A DNA stretch of 64,000 nucleotides, taken from contig NW_027362762.1 in the NCBI RefSeq assembly GCF_046119375.1, positions 106,082,001-106,146,000 on the forward strand, given 5' to 3'. The position numbers were made by a program, and so were the translations under genes. The notes below the pieces were generated by a model. It was given only the letters and a program-made list of their open reading frames with translations, was not told where the DNA came from and searched no databases. Source of the DNA: Phyllobates terribilis (taxonomy: Eukaryota). This document shows positions 1-64,000 of the stretch, in pieces. Each line of letters begins with the position of its first letter. Positions within the stretch are counted from its first letter, which is position 1.

Positions 1-1551
1 GATCAACCCTCTGCTTATAGTGAGCCTGCCGTACCCCTAGTGAGCCAAAGAGCCCGTAGACAGCTGCCCAGTTTATCTTTGACAGCTCCTACACCCCGTA
101 GCTCAGGACCAGTCAGTCAGCTCCGTAGGTCCACTAGAGCCACTAGAGGCCAGTTGCCCGTACGTTGGAGGATCTAAGTGTTTAGACTGCTTTATTTGTA
201 TTTACCTGTTTATTGTTGCCTGTAAATAATTGTGTATTTTTAGTTATTTTATAGGTGTCGTTTAGGGATTATCCAGAATACTTTGTACATATGTTTGGAG
301 CGTAACCCAGGAATGGACTAAAGACTGTTAAGGACTCGGGGCAGGACAGACCCCTACCTGGTTACGGCTCCCTGTTCCTTGGTGAAATGGACACCCTTGT
401 TTTCTTCAAAAACTGCACCCGGTTGCGGACACACCGTGACCATCCTAATGTGTTTTTCTTTATTATGCTGTTTCTGTTTATACTTGTATGTTTACAAAAA
501 TATGTTTAGTCCCGGAGTACTAAATTTCACTAGGGGGGAATGTGGCACCCCAGGGGTCTGGTTTCCACAGTAATAGCAATATTACGTCTGAGAGCAGGTG
601 GGAGGTCTCCTGGTCAGGAATCCTATGCATGCCACACCTCCTGCCCAGTCCTGGGAGGGGAAGAACTTCCCCTATATAAAACTAGGGCTGAGGCAGGGTT
701 AGGGAGAAGAAGAGGAGTCCCAGACAGAGACATAGTCTGGTGTGGAGAGGAGCAGCTATAGGAAAGAAAGATCAGGAGCTCTGTGGGAGCTGTGCTAAAA
801 GAGGTCAGGGCTGGAAGCTGTAGAGCTCGCCCTGATTGAAGAGTTCTTACCGGACCCGGAGTCCGAGGCTGTGGGGACTAATCCTTACCCAGCAGCAGAA
901 ACCGCCCGGCAGGGGATTTCAGGTCCTCTGGCCAAGAAACCCGAAGGCACGGTCACATGCAAGGGACCAGCACCGCCGTCGTGGAGCGGAAGCTACCAGA
1001 AGGCCCCGAGTCACCGGCCATACGGGTGAGCACCACACGGTACACTCAGGGACGTGGGCTACTTTTATCAGCCTCTAGCAAGGTAGCCAGAAGAGTACGA
1101 TTAGTTGGGGAGGCCTACAACTCCACCTGGCCAGGGGAGATTCCATCTGCTCGCGGACTGACCAGGCCCCGATCGCTAGCCAGTACTCCGGGAGGGTCTA
1201 CCTTTGCCACCAGTAAAGACCCTGAACTACACCGCACCGTCTCCGAGTGTTTCATCATCCACGTCCGCTGCCCTGAGGCCTTACCCCTCCCGTTGGGGGT
1301 TATACCATCCCCGCTGCACAACCGTATCACCGGCCTCAGCGGTCTGCCCTGCAGCGGCGGTCTCATGACCGCATTCAACGGGTGGCGTAGTCGAACATTC
1401 TAACATCTACTGCTAAATACTGCCGCTCAGTTTGACTCCCTGGGCACGGACCGGGTCACCGCCACGAGACTACTACCCCCATCTGATCCGGCTCCGGGTA
1501 AGCCCCCGTGCGCGCGATGCCGCACGACACAGCAGGCCCAGGGGCGCGTCA
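1..1551 (+). mobile_element. 3' end of Ty3/Gypsy provirus A (3' internal region, PPT and 3' LTR); continues left of window
   Basis: PPT AGGGGGGAA (532-540) abuts TGTGGCACCCCAGGGG; the same junction (GGAGTACT...CTAGGGGGGAATGTGG) occurs in provirus B at 34838-34870. Confidence 0.85.
541..1551 (+). repeat. 3' LTR of provirus A (1011 bp, TG...CA)
   Basis: Starts TGTGGCACCCC, ends GGGGCGCGTCA; TATATAAAA near 674; AGTAAA at 1212; homologous blocks with the other LTRs in the window. Confidence 0.85.
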
Positions 1552-2271
1552 GGTGCATGAACCGTAAGAGGTGGAAAATGAGTGTGTGCAGTAATGCTCA
1601 GAGAAGACTTGGACAGTGTTCACACATTGTAGAATGTAGCCCTGTTATGCATATACTTGTATATGAACGATTTTTTTTTTCGGTCCGTGAGAAAGAATGC
1701 ATTACTGTCATCCACGTCTCAAGTGAGACTCACACATTGAAGTCTATGGGTGCGAGAAAAAAAGTCGGATCTCACATGGAAAATTCGAGCGGCATCTGAT
1801 TTTTACGGATACATTTCTATTATAAACATAGGAAACTGTATGTGATCATTTACATGTTCTAATGTAGTTGTATTAAAATGAATCGCACACGGACATAATA
1901 AATGGACATTTAAATGACACATGGATGAAAATTAGAAAAAAAATCATCCGAGTTTTCTGTATGAAACTCGGACGATTTTGCATACGCTTGTCTGCGGGCG
2001 CTCTTATTCTGAAAAGTCGTGGCATTTCAGAAAAAGTATACTTTGAAAATTCGACTAAGAATTATGCTTCTCAGAAGACTAGTCTGAGGTGGGTCTTTTC
2101 AATGTGTGTGTGTATAGATGGAGACCTCTCAGACTATGGAGGCAGACGCATAGTCCCTGGACGACTTTTCAAATTTTGCTTTCTCTTAAATGCCACAATT
2201 TTTCAGCATAAAACATACACAGCTGCAATAATTGAGCCAGAGTCTGATTTGTGCTGCCTGCAGTTCGGACA

Positions 2272-3554
2272 TCTGCAAAGAAACAGTACAACAGAAAGCC
2301 AGTCTGATCCAGTATCGCCTCATGGTTTCCATTACAAGGGGAAACCATGATTCAAGTGTGCACAGTTCCTAAACCTTTGTGCATAATAACGGCTTCCATT
2401 TGTAATGGAAATTTTGAAGCTGTGCTGCAGTAAAATGAAGTGTGAACCTAGCCCAAGTCAGTGACATGTCCTTTAGAAATGGCACTTATAAACTTTTACT
2501 ATTTGGTGTACTGTATGAGCAAGCTGACCTTGACGCTGTGTTTCAGCGAAAACAGCGACATTCCCTTAATCTTGGCATCTAATAATCCCACACCTGTTTT
2601 CAACATAGAACTGCAATATATATGATCAGAAACAGAAGGATGAGCACAGAAAGCTAATAAGAAACTATGAAAATGGAACAGTAGGTGATCACTAGTAATG
2701 AGCAGTTTTTTCGAAAAGTACGGTTTAAAAAAAACTATTTGAGAACTGTAACAGAATTTTGGCTACTAATTTTACACTCATTGTAAATAGTAGGAGCACC
2801 ATCACTTTTGGGATAGATGAGATAATTTTCAAACACATTTTTAATCTTTTGCGATTTATTGGCTGTTTAATCAATACCATTGCCTTGTAGAATACAATCA
2901 TTTTCTCTGAGATTTCCTATTGTGGCAGTACAATAATGGATACAATTAGTTAGATACTGGTAAGAAATATCTGCGTGTATTAAAAATGTGTTTGAAAATT
3001 ATCTCATCTATCCCAAAAGTGATGGTGCTCCTACTATTTACAATGAGTGTAAAATTAGTAGCCAAAATTCTGTTACAGTTCTCAAATAGTTTTTTTTAAA
3101 CCGTACTTTTCGAAAAAACTGCTCATTACTAGTGATCACCTACTGTTCCATTTTCATAGTTTCTTATTAGCTTTCTGTGCTCATCCTTCTGTTTCTGATC
3201 ATATATATTGCAGTTCTATGTTGAAAACAGGTGTGGGATTATTAGATGCCAAGATTAAGGGAATGTCGCTGTTTTCGCTGAAACACAGCGTCAAGGTCAG
3301 CTTGCTCATACAGTACACCAAATAGTAAAAGTTTATAAGATTGCCATTTCTAAAGGACATGTCACTGACTTGGGCTAGGTTCACACTTCATTTTACTGCA
3401 GCACAGCTTCAAAATTTCCATTACAAATGGAAGCCGTTATTATGCACAAAGGTTTAGGAACTGTGCACACTTGAATCATGGTTTCCCCTTGTAATGGAAA
3501 CCATGAGGCGATACTGGATCAGACTGGCTTTCTGTTGTACTGTTTCTTTGCAGA
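2272..3554. repeat. Long near-perfect inverted repeat: arms 2272-2845 and 2979-3554, 133-bp spacer
   Basis: Arms are reverse complements throughout by eye, except a 2-bp indel near 3350. Confidence 0.92.
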
Positions 3555-3558
3555 GTAA

Positions 3559-4322
3559 GGCTATGTTCACACGTCTTGGTTTTTTCAGCATTTTTTTGAT
3601 TTTTTTCAGCTGCGTTTTACAGTAAAAACAGTCTCTGAGATTCCAGAAATCTCATGCACACATCTTGGTTTTTTTTTATCAGGATTTTGTGCTTTGCAAA
3701 TCATGTAATTTCTTTTACCGTTTTTTCAGTGTTTTTCACCCATTGGAAGTAATGGGAAGTGAAAAAACGCCTAGTGGGAACATAGCTATCAGGTTTTGCT
3801 CTGTTTTTAGTGAAAATAAGCAAGTACAGAAGTACGCAAAACTCATTTATCTTTGTGATTTATTTATTTTTTCCATCTTTTCTTGGTCACTGAGATGATA
3901 GTTTTTGTATTAGTACAGTGTGATTAAATTAGTTATGTGTACAGTGTATACATTGGCTGAGCTAAGTGTGAGATTGAATAATATTTGTGTCCCATGGAGG
4001 AAATTGAACAATGCCTGAGCAACTGAATGGCAGACCATAGTGTGAAAGTAAATAGTGTCATACAAACTCAATGCACTGCCAGTGTCTTAGGTAAACTATT
4101 CCTGAACAATTCACCTCCCCTCACTGTTACATTTGAAATTCTGGTTAATATGGTTTCACAGATGTTTTGCATTAGTGACCTGTGCTCATGCTTCTATGGT
4201 GGAAGCAAAGCTGAACCTTGGGATCCTGAAAAATGCACCAAAACCTGTGTTTTGATGCAGCTTCTTTCCTGCTAAGAGATCAGGTTTTGCGGATGAAAAA
4301 AACGCAGTGTGTGAACATAGCC
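3559..4322. mobile_element. Non-autonomous MITE (PIF/Harbinger-like), TIR GGCTATGTTCACAC
   Basis: taa|GGCTATGTTCACAC...GTGTGAACATAGCC|tta; related copy at 22024-22516. Confidence 0.7.
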
Positions 4323-5273
4323 TTAGTCTTCCAGTGAAATTTGTCAAAATCTGCAAAATGCAGATGTTAAATTGGCCAATTAGGGGTAATAAAAAAAAAA
4401 ACACCATAACTGATCATTTTGTATCCTGTTATAGATCCTAGAAAAATGAAAATCATATCAGTGTGAACATAGTCTTACTTAACTTTTTCTTATATACAGC
4501 CCAGCATGATCTTTAAAAAAATAAATAGTGCTCCCTGCTGATCTCTTTGCTTCCTCTTCGAACAGGCTTGGGCATGTGACTACTATAACAAATCAGTGGC
4601 TACAGCAGTGACCAACACATCATTAAAGGAGTCAGTTATTTGCTCCATCTGTCTCATATCCATGACCAGAAGAGGGAGTACTTACAACTGCACTATATAT
4701 TCTGTTCAGCACTGGGACATGCATTAAAAAATGAACAACCAATTAATACTAATAAAAATCTGCTTTTTTTTTGGTCATTTACTATAGTTAAAATGTTAAC
4801 GCACACCTGACATTTCAGAAAAAAAACTGTCATGTTGTCTATGTGAGGAGTAACATTAGTTCTGGCCACTATATGACTTTATAATCTTGTATTGTTCACC
4901 AATTTTCTCCTTTGTAGGCCTCATCTCTAAATTTCAGTTGTCTCTCAGCTAGTTGGTGGGGACTAGCTGCAATGTCTCAAATACACAGCATATATAGACA
5001 TGAGGGATTCTTGACCTCACAGGTCTCTCTGTAGCACATGCCCAGTATTGAGTAGTATAGATGTAAATCTAACACTGGGGTTATCTGATCCCTCAGTGAC
5101 CTGCCAGGCCTCTTGTCTTGAGCATTGCAGGAAGAGGAAGACTTTGACATTAAAGAAGACTCTTCATAAAAACGGCAGTGGTGTTTTTCCTGAAGTGTCT
5201 AATTTTCTCCCTCCGCACCAGTCATTGTGACAGCTTTGCCACCGTAATTTTTTTTTTTCTTGCATCATGTATA

Positions 5274-6463
5274 TGACGCGCCCCCTGGGCCGTGGGGTAC
5301 TCGGTGACCCGGTCCGTGACCCAGGGCGGTCAATCCAAAGGGGAATATTTACACGGGATTTATAGTTTTTATATACAGTTCATGACACCACCTGTGGTAT
5401 GCGGCTAAAGGGAGCCACCACTGCGGGGCAGGTCCTCTGGAGCTGGTGTAAATGCAGCAGAGTTGGTTTAGCTCTCCACAGGTAGAGCTTAGTTCCAGGG
5501 CTGTGCGGAGTTGTTATGGTTGTTGCGGTGTAGTGCAGGGGGTGATGGCGCAGCAATAACTTCAGAGACAGTGCGGTGCAGTCTTCAGAGTTTACTCACA
5601 GTTGTTAAGTTCCTCTGGTTGCACTGTCCAGCTTACAGCCTCGCACGTCGCGCTGCGTTCACCAGGCAGGGGTTCAGCAAGCTCCCAGGTGTTTCAAGAG
5701 TGCCTGACAGGACCCCGTTCTGTATGACCTTCTCAGCCGTCTTTCTGCGCTGGCCCTCACCCTTCTTGCCCTGCGCCTCGCCAAACAATGTCCCAAGCCG
5801 GTATCCTCGGATCTTTCTGGGCAACCTGGAGTTCCCCTGGATCCTACGCGGTTACCTTTTGGGCGACTTGAGTGCGGATGTGGCAGCTGCACCCTGAAAG
5901 TACAGAAGCCTCCAATTTCCAGTTGAACCTTGTAATTCTCACTGCTCAGGGGCCGGTCCCCTCTGCGGCTTGATCCCTCCACCGCCTGGCAGATTCGGGC
6001 GTACGGGTGGCCTCCAGCACTGCCCGTACCCCTGGGATCCCTTTCACTTTCCTGGAGCCTCTCCTGCTCCTCTCTCCCTCAGTCTGTCCAGGGCCTCTCC
6101 TCAGGCCCTCTTCCTGAGCAGAGCTCCTGCTCCCACTCACTGTCCTCCTCTGACTGAACTGTCTCCACACCCAAGATGGCTTCCCTCTTTATACTATCCC
6201 TAAGAAGTGCTCCCCTGATCTACGTCCTCCACCCACGCCCACTACATGGTTCCCCCTACTTTGGTTCCCCCCACTCCAACCAGGGTCAGGGCTCAGCAGG
6301 AAGCGCGACACATCTTGCCCCTCCAGCTGGTCTGGAGTAGTGTAGTGTTGGATGCAGGTGTTAGGGTCCCGGGCAGCACTCTATCCTTACCTGAGGGTGA
6401 GATACCACACCTCTGGGTGAGATGCAGTACCTCTGTGGCGACTAAACCCACAGGGGCGCCACA
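5274..6463 (-). mobile_element. Solo Gypsy LTR (1190 bp), TATA TSD
   Basis: tata|TG...CA|tata; minus strand starts TGTGGCGCCCC and ends GGGGGCGCGTCA; last ~230 nt closely match the provirus B LTR. Confidence 0.9.
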
Positions 6464-6550
6464 TATACAATAATCAGCAGCCAAATGGAAGCAGCCTGAA
6501 GGATGATAAGGCCACTTCTTTTAATTACTTTTGAAGCCTGAAACAGTTAA

Positions 6551-7757
6551 CCCCTTCACCCCCGGGCCATTTTCCGTTTTTGCCTTTTTGTTTTTTGCTC
6601 CCCTTTCCAGAGCCATAACTTTTTTATTTTTCAGTCAATATGACCATGTGATGGCTTATTTTTTTGCGGGACAAGTTGTACTTTTGAACGCCACCATTGG
6701 TTTTACCAAACGGGAAAAAAATTCCAAGTGCGGTGAAATTGCAAAAAAAAGTGCAATTCTGCAATTGTGTGGTTTTTTTTGTTTTTTTTTTTACTATGTT
6801 CACTAAATGCTAAAACTGACCTGCTATTATGATTCCCCAGTTCATTAAGAGTTCATAGATACCAAACATCTATAGGTTAAATTTTATTTAAGTGGTAAAA
6901 AAAAATTCAAAGTTTGTTAAAAAAAAAAGTCGCCATTTTCCGAGACCCGTAGCATCTCCATTTTTCGGGATTTTTTTGCGCGCCAAGCTGGCGTTTTTAT
7001 TGATACCATTTTGGGGTAGATATGTTCTTTTGATCACCCGTTATTGCATTTTATTGCAATGTTGCAACCAAAAAAAAAAAAAACGTAATTCTGGAGTTTG
7101 ATTTTTTTTCTCGTTATGCCGTTTACCGATCGGATTAATGCTTTTTTTCTATATTGATAGATCGGGCAATTCTGAACTCGGCGATACCATATACGTGTAT
7201 GTGGTGTTTTTTTTTTCAATGGGGGAGATTTAAACTTTTATACATCTTTTAATATTTTTAAAAACATTTTCTTTACACATACTTCAATAGTCTCCATGGG
7301 AGACTAGAAGCTCTAATTATCTGATTGCCTGTGCTACACACAGGTGACCATCGCATCGCCTGTGTGTAGCAGAAATGCTCGCTGGCTATGAGCGCCGACT
7401 GCTGGGCAGCGCTCATAACCTCTCTGCAATGACAAATACAGGGGTCTCCTGCAGACCCCAGGTTGTAATGCCAACCCATCGGCGACCCGCGGTCATGTGG
7501 CACGGGCGTCGATGGGCGGGACTAGTGACGTCCTTCCGGTACGGTCATGTTAAATGCCGCTGTCAGAGATTGTCAGAGGCATTTAACATGTTAACAGCTG
7601 CAAGTGGATCGCAATTCCACCCACAGCTGTTAGGGGCACATTACAGCTGATCAGATCAGCTGTCATGTCCCGGAAAGGTGCGGGCTCCAGCGATGAGAGC
7701 CCGCAAAGGGAGAGACCCGACATGTGCCATACATATACAGTACATGTTGGAAAGGGG
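6551..7757. mobile_element. Non-autonomous piggyBac-like element
   Basis: TTAA|CCCCTT...AAGGGG|TTAA termini; no transposase ORF. Confidence 0.7.
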
Positions 7758-9470
7758 TTAAAAGAAGGTCAGAAAGACTTAACCTATGCACAGCAAGTCG
7801 TTTTGACATTGCAGTGGATATGTTCATTCTTTTTTGCATGTTTTAAGTGGTTTTTAGGTGGGTTTCAGAGTGGACACGCCTGAAAAAGATGTTGTGTGCA
7901 CATACCCTGAGGCTACATTCCCATGATGAACATTAGTTGGGTTTTTGATGTTGCAGATTTTGTGCATTTTTTATGTAAATAAGGTTACTTGCGTGTTTGA
8001 GTGTGATTTTTAGATGCTTTTTAGTGTGTCATGCTTTAAATATAGTTGCTTTGTTTGATACTTCTTGGTATTCGGCTTTGACAAAATGTTATTGATGCAG
8101 TCGTGTGCGGATTACATGTGTTTTTTACCACATTTCTGCAGCAGAAATGCACGAACAAAGAATGTGTGTTTTTTACCTGCGTATTTTCCACATCTCATAC
8201 ATGTCTATGGGAAAAATATGCACATAAAACTCGCAAGAGAAATTAAAATGTTGAAACAAGCACCGCAGGTCAGTTTGCTGACTAAAAAAAGCACAGTGGG
8301 CAGGAGATTTCTATAAATCCCATTCACTTTGCTGGAACTGTAAGATGGTGCGTTTTTGATGCAGTGAAAATTCACAGCGTCATAAACTCATCATGGGAAC
8401 TTCTGCTTAGGGTCCACATACCCTAAAGACTCGCTCACATGAGCGTATAACACGGTCGAGTGCTATCCAATGTTTTATCGAATAGCACTCGGACCAATGT
8501 TAGACTATGGGGCAGTGCAGATCTGCCATTTTTAATTTTTTTCTTAAGTCGATTCGGCATGAGAAAAAATTTGCAGCATGCTGCAAGCAGCTCTGGAATT
8601 CGGATCATGCTCACCCATACAAGTCTATGGGCACGTGTGGAACATCGGACTGCACTCAAATGTCCAGTTGCGGACAGAGACAGCCGAGGGGCTGAAAACA
8701 GTTGCCCGCGGGCCGCACCATGCCCCCTGCCAACCAGTCTCTGCATCTGATGCAGATGGCAGTGAACACATCGGTGGAGCCGGGGCCGCCAGTCCCTTAT
8801 TCCACCAATCAGCAAGTGAGACAACTGATGCGATGACGTCATTTCATCGCGTCAGCTGTGCACTGTGGAGGGTCAGAGCACTGGAGACAGGAGCAGAGTC
8901 AGAGCGCCGAAGGAACGGCAGCGAGGTGAGTATGTGGTGCTATTCTTTCATTTGTATGGTATATTTTGTATGTACAGTGGCATGTAAAAGTTTGAGCACC
9001 CCTGGTCAAAATTACTGTTATTGTGAACAGTTAAGCAAGTTGAAGATGAAATGATCTCTTAAAGGCCTAAAGTGAAAGATGATACATTTCCTTTGTATAT
9101 TAGGCAAAAAAAATAATAATAATAATAATATTAATAAATATATATTTATTGCACTTCATAAACCGCAGTTCACACATATAAAGTCCACGAGCCTTTCCAG
9201 TGGCAGCTATGCCCACTTGGCTCCAGGTAAACTATAACGTACCGCTTTTACCTTTTGCAGGGTCTTAACGGTTCCAGGTTTAGTTTGCCACCACTTTCAC
9301 TTTTAGGCTTCCCAGGTGGGGGTCTCCAGCCCTCGTACCTTTGAAGGCTACTGGTATGTTTTCACTCACATCCAGTCTGCGCCTTTCAGGACTCTTGTAT
9401 GCCAAGCCGGCTCTCCCTCAAAGGCCACTGGCATCCAGGCTCGACCTTTCAGGCTGCCAAACTTCACTCT

Positions 9471-9559
9471 CGGCCTCACTAGGCCTCACTAGGCCTCACT
9501 AGGCCTCACTAGGCCTCACTAGGCCTCACTAGGCCTCACTAGGCCTCACTAGGCCTCAC
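9471..9559. repeat. Tandem decamer (AGGCCTCACT)~9
   Basis: Directly visible repeats. Confidence 0.95.
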
Positions 9560-9822
9560 ACGAACGGTGTCCCACACACATGGGGAACAGGCCTCATGCC
9601 TCTCACAGAACACACCTGTCTCCCATCAAGCAGGGTTTATATATGCATCCCGTGCACACACACACACACACATACTGACAGGACCTTGCTGATGTCACAG
9701 TCATGTGATCAGACAGACATTCTGTGGTGCAGGACCTGTGCTATGTCACAGTCATGTGACCAGTCACCTGAGGGGGAAGGTACATGGTCAGGTAAAACAC
9801 ATCCTGGACCATTACCGTAATG

Positions 9823-9980
9823 NNNNNNNNNNNNNNNNNNNNNNNNNNNNNNNNNNNNNNNNNNNNNNNNNNNNNNNNNNNNNNNNNNNNNNNNNNNNNN
9901 NNNNNNNNNNNNNNNNNNNNNNNNNNNNNNNNNNNNNNNNNNNNNNNNNNNNNNNNNNNNNNNNNNNNNNNNNNNNNNNN
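9823..9980. other. Assembly gap (158 N)
   Basis: Run of N. Confidence 1.
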
Positions 9981-11419
9981 ACACTTTAAAAATTACAAAA
10001 AGAAAAGTGGGCTAATGCAAAAGTTTGGGCACCCTGCAAGGTTAGTACCTAGTAGTGCCCCCTTTTGAAAGTATCACAGCTTGTAAACACTTTTTGTAGC
10101 CAGCCAAGAGTCTTTCAATTCTTGTTTGAGGGATTTTCATCCATTCTTCCTTGAAAAAATTCTTTCAGTTCTGTGAGATTCCTGGGTCATGCACTGCTAT
10201 TTTGAGTTCTAGCCACACATTTTCAATGATGTCCAGATCAGGGGACTGTGAGGGCCATTGTAAAACCTTCAGCTTGCACCTTTTGAGTTAGTCTATTGTG
10301 GATTTTTATGTGTGTTTAGGATCATTATCCATTTGTAGAAGTCAATCTTTTTTCATCTTCAGCTTTTTTCACAGATAGTGTTATGTTTGCATCAAGAATT
10401 TGTTGAAATTTCATTGAATCCATTCTTCCATAGAGAAATGTTCCCTCTCCCTTGGCTGCAACACAATCCGAAAGCATGACTGATCCACCCCCATGCTTAA
10501 TGGTTGGCGAGATGTTCTTTCCCTAAAATTCTCTGCTCTTTTTTCCCCACACATACCTTTTATCATTGTGGCCAAAGAGTTCTATTTTAACCTCATCGGT
10601 CCACAGGACTTGTTTGCAAAATGCATCCGGCTTGTTTATATGTTCTTTTGCATACTTCTGACACTGAATTTCATGGTGAGGACGCAGGAGAGGTTTTCTT
10701 CTGATGACTCTTCCATGAAGGCCATATTTGTGCAGGTGTCTTTGAACTGTAGAACAATGTACCACAACTCCACAGAGTCTGTTAAATCTTTCTGAAGGTC
10801 GTTTGCATTCAAGCGGGGGTTGTGATTTGCCTCTCTAGCAATCCTTCAAGCAGTTCTCACTGAAATTTTGATTGGTCTTCCAGACCTTATCTTGACCTCC
10901 ACTGTTCCTGCTAACTGCCGTTTCTTAATTACATTTCGAACTGAGGAAAGGACAACTTGAAAACGCTTTGCTATCTTCTTATAGCCTTCTCCTGCTTTGT
11001 GGGCCTCCACCATTTTCATTTTCAGAGTGCTAGGCAGCTGCTTAGAAGAACCCATGGCTGCTGGTTTTTGGCACAAGGTTACAGGAGGCTGGGCTTTTAT
11101 AAAGCTGGAAAATTTGCATCACCTGGACTTTCCTAACGATGACAGTGAACAAGCCATAACCCTAACAGGCTAATTAAGGTCTGAAACCTTGGTCAAAGTT
11201 ATCTGAGCGCAAATCTCCAAGGGTGCCCAAACTTTTGCATCGGCACATTTTCCTTTTTGTAATTTTTAAAATGCAAATTTTTTTTTTGCCAAATTTATAA
11301 CGGAAATGTGTCATCTTTAACTTTAGGCCTAGTAGAGATCATTTCATCTTCAACTTGCTTAACTGTTCACAATAACAGTCATTTTGACCAGGGGTGGCCA
11401 AACTTTTACATGCCACTGT

Positions 11420-11630
11420 GCGTAGGAGGCTATGTGGGGGCAGCTAATACTGTATATAGGGGGCTATGTGGGGGTGGTTCATACTGTGTATATAGGAGGC
11501 TACGTGGGTGTTCTTATGGTATATAAGTGGCTGTGTGAGAGTTCTTTACAGTATATAGGGGGCTGTGTAGGGGCTCTTATAGCATATAGGGGGCTGTGTG
11601 CAGGCTCATACGGTATACAGGGGGGTGTCG
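11420..11630. repeat. Degenerate G-rich minisatellite (TATAGGGGGCT(A/G)TGTG-like)
   Basis: Recurring tatagggggctatgtgggg units. Confidence 0.6.
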
Positions 11631-14399
11631 GCATACTTAATTCTATTCAATATTAAATCATATAATTAATATTGAGCAGAATTAATTTCAGCTTATTGGT
11701 TCGGCCTCCACAACAGTCATGGTCTCTCATATGGCCCCTTGAGAAAATGAATTGCCCATCCCTGCTCTTTACTGTATAATATGGAAAGAGGGCGGCTTCC
11801 GAGCAGAAGCTGCTTGAAGAATGAACATGTTTCATCTTTTAACAGCTTCGGAGTTTTCCGAACCCTTAAGTGGTTAAAAGAAGTGACCCAAGACTGAACA
11901 TGTGCGCAGCAATGTCATTTTGTCATTACTTTTATAGGTCACTCTTGTAGAAATTTTTTCAGGCGGATTCCCTACAGAATCTGCTTAAGAAAGACATTGT
12001 GTGCACATATCCTAATAGGGTTTCCAGCTTCCAAAATGTCCAGCATTGCAGGCTAGTCTTCATTCCTGCCTGCAAATAAACCACAAGAGAAGTTAAATAT
12101 CATATAGTTAAATATCTTTTTAAATAAACAGGTTTTCTATAAAATGCATGGCACGGCCCAATGCCCCTAATAACCTGTTGTCAGTTTATTTACATATTTC
12201 CAGTAAGGAGTATTAGAATAAAATTATCCAATGTTTTTAATTAATAGGGAATACAGCTATATACAAAAACAGACTAGTCCAGTCTTCACACTTTAATCAG
12301 AAAGGGTTAATTAAAAAAAAAACTTAAGGCCTCATTCACCAAGAGGCTCCTGATTCCTTGAGAAGTGCATGCCAATGAAACTAAGCAGTTTTATTGCTTA
12401 GTGGCCACAGCCGAGTACTGCAGTTAATTGCAGGTCCTAGCAGGCGTCTCTAGTTCTTACTGCTAGGCCGCAAGTCCTTTTGACAAAGTCTATCAATGCT
12501 GTCTGTGCCTCTTGCACTCTCTATGGTCCCCACCCCGCCTTTTGCACCACCCCTGACTGACACCTGTACCATACATCAGTATTGGAAGTAATGGCGCCTC
12601 CATTTCACCATTGCAGGCGTCAATCCTCGAGCAGAGTTTCCTCATGGATCTTCGGTGCTTGATCGACAATGGCTGTCTCCCTGATCTGGGGAGAAGAGAG
12701 CTGGGCTCCGGATTTTGACTGGCGTCATCGGGGTTCGGTATCTTAACTGGTGCAGGTCTGGAATTCGGGCCTTGACCAGCATAGATCGGGCCCTTTGGTC
12801 TTGACCGGCATAGTCGGGGCTCTGGATCTTACCTGGTGTCGTCTGGGTCCTGTTTGCAAGCACCCAGCACTTTGCTGGCACTTGATTCCTGCTCCGGCCT
12901 GTTACTCTGGCCGCAACATCTTCTACTGTGCACGTCTGCACCAAATCTGCTCCTGTTTTGGTGCGCTGGCTTCTTATACCCAGGAACTGAGGCATCAGGA
13001 CACCTGACCTGATGCTTCATCTAGACCCGTCCTACCTGCAACACTTCCTCTTTCTTCTCTCTTTGCAGGGTTCTGTCTGAACAGCAGATGGCAGTCTTTA
13101 ATCACAAATGGTGCACAGTGCTGAGAAATCTCATTTTTCATTGTACGCTCTCCTACACATAATCAATTGTTTAGTCCTGGACAACCCCTTTAAGGAAAAT
13201 ATATTTTTTTTAAATTTTGACTGTTTTTAATTTTGGCAGTACTCTACATTTCAAAATTAGATACAAAATATTTTTCTATTTTGGCAATAATCTCCGAGCA
13301 ATAGAAGGCCTGAAAGCAGCTACAGATCTTAGTTTACTGTTGATGTAAAATAATCTCATTATAGTAGAAGGTTGGAGATTGATGGGAGACTAACAGAATG
13401 ACCGCTCTATTACTCTCTTAATATGACTAAATAAACATGATGGACAAGGAAATACAGTTAAAAACTCAAAATCCATCCCAGTATTGTCATGCTAGGTATG
13501 GGAAGGACCCAGTGTACGACGAAGGGAAAATGGGGGAAGCCCAGCAACTAGGGAAAGGGAGAGTGGAGACCCCCCTAGGCAGATCTAACAACATGTTACA
13601 TGCACGCCGCTAGGTTCAGATGGGGTGAGACCGGTTTCATGAATTCATTGGGATCCTGGTGGAACCGTTACTCAGAGCGACCATAGGCTGCAGCTTCTCT
13701 CAGGCACACGATAGATTCAATTGCTGACCAGACACATCTGACAAGAGTCTTTTTCAACAGATTAACAGGTGAATTTAATCTGAGGCACAGCCAGTGCAAT
13801 TCAGGGATATTACAGCCACAATCTTCATTATAGTACAGTCTGAGTTTCTTGAGCAACCGGCTCCAGTAACAATACAGTAGTTTCTTCACAAGGCACAGTA
13901 TTACAGTCTCTTCGGTAGCATAATTCAGCATAGATTGGATCTCTTAGCAGCACACTTCTATGCATACACAACCACAGGCTTTTCCTTCACAAGGACACAA
14001 TATTATACAGTATTCTTTATCTTGCATGGAGATGGAGGGGGGAGGGTTTGATGAGGGAGATGATCCCTGTAACACAATTCCTTCCAGTCCTTATCTCCCT
14101 GCCTGATAATACTCTGCACTGTTAGTTCGGGGAGCTTATCTAACCTGTGTTTAGTTTCTCTCCTGATCTGAATCCTGTTCAGTTGACTTCTGTCAGATCC
14201 AGATAACACACCACCTTTCTCTTCGGCTTCAGCCAGACTACAATAACAAGTTCCCCACAATCCCCCTGGGGCTCTGCTAAAACACTCCCTGTCTTCTTTG
14301 ACTGTGTTAACCCCTCTAGTTGCTGGATGCTTCTGAAGCAACAGCACTACTTCTGCATGTCGCCAACATCCTGACTCCCCTTCATCACTGAGCTTCAGC

Positions 14400-15010
14400 C
14401 CATCTTTCTTGGCACTAGCAGCAGTCTCATCATTTATCATCACTGACTTGTATCCCAGCTTTCCTATCCTCAAAAGCTGTCCCAGCATTGGCAGCAGTCT
14501 CCAAAAGTATCATTACTGAACTGCAACCCAGATTTCATAGCATCAGCAGCAATCTCGCATCTCCGTCTCTATTATTATTATTATTAATCTCAGAATTCAT
14601 CATTATGCACTTTTCCATTGTTGACAGCAGTTTCAGAATGTATCATCACTGAACTGAAATCCTAGATTTCCCAGCATTGGCAACAATCTCAGAAAGTATC
14701 ATCACTGAGCTGCAACCCACCTTTCCCATTGTCAGCAGCCATCTCCGAACATATCAATACTGAGCTGCAACCCAGCTTTCAGATTGTCAGCAGCAGTCGG
14801 TATATATCATTCATCACTAAACTGCAACCTAGCTTTCCCAGAATTGGCAACAGTCTCAAAGTATAATCACTAAACTGCAATCCAGCATTTCTAGCATCAG
14901 CAGCAGTGTTGGCAGTATTCTGAGAAAGCATGATTATTACTGAGCGGCAACACAGCCCTCCTAGCATCAGCAGCAGTCTGAGAACTTATCACTGAGCAGT
15001 AACTAAGCTT
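14400..15010. repeat. Degenerate ~57-bp tandem repeat
   Basis: Recurring CAGCAGTCTC...TATCATCACTGA(G/A)CTGCAACCCAGCTTTCC units, roughly 10 copies. Confidence 0.7.
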
Positions 15011-15867
15011 CCCCATAGACTACATTATTGCAGTAGTAGTTTAATCCAAGTAGTGGGAAAGCTGGGTTACAGCTAGTGTCAAGTGAGCTGCCGTGATCTT
15101 CTGAAAAGTGGAAACGTTAGGTTAGAGGCCAATAGTCTATTGCGGTCTGCCTTGATCAATGAGCTCCTAAGTTTTGCACAGTTGGTTTACACTATAATAA
15201 TCTGATGCAGTGAGTGCACCTAAGTGCTCCTTTCACATCCAGGAAACGCTGTAAGGTACAGCAGAGTGCACAAGATTTGAATTTAAGAAAACTTCTTACA
15301 TTGCACAAAACATTGGAGTTGGACAATTCCTATGGGAGGCACTGTGCTCTAAGCTTATGTAGAATGCCTGTAATAAAAAAAAAAAAAAAAAAAAATCCTA
15401 TTGTGGAAACAAACTACCCATCCAGCTCACAGTTTGAGAAGCACTGCCCTAAGGTACAGTCAAATGCTTTAGGTTTGTAATGTAAGAAAACTTTACATTG
15501 CACCAAAAGTTGGACGATTTTCGTGGGAGGCGTTGTGCTCTGAGCCTCCATAGACCTAAAAACAAAGTTACAATTCAAATCACCTTCAATTGAATAGTAA
15601 GCCTATTGGACTCCAAGTATACTCAATATTGCTAGACATAAAATACAACTTTTACATAATGATGGTAAAATAGTCATTAGTAAACACAAAAATACTTTGG
15701 AAGCATAACATTATATGCCTATCCATGTCAAATAACTGTCTATATATCAACCACTATACTATTTTATACTACCCGTTAGAATATCTGGTCAGTGGACCAA
15801 AATCATAGTGGGTCATCACTTTTGGTCGCTGGTAAACAATGCTGTGCAGGTACACTATCAGAAGTAA

Positions 15868-16479
15868 AGCCCCCGTCTCACATAGCGAGATCGCTGCTGT
15901 GTCACGGTTTTGGTGACGCAACAGCGACCTCACCAGCGATGTCGCTATGTGTGACACTTTGCAGCGATCAGGCCCCTGCTGTGAGGTCGCTGATCGCTGC
16001 AAAGTGTGCTGGACCATTTTTTGGTCGTTGCCCTCCCGCTGGTCAGCACACATCGCTGTGTGTGACCAGCGGGAGCAGCGATCAGGCTGGTAACCATGAT
16101 AAACATCGGGTTACTAGGGGCACACGCGCACTTAGTAACCCGCTGTTTATCATGGTTACGAGCCTGCTAAAGTGAGCGGTAACCTCCCGCTCACCGTAGC
16201 AGAGTGGTAACCATGATAAACAGCGGGTTACTAGGTGCGCGTGTGCCCCTAGTAACCCGATGTTTATCATGGTTACCAGCCTGCTCCTGCTTCAGCAGGC
16301 TGGTAACCAGGAGCAGGACATTGTGGAAAGATTCTTTCCACGATGTCGCTGCTCCCCTGATCGTTGGTGAGCCTGCCTGTTTGACAGCTCACCAGCGACC
16401 ACATAGCGACGCAGCAACGATCCCTGACAGGTCGTATCGTTGTCGGGATCGTTGCAGCGTCGCTAAGTGTGACGGGGCC
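15868..16479. mobile_element. Harbinger-like MITE with internal inverted repeats
   Basis: Termini (A)GCCCCCGTCTCACA...TGTGACGGGGCC|tta; internal palindromic GGTAACCATGATAAAC/GTTTATCATGGTTAC blocks. Confidence 0.7.
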
Positions 16480-17280
16480 TTAACACAACATTATAGCCAT
16501 AAAGCCACAGGTCTTACCATTTCTGTCCACATACGGTAGCAAAGTGTTCTAATCCAACAGGTTGAAAAGTCCAGTGATTGGCAGCTGTCCCTCGTATGCC
16601 CTTGTGGGGGGCTAGTATACCTTATAGACCTAATCTCAGTTTCCCCTTTCTTGTAATGGTTCTCCTGAATCAGGGACTTTGCCATAATAAAATGTCCCTA
16701 ACATGCCCCTATTAAAATAAGCATTGTCCTGAAATGGCATGTTTCTGTCTAAAAAAAAAAAATAAAAATAAGGGGGGCTCATTTTGGGACATAAAGCTTA
16801 AGGAACCTGTAAAATGGTGTCAGGTAAGTACTACAATCCTGCCTACCATACACTTGTCTGTAACTGCAGATGGTTAATATATAAAGTATGTTGATGGACC
16901 GAGGGCAGAATATCATGCATGTATTTCAGGGCCAATATCCATTAAGGGAGACTGCTCATTAGATTACGTGTGGATGTGGCATACTTGTACGTCCTTTTAC
17001 TTCTACTTGTAGAAAGCGTGTGTCGTAATTGGCTCCTCCGAACATACCGATGAGATGAGAAGTGTGCTAATTGTCAGTGGATCGATGCCACTTCATTACT
17101 TTTAATTGAGTCCTGCTAATGATGAGCCAATCTGAGGAAATTCTATTCTCATGGAAGTTATTCGATATTAATTGAATGTTCCTTACATAATTCATCTCTT
17201 CACTTTACATGGGACGTTTGTGAGGAAGGAGCCTCCCTCTCCTACAATTTCAGCTCATCAGAACTCTATTTTTTTTTATA

Positions 17281-18790
17281 ACAGTCTTCGTCTCTATCTT
17301 GAACCATGGCAACTTGATGGATGAACCATTTTTGGAACATCGATCTTGTGCAAGCCTAGATAGGCCCACCAGGGTCTTTTCCACCATCATCTTGATAATA
17401 TCAAGCCATTGGGTTGCTGATCTTCCTCTTCACCTTGTTCCTTCTATTCTTTCATCCATGATGTCCTTCTCCAGTAATTTGCCCTCTTTATATGATGTGT
17501 CCAGAGTAGACAAGTCGTAGCTTGGTGACCCTTGTTTTGAGTGACATGTCTGGCTTGACAGGATGCAGCCTTGTCTAATGTCTCGCTTTACTTTAAACCA
17601 TGCCGTTTCTCCGTGTTCCATTTGGACTGTTGCTTCTTGGTCGATGTGGAGGTTACTAATGAGGCTGATCAGTTGGGTTGGCACATCCATATATTTTTCT
17701 GGCATGAGTTATGAGAGAAATAGTTTGATAGTTTCCACAGTCTGCAGCATCTCCTTTCTTCGGAGTAGGAATAAACACTGATCTTGTCCAGTCCTTGGAC
17801 CAATTACCAGTTGTCCGTATCTGTTGACACAGGTGAGTGATGACATCAACTGCTGCTTCAAAAGACTTTATTAGTGCTATTGGAATATTGTCAGATTCAG
17901 GCGCTTTGTGGTTTGATTGATGCTTTATCACAGCAACGACTTCATCTTTCAGGATGTTCGTCTCTCTATCATTTCCAGTCTCAGTTTCTTCCCATATCTC
18001 TGAGTTGTTCTCGTAGAGGTGCTCTGTGTAGTCTTTCCAACTTTACTTGATCTGTTTTGGCTCAGTTAGTTTGTTCCTGTTGGCATCCTTCAACATTTCC
18101 CCACTTGGTTCAAACTTTCATTGTATCTCTTTGATCTTTAGGTATGCCTTCTTGGTCTTGCCTCTCAGATGTTCGTTTTCTATCTTTGTACATATCTTTT
18201 GGTAATAAAGTTCTTTGCTCGAATGGCTGTCTTTTAGCCTTTTACTGATGTTGTCTGCGTCCTACTTGTTACCTTTTGGCTTTTGCTATTCGTCTTTCTT
18301 CGATAATCTGTAGGGTCTCTTCTGCTAAGGGGTCTCTAATGCTTACTGTTTGTCTTACTGGCTTCATCAGTAATAAGTCTTTTATGTGATTCCATAATTC
18401 CTCAGGCTTGCTTTCATTGATGTCCAGTGATGTAAATTGGTTTTGCAGACCGTCCCAAAAAACGTTAAGTATGTTGGTGGAACCGAAGTTGGAAACTGCC
18501 TGTTGTCTAGTCCGATTGCACAGCTTGACTCTAATCTTTGATTTCAAAAGTTCATGATCAGTTCCACAGTCAGCTACTGGCTTTATTTTCACGGTAATAA
18601 TCGACAACCTCCATCTTTGGCGAACACATATGTAGTCAATCAGATTCTATAGGCCCCATTCGATGATGTCCATGTGTAGAGTCTTCTTTTGTGATTTTGG
18701 AAGAAGATGTTCATGATGGACAGTTGATTTGTCATACATAAGTTAATGAATCTTCCTCCAGCCTCGTTTCATTCACCAAGTCCAAAGTTT
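17281..18790 (-). mobile_element. Decayed RTE-clade (BovB-related) LINE fragment, internally deleted
   Basis: Peptides ADCGTDHELLKSKIRVKL, WTRSVFIPTPKKGDAADCGNYQTISLITHA, ETAWFKVKRDIRQGCILS and LEKDIMDERIEGTR are typical of the RTE ORF; many stops and frameshifts. Confidence 0.85.
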
Positions 18791-19546
18791 AGAACAACGG
18801 TTAGTTACATGTTTTGGAACCAATGGTTTCAACTCTTCTTTACCTATATTAAAAAAAAAAAATTTATTTAACTTTTTTGATTTTGGGAAGGGGGGTTAAG
18901 TGGTATATGCACGCATAATACACATGTAGATCAACTGGATGCCAATTCAGTAGGTCAATACCACCAATGAAAATGTAATCCTAGGAAGTCCGACTAGTAT
19001 CTTGCACCATAAGTCACACATAATTCACACTATGTAGTTAGCTCCTTCTGCTGTGGTCAATCTTATTTTTTTACCTCCTACTTAGTCCTGTCGGAATAGC
19101 CATATGAGATCCAGATTGTGTGAGGAGTTGTAGTTGTGTGTACTGAAAAACAAGAAAGAATTAACTTTGTGTGGTGGAATGGAGAGAATGTAAGTCCCAA
19201 TTGTTGCTTGGACTTTATTTTATAGCCTACAGTGCAGTAATGATGTTATTACGTACTTTGTTATCCAGTCCTGTACAGTTATGGCAATAACAAATATATG
19301 TAGTAATACGTCACTGATTTAAAAAAAATAAAAGTCGTAAAAGACCCATAACTTTTTTTATTTTTCTGTTTGTTTGAGCTGTGTGAGGGCTTTTTATTTT
19401 TCCAGGCTGAGCTGTAGTCCGTATTGGTAATTGATATTGTATTGGTGCGTTTTAAGGTTAAATATGACCTTTTTGTTCCTTTTTTTTGGAGGCAAACTGT
19501 ATAAAAAAAATAAAAAAAATTCTGCCTTTTTTTTTTTTTCTTTATA

Positions 19547-20284
19547 CGAGGGTTAGTCAATAAGTAATGCCTCCTATTTTTTTCTCCTTAAATAAGGTAG
19601 TTATGTTAAATATTCGAATTTGGCACAATTCCTCAAACCTTCTTCTCCAATCCACAGCAATTGCAACTTCCTGCACCAACACGTGGCAGGACTGTATCCG
19701 TTTGCAAAATGGCTGACATCGATGTTCGTATTAGACAACGTTCTGTGATTGAATTCTTGCATGCAGAAGGTGAAACGCCCATTCCAATTCATGAGAGACT
19801 GAAAGATGTGTACGGTGATGCAACAGTGGATGTCAGTACTGTTAGACGATGGGCTCGTCGCTGTAACACAGCTGAAGGGCCATCACCGATGGCTGACAAA
19901 ATGCGGCGTGGCAGGCCAGTAACCGCAGTGACTCCAAGCAACATTCAGCGAGTCGATGGCATCATTCGTGGTGACCGCCGGGTGACTGCAGATGAATTGT
20001 GTGGCATTATCTGCCTCAGTAAAGGCAGTGTGATGACAATTATTGGACAACTGGGATACAGAAAAGTTTGTGCACGGTGGGTCCCATGAATGCTTTTTAC
20101 CATGCTGGAATACATGCCCTTGTTAAACGGTGGACCCAGACTGTGGAAATGGATGGAGACTATATTGAAAAGTGACAAATTAATAGTTAATGTTGTGGTT
20201 TTCAACCTATGTAATTGCATTTGAATTTCTTGCCAATTAAAAGGAGAAAAAAAATAGGCGGCATTACTTATTGACTGACCCTCG
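19547..20284 (+). mobile_element. Internally deleted mariner element (irritans/Hsmar2-like TIR), TA TSD
   Basis: ta|CGAGGGTTAGTCAATAAGTAATGCC...GGCATTACTTATTGACTGACCCTCG|ta; catalytic DD34D region absent. Confidence 0.88.
19709..20089 (+). pseudogene. Mariner transposase N-terminal DNA-binding domain only (126 aa, ends at WVP)
   Basis: MADIDVRIRQRSVIEFL...VSTVRRW...GRP...YRKVCARWVP*; the C-terminal remnant FYHAGIHALVKRW...GDYIEK follows out of frame. Confidence 0.8.
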
Positions 20285-22023
20285 TATGTGAGATATAGTG
20301 CAATATTAATATTTCTGATGTTAAAAATGTTTATTTGTAATATTTATGGAATGGGAACAAGGTGTTATTTTAATTTTGTATATTTTTGAGGTTTTGTTAA
20401 ATATATTCTTTAATTATTATCTTTTTTTTTTAACATTGAGTGGTCACATCACTTAGGGGTGTGGTAACTGAGGAGGCCCTCATGGATCTGACCATTTAGA
20501 TGCTGTGGTTGATATTGACTGTAGCATCTTATGGATTAAACAGTTATAATCAAAGCTTAATTCTGACAGTGGCAGTTACGGGCAAGCGTTCTATATATGG
20601 AGTCAGACGGCTTATTATTAAGGGGGCTAGGTGTCAGACCCCTGTGATCTGATATTGACGACCTAGAATAGGTCATCCATATTATATGACTGGACAAATT
20701 TGACTTTTTCAAAAATTTAATTTTAAGGTTGAAATTTAAAAATCGTGATTCAAAATAATTTATTATTTTTAAATTGACCCCAAAAATTAATGTTGGAAAT
20801 ATTTGTTCTCTAGTTGGTGAAATTCTCTCACTTGGCTGTTTCCAGTTGTAGCTCAACCGCCATGTAAGCTCACTATGGTCATGTGCAAGTATAGGTGGGG
20901 AAAGAAAGGGGTTCCATGTTCTTTCAATCAGTGGGGTGGCAGTGATTAGAACCCCACTAGCAGAACCTAAGACATGTATAGATTATATACGTATCTCCGA
21001 AATACCAATATAATGATTTGATGCCTTTACACTATTGTTCTATGCTTGAAACTCAAGACCGTGAAAATACGCAATTAATAAGACATTAGCTGTAAATGAC
21101 GCCAGAACAGTAATTGTAGGCAGTTGATACATATTTCATAGTATTCCAGATACAGTGCGAACTTTCATGTTTAGTGTCATTGGTTTTTCCGAGATCTAAT
21201 CATACAAAAGTCAGACCTGACAAATGATTATTACTTCAGCGCGGAGTTTTATTCCTAATGAATCAATAAATTCTAAAGTTTAATTGCTGAACATGAGAAG
21301 CTGGATTATACATCAGGAAAGAACTAAGCTGAAAAGTCCAAGGGTCTAGAAGACTTATTGATTTGTGGGGAGAGGTAAACGTGCCTGATGGGAGCACTGA
21401 TCATTGCTAAAAATTTGGCTCAATTTACGTGATATGACCAGAAGTGGAACTAGAAAGTGCTTTGATCGATTGAAAACTTTTGAATGTCCCCTTGAGCATT
21501 TACCATATTGATGTGGAAGTTAAGATATACATTCAGACCACGATGTGTTAACCAAAAACACACAACTTCTTCTGTGAAGGTAAAACCCAAAGAGTAAGCA
21601 TAGACATTAGCAGAACATGCTGGGACCATGGTACCACAGACAACCATCCAAATAATCAGGAAATTCAGGACGGGGCCACGGGTGATTAACACTTCAAAAT
21701 CCAATCACTTAGATCAATTCAGATCATCAGATCTATTCTCTGTATTGATTAGAACCTATACTGGAACCTTTTGATAAAATCAGACCCCAAGGTCAGACTT
21801 CAAAATTGATGTCCACATTTATAAGTTTACATGTAAATTTATTCAGATCCTGAAATTAATTCAAACCCCCAAACTAGTCCTCTAAGTAAATTCAGACCTC
21901 TAAATGAATCAAGACCTTAGAACAGACCCCTATATTTACATGGGTTGATAATTGACGAACGTTAACTATCATCGTCCCATGTAAACATGCCACCAATCGG
22001 CTAACGAGCACGCAAAACACTAA

Positions 22024-22516
22024 GGCTATGTTCACACATTGCGTTTTTTCAGCTTTTTTTTTTTAATACAAATTTTCACCTGCGTTTTACAGTACCAGCA
22101 AAGTCTATGAGATTTCAGGAATCTCATGCACACACACTGTTTTTTTTTTGTCATCAGTATTTTGTGCTTTGCATGGTTTTTAGCACAATAGAGCAGGTCA
22201 CTTGTTTCAGCGTTTTTGCAGCGTTTTTCACCACTTGAAAATAATGGGCAGTGACAAAAACACTGAAAAAAGCTGCAAAAGCGCAGGTATCAGGTTTTGC
22301 TGTTTTTTTTGTGGCAAAACCTGATTTAGTTGAATAGGCTATTTATTTTTTTTCACTGAACTTGATCAGCAGACATAAAGAGACAAATGGACAGTGAAAA
22401 ATACGCAGTATAAATCAAGCAGAACCTGCTTTTTGGAGGCAGAAACTTTACTGCCAAGAGATCCGGTTTTGCTGCAGAAAAAAAGCGCTGAAAAAACGTC
22501 TACTGTAAACATACCC
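22024..22516. mobile_element. MITE, same family as 3559-4322
   Basis: taa|GGCTATGTTCACAC...GTAAACATACCC|taa with shared internal blocks. Confidence 0.65.
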
Positions 22517-24491
22517 TAATTCATCGGCTGATTGCTCCGTTTATCCTTGACGGCAGCTGCCGACATACTGTATATCTCTAATGACATTGTATCCACCTGT
22601 AGGAACAGGGCATTAAACGAGCATGCAATTAGCACTCCTTTATGGAAAGTAATAACCCCCTTGAAATGACCCCTAAGTTAGTGCTACCACAGACCAGGTA
22701 TTAAAAGGAGTTCAGATCCCGGACTAAGTGCTAAAATGTATTTAGATCTCAGGTCTTAACCCACTAAAGTAAATTCAAACTACTCTGATTACTTACCACT
22801 TACTTTTCACTTCCAGACACTGCTGCTTTGTTTCATGCTTTGCACTGCAGCTTTGCTTCCTCAGATTGACTGTTGTGTTAAAGCACAAAATCACTCAGAA
22901 GTTGTGAGGACCAGATTTATATTACGGGATTGATTTAAGGTTTAATAGATTTGCTGCTGATACAATACAGCAAAGCCTGCAGTTCCTCTTTACTAATGTC
23001 TAAGACTACATTCACACATCCGTGTTACACATTTGTCTGCTGTCCACTTTTTTCAGACCGTACATGGACCCATAATTGAAATGTTTTAAAAAAACAGATG
23101 CATTTTAATCAAGTCCGCATCTCTGATCTGTGAAACTCAGAACATGTCTTATTCCCATGACTCTGCTATTAAAGACGACCTTTCACTAGTTTGGGTATGA
23201 TCAGTTGGCTGCATCATGGGATAGTGGCTGCGAACCTGAATTAAAAAGTATTTTTTAGTTTTATTTTCTAGCCTTCATTGGGGAGATATTAGCTTGTAAA
23301 GTTTAGATTCCAATTTATCATAAGCCCAATTGGGTGTTACCAAAGATTTGTCTCTGGGAACCTGTACTTTTTCCTCTGAATGATGTTGAATCATAAGCAT
23401 GTGGCATCTTGCAGGGGAAAAAAGAACACTCCAGCAGATTAGAAAAATATGCATTCTCCTGTAAGACATGTAATGACAAATGGGCTTGATGTCTACAGTT
23501 TTTATCTCACAGCAGTCAGTATGGGAGTAGGGGCAGAGCTGACAACCCTGCCAGAGGAGAACTGCAGCTGCAGAGGTGTTTGTAATGATGCTCAGCTCTA
23601 CTCTCCCTGGCTGAGTGCTGTGAGATAAAAGCTGGAGGTGTTTGTAATCACCCTCAGCTTTGCTTCCTCACTCACACACTCACACACACACACTGACTGC
23701 TATGATATTGAAGCTGGAGGTGTTGGTAATCACACTCACCTCAGCTGTAGCTGCAGAGATCTGGGCTGAAAGCAGGGCTATGTGTCATAACATGTCTCAG
23801 GAGAGAGCGTGTTATTTTACCTTTTTTTCCCCTGCATGATGCCCCTGCTTATGATTGGTCAGCGTCATGCAAGGAAAAAAGTACACTCCCCCATAGAGAA
23901 ATCTCTGGTAACACCCACTTGGGTGTATCATAAATTAAAATATAAAGTTTACAAGCTAATATCTCCGCAACAGAGATGAGAAATAAAAAAATAAAAAAGT
24001 CTTATTCAGTTCTTCAGCCACTATTCCATGATGTGACCGATTTTAACACGCTGAAGCTGAAACTCCTATGGTGGGCATGTCTTTGTTGGTATAACTTGTT
24101 GTTGTCTTGATTTATAAATCTTCAGCCGCCATTACCCCCTAACCACTGTAGGTGTAAACATATATTCCTCTACTGAAACCCTACACCCACTGTATAGTAT
24201 GAAAAGAGCTGTTTCATTGTGTCCTGCAAACCTGAAAGGAAGATGTCCATCTCGATTTCATTGAGATTTGAGGAGCAGTGGTCACCACGCCTTGTCACAC
24301 CCCTGTCTTGTCCCAGCTTTGCCAACTTTGTCGGAGCTGGGTGAAACTAGGGTGAAAATGCCAAAAATCACAACATTTTTTGTGAAATCTTTTTTTTCAA
24401 TGCTTTTTATGCTAGAACTCTACCACAGGATGTTTGGGCAACTACTCTCATTGTACCCACTTTTGGATGTAGCTCCCTGAAACGTGGCCAC

Positions 24492-24935
24492 TAGAGATGA
24501 GCAGATCAGGTAAAATTCAAATTTAAGAAACTCGAGCAATTTTCTATTTGCAGAGAAATTATGGAATTGAATGTCTCTTATGATGATCTGGGGTCTCTCC
24601 AAACCCCAGAGCATGATGAACATTAAAAAAAAATCCTTATATTAACCTCACCGCTCATTACTCCAGATCCTTCGCTCCTCACCGTCACTCGTCGGGTCCT
24701 TGCTCATCTTCTAATAACTGCCGATGCCGATTGAGGGTTCTACACGCATGCGCTGAACTGTCCTGGGCCTTAACAGAGCAGAAGTCCGGTCCAAGAATGA
24801 GAGGCCAGGTGATTTCAGTGGTGATCAGAAGATGGCAGTGATCAGAATGTGCGTTGAGGTACAGGCCAGTGACAGTGAGGAGTGGAGGGGCCTAAGATGA
24901 GTTGAATATAATGATTTTTTTATTAATATTTAACC
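24492..24935. mobile_element. hAT-like MITE remnant (TAGAGATGAGC start)
   Basis: Terminus resembles 62276-62586; internal inverted segments; right end unclear. Confidence 0.4.
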
Positions 24936-25274
24936 ATTTGATGACCCTTTACTGTTCAGAAAAATAGAAGACAGCAGCCACCATTTTGATGAATCAGCAT
25001 GGAAGCGAATTAAGGAAAATACACATTTTGTCAATATCTGATGTTCAGGAGCAACTTCAGAATCACAAGATCTCTCTTGTAAAGAGCTCTCCTGCTTTGT
25101 TTCCTGTACAGGAGACAGAGGGTTACTTGAGTGAGTTGGATCTGAATCAGCATTTGAAGGGGGAATTGGCCCAGTCTTTGTGTTAGTTTGTGTCAAACCA
25201 GCACACAAATAGACCTGGAGGTGTCTGTCCTAACTAAGGCTGTAAGGGCGCCTCTGCCTACGATGTAGTGCTAC

Positions 25275-26299
25275 TGTGGCACCCCAGGGGTCCGGTTGCC
25301 ACAGTGGCATTGCCTCCCTCACAAGAGGTGATGCCATGCCTGGAAGCAAGCAGGGGTCCCCTAGTCAGGTATACTAGCATGCAACACTTTCCTGGCTCCA
25401 GACCAGCAAGGGGAGCTCCTCCCCTTAGCAACTGGAATCTGGAGGCAGGGGTTAGTTAGTTAGTTAGTTAGTGAGAGGAGTTGAAGTCAGGACGTCGACG
25501 AGGAAAGACCTAGGGAGTGGAGCTGCACGGCAGTTCACCCCAGAGGAGAGAAGCGCAGAAGAACCGGACACTGGAGTCCAAGGTTGTGGGGCACTGAAGG
25601 CCCAGCAGCAGAAACCGGAGGGCAGGAGACTGCAGGTCTCCTGGCCCCATCAGACACCCGGAGGCTCAGCAGCACATAGGGCCCAGCACCACCACGTGGG
25701 AGCGACACTCCAGGAAGGCCCGAGCTGTCTGCCATACGGGTGAGCACAAAGACGTTTTACTCAGGGACGAGGGCCACAGCACAGCTACAAGCAGCAGGGT
25801 CAAAGAGATTAGTGCAAAGGGAAGGCCTAAAACTTCACCTGGTGAGGTGGATTCCCAACTTTCTTCCAGGCTGCCCGGACCTCTACTACAAACTAGTACC
25901 CGTACCCCGGTCTGCCTAACCACCGCAAGTAAAGATAAGAGGAAACCGCCATTAAGTTGTGGACTGATCATTAACTGCGCCATCCCCTGCCCTACACTGC
26001 ACAGCAACATCTATAACATCACCATTTCCTGCCCTGGAGCTAAGCTCTGCCTGTGGAGAGCTGAACCAATTCTGCTGCACTAACATCAGCTCCAGAGGAC
26101 CTGCTCCGCAGCGGCGGCTCCCTTTTGCCGCATACCACAAGTGGCGTCACGAACTTTATATAAAAACTATAACCCCCTTTCCCAAATTCCCCTTTTATTG
26201 ACCGCCCTGGGTCACGGACCGGGTCACCGCCACTGTGACATCTCCCCTAGCAACGACCGGCCTGGCTACCGAGTACCCCACGGCCCAGGGGGCGAGTCA
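25275..26299 (+). repeat. 5' LTR of provirus B (1025 bp)
   Basis: TG...CA; direct repeat of 34865-35882. Confidence 0.95.
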
Positions 26300-26302
26300 A
26301 CT

Positions 26303-26320
26303 TGGCGTCACGAACAGGAT
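26303..26320 (+). promoter_or_regulatory. Primer binding site TGGCGTCACGAACAGGAT, complementary to a tRNA-Ser(CGA) 3' end
   Basis: 3 nt after the LTR end; its reverse complement ATCCTGTTCGTGACG-CCA matches the vertebrate tRNA-Ser(CGA) 3' end as recalled. Confidence 0.85.
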
Positions 26321-27142
26321 TCGCGAAGCCCGGTATGACCAGGTCCTGAGTACTACAAAGACTGTGTATAACTGTATAAACTGCAGCCATTACTGTAGCA
26401 CATGCGGAGTTAATGATATGTGGGGTGTCCCATCGTGGGCGGAGCCTCAAAATCGGCGCCAAAATAGGGCCCTCCCACTTGCATAGACTGTACCAGAGTT
26501 GTCTGTCACTCAGGCTGAAAGGTGCCAGCCTTCCCCTTTGCATCAGACTGAGCCCTGCAGAGGGCTGTGTGATCCCATCCATCCATCCCAGCTACTTCAG
26601 CTCTGTGAATACAAGTGTAAGAAGCTGTGCAGCAAGAGTGCAGCTGTACAGTGACTGGCAGAGCAGCAGACTGGTATGTCAGCAGAAACCCAGGACCTGG
26701 CTGAGGTTCACTAGGGGGGAGGAAGATGCCCAACCTGGGAGAGGACTCAGCCGCGGATGCGGCCGCCGCCACTGTAATGCCATTATCAATGCCATATATA
26801 CCAGGGGCGGCGTGGTTGCCCCAGTACTCAGGGGAGTCGCACACCCTGAGCGACTTTGAGGAGAGACTGCGCAGTTTGTTTAAAGTGTACCCCCTGTCTG
26901 AGGAGCAAAAAGTCAGCATCCTCATAGGACAGCTAATCGGTGCAGCCCAGAGAGAAGTGAAGTCCTGGCCAGGCAGGGACAAAGGCACTGTTAAGGAAAT
27001 ACTGGCCCCGTTAAAGAATATCTTTGACACTCGCACCGCAGCAGAGATTAAAATGAAGTTCTACGGGTGCAAGCAAAGGGTGCAGGACAGTTTATGGGAC
27101 TATGCTCTAAACCTGCAGGAGGCGCTGCGGGCCATTAAACAG

Positions 27143-28625
27143 AAATGAATAAACGATGGCCCACCTTATGAAGCTGACCGGTCCGTGGTGTCTGGTCACG
27201 AGTTCCAGACCCTTGGCCGGTTGTTGCCTACTCGTATACCAAGTATTTTTTAAGGAAGGAGAAGACATGAGTTTTACAGCATGAAGAACATGATTTTATT
27301 AAGATAAGCAAACTAGTGCATACAAAGTCATTTCATATAAATTACAATACAGGGGAAGTAAAGTGCTTAGTGCCAGGTGTCAGGGGATCCCGCGGAAGAT
27401 GCAACAGCCGGGTTGGATATATATGAGTTATTATGTAAACGAGTTCAGGGTGGGTATACAGACATACACCCAAAGTGCTAGACTGCTAGTGTACAGTACA
27501 GACCAAAAGTTTGGACACACCTTCTCATTTAAAGATTTTTCTGTATTTTCATGACTATGAAAATTGTACATTCACACTGAATGCATCAAAACTATGAATT
27601 AACACATGTGGAATTATATACTTAACAAAAAAGTGTGAAACAACTGAAAATATGTCTTGTATTCTAGGTTCTTCAAAGTAGCCACCTTTGCTTTGATGAC
27701 TGCTTTGCACACTCTTGGCATTCTCTTGATGAGCTTCAAGAGGTAGTCACCGGAAATGGTCTTCCAACAATCTTGAAGGAGTTCCCAGAGATGCTTGGCA
27801 CTTGTTGGCCTTTTTGCCTTCACTCTGCGGTCCAGCTCACCCCAAACCATCTCGATTGGGTTCAGGTCTGGTGACTGTGGAGGTCAGGTCATCTGGCGTA
27901 GCACCCCATCACTCTCCTTCTTGGTCAAATAGCTTGGAGGTGTGTTTGGGGTCATTGTCCTTTTGAAAAATAAATGATGGTCCAACTAAACGCAAACCGG
28001 ATGGAATAGCATGCCACTGCAAGATGCTGTGGTAGCCATGCTGGTTCAGTATGCCTTCAATTTTGAATAAATCCCCAACAGTGTCACCAGCAAAGCACCC
28101 CCACACCATCACACCTCCTACTCCATGCTTCACGTTGGGAACCAGGCATGTAGAGTCCATCCGTTCACCTTTTCTGCGTCGCACAAAGACACGGTGTTAA
28201 TTCATAGTTTTGATGCCTTCAGTGTGAATGTACAATTTTCAAAGTCATGAAAATACAGAAAAATCTTTAAATGAGAAGGTGTGTCCAAACTTTTGGTCAG
28301 TACTGTAAGTAATAACAGATTGTAGTAAAAAGTGCAAGCAGTCACATATGTAGCCCGACCCATCCCATACATATCAGTGCAACCTCATGTATAAAACTCA
28401 CCCAGCTTCAATGCCCGCACAGTCAGCACATCGATGGGACCCCAACACCACTGGTACCGATGAGAGTAACGTGCCTGACACCTGGCACTATGCACTTTAC
28501 TTCCCCTGTATTGTAATTTATATGAAATGACTTTGTATGCACTAGTTTGCTTATCTTATTTTAAAAAATCATGTTCATGCTGTAAAACTCATGTCTTCTC
28601 CTTCCTTTAAAAAAAAAAAAAAAAA
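27143..28625. mobile_element. Unclassified insertion with 14-bp TSD, terminal poly(A) and ~140-bp inverted repeats
   Basis: GGGCCATTAAACAG at 27129-27142 and 28626-28639; A-tail before the right TSD; IR 27246-27384 / 28474-28612. Confidence 0.85.
27494..28305 (-). mobile_element. Internally deleted Tc1 nested in the gag insertion
   Basis: ta|CAGTACAGACCAAAAGTTTGGACAC...GTGTCCAAACTTTTGGTCAGTACTG|ta; fragments VKHGVGGVMVWGCFAG, FQKDNDPKHT and WGELDRRV. Confidence 0.92.
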
Positions 28626-29861
28626 GGGCCATTAAACAGGTAGACCCCGACAGTGTGCGAGACGAGGACAGATTGCTAACTGAGCAGTTTATTGAGGGGC
28701 TCCTGTCTGACGCTCACCGGACACAGCGGCGCCTTATGGCTCTGCAAAACCCTGATCTGGACTTTGCGCAATTTAAAGACCGAGCCATCCGGGTGCTACG
28801 AGAATCAACCCCAAGTGGCACTGCACCCCTCCGGTGCCCAGCTATCACATACCACCAGGAGGTGGCGTCCTTTTCCCCAGCACCTGTGGAGGCTGACGCG
28901 CAGACCCTAGATAATGACCCGTCTGCAGACCTACGCCTTCAGGTTCAGGAGCTGACCAAAAGTGTGGCTACACTAACCAAAACCGTGCAAGTGTCTCCAA
29001 AGGAAAGAATCCAGCTGGCTTCCAGTCCAGATGACGTCCCGTGGCGACGGCAGAGAAGAATTCCACCGACCAGAGGGAGAAACCGCAATTGCTACGACCA
29101 GAACGGACAACCCATCTGTTGCCACTGTCAAAAGGCGGGGCACATCGCAAGATTCTGCAACTTAAACGAGCAACCCCTGGGGCAGAGGGTCAACCCCCAA
29201 GGAGTAAGACAACCGGGCCCACAAAGCTGGCGAGACAAGTACGTGGGAGGACGACCGGTCCTACCTGTTGTGCTTGATGGCATTCTGATGAACGCATTGC
29301 TGGACACTGGTTCCCAGGTGACAACGATGCCATATATCCTTAATAAACGATACTGGACTGACTCAGACATTACCCGCAGTCCAGATGAACATCTTAACAT
29401 CTATGCCAGCAATGGTCAGCCCTTGCCTCAGGTGGGCTATAAAGAGGTGACCATAAAAGTTGGCCGAGTAGAATTGCCATCACAAGGAATGATTATTGTT
29501 GATATTGATCGCCGAGAAAGTCATCCTATGATAACTATAGGCACCAATGTGATAGAGAATTGTCCTGGGGAAATTATTCTTTTGTTGCAACAGGTCGCAG
29601 AGACTGCCAGTTCCAGTCAGCAGCAAGTTCTGCAGAAGGAAATCAGAGCCCTGATGAAAAGACAACAGGTAGAGCTGTCTGGTGGAGAAGTCTGCAGTGT
29701 CAGGATGAGTGATCCATTCCCCATTGCAATGCCCCCTAGGAGTGAAATGTTAATATGGTGTCGGGCAACAATAGATCTCAGTGGTCAAGATTATCAGGCC
29801 CTGGTAGAACCCGTGTACTCTGATAGTAGGCCCACCATCTGGACAGTCAGGGGGGTAGTCT

Positions 29862-32800
29862 ATGTCCGCAAGGGGAAGAGTACCGATACGTATCCTGAAT
29901 TGTGGGGAGAAAGAGGTCCATTTACCCCGGTATGCCACTCTTGCTAAGCTGTTCACTGTCAGTAACAATGCAATAAAGGCAGTGGAACCCTTGCCTCCGT
30001 CCAAACCGGCAGAGGATAATGGCTCCAAGGGACAGGTGGAGGATTGGTGTCAGAAGTTACTAGTGGGCACTGACTCCACCCCTTTGCACCAAAAGCATGG
30101 AGTATACCGGGTGGTCAAAAAATATGAGCGAGTCTTCAGCACACACCCACTAGATTTTGGGCAGGTAAAAGGGGTCGAACATCATATCCCCACGGGAGAT
30201 CATCCGCCCATTAAAGAGAGGTACCGGCCTGTACCCCCAGCTCACTATCAATGTGCCAAAGGAATGTTACGGGAGATATAGGAGGCTGGGGTGATCAGAG
30301 ATAGTTGTAGCCCCTGGGCAGCTCCATTAGTTCTCGTTAGAAAGAAGGATGGTACAATGAGGATGTGTGTTGATTACAGGCAGATTAACCGCATTACACA
30401 TAATTGAGGAATCATTAGCAGCATTCAGATCAGCTAACTATTTCTCCACTTTGGATCTCACCAGTGGGTACTGGCAGGTTCCTGTGGCAGAGGCGGACAG
30501 AGAAAAGACCGTGTTTACAACACCAATGGGCCTCAGCGAGTTCAACTGAATGCCATTCGGGCTCTGCAATGCCCCAGGAACCTTCCAGCGGTTAATGGAG
30601 TGTTGCCTAGGACACAAAAACTTTGAAACCATCCTGCTGTACGTAGATGATGTAATCGACTACTCAAAGACATATGAAGACCACCTGGAGCACCAGGCCG
30701 AGGTGTTCGAAGCCCTATCTGGTTATGGCCTGAAAGTAAAACCGTCCAAGTGCCACCTGTTGAAGCCCAAGGTGCAGTACCTAGGTGATGTGGTAAGCGC
30801 TGAAGGTGTAGCTCCAGACCCTGAAAAAGTCTCTGTGATCAAGGACTGGCCAAGACCCTCCACTATCAAGGAAGTGCGGCAGTTCCTTGGGCTGGTAGGC
30901 TACTACAAGAGATTCATCAAGGGTTTCACCAAGATAGCGGCACCCATGCAGGACCTCTTAGTGGGCCAGTCCAAGAAGGCCAAGAACCCAAAACCTCCGT
31001 TCAAATGGGGTAAACCAGAAGACTAATCTTTCACTCGACTGAAAATGGCTCTTACTGGAGACGAAGTCCTGGCCTACCCCGACTATGGCCAACCCTTTGT
31101 ACTCTATACGGATGCCAGCAACGTGGGATTGGGAGCGGTGCTGTCCCAGGTACAGCAGGGCAGAGAGATAGTGATTGCCTACGCCAGCAGGAAGCTCCGT
31201 CCTACGGAAAGGAACCCCAACAACTATAGTTCCTTCAAGTTGGAGTTTTTAGCCATAGTCTGGGCTGTAACAGAGCGCTTCAAACACTACCTCGCCTCCT
31301 CCAGATTTACAGTCTTCACAGACAACAACCCGCTGACGCACCTGGAGACTGCGAAGCTTGGTGCCCTAGAGCAACGATGGATGGCCCGATTGTCTAACTA
31401 TGAGTTTACCATTGTAGTGCCGGCGTCCCTGCCCTCTGCTAGGCAGGGACGCTGTTCCCCTCACCGCTCTGCTCCGTGCCCGGCGTCCCTCTCCCGCTCT
31501 GCTGGCAGCGCGCGCTCCTTCCCGGCCACTGTGCTTAGGGCGCGCGCGCGCGCCCTCCCTCCCTCTTAAAGGGGCCGCGCGCGCCGTCCTAAGGAGTCCC
31601 CGGCCAATGGCCGGAGGACTTTACCATATATAAGGCACCTCCTCCAAAATGGAGGTGCCCGAGCAATGTTGTTGCACCGTTCTACTCTGCTTCAGCCCTC
31701 AGGTCCCTTGCCAGTTACCTGCCAGTTTCCTGCCAGATTCCTGCCAGCTTGCTGTCCTAATCCTGCCTGATTTCCTGTTACCTGCCTGCCTGCCTGAGGT
31801 CCGACGGTCTGCCTTACAACTCCGGTCAGTCTGTCTAAGGACCAACTTGCCCGCTCACCTGGGAGCGCACATCAGCTACCTGCCTGTTTGCCTGAGGTCC
31901 GACGGTCTGCCTTACAACTCCGGTCAGTCTGTCTATGGACCAGCTTGCCCGCTCACCTGGGAGCACTTCTCCGCTACCTGCCTGCTTGCCTGCCCGGAGG
32001 CTCCGCTGTCACGTGCTGTGACCACCAGCTATTCCAGACTCTTGCCCGCTCACCTGGGAGCGCTTCTCCGCTACCTGCCTGCTTGCCAGCCCGGAGGCTC
32101 CGCTGTCACGTGCTGTGACCACCAGCTATTCCAGACTCTTGCCCGCTCACCTGGGAGCGCTTCTCCGCTACCTGCCTGCTTGCCTACCTGGAGGCTCCGC
32201 CGTCACGTGCTGTGACCACCTGCTATTCCAGAGACTCTCGCTTGCTCACCTGGGAGCACACATCCTCCATCTGCCTTGCTAGCCTACCTGGAGGTTCAGC
32301 CATCACAGGTCGTACCTACCCTTTACCTAGAGACTGCCCCGGTCACTTGCCGTGACCTCCAGCCCGTTCTTCCAGAGACTGCCCTGATCACTTGCCGTGA
32401 CCTCCTGCCCGTACACCCAGAGACTGTCCCGGTCACCTGCTGTGACTGCCTGCCTGGTCGCCACCCGCTCCCTTACAAGGACCGCTCCCTTGTATAGTAG
32501 CCCAGAGGTTCCGCCTCCCAGACCCGTTACAACCATCAAGTATCGGGCTGGGCATAAAAACACCAATGCTGATGCGCTGTCCAGGCAGCCCAACTTGCCA
32601 GATGGGGGAGAAGACCCGGAAGATCTGGAGGAGATTGAGCTACCCGCTTTCCATCGTCACGGGGTGACCCAGTGCTCCCACTGTGTGAGGGACAAGCGCT
32701 CCGTCAACAGAGAGGCCACGTTTAACCCATTGCCCCACCATGGATGGGCAGAGACGCAGGATAGCGACCAGGCTGTCCGCCTGGTAAAGGAGTTGCTGAC

Positions 32801-33960
32801 ACAAGCTGATTCGCACCCTGATCCAGATTCTCCACAGGAGGCCCAACAGTTGTGGAAGGAGAAGGGCAAACTGTTCATCTACAAGGGAAAGCTGTGTGGA
32901 AGTATCCACTCCCGGACACACGAACTGTTCTGGCAGGTGGTAGTCCCGAGGCGGGATGTGCCAATGGTCTTAGAAGCATACCACAATGGAGCAGGACACT
33001 TCGGGTGTAAGAAGTTGGAAGTCCTGCTACGTGAGCTATTCTACTGGGTTGGCATGAGGAAAGCAATCGAGAGATGGTGTTGAGAATGTGGTCCATGTAA
33101 CCTGAGACGGAAAGACCGTGACAGCCAGGGGGCTCCCCTGCAGCCCATAATCTCCAAACAACCACTTGAACTGGTAGCCTTGGACCACGTGAAGCTAGCC
33201 CTACGCTCTCACCATAGTAGACCACTACTCCAGGTTCTTGGTAGTAGTGCCAGTGAAAGATCAGATGGCTCAGATGGCTGCCAAAGCGTTTCAACAACAC
33301 TTTTGTCGCCCACACAGTTACCCTGAACGAGTGCTGACCGACCAAGGTCCAGCATTTGAAGCAGAAGTGTTCCAAGAACTCTGTAACTTGTACGGCTGCA
33401 AGAAAATGAGGACGACGCCATATCATCCCCAGACCAACGGGTTGTGCGAGAAAATGAACCAGGTGGTGATAGACCTGTTGAAGACGTTGCCCCTTGAAGA
33501 ACATAGCCTGTGGCTAGAGAAGTTACCCGATTTGGTGGACCTATATAACCACATCCCGGTGAACTCCACCAACTGTACACCCGCTTACCTGATGAGAGCA
33601 AGACCTGGTAAGCTACCCATTGACTTAGATATGGGAGTTTTAACACCAGAGACAACATCACCAGATGCAGATTGGGATACAGAGCGGCAGCAACAATACC
33701 GCAAGGTGCAAGAATGTGTGGAAAGAAGTTTGTCCCAGGTGAGACAGAAGCAGGAGAAAACTTACAATCAGCACGCACCTGCCGTTACCTTATCACCTGG
33801 AGACCAGGTACTTAAGAGGAAGAGACGAGTCCATAAATTAATGACCAGTGGGAGGTTGAGCCATACACCATCCTACCCTCGAATTACGATAACACCAAAG
33901 TGTGCCTCATCAGTAAAGATGGAGGGGAAACTTCAGCGGCAGTCTCAAGAGACCACCTGA
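29862..33960 (+). pseudogene. Gypsy pol: RT, RNase H, integrase (stops, frameshifts, deletions)
   Basis: RT SPWAAP/VDYRQIN/DLTSGYWQ/YVDDV; RH LYTDASNVGLGAVLSQ; IN HNGAGH...C*ECGPC, TDQGPAFE, TTPYHPQTNGLCE; in-frame TGA/TAA near 30547, 31024 and 33081. Confidence 0.93.
31413..32531 (+). mobile_element. Nested solo LTR of an unrelated family (1119 bp), 5-bp TSD ACCAT
   Basis: accat|TGTA...TACA|accat; removal restores YEFTIKYRAGHKNTNADALSR; TATATAA near 31627; internal ~97-99-bp tandem units. Confidence 0.92.
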
Positions 33961-34855
33961 AGATATGTCCTGAACAGTTGAAACACAAAGAAGAAGACCA
34001 AGACAGCCCTCAGCCCACAGAAGAGGTGGAAGAAATGGTCCAGATAGTCCTTGGAGCATTTCCCCGGTCTTGGACGCAGGTGAACAGAGGAATTGTGGTA
34101 TCTGTCCTGACCTTTCTCCAAGCGGCCTTACCGGAAGCTGCAGAGGCTCCAGAACATCTGCAAGACCAGTCGGCCCCAGAGACAGATGCTTCATCAGCAG
34201 CAGATCAGGAGACTCTACCCTCTGCTAGCAGTGAACCTGTCGTACCCAGGGTGAGTCAAAGAATTCGTAGGAGATTACACAGCCTACCGGTGTTACCTCA
34301 GACTACCTGTAGTGTAGTTCACCCTGAACCCACCACACCAGGGGTAGACACAAGGGACCTTGGTAGGTTAGTAACAACAAATGTACTACGTAGATTGACC
34401 CGGAGTACTAAAGGTCAGCTCCCTGCCCGCTGGAGGAACTAAAGTGTATGTTATATATAGTTGTAACCGTTAAATAATCTTGGATATATATGGTTGCTAA
34501 ATTTATAGACAATTGGACCACAGGACTAGGTGTGGTCAGGACAATGTTGAAAATAGTTAATAATTGGCCTTGAAAATAAACCACAGGCGTGGCTGAAGAC
34601 CAGGCCCAACTACAGCGTGCCCTGAAGCCACGCCTAGGAACAATACACAAAGTGGGTTGATGCGGTTCCCACCAGCCAAAAGACAATCCCCAGATTGTGG
34701 CGTAAAGACTAAGCGCCGCAGTGACTGCTACCAATTATTGTTTTTTTTTGTGATTTTTGCTTTTTGAGATTTTGTAAACTATTTGTAATGTGAATTGTTA
34801 TTGTTAATTGTTAATTCAAAAAGGTTTCCTCAGTCTGGGAGTACTGAAGTTAACT

Positions 34856-34864
34856 AGGGGGGAA
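34856..34864 (+). promoter_or_regulatory. Polypurine tract AGGGGGGAA
   Basis: Directly abuts the TG of the 3' LTR; identical to 532-540. Confidence 0.85.
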
Positions 34865-35882
34865 TGTGGAACCCCAGGGGTCCGGTTGCCACAGTGGCAT
34901 TGCCTCCCTCACAAGAGGTGATGTCATGCCTGGAAGCAAGCGGGGGTCCCCTAGTCAGGTATACTAGTTTGCAACACTTTCCTGGCTCCAGACCAGCAAG
35001 GGGAGCTCCTCCCCTTAGCAACTGGAATCTGGAGGCAGGGGTTAGTTAGTTAGTTAGTTAGTGAGAGGAGTTGAAGTCAGGACGTCGACGAGGAAAGACC
35101 TAGGGAGTGGAGCTGCACGGCAGTTCACCCCAGAGGAGAGAAGCTCAGAAGAACCGGACTCTGGAGTCCGAGGTTGTGGGGCACTGAAGGTCCAGCAGCA
35201 GAAACCGGAGGGCAGGAGACTGCAGGTCTCCTGGCCCCATCAGACGCCCGGAGGCTCAGCAACATGATAGGGCCCAGCACCGCCACGTGGGAGCGACACT
35301 CCAGGAAAACCGAGCAGCCTGCCATACGGGTGAGCACAAAGACGTTTTACTCAGGGACGAGGGCCACAGCACAGCTACAAGCAGCAGGGCCAAAGAGATT
35401 AGTGCAAAGGGAAGGCCTAAAACTTCACCTGGCGAGGTGGATTCCAAACTTGCTTCCAGGCCGCCCGGGCCTCTACTACCAGGTAGTACCCATGCCCCGG
35501 TTTGCCTAACCACCACAAGTAAAGATAAGAGGAAACCGCCATTAAGTTGTGGACTGATTATTAACTGCGCCATCCTCTGCACTACACCGCACAGCAACAT
35601 CTATAAAATCACTACTTCCTGCCCTGGAGCTAAGCTCTGCCTGTGGAGAGCTGAACCAACTCTGCTGCGTCACCATCAGCTCCAGAGGATCTGCACCGCA
35701 GTGGCGGCTCCATATAGCCGCATACCACAGGTGGCGTCACGAACATTATATAAAAACTATAATCCCCTTTCCCAAATTTTATAGACCGCCCTGGGTCACG
35801 GACCGGGTCATCGCCACTGTGAGATCTCCCCTAGCAACGATCGGCCCGGCTACCGAGTACCCACGGCCCGCAGGGCGCATCA
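34865..35882 (+). repeat. 3' LTR of provirus B (1018 bp)
   Basis: TG...CA followed by TSD ctac. Confidence 0.95.
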
Positions 35883-37769
35883 CTACTACCATACAAAGTA
35901 ACTGTAGAGGTACTAACCTGCACATAAGGAACTGGAAGAGGCCATGATGCAGATTACATGATTTTCAGCCACGACCCGCATGCACAGAATCACATGATAG
36001 TGCAGCTTGGTGCTGACCTCTGCTTCTCCTGATCGGCAAATGCAGAGATGGACAAAGCTGGGCAGGAGTTCGGGATGCTGTCTTGGAGTATGAGCCTACA
36101 ATGTGTTTTTCAGATGGATATTGCCTGTAACCTATTTGAAAAGGAGCTAAAAAATATAAAAACAAAAAATAACATGCACAGCAATGTCAAAATGACTTGC
36201 TGTGCATATGTTCCGTCTTTTGTCATTTTTAACCGCTTCAGGCTTCGAAAGACACTTGGAAGCTGCCACTATTTGATGGAATGTAAAAAAAAAAAAAACA
36301 AACACTTTGCCACAAAAGACACTTCAGAGACCACATTGCTGCCGTTTTCATGTAGCGTCTTGGGCCTAAAAAACTACGTGGGTATTTGCTAGCGTCTAAA
36401 AGATGCCAGGTGCACATAACCTTATGGTGAGAGGAAGGTGAGATGGGGAAGGGTTCCTGCTCACCGCCGGTGGCCTGAAATAGGGAAACAAGCCAACCAA
36501 ATCCCTCCTTATCCGGCTTGTCTTTTAGTGATCCCAGTAGCTCTGCATTGTTTGCAGGTAAGTGTATGGTCAGAGGCCTACATTTCTTTGTCTTTTTTGA
36601 CGTTTCCTCCTAGACAACTCTCGTGGACAACAGGCTGGATGTTACCCTTGCCCTTGCTTACATTGCTTGTACCCCTGCCCTCTAGCCAGTCCTATTCTAA
36701 TTATTTAAAGTAACCCCCCCTGACAAATCTAAAGCACTAACTTTCTAGACAGCCATTGTGTTTACAGACAGTCCTGCATGCATTGGCATAAAGGCACATA
36801 CATCAGCCAATACGTAGTTTACAAGTTTACTCCGAAATGTGATCGGAATGTAGCCTCATGGTGAAAAATATCTAAAAGGTTATATATTCAGTGACCCCTA
36901 GAGATAGAAAAAAGAACATTACCACTGATAGTATGGTATAATGCTAGATAATCAACTACAGGTAATTACAATGTGAATATTAAGTACTGCAGAAATCCGT
37001 TCACTAAAATGTATTATATAGGGTAAATTATGTCATATAGGGGAAGATTACGATAAAAAATTATGCTACCATACATTAAAGCAAGAGGTTGTCCAGTCCA
37101 AACCCCTTAAATGGGTATTCTCACCATAGTAAGGAATAGCATATTAGTAGACTATTCAATGGCTTAATCATTACAGGGGTTCAACTTCTGTGACCCACAC
37201 TAATGGTGAAAATGAAGGGACCTCAATGCTGTAACCCCTTAATTCTCAGAATTACTGGGGAGCTTAAGAAGTCAGAGCCCCAGTGGTTCCTTAACTGAGC
37301 TAGAACACCCAAGCCGCTGAGCTCAGTGATCGACCGCAATGGTGATATGTGCTATTGACATGATGTCACCTCTGCATCCAAGCGCACACCAGCTAGTCAA
37401 AGCAATGATAATGTCTTACTGCTAAAACCTTCAATGTAAGTAAACAGCACACCGCTTGATAAGTGACACATCATTGAATTCTGTTTTATCCCCTACCTCA
37501 TGCTGCCTTTAGATTACATAGCAAAAACCTGCTAACAGATTCCTTTTAAAGTGGAAAATCCCTTTACGTAATAGCATTACCTAACCATGTGCCATCACTT
37601 ACTGAGATGGGAATAGCTCGAATAAGCCCGAATTAGTAATATCTCAAACACCTTTGATTTACACTCCCTTTCTAAGTCCCTTCTTCCTTTGGCAGACATA
37701 GGTTCCTTGAACGACGCAGATGCTGCTGCTGCTTTGTATAACACCACAACAGCTGCAGCTCTCGAATAT

Positions 37770-39939
37770 GTCACCCCCCACACACACATACCAAAGCTCG
37801 CACAATTAACAGGCAACCCTGGCACAACAGCCTAACTAAAGAACTGAGGCAGGCTTTCAGGGTTGCTGAGCGGAGATGGAAAAGATCCCACTCCAACGAG
37901 TAGTTCATCACATACAAACAGTGCCTCACCAATTTCAAGTCCACACTCACTGCTGCAAAACAAACTTCGCTTCTTTGGTATTCTCTTTGTCTCACAACCC
38001 TAAACAGCTATTCAACGCTTTCAATTGTCTCCTCTGTCCCCCAGCACCTCCTAACTCTCCTCTCCTCTTATTTCTGCTGAAGAATTAGCCTCATTCTTCA
38101 AGCAGAAGATTGATAACATCAGACGAAGCTTTTGTCTACAGTCCCCACAGCCCATCCTCATAACTACTCAACTCTCTTAGCACCAAACCAGCTTCTCCAC
38201 CATTACAGAAGATAAACTTTCCTCTCTACCGTCCAGATCACATTTCACTACCTGTGCACTTGACCCGACCCAATCCCATCCCACCCCATCCCAAACCTCA
38301 CCACAGTCTTCATCCCAACCCTAATCCATCTCTTCAACCTATCACTAACAACTGGTGTCTTTCTCTCATGCTTTAAACATGCCTCGATCACATCCATCCT
38401 CAAACTGTCCTCCCTTGACCCATCCTCTGTGTCTAGCTATCGCCCTATATCACTTTTCCCCTATGCCTCAAAACTACTGCAACAGCATGTCCATCTTAAA
38501 CTGTCCTCCCACTTCTCCTCCTGCTCCCTCTTTGATCGGTTACAATCTGGCTTCTGACCTAATCATTCAACCGAAACTGACCTAACTAAAGTCACCAATG
38601 ACTTACTAACCACCAAAGCCAAGCAACACTATTCTGTCGTCCTTCTCCTGAACCTGTCCTCTGTCTTCGACACAGTGGACCATTCCCTCTTACTACAGAT
38701 TACCTCATCTCTTGGCATCACAGACTTATCCCTGTCTTGGATCTCTTTATACCTAACAAGACCGGACATTCAGCGTCTCCCACCCGCACACCACCTCCTC
38801 ATCTCACATCCTATCTGTCGGTGTCCCACAAGGTTCAATTTTAGGACCTCTGCTCTTCTCCATCTACACCTTTGGCATGAGACAGCTCATGGAGTCCCAC
38901 GGCTTTCAATATAATCGCTGTGCTGATGACACACAGATCTACCTCTCTGGACCTGATATCTCCTCCTTACTAATCAGAATCCCACAATGTTTGTCCGCTA
39001 TTTCATTCTTCTTCTCTGCTTGATTTCTAAAACTTAACATGGACAAAACAGAATTCATCATCTTTCCCCCATCTCACTCAACCCTCCAACAGACCTATTC
39101 ATCAAAGTCAATGACTGTTCACTCTCCCCAGTCCGGCAAGCTTGTTGCCTCGGGGTAAACCTTGACTCTCTCCTTCAAACCACATATCCAGCCCTTTCCA
39201 CCTCCTGTCAATACCAAATCAAAAATATTTTTCGGATCTGTACATTCCTTAACCAAGAATCTGCAAAAACTCTAGTGCATGCCCTCCTACTCTGTGGCCT
39301 CACTTCTAACACTCTTGCACCCCTCCAATCTATCCTAAACTCTGTTGCCCGACTAATCCACCTGCCCCCCCCGCTATTCCCCGGCCTCTCCTCTCCGCCA
39401 ATCCTTCACTGGTCTGCCTTTGCCCAGATACTCCAGTTTAAAACCCTAACCATGACATACAAAGCCATCCGCAACATGTCTCCTCTATACATCTGTGACA
39501 TAGTCTCCTGGTACTTACCTGCATGCAACCTCTGATCCTCACAAGCTCTCCTTCTCTACTCCTCTCTTATCTCCTCTTCCCACGATTGTATACAAGATTT
39601 CTCCCGTGCATCCCCCCTACTTTGGAACTCTCTACTCCAACACTTCAGACTCTCAACTACCATGGAAACCTTCAAAGGGAACCTGGAGACCTACCTCTTC
39701 CAACAAGCCTACAACCTGCAGTAACCCTTGCTCCACTGTACCGCTGCATGACCAGCTCTACCCTCACCTACTGTATCCTCACCCATCCCTTGTAGACTGT
39801 GAGCCCAAGCTGGCAGGGTCCTCTCTCCTCCTGGACCAGTCAGTGACTTCTATTGTTTATGATTATTGTACTTGTTTTTATTATGGCCATTTCACATGTA
39901 AAGTGCCATGGAATAAATGGCGCTATAATAATAAATAAT
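37770..39939 (+). mobile_element. 5'-truncated decayed L2 LINE
   Basis: RT-like remnants ([35 protein letters not shown]); L2-type 3' end (TAGACTGTGAGC...GGCAGGG...GGCGCTATAATAATAAAT). Confidence 0.85.
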
Positions 39940-40953
39940 CCTTATCAATCCTCTCCCTCCCCTGGATCTATGACTATGTGGCAAAACGTTGCAGGCAGTA
40001 TGCAGCAATTGCAAGAATTACAGCCATGGCTGATCTGTCTAGATCATGAACATCCTACCTGAGGCCTGAGGACCAAATGTAGCCTGTATAGCTTTAACCA
40101 TCAGGACACAGACTAGCTTGATTACGTATTTATTTGCAGCTGCCAAAATGTCTCCTGACAATTCAAAATACAGAGCATCCTCATATTTTTGTGCATGTTT
40201 TGTTATGGGGCGCTGTTTGGGCGCTCTGGGGCTGTATGAGTACTAAAGGGTAACTGAATTTTCAGCTTTTTTTGGTCTGTGGAGGTCTGAGTGCTTAGCC
40301 ATAAATTGCTAAATGCTGCTCTCCCTGGAAATCCATAAACTTTGCATTGAGCCTGTCTTCAGTCTCAGAGAACAGAACTCTGTTGAATGCATCTACTCCT
40401 TTGTTTAGAAATCAGTAGGGTCTCAGAACCCAAACCTCAAACCCATCAAAACCCCTGACATATTTTCATGACCCAATGGTATTCCTGCTACAATGCTAGT
40501 ATTAAACTTGGCAAGAAATACTGTAGTGGTATTCCAATGAAAACTTCATAGCACAGCTGATTATTTTTTTGGGCAGTATTTGAAATACAAACTAGTGCAC
40601 CTCAGTGGGGGTCTGACTGCTTGGTCCCATAAAATCCTGAGAATGAGGCTCTGGAAAGCCCCCTCAGAATGGAGCAGTTCTAGAGCACTGCTTCCATTCC
40701 CTACCAAACTGCCAGAGATAAGGGAGTAAAGAGCTCTGATTTTTTTTCGGCAGTCCCATAGAGAATCAAAGGAGCAGTGCTGCCACATTCTCGGGACTGA
40801 TGGTGGGTCCATGTCACTGAGCTAGAACTACTACCATTTCCATTTTTTTTCTTGTAGGCAAAGTCCCAAAAGTGGAACCTCTCAGACATTGAATACATGT
40901 CATTTGTATAAACATCCAAAACTGTGTCTAACATTTTGCCATTTCCATTTTAG

Positions 40954-41357
40954 GTGGCTCATATATGATGGAACAAGAAGAAAATAAGAGGACAAGGACG
41001 GCTTACACCAGAGCTCAGCTTCTAGAGCTGGAGAAGGAATTCCTCTTCAACAAGTACATCTCTCGACCTAGAAGAGTGGAGCTGGCCGTGATGCTGAACC
41101 TGACCGAAAGACACATAAAGATCTGGTTCCAGAACCGTAGGATGAAGTGGAAGAAAGAGGAAGACAAGAAAAGAGGCAAAGGAAGTGACCCAGAACAAGA
41201 CTCTGTGGTGTCCTCAGCGGATATTCTAAAGGATGAGTCCCCATGTATGGGAAACACACCACCCTCCAGAGACTTGGTGCTGTCACCTCCTCTGCCAACC
41301 TCATCGTCCTCACAAGTCAGCTCTGTGCCATCCTCCAGACAAGCTGAAAAGCGATAG
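40954..41357 (+). CDS. pdx1: Pdx1 (pancreatic and duodenal homeobox 1 / XlHbox8) exon 2: homeodomain (40983-41162) and C-terminus
   Basis: (G)[74 protein letters not shown]; His44 (TERHIK) is Xlox-diagnostic; phase-1 acceptor as in mammalian PDX1; PEQD motif; TAG stop. Confidence 0.97.
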
Positions 41358-42636
41358 AGCTATAGCATCACTGGAGACTTTAAAGTATTACAATATATTG
41401 AACTCCGTAGACTTGCATAACATAGATCAGGCTATGGGATGGACGCTCTGGGCCTGGCTATTCATGTAAATGTGACCTTTGCTTTATGCTGTAGTTATTG
41501 ACCACGTATCACGTTATTGAAAGTATTCCGCAGTATAATACACAATGGAGGGCAGAAATATGAAGATCATCTCTTATTGATATCATCATTCAGTTGGACT
41601 CTTATCAAGGCTCAAATCAGACCAGAGGTGGACAGACACTAGTGGGCCCCTGTACAAGAACTGTATATGGGCCGCTCTTATCCCATTGCTCGTCATAAAG
41701 CACCTAATTATTTTTAGGATCTATGATGTTTATAAGCTCAAGTACTTAGACTAATTGATAGTAGGAAACTGCTCTTAACATGACAGTAGGCTCCCAAACC
41801 TATTGGGACCCCTGTTCAGCTGCACATATTGCACCAATGGTATGTTCACCCCTGCCCCACACTATGATTTCTATATTAGTTTTCATTACAGTACCCATTA
41901 ATGAGTGGCTACTTGTGTACCATAGAAGCATCACTTAGGGGTCCCAAGAAGGCTGCGGGCTCAAACTGGCCCATCAATTTCCAACATGCAGGTTGTCTAC
42001 CTATCTATATTTGACAAATATTAGGGAGGAAGAAGCCCCTGGCAGGGGCAGACATATCTTTGGTGCAATGTGGAGCCCAAGAGGTAAGGGGGTCCATTTC
42101 CACCTCCAAAGCAGGTGGAATTATGCATTATGATGAGCGATTGGTCTACAAAGGGCCCATATAATGTTCTTGCACAGGGGCCCTCTTCTGTCTGCGACTG
42201 CCAGTTCCCCAAGGTCATACTATCCCTCAACCGTGTTTCAGGAAGGTATACGTGAGGTGATTTATACCAGAATCAAGAGGAAACCTCATTTTATTTTTTG
42301 TTATTTTAAAGGTGTTTTCCAGTGCTCCTATGACGTTGCAACATGCCACAATGCACGAACGATTGGCAGTTATCACGCACACACGCTGTACTAAAGAATA
42401 CCCCAATTATAAACCCCTTTAAAACACATATAAGTATTATTAAAGTTTTTACCTAGCTTGATTTATCACTGAAAAATATCACAATATAATCCCCAACAAT
42501 TAATTATCTCACTGAAAAAGGGATATAACTTAAAACAACCCTTAATGATAAATAAAAATGACCACACACGTAAAACACAACTATATGAAGTGCACTAAAG
42601 GGTTAGAATTCCTGCTAAGTATTGGTACTCAGGAAA

Positions 42637-42836
42637 CTAATAGACGCACAAACATCATCAGGAGACCATCATAAATCAAATTATAATAATAAAATAAATT
42701 TGATTTATGATAGTCTCCTCATGAGTTGTCTTTTGAGGGTGACGAAGATTAATTAATAAATATGGTGTCTAAAGGACATGAACCATATTATTTATAGAGA
42801 CTGTAGGATTTAACTGTATGTTTGTGTGTTTATTAG
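42637..42836. repeat. Short inverted duplication with CTGATGA-type motif
   Basis: GGAGACCATCATAAATCAAA / TTTGATTTATGATAGTCTCC hairpin plus an outer match CTAATAGACGCACAAACA / TGTTTGTGTGTTTATTAG. Confidence 0.6.
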
Positions 42837-42966
42837 TAGAGATGAGCGTTGTACTGGTCCGGTGCTGAACTCCGAACACAAACTTCTCTTGGAAGTCCAT
42901 TTTAGAGTTCGGGGAGGAGAGAGCAAGAGTAAGACATATTTTCCTTATCTTTTTTTTTTTTTTTAA

Positions 42967-43290
42967 TATGTAAATGAGCTGTTAAGATCTATGGGCTGGC
43001 CATAAATCTCCCTGAGAACCTGCCCCCAGAGCTTATTTTAAATGAAAGGGGGGCGTTACTAATGTTGTATCATTGGTAATTCCCCCTTTCATTTCAAAAT
43101 AATCTCTGGAGGCAGATTCTATGTCCGGCCCATAGATCTTAACAGCTCATTTACATAATAAGAAAAATGTGGATTTCTCTGGAATAAGACATCGGATCAC
43201 AGATATCAAGGTATCATTTTATTCAGCTTCCTATGACCTACATGCCCATATAGACGGCTTAGGAGGTTTGATCCTACTGACAGATTCCCT
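42967..43290. mobile_element. MITE remnant with a ~190-bp internal palindrome, ending CAGATTCCCT|TTAA (T2/Kolobok-like)
   Basis: ATGTAAATGAGCTGTTAAGATCTATGGGC / GCCCATAGATCTTAACAGCTCATTTACAT; TTAA flank. Confidence 0.55.
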
Positions 43291-44390
43291 TTAAGTCCCC
43301 AAGACCTGACAACTAATGTCTGTGACCGGCTCAGGTTGCTCAATACCAGCAGAGACGTCATAATATCTCTGATTTACAGAGATTGCGTTTACTTTGCCAT
43401 TAGATGCCATGTTGTCTTGTTGAATCACATACAGACTGTTTCTTCCTCCTCGGTTAGTTGAGATTTTCCATGAATGAATTCCAGGAGTATTTCCCCTCTC
43501 TGTTATACAGCTGTATTGTATGACTAGGATTAGTGTGTTTCTTTGTGGCACAATATTTGTAAATTGGCTTTAGTAATTAAAATGCTGCGTATGAATCCAA
43601 TGACCGCAATTAGAAAGTTCTGTGTTATGCAATGGAAAGTTTTGCAATGTATAGAATAAGACATTCGGACCTATTCGATTGAATCCAATCACTTTGTAAA
43701 TGAGGGATCTCTAACTGCAGCTCACAAGTTACTTCCTGTCAACATCTAAAATAAACAAAGCTAATACTTTGATAAAAATGAAGACCATAAAAAAAAAAAA
43801 CTGGCACATGACATATAATTTTTTTTACAGGCTAATGAAAAATAAGGAGCAATGATTTTGCATAAAGGATTAGTTGCCTTAAGGGGTTTGTTCCACTATT
43901 ACACATCATATTTATTGTATAAATCATAACAAATAACAATGTTTGCCATTTAGATGTTAAAGAAACAATTTGACAAATAGTTACAGCATTTATTATTGTG
44001 GTGTCAACTGGTAATTCAAGTGTATAGCAATAGACATGTCCACGCGACAAGCTGAAATACTTTTTTTGTCCTGCTTGTCGGGGAAAGAGCAGAGTATCAG
44101 CAGTAGCATGGCAGTAAAGCTGTGAAGACTCCTACCGGAGAGGTAAGAGAGGAGAACATGGTGAGTTGCAAGAGGGGGAAGAAGTCCACTTTCAGCAACA
44201 CAGACTAGCAGCAGTACCAAGGTCAAATAAAAGTTACCAAATAATTAAGCCCAGCTTGATATGCATCTTGAAGGCAACAGAGTCAAAGAAAAGACTAAAT
44301 TAGGACCTATCACCTCTTGGGGAACTTCATAAACCCAAAGCCAATAAAAAAACATTTATTCAGCATTTCTCAGAGAATATATATATATAT

Positions 44391-45600
44391 ACCTCTTGTG
44401 GTCGGCATTCCACAGTCTGACTGTAAAGAACCCTTCCCTGTTTAGATGCTGGAATCGCCTTTCTTCCACCTGTAATGAGTGTCACCTGGTCCTTAGTATG
44501 GAATTTAGCTTACTTGTAACCAGAATACCCAAGTCCTTCTTTGAAATCAATAATATGTATATGCAGCAATACAATTACTGAGGCCATGGTGCATTACTAT
44601 ACATTTATCAACATTAAAACTCATCTGCCATGCGTTTGCCCATGCAGATATCTTTTCCAGATTGTTTTGTAATACATTGTCGCACTCAGTTTTTATTCTC
44701 CTACACCGTTTTGTCATCAGCAAAGACTGACCCTTTACTCTCATTGCCATCCACATGGTAATTAATATAGAGATTAAAAAGAATAGGTATTAACACAGAT
44801 CCTTGTGGTCCCCACTGCTGACTTTATCCCATTTAGAGAATGTAACGTTTAGAATGCCTTTCTTTCTAGCCCAATAACGCAATTTTTAGCAATCCTAAAA
44901 GTCAATATTGACTCTTCTGGATACCGGTCAGAAGCCTCTCACTCAGCCAAACCATATCTCACATTTTGCACTGATGAGGGGCAGTACCTTGAAACACCGT
45001 GTCTGTCTGCAAAGTGAGATTTTGGTTTTGGCTATTATCCTAAGTCATGTGATAAGGCGCCTTGAAGAGTCAATATTGACTTTTAGAATTGCTACTTTCT
45101 ATAGGTGGCACTAGAGTTCTATTTCTCTTCCTCTCTGAAGAAACAATTTGCATATTTCCCAGAGGAGCATTGTGGCTTTAAAGTCTCCTCACCTTGACAT
45201 GCTTAACATGTCGCTCTTCGCAAGGAGAAACGTTACCCCTTGGATACTTGTCCAATAACCACATTTTTTCCCAAGTGCATATAGTTCCCCCCAGTCCCCA
45301 CTTCTGGAGCTTCAGTTCAAGGCTACTGTGTGGTACAGTATCAAATGCCTTTGCAGAGTCCAGATATATCTATCTGCTGCATGACCCCACCATCCACATT
45401 TATACTTACCTTTTCATAGAAACCCAATATGTTGGTTAGACACGCCTTGCACCTTGTCTTTCATGAATCCATGCTGGTTGGCCATTGTTATATTATTTTT
45501 TGCAATATAATTTTGCATGTCATCTCTTATAATGTCCTCAAAAATTTTGCCCACCACTGATGTCAAACTTATCGGACGGTAGATGCTGGGATTCACATTC
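44391..45600 (-). mobile_element. CR1 LINE fragments interrupted by a MITE (~44890-45195)
   Basis: YRPISLTSVVGKIFEDIIRD...NQHGFMKDK; LQNNLEKISAWANAWQMSFNVDKC. Confidence 0.82.
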
Positions 45601-46018
45601 TTACTTTTCTTAAATATCGGTACACGTTAGCCATCCTCCAAGAAGATGAAATACAGGGCTGCCACTAGGAATTTCGGGGGCCCGTACTGGTAAAATTTCG
45701 GGGCCCCCTTGAGACTCCGCCCAGGCTCCACCCCCAACTCTGCTGCCAGAAATATCCCCCTCGCAGGGCCAGACCCCCCCCCCCCAGCAGCCTCCCCCGG
45801 TCCTCATACATATACTGCCACTGCTGCTGCTGTGGCCTCCACACAGACACACTAACACACACACTGACACACAGTCTGCCTACCTTCTCCTACCGCCGCT
45901 GAAGTCTGCCTGCCTGTCCTGGGTCCCAATGCACATGTGGCAAGATGCTGCTCTGCTCCAAAATGAAAGTGAGCGCGCAGCGTGTCACATGACCGGCGGC
46001 AGGACAATGATGCACCCA

Positions 46019-49000
46019 GCTAGAGAGAGGGAGAAGAGAGAGTGCAGGAGGGAGGCTAGAGAGAGGGAAAAGAGAGAGTGCAGGAGGGAGGGTAGAGAGA
46101 GGGAGAAGAGAGTGCAGGAGGGAGGCTAGAGCGAGGGAGAAGAGAGAGTGCAGGAGAGAGGCTAGAGCGAGGGAGAAGAGAGAGTGCAGGAGGGAGGCTA
46201 GAGAGAGGGAGAAGAGAGAGTGCAGGAGGGAGGCTAGAGAGAGGGAGAAGAGAGAGTGCAGGAGGGAGGCTGAGAGAGGGAGAAGAGAGAGTGCAGGAGG
46301 AAGGCTAGAGAGAGGGAGAAGAGAGAGTGCAGGAGGGAGGCTAGAGAGAGGGAGAAGAGAAAGTGCAGGAGGGAGGCTAGAGCGAGGGAGAAGAGAGAGT
46401 GCAGGAGGGAGGCTAGAGAGAGGGAGAAGAGAAAGTGCAGGAGGGAGGCTAGAGAGAGGGAGAAGAGAGAGCGCAGGAGGGAGGCTAGAGAGAGGGAGAA
46501 GAGAGAGTGCAGGAGGGAGGCTGAGAGAGGGAGAAGAGAGAGTGCAGGAGGAAGGCTAGAGAGAGGGAGAAGAGAGAGTGCAGGAGGGAGGCTAGAGAGA
46601 GGGAGAAGAGAGAGTGCAGGAGGGAGGCTAGAGAGAGGGAGAAGAGAGTGCAGGAGGGAGGCTAGAGCGAGGGAGAAGAGAGAGTGCAGGAGGGAGGCTA
46701 GAGAGAGGGAGAAGAGAGAGTGCAGGAGGGAGGCTAGAGAGAGGGAGAAGAGAGAGTGCAGGAGGGAGGCGAGAGAGAGGGAGAAGAGAGAGTGCAGGAG
46801 GGAGGCTAGAGAGAGGGAGAAGAGAGAGTGCAGGAGAGAGGTTAGAGAGAGGAAGAAGAGAGAGTGCAGGAGGGAGGCTAGAGAGAGGAAGAAGAGAGAG
46901 TGCAGGAGGGAGGCTAGAGAGAGGGAGAAGAGAGAGTGCAGGAGGGAGGCTAGAGAGAGGGAGAAGAGAGAGTGCAGGAGGGAGGTTAGAGCGAGGGAGA
47001 AAAGAGAGTGCAGGAGGGAGACTAGAGAGAGGGAGAAGAGAGAGTGCAAAAGGGAGGTTAGAGCGAGGGAGAAGAGAGAGTGCAGGAGGGAGGCTAGAGA
47101 GAGGGAGAAGAGAGAGTGCAGGAGGGAGGCTACAGAGAGGGAGAAGAGAGAGTGCAGGAGGGAGGCTAGAGAGAGGGAGAAGAGAGAGTGCAGGAGGGAG
47201 GCTGAGAGAGGGAGAAGAGAGAGTGCAGGAGGAAGGCTAGAGAGAGGGAGAAGAGAGAGTGCAGGAGGGAGGCTAGAGAGAGGGAGAAGAGAGAGTGCGG
47301 GAGGGAGGCTAGAGAGAGGGAGAAGAGAGAGTGCGGGAGGGAGGCTAGAGAGAGGGAGAAGAGAGAGTACGGGAGGGAGGCTAGAAAGAGGGAGAAGAGA
47401 GAGTGCGGGAGGGAGGCTAGAGAGAGGGAGAAGAGAGAGTGCGGGAGGGAGGCTAGAGAGAGGGAGAAGAGAGAGTGCGGGAGGGAGGCTAGAGAGAGGG
47501 AGAAGAGAGAGTGCAGGACGGAGGCTAGAAAGAGGAAGAAGAGAGAGTGCAGGAGGGAGGCTAGAGCGAGGGAGAAGAGAGAGTGCAGGAGGGAGGCTAG
47601 AGAGAGGGAGAAGAGAGAGTGCAGGAAGGAGGCTAGAGAGAGGGAGAAGAGAGAGTGCAGGAGGGAGGCTAGAGCGAGGGAGAAAAGAGAGTGCAGGAGG
47701 GAGGCTAGAGCGAGGGAGAAGAGAGAGTGCAGGAGGGAGGCTAGAAAGAGGAAGAAGAGAGAGTGCAGGAGGGAGGCTAGAAAGAGGAAGAAGAGAGAGT
47801 GCAGGAGGGAGGTTAGAGCGAGGGAGAAGAGAGAGTACAGGAGGGAGGCTAGAGAGAGGGAGAAGAGAGAGTACAGGAGGGAGGCTAGAGAGAGGGAGAA
47901 GAGAGAGTGCAGGAGGGAGGCTAGAAAGAGGGAGAAGAGAGAGTACAGGAGGGAGGCTAGAGAGAGGGAGAAGAGAGAGTGCAGGAGGGAGGCTAGAGAG
48001 AGGGAGAAGAGAGAGTACAGGAGGGAGGCTAGAGAGAGGAAGAAGAGAGAGTGCAGGAGGGAGGCTAGAGCGAGGGAGAAGAGAGAGTGCAGGAGGGAGG
48101 CTAGAGCGAGGGAGAAGAGAGAGTGCAGGAGGGAGACTAGAAAGAGGAAGAAGAGAGAGTGCAGGAGGGAGGCTAGAGAGAGGGAGAAGAGAGAGTGCAG
48201 GAGGGAGGCTAGAGAGAGGAAGAAGAGAGAGTGCAGGAGGGAGGCTAGAGAGAGGGAGAAGAGAGAGTGCAGGAGGGAGGCTAGAGAGAGGGAGAAGAGA
48301 GAGTGCAGGAGGGAGGCTAGAGAGAGGGAGAAGAGAGAGTGCAGGAGGGAGGCTAGAGAGAGGAAGAAGAGAGAGTGCAGGAGGGAGTCTAGAGAGAGGA
48401 AGAAGAGAGAGTGCAGGAGGGAGGCTAGAGAGAGGGAGAAGAGAGAGTGCAGGAGGGAGGCTAGAAAGAGGAAGAAGAGAGAGTGCAGGAGGGAGGTTAG
48501 AGCGAGGGAGAAAAGAGAGTGCAGGAGGGAGGCTAGAGAGAGGGAGAAGAGAGAGTGCAGGAGGGAGGCTAGAGAGAGGGAGAAGAGAGAGTGCAGGAGG
48601 GAGACTAGAGCGAGGGAGAAGAGAGAGTGCAGGAGGGAGGCTAGAGAGAGGGAGAAGAGAGAGTGCAGGAGGGAGGCTAGAGAGAGGGAGAAGAGAGAGT
48701 GCAGGAGGGAGGCTAGAGAGAGCGAGAAGAGAGAGTGCAGGAGGGAGGCTAGAGAGAGGGAGAAGAGAGAGTGCAGGAGGGAGTCGACAGAGAGGGAGAA
48801 GAGAGAGTGCAGGAGGGAGGCTAGAGAGAGGGAGAAGACAGAGTGCAGGAGGGAGGCCAGAGAGAGGAAGAAGAGAGTGCAGGAGGGAGGCTAGAGAGAG
48901 GAAGAAGAGAGAGTGCAGGAGGGAGGCTAGAGAGAGGGAAAAGAGAGAGTGCAGGAGGGAGGCTAGAGAGAGGGAGAAGAGAAAGTGCAGGAGGGAGGCT

Positions 49001-52000
49001 AGAGAGAGGGAGAAGAGAGAGTGCAGGAGGGAGGCTAGAGAGAGGGAAAAGAGAGAGTGCAGGAGGGAGGCTAGAAAGAGGGAGAAGAGAGAGTGCAGGA
49101 GGGAGAAGAGAGAGTGCAGGAGAGAGGCTAGAGAGAGGGAGAAGAGAGAGTGCAGGAGGGAGGCTAGAGAGAGGGAGAAGAGAGAGTGCAGGAGGGAGGC
49201 TAGAGAAAGGGAGAAGAGAGAGTGCAGGAGGGAGGCTAGAGAGAGGGAGAAGAGAGAGTGCAGGAGGGAGGCTAGAGCGAGGGAGAAGAGAGAGTGCAGG
49301 AGGGAGGCTAGAGCGAGGGAGAAGAGAGAGTGCAGGAGGGAGGCTGAGAGAGGGAGAAGAGAGAGTGCAGGAGGGAGGCTGAGAGAGGGAGAAGAGAGAG
49401 TGCAGGAGGAAGGCTAGAGAGAGGGAGAAGAGAGAGTGCAGGAGGGAGGCTAGAGAGAGGGAGAAGAGAGAGTGCAGGAGGGGGGCTAGAGAGAGGGAGA
49501 AGAGAGTGCAGGAGGGAGGCTAGAGCGAGGGAGAAGAGAGAGTGCAGGAGGGAGGCTAGAGAGAGGGAGAAGAGAGAGTGCAGGAGGGAGGCTAGAGAGA
49601 GGGAGAAGAGAGAGTGCAGGAGGGAGGCTAGAGAGAGGGAGAAGAGAGAGTGCAGGGGGGAGGCTAGAGAGAGGAAGAAGAGACAGTGCAGGAGGGAGGC
49701 TAGAGAGAGGGAGAAGAGAGAGTGCAGGAGGGAGGCTAGAGCGAGGGAGAAGAGAGAGTGCAGGAGGGAGGCTAGAGAGAGGGAGAAGAGAAAGTGCAGG
49801 AGGGAGGCTAGAGAGAGGGAGAAGAGAGAGTGCAGGAGGGAGGCTAGAGAGAGGGAGAAGAGAGAGTGCAGGAGGGAGGCTGAGAGAGGGAGAAGAGAGA
49901 GTGCAGGAGGAAGGCTAGAGAGAGGGAGAAGAGAGAGTGCAGGAGGGAGGCTAGAGAGAGGGAGAAGAGAGAGTGCAGGAGGGAGGCTAGAGAGAGGGAG
50001 AAGAGAGTGCAGGAGGGAGGCTAGAGCGAGGGAGAAGAGAGAGTGCAGGAGGGAGGCTAGAGAGAGGGAGAAGAGAGAGTGCAGGAGGGAGGCGAGAGAG
50101 AGGGAGAAGAGAGAGTGCAGGAGGGAGGCTAGAGAGAGGGAGAAGAGAGAGTGCAGGAGAGAGGTTAGAGAGAGGAAGAAGAGAGAGTGCAGGAGGGAGG
50201 CTAGAGAGAGGAAGAAGAGAGAGTGCAGGAGGGAGGCTAGAGAGAGGGAGAAGAGAGAGTGCAGGAGGGAGGCTAGAGAGAGGGAGAAGAGAGAGTGCAG
50301 GAGGGAGGTTAGAGCGAGGGAGAAAAGAGAGTGCAGGAGGGAGGCTAGAGAGAGGGAGAAGAGAGAGTGCAAAAGGGAGGTTAGAGCGAGGGAGAAGAGA
50401 GAGTGCAGGAGGGAGGCTAGAGAGAGGAAGAAGAGAGAGTGCAGGAGGGAGGCTAGAGAGAGGGAGAAGAGAGAGTGCAGGAGGGAGGCTAGAGCGAGGG
50501 AGAAGAGAGAGTGCAGGAGGGAGGTTAGAGCGAGGGAGAAAAGAGAGTGCAGGAGGGAGGCTAGAGAGAGGGAGAAGAGAGAGTGCAAAAGGGAGGTTAG
50601 AGCGAGGGAGAAGAGAGAGTGCAGGAGGGAGGCTAGAGAGAGGGAGAAGAGAGAGTGCAGGAGGGAGGCTAGAGAGAGGGAGAAGAGAGAGTGCAGGAGG
50701 GAGGCTAGAGAGAGGGAGAAGAGAGAGAGGGAGAAGAGAGAGTGCAGGAGGGAGGCTAGAGAGAGGGAAAAGAGAGAGTGCAGGAGGGAGGTTAGAGCGA
50801 GGGAGAAAAGAGAGTGCAGGAGGGAGGCTAGAGCGAGGGAGAAGAGAGAGTGCAAAAGGGAGGTTAGAGCGAGGGAGAAGAGAGAGTGCAGGAGGGAGGC
50901 TAGAGAGAGGGAGAAGAGAGAGTGCAGGAGGGAGGCTAGAGAGAGGGAGAAGAGAGAGTGCAGGAGGGAGGCTAGAGAGAGGGAGAAGAGAGAGTGCAGG
51001 AGGGAGGCTAGAGAGAGGGAGAAGAGAGAGTGCAGGAGGGAGGCTAGAGAGAGGGAGAAGAGAGAGTGCAGGAGGGAGGCGAGAGAGAGGGAGAAGAGAG
51101 AGTGCAGGAGGGAGGCTAGAGAGAGGGAGAAGAGAGAGTGCAGGAGGCAGGCTAGAGAGGGGGAGAAGAGAGAGTGCAGAAGGGAGGCTAGAGAGAGGGA
51201 GAAAAGAGAGTGCAGGAGGGAGGCTAGAGAGAGGGAGAAGAGAGAGTGCAGGAGGGAGGCTAGAGCGAGGGAGAAGAGAGAGTGCAGGAGGGAGGCTAGA
51301 GAGAGGGAGAAGAGAGAGTGCAAAAGGGAGGTTAGAGCGAGGGAGAAGAGAGAGTGCAGGAGGGAGGCTAGAGAGAGGGAGAAGAAAGAGTGCAGGAGGG
51401 AGGCTAGAGAGAGGGAGAAGAGAGAGTGCAGGAGGGAGGCTAGAGCGAGGGAGAAGAGAGAGTGCAGGAGGGAGGCTAGAGAGAGGGAGAAGAGAGAGTG
51501 CAAAAGGGAGGTTAGAGCGAGGGAGAAGAGAGAGTGCAGGAGGGAGGCTAGAGAGAGGGAGAAGAAAGAGTGCAGGAGGGAGGCTAGAGAGAGGGAGAAG
51601 AGAGAGTGCAGGGGTAGGCTAGAGAGAGGAAGAAGAGACAGTGCAGGAGGGAGGCTAGAGAGAGGGAGAAGAGAGAGTGCAGGAAGGAGGCTAGAGCGAG
51701 GGAGAAGAGAGAGTGCAGGAGGGAGGCTAGAGAGAGGGAGAAGAGAAAGTGCAGGAGGGAGGCTAGAGAGAGCGAGAAGAGAGAGTGCAGGAGGGAGGCT
51801 AGAGAGAGGGAAAAGAGAGAGTGCAGGAGGGAGGCTAGAGAGAGGGAGAAGAGAGTGCAGGAGGGAGGCTAGAGCGAGGGAGAAGAGAGAGTGCAGGAGA
51901 GAGGCTAGAGAAAGGGAGAAGAGAGAGTGCAGGAGGGAGGCTAGAGAGAGGGAGAAGAGAGAGTGCAGGAGGGAGGCTAGAGAGAGGGAGAAGAGAGAGT

Positions 52001-54998
52001 GCAGGAGGGAGGCTAGAGAGAGGGAGAAGAGAGAGTGCAGGAGGGAGGCTAGAGCGAGGGAGAAGAGAGAGTGCAGGAGGGAGGCTAGAGCGAGGGAGAA
52101 GAGAGAGTGCAGGAGGGAGGCTAGAGCGAGGGAGAAGAGAGAGTGCAGGAGGGAGGCTGAGAGAGGGAGAAGAGAGAGTGCAGGAGGGAGGCTGAGAGAG
52201 GGAGAAGAGAGAGTGCAGGAGGAAGGCTAGAGAGAGGGAGAAGAGAGAGTGCAGGAGGGAGGCTAGAGAGAGGGAGAAGAGAGAGTGCAGGAGGGGGGCT
52301 AGAGAGAGGGAGAAGAGAGTGCAGGAGGGAGGCTAGAGCGAGGGAGAAGAGAGAGTGCAGGAGGGAGGCTAGAGAGAGGGAGAAGAGAGAGTGCAGGAGG
52401 GAGGCTAGAGAGAGGGAGAAGAGAGAGTGCAGGAGGGAGGCTAGAGAGAGGGAGAAGAGAGAGTGCAGGGGGGAGGCTAGAGAGAGGAAGAAGAGACAGT
52501 GCAGGAGGGAGGCTAGAGAGAGGGAGAAGAGAGAGTGCAGGAGGGAGGCTAGAGCGAGGGAGAAGAGAGAGTGCAGGAGGGAGGCTAGAGAGAGGGAGAA
52601 GAGAAAGTGCAGGAGGGAGGCTAGAGAGAGGGAGAAGAGAGAGTGCAGGAGGGAGGCTAGAGAGAGGGAGAAGAGAGAGTGCAGGAGGGAGGCTGAGAGA
52701 GGGAGATGAGAGAGTGCAGGAGGAAGGCTAGAGAGAGGGAGAAGAGAGAGTGCAGGAGGGAGGCTAGAGAGAGGGAGAAGAGAGAGTGCAGGAGGGAGGC
52801 TAGAGAGAGGGAGAAGAGAGTGCAGGAGGGAGGCTAGAGCGAGGGAGAAGAGAGAGTGCAGGAGGGAGGCTAGAGAGAGGGAGAAGAGAGAGTGCAGGAG
52901 GGAGGCTAGAGAGAGGGAGAAGAGAGAGTGCAGGAGGGAGGCGAGAGAGAGGGAGAAGAGAGAGTGCAGGAGGGAGGCTAGAGCGAGGGAGAAGAGAGAG
53001 TGCAGGAGGGAGGCTAGAAAGAGGAAGAAGAGAGAGTGCAGGAGGGAGGCTAGAAAGAGGAAGAAGAGAGAGTGCAGGAGGAAGGTTAGAGCGAGGGAGA
53101 AGAGAGAGTACAGGAGGGAGGCTAGAGAGAGGGAGAAGAGAGAGTGCAGGAGGGAGGCTAGAGAGAGGGAGAAGAGAGAGTGCAGGAGGGAGGCTAGAAA
53201 GAGGGAGAAGAGAGAGTACAGGAGGGAGGCTAGAGAGAGGGAGAAGAGAGAGTGCAGGAGGGAGGCTAGAGAGAGGGAGAAGAGAGAGTACAGGAGGGAG
53301 GCTAGAGAGAGGAAGAAGAGAGAGTGCAGGAGGGAGGCTAGAGCGAGGGAGAAGAGAGAGTGCAGGAGGGAGGCTAGAAAGAGGAAGAAGAGAGAGTGCA
53401 GGAGGGAGGCTAGAGAGAGGAAGAAGAGAGAGTGCAGGAGGGAGGCTAGAGAGAGGAAGAAGAGAGAGTGCAGGAGGGAGGCTAGAGAGAGGGAGAAGAG
53501 AGAGTGCAGGAGGGAGGCTAGAGAGAGGGAGAAGAGAGAGTGCAGGAGGGAGGCTAGAGAGAGGGAGAAGAGAGAGTGCAGGAGGGAGGCTAGAGCGAGG
53601 GAGAAGAGAGAGTGCAGGAGGGAGGCTAGAGCGAGGGAGAAGAGAGAGTGCAGGAGGGAGGCTAGAGCGAGGGAGAAGAGAGAGTGCAGGAGGGAGGCTG
53701 AGAGAGGGAGAAGAGAGAGTGCAGGAGGGAGGCTGAGAGAGGGAGAAGAGAGAGTGCAGGAGGAAGGCTAGAGAGAGGGAGAAGAGAGAGTGCAGGAGGG
53801 AGGCTAGAGAGAGGGAGAAGAGAGAGTGCAGGAGGGGGGCTAGAGAGAGGGAGAAGAGAGTGCAGGAGGGAGGCTAGAGCGAGGGAGAAGAGAGAGTGCA
53901 GGAGGGAGGCTAGAGAGAGGGAGAAGAGAGAGTGCAGGAGGGAGGCTAGAGAGAGGGAGAAGAGAGAGTGCAGGAGGGAGGCTAGAGAGAGGGAGAAGAG
54001 AGAGTGCAGGGGGGAGGCTATAGAGAGGAAGAAGAGACAGTGCAGGAGGGAGGCTAGAGAGAGGGAGAAGAGAGAGTGCAGGAGGGAGGCTAGAGCGAGG
54101 GAGAAGAGAGAGTGCAGGAGGGAGGCTAGAGAGAGGGAGAAGAGAAAGTGCAGGAGGGAGGCTAGAGAGAGGGAGAAGAGAGAGTGCAGGAGGGAGGCTA
54201 GAGAGAGGGAGAAGAGAGAGTGCAGGAGGGAGGCTGAGAGAGGGAGAAGAGAGAGTGCAGGAGGAAGGCTAGAGAGAGGGAGAAGAGAGAGTGCAGGAGG
54301 GAGGCTAGAGAGAGGGAGAAGAGAGAGTGCAGGAGGGAGGCTAGAGAGAGGGAGAAGAGAGTGCAGGAGGGAGGCTAGAGCGAGGGAGAAGAGAGAGTGC
54401 AGGAGGGAGGCTAGAGAGAGGGAGAAGAGAGAGTGCAGGAGGGAGGCGAGAGAGAGGGAGAAGAGAGAGTGCAGGAGGGAGGCTAGAGAGAGGGAGAAGA
54501 GAGAGTGCAGGAGGGAGGCTAGAGAGAGGGAGAAGAGAGAGTGCAGGAGGGAGGCTAGAGAGAGGGAGAAGAGACAGTGCAGGAGAGAGGTTAGAGAGAG
54601 GAAGAAGAGAGAGTGCAGGAGGGAGGCTAGAGAGAGGAAGAAGAGAGAGTGCAGGAGGGAGGCTAGAGAGAGGGAGAAGAGAGAGTGCAGGAGGGAGGCT
54701 AGAGAGAGGGAGAAGAGAGAGTGCAGGAGGGAGGTTAGAGCGAGGGAGAAAAGAGTGCAGGAGGGAGGCTAGAGAGAGGGAGAAGAGAGAGTGCAAAAGG
54801 AAGGTTAGAGCGAGGGAGAAGAGAGAGTGCAGGAGGGAGGCTAGAGAGAGGGAGAAGAGAGAGTGCAGGAGGGAGACTAGAGCGAGGGAGAAGAGAAAGT
54901 GCAGGAGGGACGCTAGAGAGAGGGAGAAGAGAGAGTGCAGGAGGGAGGCGAGAGAGAGGGAGAAGAGAGAGTGCAGGAGGGAGGCTAGAGAGAGGGAG
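46019..54998 (+). repeat. ~9-kb purine-rich satellite, 36-bp unit GGCTAGAGAGAGGGAGAAGAGAGAGTGCAGGAGGGA, ~250 copies
   Basis: Directly visible; 32 of 36 bases are purines on the + strand; 34/35-bp variants present. Confidence 0.98.
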
Positions 54999-57284
54999 AC
55001 AAGAGAAAGAAATGAGAGAGCACACCTCCCTTGGCCCTGTCTCCTGTCTCTCACTCCATCATGGCTTCCATACAATGGATCAGTGCCTCTATAATTGTGT
55101 ATCTGGATGATGTGACCCAAGAGTCTCCTGGAGCTGATAATGGGGCAGCCTGAGACTTTCGGTCTCCACAGTTGGGATGTGACAGGCTGGCACAGTATCA
55201 GTGCTGGCAGTCGCCGTCCAGGTGACATGGAGGCCCAGCCTCTGGTATCAGCCTCACACCTCCTGCTCCATTGTCAGCCAATGCCTCCCACGTGCAGAGG
55301 TGACAACATGGCAGGGGGTGCCCCAGGAAGTCCCCAGTGCTCTCACCTCCATATCAATGCCCTGCATTTCACACTCACACGTCCCCTGTGAGCTCAGTAG
55401 CAGGAGCTGCTCATATTAGGAAATTGCAGGGCTGTGTAACTGGCCGGAGCCATTGTCAGCAGCAGGTACAATGTAACCGCCGCTTCCGTGCGACCGGCGA
55501 GAGATCTGCAGAGCGGCGCAATGCTGCCATCTAGCGGTAATGTGTGGCATGATCAGTGGCATGAAGATCTGTCAGGGTGAAGCTTCTTCTGTTCAGCCAA
55601 GTCAGATGGTGACATATAGGAAGGCTCTAGGCTGAAACTGATGAATTCCAGCATTACCAACATGCCCTGTAGAAAAGCATTGGGTTACTCTGACATCAGA
55701 ATGGGGAAAGCTGGAAGCAAGTGAGAAAGTGATGTTTGGCGCTGATCTTGGAGGACACAGCTGCAGGATACAATCTCAAATGCTAGTTATATACTGCGGA
55801 TAATCTCCATGTGAAAAGTTGATCTGTGTAGTAGGTTAATTATTTGTGAAAATTTCATTGAAAATTAAATTTTTTACACTGTGTGAAATCCAGAGAAAAT
55901 CCACGCAAAAAAATCCACATGTGGAACTTGTGGATCCGCCATAAGATCCGCAAAAGAATCTGTGCAGATTTTTTTTCTTTCACCCGTGACCGTAACCTAA
56001 GGTCGGATTCCCATATCTTGTGTCGCGGTCCGAGTGCGGACCATGATGCACGGAGGGTCTCCTGACCGGAACGTGACAGCTTCATCATTGCCTATGAGAC
56101 ATCTGAGCTCAGGTCTGGAGACATCATGCTGTGTGAGTGCAGTGCAGAGCTAGGTTTGGTGCAGAGTTTATTCCTAAATTGATATCTACAGCGTTTCTGC
56201 CTTTACAATCCAAGCATATTTTCGGCATTTTTTGTTGTTGTGGAAATACACCAATAAAACGCAGCTAAACATTGCCGGGCCAGCAGTTTAACCTGTGGAT
56301 TTAGGGTCGTCATTGAAATGAATGATAATAACTCTGCACCAAAGTAGCACATTTCCAATGATGAAATTCATGTTTCGGATTTAAAATTGTAGATGAGATT
56401 GGTGCAGGCATTGTGGAGCTTGTCCTATCTCTTACTGTAAAAAGCTTTATCATTATATCTTTAATGATTTTAGTAGTTTAGAAAAAATTCTATATCACGT
56501 AAAGGAGAAGGTAGGTTGTTATTCCCTGTTCTAGATGCTTAGCTAAAACCTTTCCACCATTAAAGCAAGTCACTACAATGACCGCCAGCTACGGGCGGCT
56601 GCAGTGCTGCACTTCTGTAGGTCAGTCCTTCCTTTCTGATGGCTCTTCCTCAGACTTTGTTCTCTTGCAGATGCCCCTCCCGAGCACAAGTCAATAAAGA
56701 TATCAGCTGAATGACTGCAAACAACAGGCGCTCTGCAGATCGGACCCTCACTTATGTTATTAAAAGGGGTTGTCAGGCTTAAGCCACAAGTCAGCAGTGA
56801 CTGTACTGGATGTGACTACAGACTTGTGAATCCTCACAATGCGCACTGCGTACCTCAAGGCCAAACAACCCCTCTAAGACCCCTGTACACATTAGACTAA
56901 CGTTGGCTGATCCTGCCAATGTCATTGGGTTCGGCCAACAGTATGCCGGGGTAGACAATGATCCGGCATTGCCAATCCTTTTGCTCTTTAAGGGTTCGTG
57001 CATACAACCGTAAAAATCAGATGAGTGCTATCCATCATTTTGCTCTGTTAACAATGAAAACATGAGTAGGTAAATTTGGTCTACCTTGCTCTCCTGTCCT
57101 CCTACTTCTAGACATCTTCTAAACTCCCATCCTTTCCTGTGCCCCATTCACTCAACTCCTAATTTCTTCTAAGGCTCTGTTCATACTTCTACATCATGTT
57201 TTACGCAGGTCAGAATAGCATAGAATGCCACAGTATTGTATGCCGATATCAGTGCTGAAAAAAGATCCTAATGGACCATAGCAG

Positions 57285-57587
57285 ATCCATCATCCATATC
57301 TCCATAATCCATATATCAATCATTTATATATTCATCATCAATATATATATCATTTATAGATTCATCATCCATATATACATCATTTATATATTCATCATTT
57401 ATACATCCATCATCCATATATCTATCATCCATATATCCATCATTTATGTATTTATCATTTATACATCCATCATCTATATTTCCATTATTTATCTATTCAT
57501 CATCCATATATCCATCATCCATATATACATCATTTATATATTCATCATTTATACATCCATCCATATATATATCATCCATATATCCAT
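57285..57587. repeat. (ATCCATCATCCATATAT)-like low-complexity minisatellite, continuing at 59076-59190
   Basis: Same repeat on both sides of the Tc1. Confidence 0.85.
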
Positions 57588-59073
57588 CAATCTGCATTCA
57601 AACAAAATTTGACAGGTGCACAAGTATGGGCACCTCACCAGAAAAGTGACATTAATATTTAGTAGATCCTCCTTTTGCAAAAATAACAGCCTCTAGTCGC
57701 TTCCTGTAGCTTTTAATGAGTTCCTGGATCCTGGATGAAGGTATTTTTGACCATTCCTCTTTACAAAACAATTCCAGTTCAGTTAAGTTTGATTGTCGCC
57801 GAGCATGGACAGCCCTCTTCAAATGATCCCACAGATGTTCAATGATATTCAGGTCTGGGGACTGGGATGGCCATTCCAGAACATTGTAATTGTTCCTCTG
57901 CATGAATGCCTGAGTAGATTTGGAGTGGTGTTTTGGATCATTGTCTTGCTGAAAGATCCATCCCCTGCGTAACTTCAACTTTATCACTGATTCTTGAACA
58001 TTATTGTCAAGAATCTGCTGATACTGAGTGGAATCCATGCGTCCCTCAACTTTAACAAGATTCCCGGTGCCGGCATTGGCCACACAGCCCCAAAGCATGA
58101 TGGAACCTCCACCAAATTTTACTGTGGGTAGCAAGTGTTTTTCTTGGAATGCTGTGTTTTTTTGCCGCCATGCATAACGCCTTTTTGTATGACCAAACAA
58201 CTCAATCTTGGTTTCATCAGTCCACAGGACCTTCTTCCAAAAGGAAATTGGCTTCTCCAAATGTGCTTTTGCATACCTCAGCCGACTCTGTTTGTGGCGT
58301 GCTTGCAGAAACGGCTTCTTTCGCATCACTCTCCCATACAGCTTCTCCTTGTGCAAAGTGTGTTGTATAGTTGACCGATGCACAGTGACACCATCTGCAG
58401 CAAGTTGATGCTGCAGATCTCTGGAGGTGGTCTGAGGATTGTCCTTGACTGATCTCACCATTCTTCTTCTCTGCCTTTCTGATGTTTTTCTTGGCCTGCC
58501 ACTTCTGGCCTTAACAAGAACTGTCCCTGTGTTCTTCCATTTCCTTACTATGTTCCTCACAGTGGAAACTGACAGGTTAAATCTCTGAGACTGCTTTTTG
58601 TATCCTTCCCCTGAACAACTATGTTGAATAATCTTTGTTTTCAGATCATTTGACAGTTGTTTTGAGGAGACCATAATGCCACTCTTCAGAGGAGATTCAA
58701 ACAGGAGAACAACTTGCAAGTGGCCACTTTAAGTAGCTTTTCTCATGATTGCATACACCTGGCTATGAAGTTCAAAGCTCAATGAGGTTACAAAACCAAA
58801 AAAAGTGCTTTAGTAAGTCAATAAAAAGTAGGTAGGAGTATTTAAAACAAGAAAATGATAAGGGTGCCCATACTTATGCACCTGTCAAAATTTGTTTGAA
58901 TGCAGATTGCACATTTTCTGTTAGTACAATAAACCTCATTTCAAGGCAGAAACATTACTGTGTCCAACAGTTATTACATATATCAAACTGAAATAGCTGT
59001 TGCAAAAACACCAATTTTTATAAAACATTAAGCTTAAGATTAATAGGGGTGCCCAAACTTTTTCATATAACTG
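57588..59073 (-). mobile_element. Tc1 (IR/DR type) with intact transposase; TIR at the low-coordinate end truncated
   Basis: Full ~215-bp TIR ending ...CCCAAACTTTTTCATATAACTG|ta; only ~50 bp (inner DR) of the partner TIR survive at 57588-57636. Confidence 0.92.
57652..58674 (-). CDS. Tc1 transposase, 340 aa, uninterrupted, DD34E
   Basis: MVSSKQLS...GRPRK...WTDETK...QQDNDPKH...SPDLNIIE...KGGSTKY*; 34 residues between the second D and E. Confidence 0.92.
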   Translation of the reverse strand: MVSSKQLSNDLKTKIIQHSCSGEGYKKQSQRFNLSVSTVRNIVRKWKNTGTVLVKARSGRPRKTSERQRRRMVRSVKDNPQTTSRDLQHQLAADGVTVHRSTIQHTLHKEKLYGRVMRKKPFLQARHKQSRLRYAKAHLEKPISFWKKVLWTDETKIELFGHTKRRYAWRQKNTAFQEKHLLPTVKFGGGSIMLWGCVANAGTGNLVKVEGRMDSTQYQQILDNNVQESVIKLKLRRGWIFQQDNDPKHHSKSTQAFMQRNNYNVLEWPSQSPDLNIIEHLWDHLKRAVHARRQSNLTELELFCKEEWSKIPSSRIQELIKSYRKRLEAVIFAKGGSTKY

Positions 59074-59304
59074 TATATATCATTTATATATCCAGCATTT
59101 ATAAATCCACCATACATATATCCATCATTTATATATTCATCATCCATATATCCATCATTCATATATCCATCATCTATATATCCATCTTTTACATATCCTG
59201 TGAAAATGGAAATTCTGATGCCAATGTGAACATTACTCATATACCTACAAGGGACTAAAATCAATTCTTAAAAAGTTTTTTTGGTTGTACATGCATACAG
59301 TTTC

Positions 59305-59467
59305 CTTGTAGAATGTAAGCTTGCGAGCAGGGACCTCACTCCTAATGTAACTGTTTAAACTGTCTTACCTTGTATTGATCTTATTGGCTGTACATGTCCC
59401 CGCTTAATTGTAAAGTGCTGCGGAATATGTTGGCGCTATATAAATAAAAATTATTATTATTATTATT
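59305..59467 (+). mobile_element. L2 3'-end fragment
   Basis: TAGAATGTAAGC...GCAGGGAC...GTAAAGTGCTGCGGAATATGTTGGCGCTATATAAATAAA(ATT)n. Confidence 0.75.
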
Positions 59468-59914
59468 AAAGTTAACTTGGGTTGTCTCCCATAGAAATAA
59501 TGTATTACAAATGATTTCTCTTTCCTCTGGCCAATAATTTGAATAAATAGGTGACCATGTAAGGCATAAACTGGATGGGCTACCCTGGTTCTCCATTCTT
59601 GCTCCTAGAAGGAAAACATTGGGCACAGGAACATTAAACTTGCTGATTACAAGGTTTTCTTTATGAGATAATCTTTTTTTCTTTCATTGTATAAGGAAAA
59701 TTTTTGAACGTTCTAATATTTTTTGCTTTAATATCTTATCATTTCCAATATTGTCACCGGTGAATGAGAACATTCTTGCTAGAATCTGTAAACTTATCCA
59801 AACCTACTAATGTATCAGGATCTTCCATAGAACTTCACTATGCAATGATTAAGCTTTATTTAAAGGAAAAAATGAAATATTTTAAAATAAAATAAAGTAT
59901 ACACTGCAAATTCT

Positions 59915-60168
59915 GAGTGATGTTGGTGGCGCTGTTGCCATACAGCGCTGGGGTCCTGGGTTCAAATCCCACCAAGGACAACATCTGCAAGGAGTTTGTA
60001 TGTTCTCCCCGTGATTGTGTGGGTTTCCTCCGAGTTTTCCGGTTTCCTCCCACACTCCATAGACTGATAGGGAATGTAGATTGTGTGCCCCAATGGGGAC
60101 AGTGATGATGAGGTCTGTAAAGCGCTGTGGAATTAATGGCGCCATATAAGTGAGTAAAATAAATAAAT
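59915..60168 (+). mobile_element. V-SINE (tRNA head, V core, L2-like tail)
   Basis: B-box GGTTCAAATCC; core GGAGTTTGTATGTTCTCCCCGTG...GGGTTTCCTCC...CCGGTTTCCTCCCACA; tail GTAAAGCGCTGTGGAATTAATGGCGC. Confidence 0.8.
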
Positions 60169-60759
60169 GTCATTTGTTGTGCGCATCTAGAGAGGATCTT
60201 CCAGGAGACGGACTGCAGAAGGGTCACACACTTGTTGGCAGTTGTGTAAATGTGTGCACTGCTGAAGGACACAAAGAGCTGAGCACATTTGCTTGTGAAT
60301 ACCTCTAGGTAACCTGCTGATTCAGAGGAAGGAAGGAACAGAACATGCCCATACATCATAAATTCATCCTCCAGCCACAGTTCTGAATAAAAATGAAAGG
60401 TTTTCACACTTTCAAGGGAAATAGTTCAGATTCCTTTGCAGTCTGCACCTATACAATTGAGCAGGGAGAATAGTATACCCGAGGGATAATTCAATGAATG
60501 GGCAGAGAGGAGCTTCTTGCCTTCTTTTCATGGACGCCTATTAGATCGGCAATCAGTAAAGCTGCAAAACTATTCTTTATTTACTCTGCGGAAATCTGAG
60601 CAATATATCTTCTATGGAGATTGCTGGTGTCGGCTGTCAATCACAGAACTTATGAACCAGAAGATTTATTGTGTATGACCTTTAACACTGAACGTGTAAA
60701 CTAGAAAACTATTTATAACGAACAACCCCAAAGTAAGACAATGTGAATGTAGAGGTATG

Positions 60760-61979
60760 TGACGCGCCCCCTGGGCCATATTCAGGGGATACCCGGAGCC
60801 GGATCTGGATAGGGGTAGTAGTCCTTGTGGCGGTGATCCGGTCCGTGCCCAGGGTGTCAAACTAAGTGGCAGTCTATGGCAGTAGATGTTAACTTGGATG
60901 TCGACTACGCCACCCGTTGAGTGCGGCTTTGCAGCCGCCGCTGCAGAACAGTCCGCTGAGGCCGGTGGTATGGGTGCAGCGATGATGTTATAACCCCCAA
61001 CGGGAGGGGTATGGCCTCAGGGCAGCAGGGATAAATGATGGGGGTGATGGTGGTACACGAGCGCAACAAAGACAACTCGGAGTCTTGGTGGTGCAGTTCA
61101 GGGTCTTTACTCACGGTTACTCGGTTACTGCTCCAGGCCACCGCTGCAGAGGTGGCCGCCTGTGTCGCGCTGTGCTCACCAGGTGAGGGGCTCGGTTAAC
61201 TCCCAAGTCTTTCTGGAGTGCTTTGCAGGACCCCCTTTATGTCCCCTGTCTCTGGTCTTCAACCCCACTAGTGACCACGCTTATGTCCAGCTGCCTCGGA
61301 CCTTCTTGGTGGGCAAACGTTGGCCTGCGTTTCCCAGGTCCTATGTGGTGCCTTTCTAGCGGGTGTGGTGAGGGGCTGCTCCACATGTAATGTCGCAGCC
61401 TCCGGTTCTTAGTTGAGGGTAGTTTCTCTCCTCCACTAATTTGGGATCCGGTTCCCATCTTCTTGACCTGACCCCCCTACTCAGGTAGCGGCGGGCGTGT
61501 GGTGGCTACCAGCCAGTCCACACCCCTGGGGTCCCCTCTGTCCTTCCTGGAGCCCAGTCTGCTCCTCTTCCTCCTTCTTCCCTCCTCCAGGCTCAGGCCT
61601 CCTGACAGGGCCTGCCTGTGGAGCAGAGCCCATAAAGCAGCTCTGCTCCCTGTCTTCTCCTCTCTCAACTCACTCCCTTTCCAAGATGGTGCCTCCCTTT
61701 ATACTCCTGTACAGAGTGCACCCAGGATCTACTTCCCCCACGCACACACTACCGGGTTCCCTTCTCTAGGTGTTCCCTCCCCCCACTCCAGCCAGGGACA
61801 TGCTCACTCGTGCCTGCATAACTAATGGGAGCACCGTCGAGCTGTCCCCCGGAAATGTGGTGTAGTGCATGTGGGTGTTAGGGTCCTGAGCCACACTCCA
61901 TCCTTACCTGGAAGTGAGATATCGCACATCTGGGTGAGATGCAATACCTCTGTAGCAACCGAACCCTCGGGGTGCTACA
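60760..61979 (-). mobile_element. Solo Gypsy LTR (1220 bp), TATG TSD
   Basis: tatg|TG...CA|tatg; minus strand starts TGTAGCACCCC and ends GGGGGCGCGTCA; U5 resembles LTR A, U3 start resembles 5274-6463. Confidence 0.9.
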
Positions 61980-62275
61980 TATGTACACTCCTGGTAGACA
62001 TTTCCATCATGCCGTGTTCTATTTCTTCATGAGGATCATGCTTTTTTGTTTTTTTTTTCAAGCAAGAGAAGGTCCTATTAGGCTTGTTTCCATACTTGCT
62101 GCCATTTGTAGTTTTTCTCTATGCTGTGTCCAGAATGGATCCCGGAGATTTCTGTTGGAGCGTTCCTCTACTTCCGGTGTTGTTGCATCAGACTGGCCCA
62201 GCACTGAAATTTCCATTCCCCGATCCTTCTCTCCCAAACATCACCTGTCAGAAAAAAGTCAGGAGGCCCCAACAC

Positions 62276-62586
62276 TAGGGATGAGCAGACCCGTGGAAGT
62301 CCTGGTTCTGGTACCCTACCTGAACTTTATTCCCAAGTTCATTTCAGGTAACAGAACTGTACCCGAACTTGAACCAGAACCCGAATCCCATTGAAAACAA
62401 TGAGGAGCTGGACTTTGGCTCTGGGTAAGAAAAAAAATATCTCTCTCTCTCTCTGCAACAGACTTCTTCCAGAATCTCGAACATTGCCATGAACTTCCGG
62501 GTAAAGTCCATATTCGGCGTTTAGCATCGGACACTAACTGTCCAGTATGAACGCCGAACTTTTAAATTCAGGTTCGCTCATCTTTA
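62276..62586. mobile_element. hAT-like MITE (TAGGGATGAGC...GCTCATCTTTA)
   Basis: Imperfect terminal inverted repeats; internal GGTTC/GAACC repeats. Confidence 0.6.
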
Positions 62587-63189
62587 CCCAGTTAATTCGC
62601 CAGTCCAGCTAACTTTTATTTAATGTGTATGAAGGCCTTAACTTTATAGACCAGTAGGAAAAGCATTCTCAGGGATCCGCTCATTTTGGAATGATTCATA
62701 AATACTATTGTTTTCTATAACTAACAAATAAAGTAGCACTCTGCAGCAATAAGTATGCAAACATAAAATATATGATATTTGAATAGCATTACTGCTCAAG
62801 AAAATAGAAATAATTAAGAAATCTTTGCGCATAAATTGGCCAATTCATGTGTACCTGGTAGTCACAATCAGTCTCGATATCAGGACCGTGCCAATGTGTT
62901 TCATCTCTTAGAGAGTAAGTCTGCTTGTGTATTGGAAGGTAAGAACCTGCTGTAATTAAAACCGCCTGTGGCTTAGAGGCGGAGTGCTCAGTCAGAAGGC
63001 CGATGCATATGAACGAAAAAAACTGACCGTCACAAACTGTTATGATCATTTTTTTTAGTTTACTATTGTTTTCATGTTTTGCTATTTTTTGCATTTTTTT
63101 TTATTTGTTTTAGCTTACTGTCTCCATTGTTCTCTGTCTCACAAGATATATACTATAGACATAAATCATATAGACTTATAGTCCATCTA

Positions 63190-64000
63190 CTAAGTATTTA
63201 ATACACTGCAGATTTTGAAAGTTTTCCCACCTACAAAGAATGGAGAGGTCTGTAATTTTTATCGTAGGTACACTTCAACTGTGAGAGACGGAATCTAAAA
63301 ATAAAAGCCAGAAAATCACATTATATGATTTTTACAAAATTTTCATTTTATTGCATAAAATAAGTATTTGATACAATAGAAAAACAGAACTTAATATTTA
63401 GTACAGAAACCTTTGTTTGCAATTACAGAGGTCAGACATTTCCTGTAGTTCTTGACCAAGTTTGTACACACTCGAGCAGGGATTTTGGCCCACTCCTCCA
63501 TACAGATCTTCTCCAGATCTTTTAGGTTCCGGGGCTGTCGCTGGGCAACATTGAGTTTCAGATTCCTCCAAAGATTTTCTATTAGGTTCAGGTCTGTAGA
63601 CTGGCTAGGCCACTCCAGGACCTTGAAATGCTTCTTACGAAGCCACTCCTTAGTTGCCTTGGCTGTGTGTGTCTGGTCATTGTCATGCAGGAAGACCCAG
63701 CCACGACCCATCTTCAATGCTCTTACTGAGGGAAGGACGTTGCTGGCAAAAACCTCGCGATACATGACCCCATCCATCCTCCTTTCAATACGATGCAGTC
63801 GTCCTGTCCCCTTTGCAGAAAAGCACCCCCAAAGTATGATGTTTCCCCCACCATGCTTCATGGTTGGGATGGGGTTCTTGGGGTTGTACTCATCCTTCTT
63901 ATTCCTCCAAACACGGTGAGTGGAGTTGATACCAAAAAGTTATATTTTGGTCTCATCTGACCACATAACCTTCTCCCATGCCTCCTCTGGATCATCCATA
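63190..64000 (-). mobile_element. Tc1 element, 3' part (transposase C-terminal half); continues beyond window
   Basis: [19 protein letters not shown]...FLHDNDQTH...[12 protein letters not shown]...KGFCTKY. Confidence 0.88.

Follow-up and report, generated by a model that had tools for sequence, protein, structure and literature searches.

A putative U5 loading site for primer tRNA-Ser in Ty3/gypsy retrotransposons of Phyllobates terribilis

How retroelements pick, unfold and hold their primer tRNA is still debated, even for HIV, according to the available portions of PMC3185550. A locus of Phyllobates terribilis brings the question up in a particular form: why should an LTR carry, well before its own end, a second complement of the same tRNA end that pairs with the true PBS? 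Our window, by which we mean the whole analysed stretch of 64,000 nucleotides (contig NW_027362762.1, positions 106,082,001 to 106,146,000 of the forward strand), holds five related Gypsy LTRs, and an initial annotation had described in each of them a PBS-like motif, here called the inner site, beside a short stem. All five motifs and stems were recovered at their places in the following elements.

25275-35882, plus strand: element A, Ty3/gypsy type, with broken ORFs, RT-RH-INT order and a 4-bp TSD
25275..26299, plus strand: 5' LTR of element A, 4-bp TSD
34865..35882, plus strand: 3' LTR of element A, with the inner site at 35732-35744 and a 5'-end site at 35813
5274..6463, minus strand: solo LTR of CGA type, 4-bp TSD, with a decayed inner site at 5378-5390
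541..1551, plus strand: 3' LTR of AGA type behind a PPT, with the inner site at 1383-1393 and a split 5'-end site from 1461
60760..61979, minus strand: solo LTR of a young AGA family, 4-bp TSD, with the inner site at 60902-60912

These elements have the marks of Ty3/gypsy LTR retrotransposons, namely TG...CA LTR ends, TSD, PBS and PPT, a pol gene in the order RT-RH-INT, and Gag. Read from intact frames of relatives, Gag is PNMA-like, near the Pfam cut-off and with a weak CCHC match; the nearest pol proteins come from frogs first, then from fish and other animals. A Ser(AGA) PBS is present in 5' LTRs of the young family represented by the solo LTR at 60760..61979 (minus), and a deletion has removed the 5'-end site from the solo LTR at 5274..6463 (minus). 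Element A also contains an insertion with long inverted ends (27246-28614). Elsewhere in the window lie an element with inverted arms of 574 bp that are 99.7% identical (2272-3554), a purine-rich 9-kb tandem array of a 36-bp unit (46019-55006) and an uninterrupted Tc1/mariner transposase frame of 357 aa (57652-58728, minus strand). The distal part of the 5' LTR of element A, with the PBS behind it, is organized as follows.

25928..25933, plus strand: likely polyadenylation signal AGTAAA, which would put the downstream parts in U5
26030..26141, plus strand: Domain I, a five-helix RNA with two pseudoknot helices, showing covariation
26032-41/26088-98, plus strand: helix H1 of Domain I
26044-48/26057-61, plus strand: helix H2 of Domain I
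26050-56/26135-41, plus strand: helix H3 of Domain I, a pseudoknot
26074-78/26108-12, plus strand: helix H4 of Domain I, a pseudoknot
26114-18/26127-31, plus strand: helix H5 of Domain I, the hairpin noted earlier
26142..26154, plus strand: inner site, a 13-nt complement of the tRNA-Ser(CGA) 3' end adjoining helix H3
26155..26198, plus strand: linker, variable and G-poor
26199..26299, plus strand: Domain II, predicted to fold into a long U5 hairpin that closes at the LTR end and carries the 5'-end site in the apical loop
26229..26239, plus strand: 5'-end site, a complement of tRNA-Ser nt 1-11, with one G-U in this LTR
26303..26323, plus strand: true PBS for tRNA-Ser(CGA), a 21-nt match in element A

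In 109 of 116 unique copies a signal of the form AGTAAA or AATAAA precedes the inner site by 150-280 nt, and judged from this signal the inner site would sit in U5. The spacer between LTR end and PBS (26300-26302 in the window) ranges from 3 to about 9 nt across subfamilies, which would imply variable end trimming at integration.

The initial annotation had recognized in the motifs complements of tRNA-Ser(CGA) or tRNA-Ser(AGA/UGA), and this holds against tRNA genes of the same genome, where the Ser(CGA) gene lies at locus L189:1442-1523 and the Ser(AGA) and Ser(UGA) genes are identical to each other at both ends. The inner site matches the 3' end of a host tRNA-Ser gene over 10-13 nt; the chance expectation per LTR is 2e-5 for a 13-mer and 2e-4 for an 11-mer. 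Exact PBS sequences number 69,769 of the AGA type and 8,117 of the CGA type genome-wide. Covariation of the inner motif with the true PBS had been set beforehand as a test: by exact patterns the two agree in 62,679 elements (58,536 AGA/AGA and 4,143 CGA/CGA) and disagree in 7 (4 and 3), these being copy counts rather than independent events. The seven discordant copies are scattered singles, at least two of which look like recombinants, and none represents an amplified family. All data for the retrotransposon family come from one genome.

To profile the pairing we chose loci by their true PBS alone, examining 30 AGA and 30 CGA loci, of which 29 and 26 were anchored. Inner positions 1-10 pair with the tRNA in at least 27 of the 29 anchored AGA copies, where the match covers positions 1-10 or 11, and positions 1-13 do so in at least 19 of the 26 anchored CGA copies. 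The match then ends sharply, with positions 15-16 paired in 0/29 AGA and 0-1/26 CGA anchored copies, and the linker downstream varies. The motif is common to lineages whose Gag identity is only 40-44%; within a biased sample, collected by means of an upstream profile, it was in place in 187 of 188 unique copies and shifted in one. In the CGA lineages, positions 11-13 fit the tRNA 3' strand. Position 11 cannot base-pair with the 5'-end site of the element itself, an indication that the partner is the tRNA. Concordance with the PBS and the bounded tRNA match support the earlier impression that the motif looks maintained by tRNA pairing. The inner site is a real and strongly conserved feature, and probably a functional one.

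Domain I, directly upstream of the inner site, was aligned in 37 hand-picked representatives (39 had been prepared, and 2 that were mis-anchored were left out). RNAalifold gave three main helices and left the inner motif unpaired. With the two pseudoknot helices added from the alignment, the structure comprises 32 pairs with 97.1% of cells paired, and 15 of the 32 pairs show changes on both sides. None of 500 shuffles scored as high and slid controls were 34-56% paired, although these controls flatter a structure derived by eye from the same sequences that were counted. Helix H3 includes two compensated pairs and ends on the base directly before the inner site. The stem that the initial annotation had placed beside the motif does covary, being H5, one of five covarying helices; it is, however, part of a double-pseudoknot domain and not the ordinary pre-PBS hairpin of U5 that had been supposed. 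Nor does the motif look like a captured ancestral LTR end, since the sequence preceding it is a pseudoknot strand, unlike an LTR end, and such an origin may at most be very old. When whole U5 regions were folded, MFE structures were heterogeneous, and the folding models put most of the inner site in pairs (mean unpaired probability 0.18-0.58), its partners changing from copy to copy. An Rfam search with the RNA domain returned no match at the gathering score and two weak snoRNA matches far below threshold. An HDV-like ribozyme was considered and rejected, given this Rfam result and a helix order that does not fit the ribozyme.

A third site lies upstream of the PBS, at a distance of about 70-95 nt, and is complementary to the 5' end (nt 1-11) of the tRNA that the PBS matches. 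It prefers the cognate tRNA in 28/30 AGA and 26/30 CGA loci. The CGA lineages have the site in one piece. The two AGA lineages construct it differently: in the main one a short bulge interrupts the complement, and a second large one (10,520 matches) has it unbroken. Across 38 copies of this second lineage 415 of 418 positions are paired, 64 of them as G-U, variation being almost entirely of the G-U kind, and in one CGA lineage, which has two fixed mismatches, 39 of 594 cells are unpaired; all such pairing figures are inflated, since the site was picked as the best match. The G-U changes opposite tRNA nt 2 and 5 are equally consistent with pairing of the 5'-end site to the inner site or to the PBS. 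In constrained folding with the 5'-end site kept open, 35 of 39 copies had 10 or more pairs around it, with a mean z of only -1.2. The predicted structure is a long hairpin that closes at the LTR end and has this site in its loop, so that the inner site and the PBS would flank the hairpin base. At three loci (L287, L307 and L311) the AGA-type 5'-end site appears intermediate between the CGA and main AGA forms.

Trees built without the tRNA sites require 2-5 tRNA changes. When AGA use was constrained to a single origin, p-AU came to 0.035, 0.41 and 0.02 by partition and to 0.093 combined, in trees that missed 1/43, and 0.0504 in an earlier tree from which 5 of 58 cluster representatives had been left out. 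Because only some partitions reject a single origin, independent tRNA switches are suggested but not firm. One 60-locus set was counted after leaving out 9 of its 60 members as deleted or duplicate copies. The Gag tree shows recombination and is therefore no guide to LTR history. In a comparison of element A with L061-L120, the LTR type of the window goes with a Gag nearer to that of AGA families than to that of other CGA families, a mismatch indicating that LTR-PBS modules and gag have recombined.

Is the inner site itself used for priming? A tandem or alternative priming site had been among the initial proposals, and its routine use is not supported: only 2 copies genome-wide have the inner context followed by a full PBS. 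One of them is a deletion, and in the other, L151, an 18-nt PBS stands in place of the inner site, though not in the 3' LTR. At the inner boundary 12 and 16 copies are broken, compared with 22 at a control position. Short LTRs ending at the inner motif had been proposed as a check, but an LTR end with TSD was found in 0 of these 28 boundary-broken copies, 23 of which are internal deletions or rearrangements with U5 resuming afterwards; copies lacking the inner site were only scattered singles among the 28 examined. The inner site is not a working alternative PBS: inner-primed LTRs are absent, and what such a PBS would lead one to expect, short LTRs that stop at the site and its regeneration to 18 nt, was not borne out. 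Abortive priming would leave no integrated trace, because the inner site is without LTR-end sequence. A promoter reading of the CRE-like motif before a TATA-like run at 26157 was rejected, as AGA families lack this AT-rich run and TATA-like boxes are concentrated 700-800 nt before the inner site; a reading of the motif as LTR-end mimic fits the CGA motif alone.

One class of rare copies does record pairing at the inner site. In 73 AGA and 17 CGA copies, or about 0.1% of PBS copies, a full 18-nt PBS is present and another PBS lies 110-200 nt downstream of it; we read these events as errors. Inspection of 42 such copies put 31 into the class of distal U5 duplications, 23 of which resume at inner position +18 or +19, in register just after the 18-nt tRNA copy and often at junctions without homology. 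The second unit is less than 90% identical to the first in 19 of 35, suggesting a co-packaged template, and a plain recombination-type junction was seen in only 9 copies (counted for AGA copies). It appears that plus strong-stop DNA now and then anneals, by the end copied from the tRNA, to the complement of the inner site and is then extended, which would suggest why the match stops short of 18 nt. Such copies show pairing of the inner site in vivo with PBS sequence at the DNA stage, not with the tRNA. They also represent a reverse-transcription error able to lengthen an LTR and bring a PBS inside it. Separately, many elements (L153-L181 and L188-L196) have a PBS far longer than 18 nt, the copied part of tRNA-Ser reaching about 50 nt at most, which would point to read-through of the stop usual in the tRNA; among pattern matches these extended-PBS elements outnumber real tRNA genes.

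What, then, might the inner site do? We favour, with a probability of roughly 0.45, the reading that the inner site and the 5'-end site form a loading dock in U5, where primer tRNA-Ser would be held unextended and then moved to the PBS; a primer-loading role was one of the initial proposals, and PBS concordance and the tRNA match appear to favour it. The CCA end of the tRNA would pair first at the inner site, over 10-13 bp and thus opening little beyond the acceptor stem, while the freed 5' strand would pair in the U5 hairpin loop. Extension would be stopped by the pseudoknot helix, which lies immediately in front of the 3'-OH, and the 3' end would then shift across the hairpin to the stronger 18-nt PBS with the 5' end still anchored. 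Because one tRNA cannot hold the inner site and the PBS together, binding would be sequential or by a second molecule. Sequential loading is favoured by an inner match of about acceptor-arm length, a 5'-end site able to take the displaced strand, the pseudoknot ahead, and permissive energies: by nearest-neighbour estimates the duplex yields -21 to -25 kcal/mol against 7-8.5 for opening the tRNA end and 3-8 for opening the site, so that docking would be allowed. Against the dock we count that the only direct footprint of inner-site pairing comes from the DNA stage and that models partly bury the site. A more specific form, in which RNA alone (double pseudoknot, CCA site and 5'-end loop) would swap strands with the acceptor stem, hold the tRNA unextendable and hand it to the PBS in two-step priming, we regard as doubtful. 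T-box RNAs select uncharged tRNA, and by analogy the loading device could possibly do likewise. The family amounts to a natural swap experiment, with two tRNAs, tens of thousands of copies and three co-changing sites, and offers natural deletion, discordant and duplication variants; the staged model could be put to the test with a non-coding RNA of 300 nt and the two host tRNAs.

The tandem-PBS copies bear most directly on a different explanation, in which the inner complement on minus strong-stop DNA would keep plus strong-stop DNA tethered by its PBS end until the second transfer proper, the last 5-7 mismatched nt normally preventing extension. Their number in both types, their register, their diverged second units and the scarcity of plain recombination junctions are all as such a tether would have it, yet events this rare read as errors, and the tether leaves unexplained both the abutting RNA-sense pseudoknot with its G-U pairs and the 5'-end site; we consider it rather unlikely. 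A second tRNA molecule at the inner site, enriching tRNA in particles or bridging two genome copies without any hand-over, would draw on the same sequence evidence as the dock and on the inability of one tRNA to fill both sites, and bridging by tRNA has been proposed for Ty3 in the accessible text of PMC4974528. That text also has Ty3 dimerization and packaging surviving loss of the tRNA or the PBS, and each RNA here has a single 5'-end site rather than two, which together make this option unlikely.

If instead the motif paired within the RNA, with the 5'-end site or nearby segments, it would free the PBS and follow the tRNA only indirectly. Inner positions 5-11 do complement part of the 5'-end site, and in many copies the first bases of the motif could pair with a short segment further downstream; even so, position 11 of the CGA type fits the tRNA alone, predicted partners vary between copies, and the permuted half order allows no continuous helix, all of which renders an intramolecular partner quite improbable. 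We give very little credence to a neutral relic of the PBS refreshed through template switching: conversion does occur, as L151 testifies, but 2 such copies stand against about 78,000 exact PBS, positions 15-16 are never kept in the match, and among the 28 copies examined site-deleted ones did not rise above scattered singles. Productive alternative priming is likewise hardly probable, and so is a motif that tRNA fragments or a host repressor would target. L151 is compatible with one inner-primed event, and abortive priming could have gone unrecorded in integrated copies; boundary breaks, on the other hand, do not exceed the control, none of the 28 has a TSD, and an element would not be expected to conserve a target for its own silencing.

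How does the loading-dock reading compare with known systems? Drosophila gypsy, also a Ty3/gypsy element, has two binding sites for tRNA-Lys,2, the second of them an 11-nt primer-tRNA site not used for priming, according to the available part of PMC1635307; here, unlike there as far as that part goes, the second site lies in U5 and matches the same acceptor/CCA end as the PBS. In Ty1 and Ty3 a single primer tRNA pairs with several stretches of the genome, as it would here: the accessible text of PMC4974528 describes for Ty1 an extended PBS and a 5' pseudoknot important for reverse transcription and for Ty3 a 5'-3' bipartite PBS, whereas a repeated acceptor-end site goes unmentioned in that text. 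The present elements thus share with such multipartite PBS the extra genome sites complementary to the primer tRNA; the 5'-end site would bind a part of the tRNA other than its PBS-bound 3' end, and the inner site repeats the complement of that 3' end. In FIV a U5 stem-loop pairs with the extreme 5' end of tRNA-Lys3 (PMC3230847, in the portion available), a direct precedent for a 5'-end site in a U5 hairpin loop, a position that in our elements is predicted. That portion mentions neither an inner 3'-end site nor a pseudoknot domain, and our site, of 11-12 nt, tracks two tRNAs. The HIV-1 PAS and A-rich loop and the U5-T-psi-C contacts of HIV-2 and avian viruses likewise link U5 sequences to primer choice and control of initiation, but in the available portions of PMC3185550 they involve the T-psi-C arm, anticodon arm or variable loop and not the CCA end. 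Searches of the openly accessible literature, outside Repbase and most subscription journals, turned up no other case of a U5 that repeats the site for the CCA end, and within the same scope no two-step priming pathway of this kind for any retroelement. Multi-site pairing of primer and template is already known, and a putative second CCA-end site inside U5 would be the element not found described.

A scan of metagenomes produced 29 matches, most of them chance-like, and both sites were present in none of the 7 inspected; viral contigs gave 0 matches to the AGA PBS. A third PBS type in this genome, Ser(UGA)-2, occurs in 89 copies of other families, and a clear inner site was absent from 30 of 30 such loci, 3 of which have a perfect 5'-end site. 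These three (L204, L215 and L218) belong to a different, Ser(UGA)-2-primed family in which the 11-nt complement of the tRNA 5' end lies about 33 nt before the PBS; the 5'-end site may thus be widespread. In the L197-L224 group of Ser(UGA)-2 elements, a loose PBS-like stretch that may be due to chance lies about 300 nt before the PBS, upstream of AATAAA.
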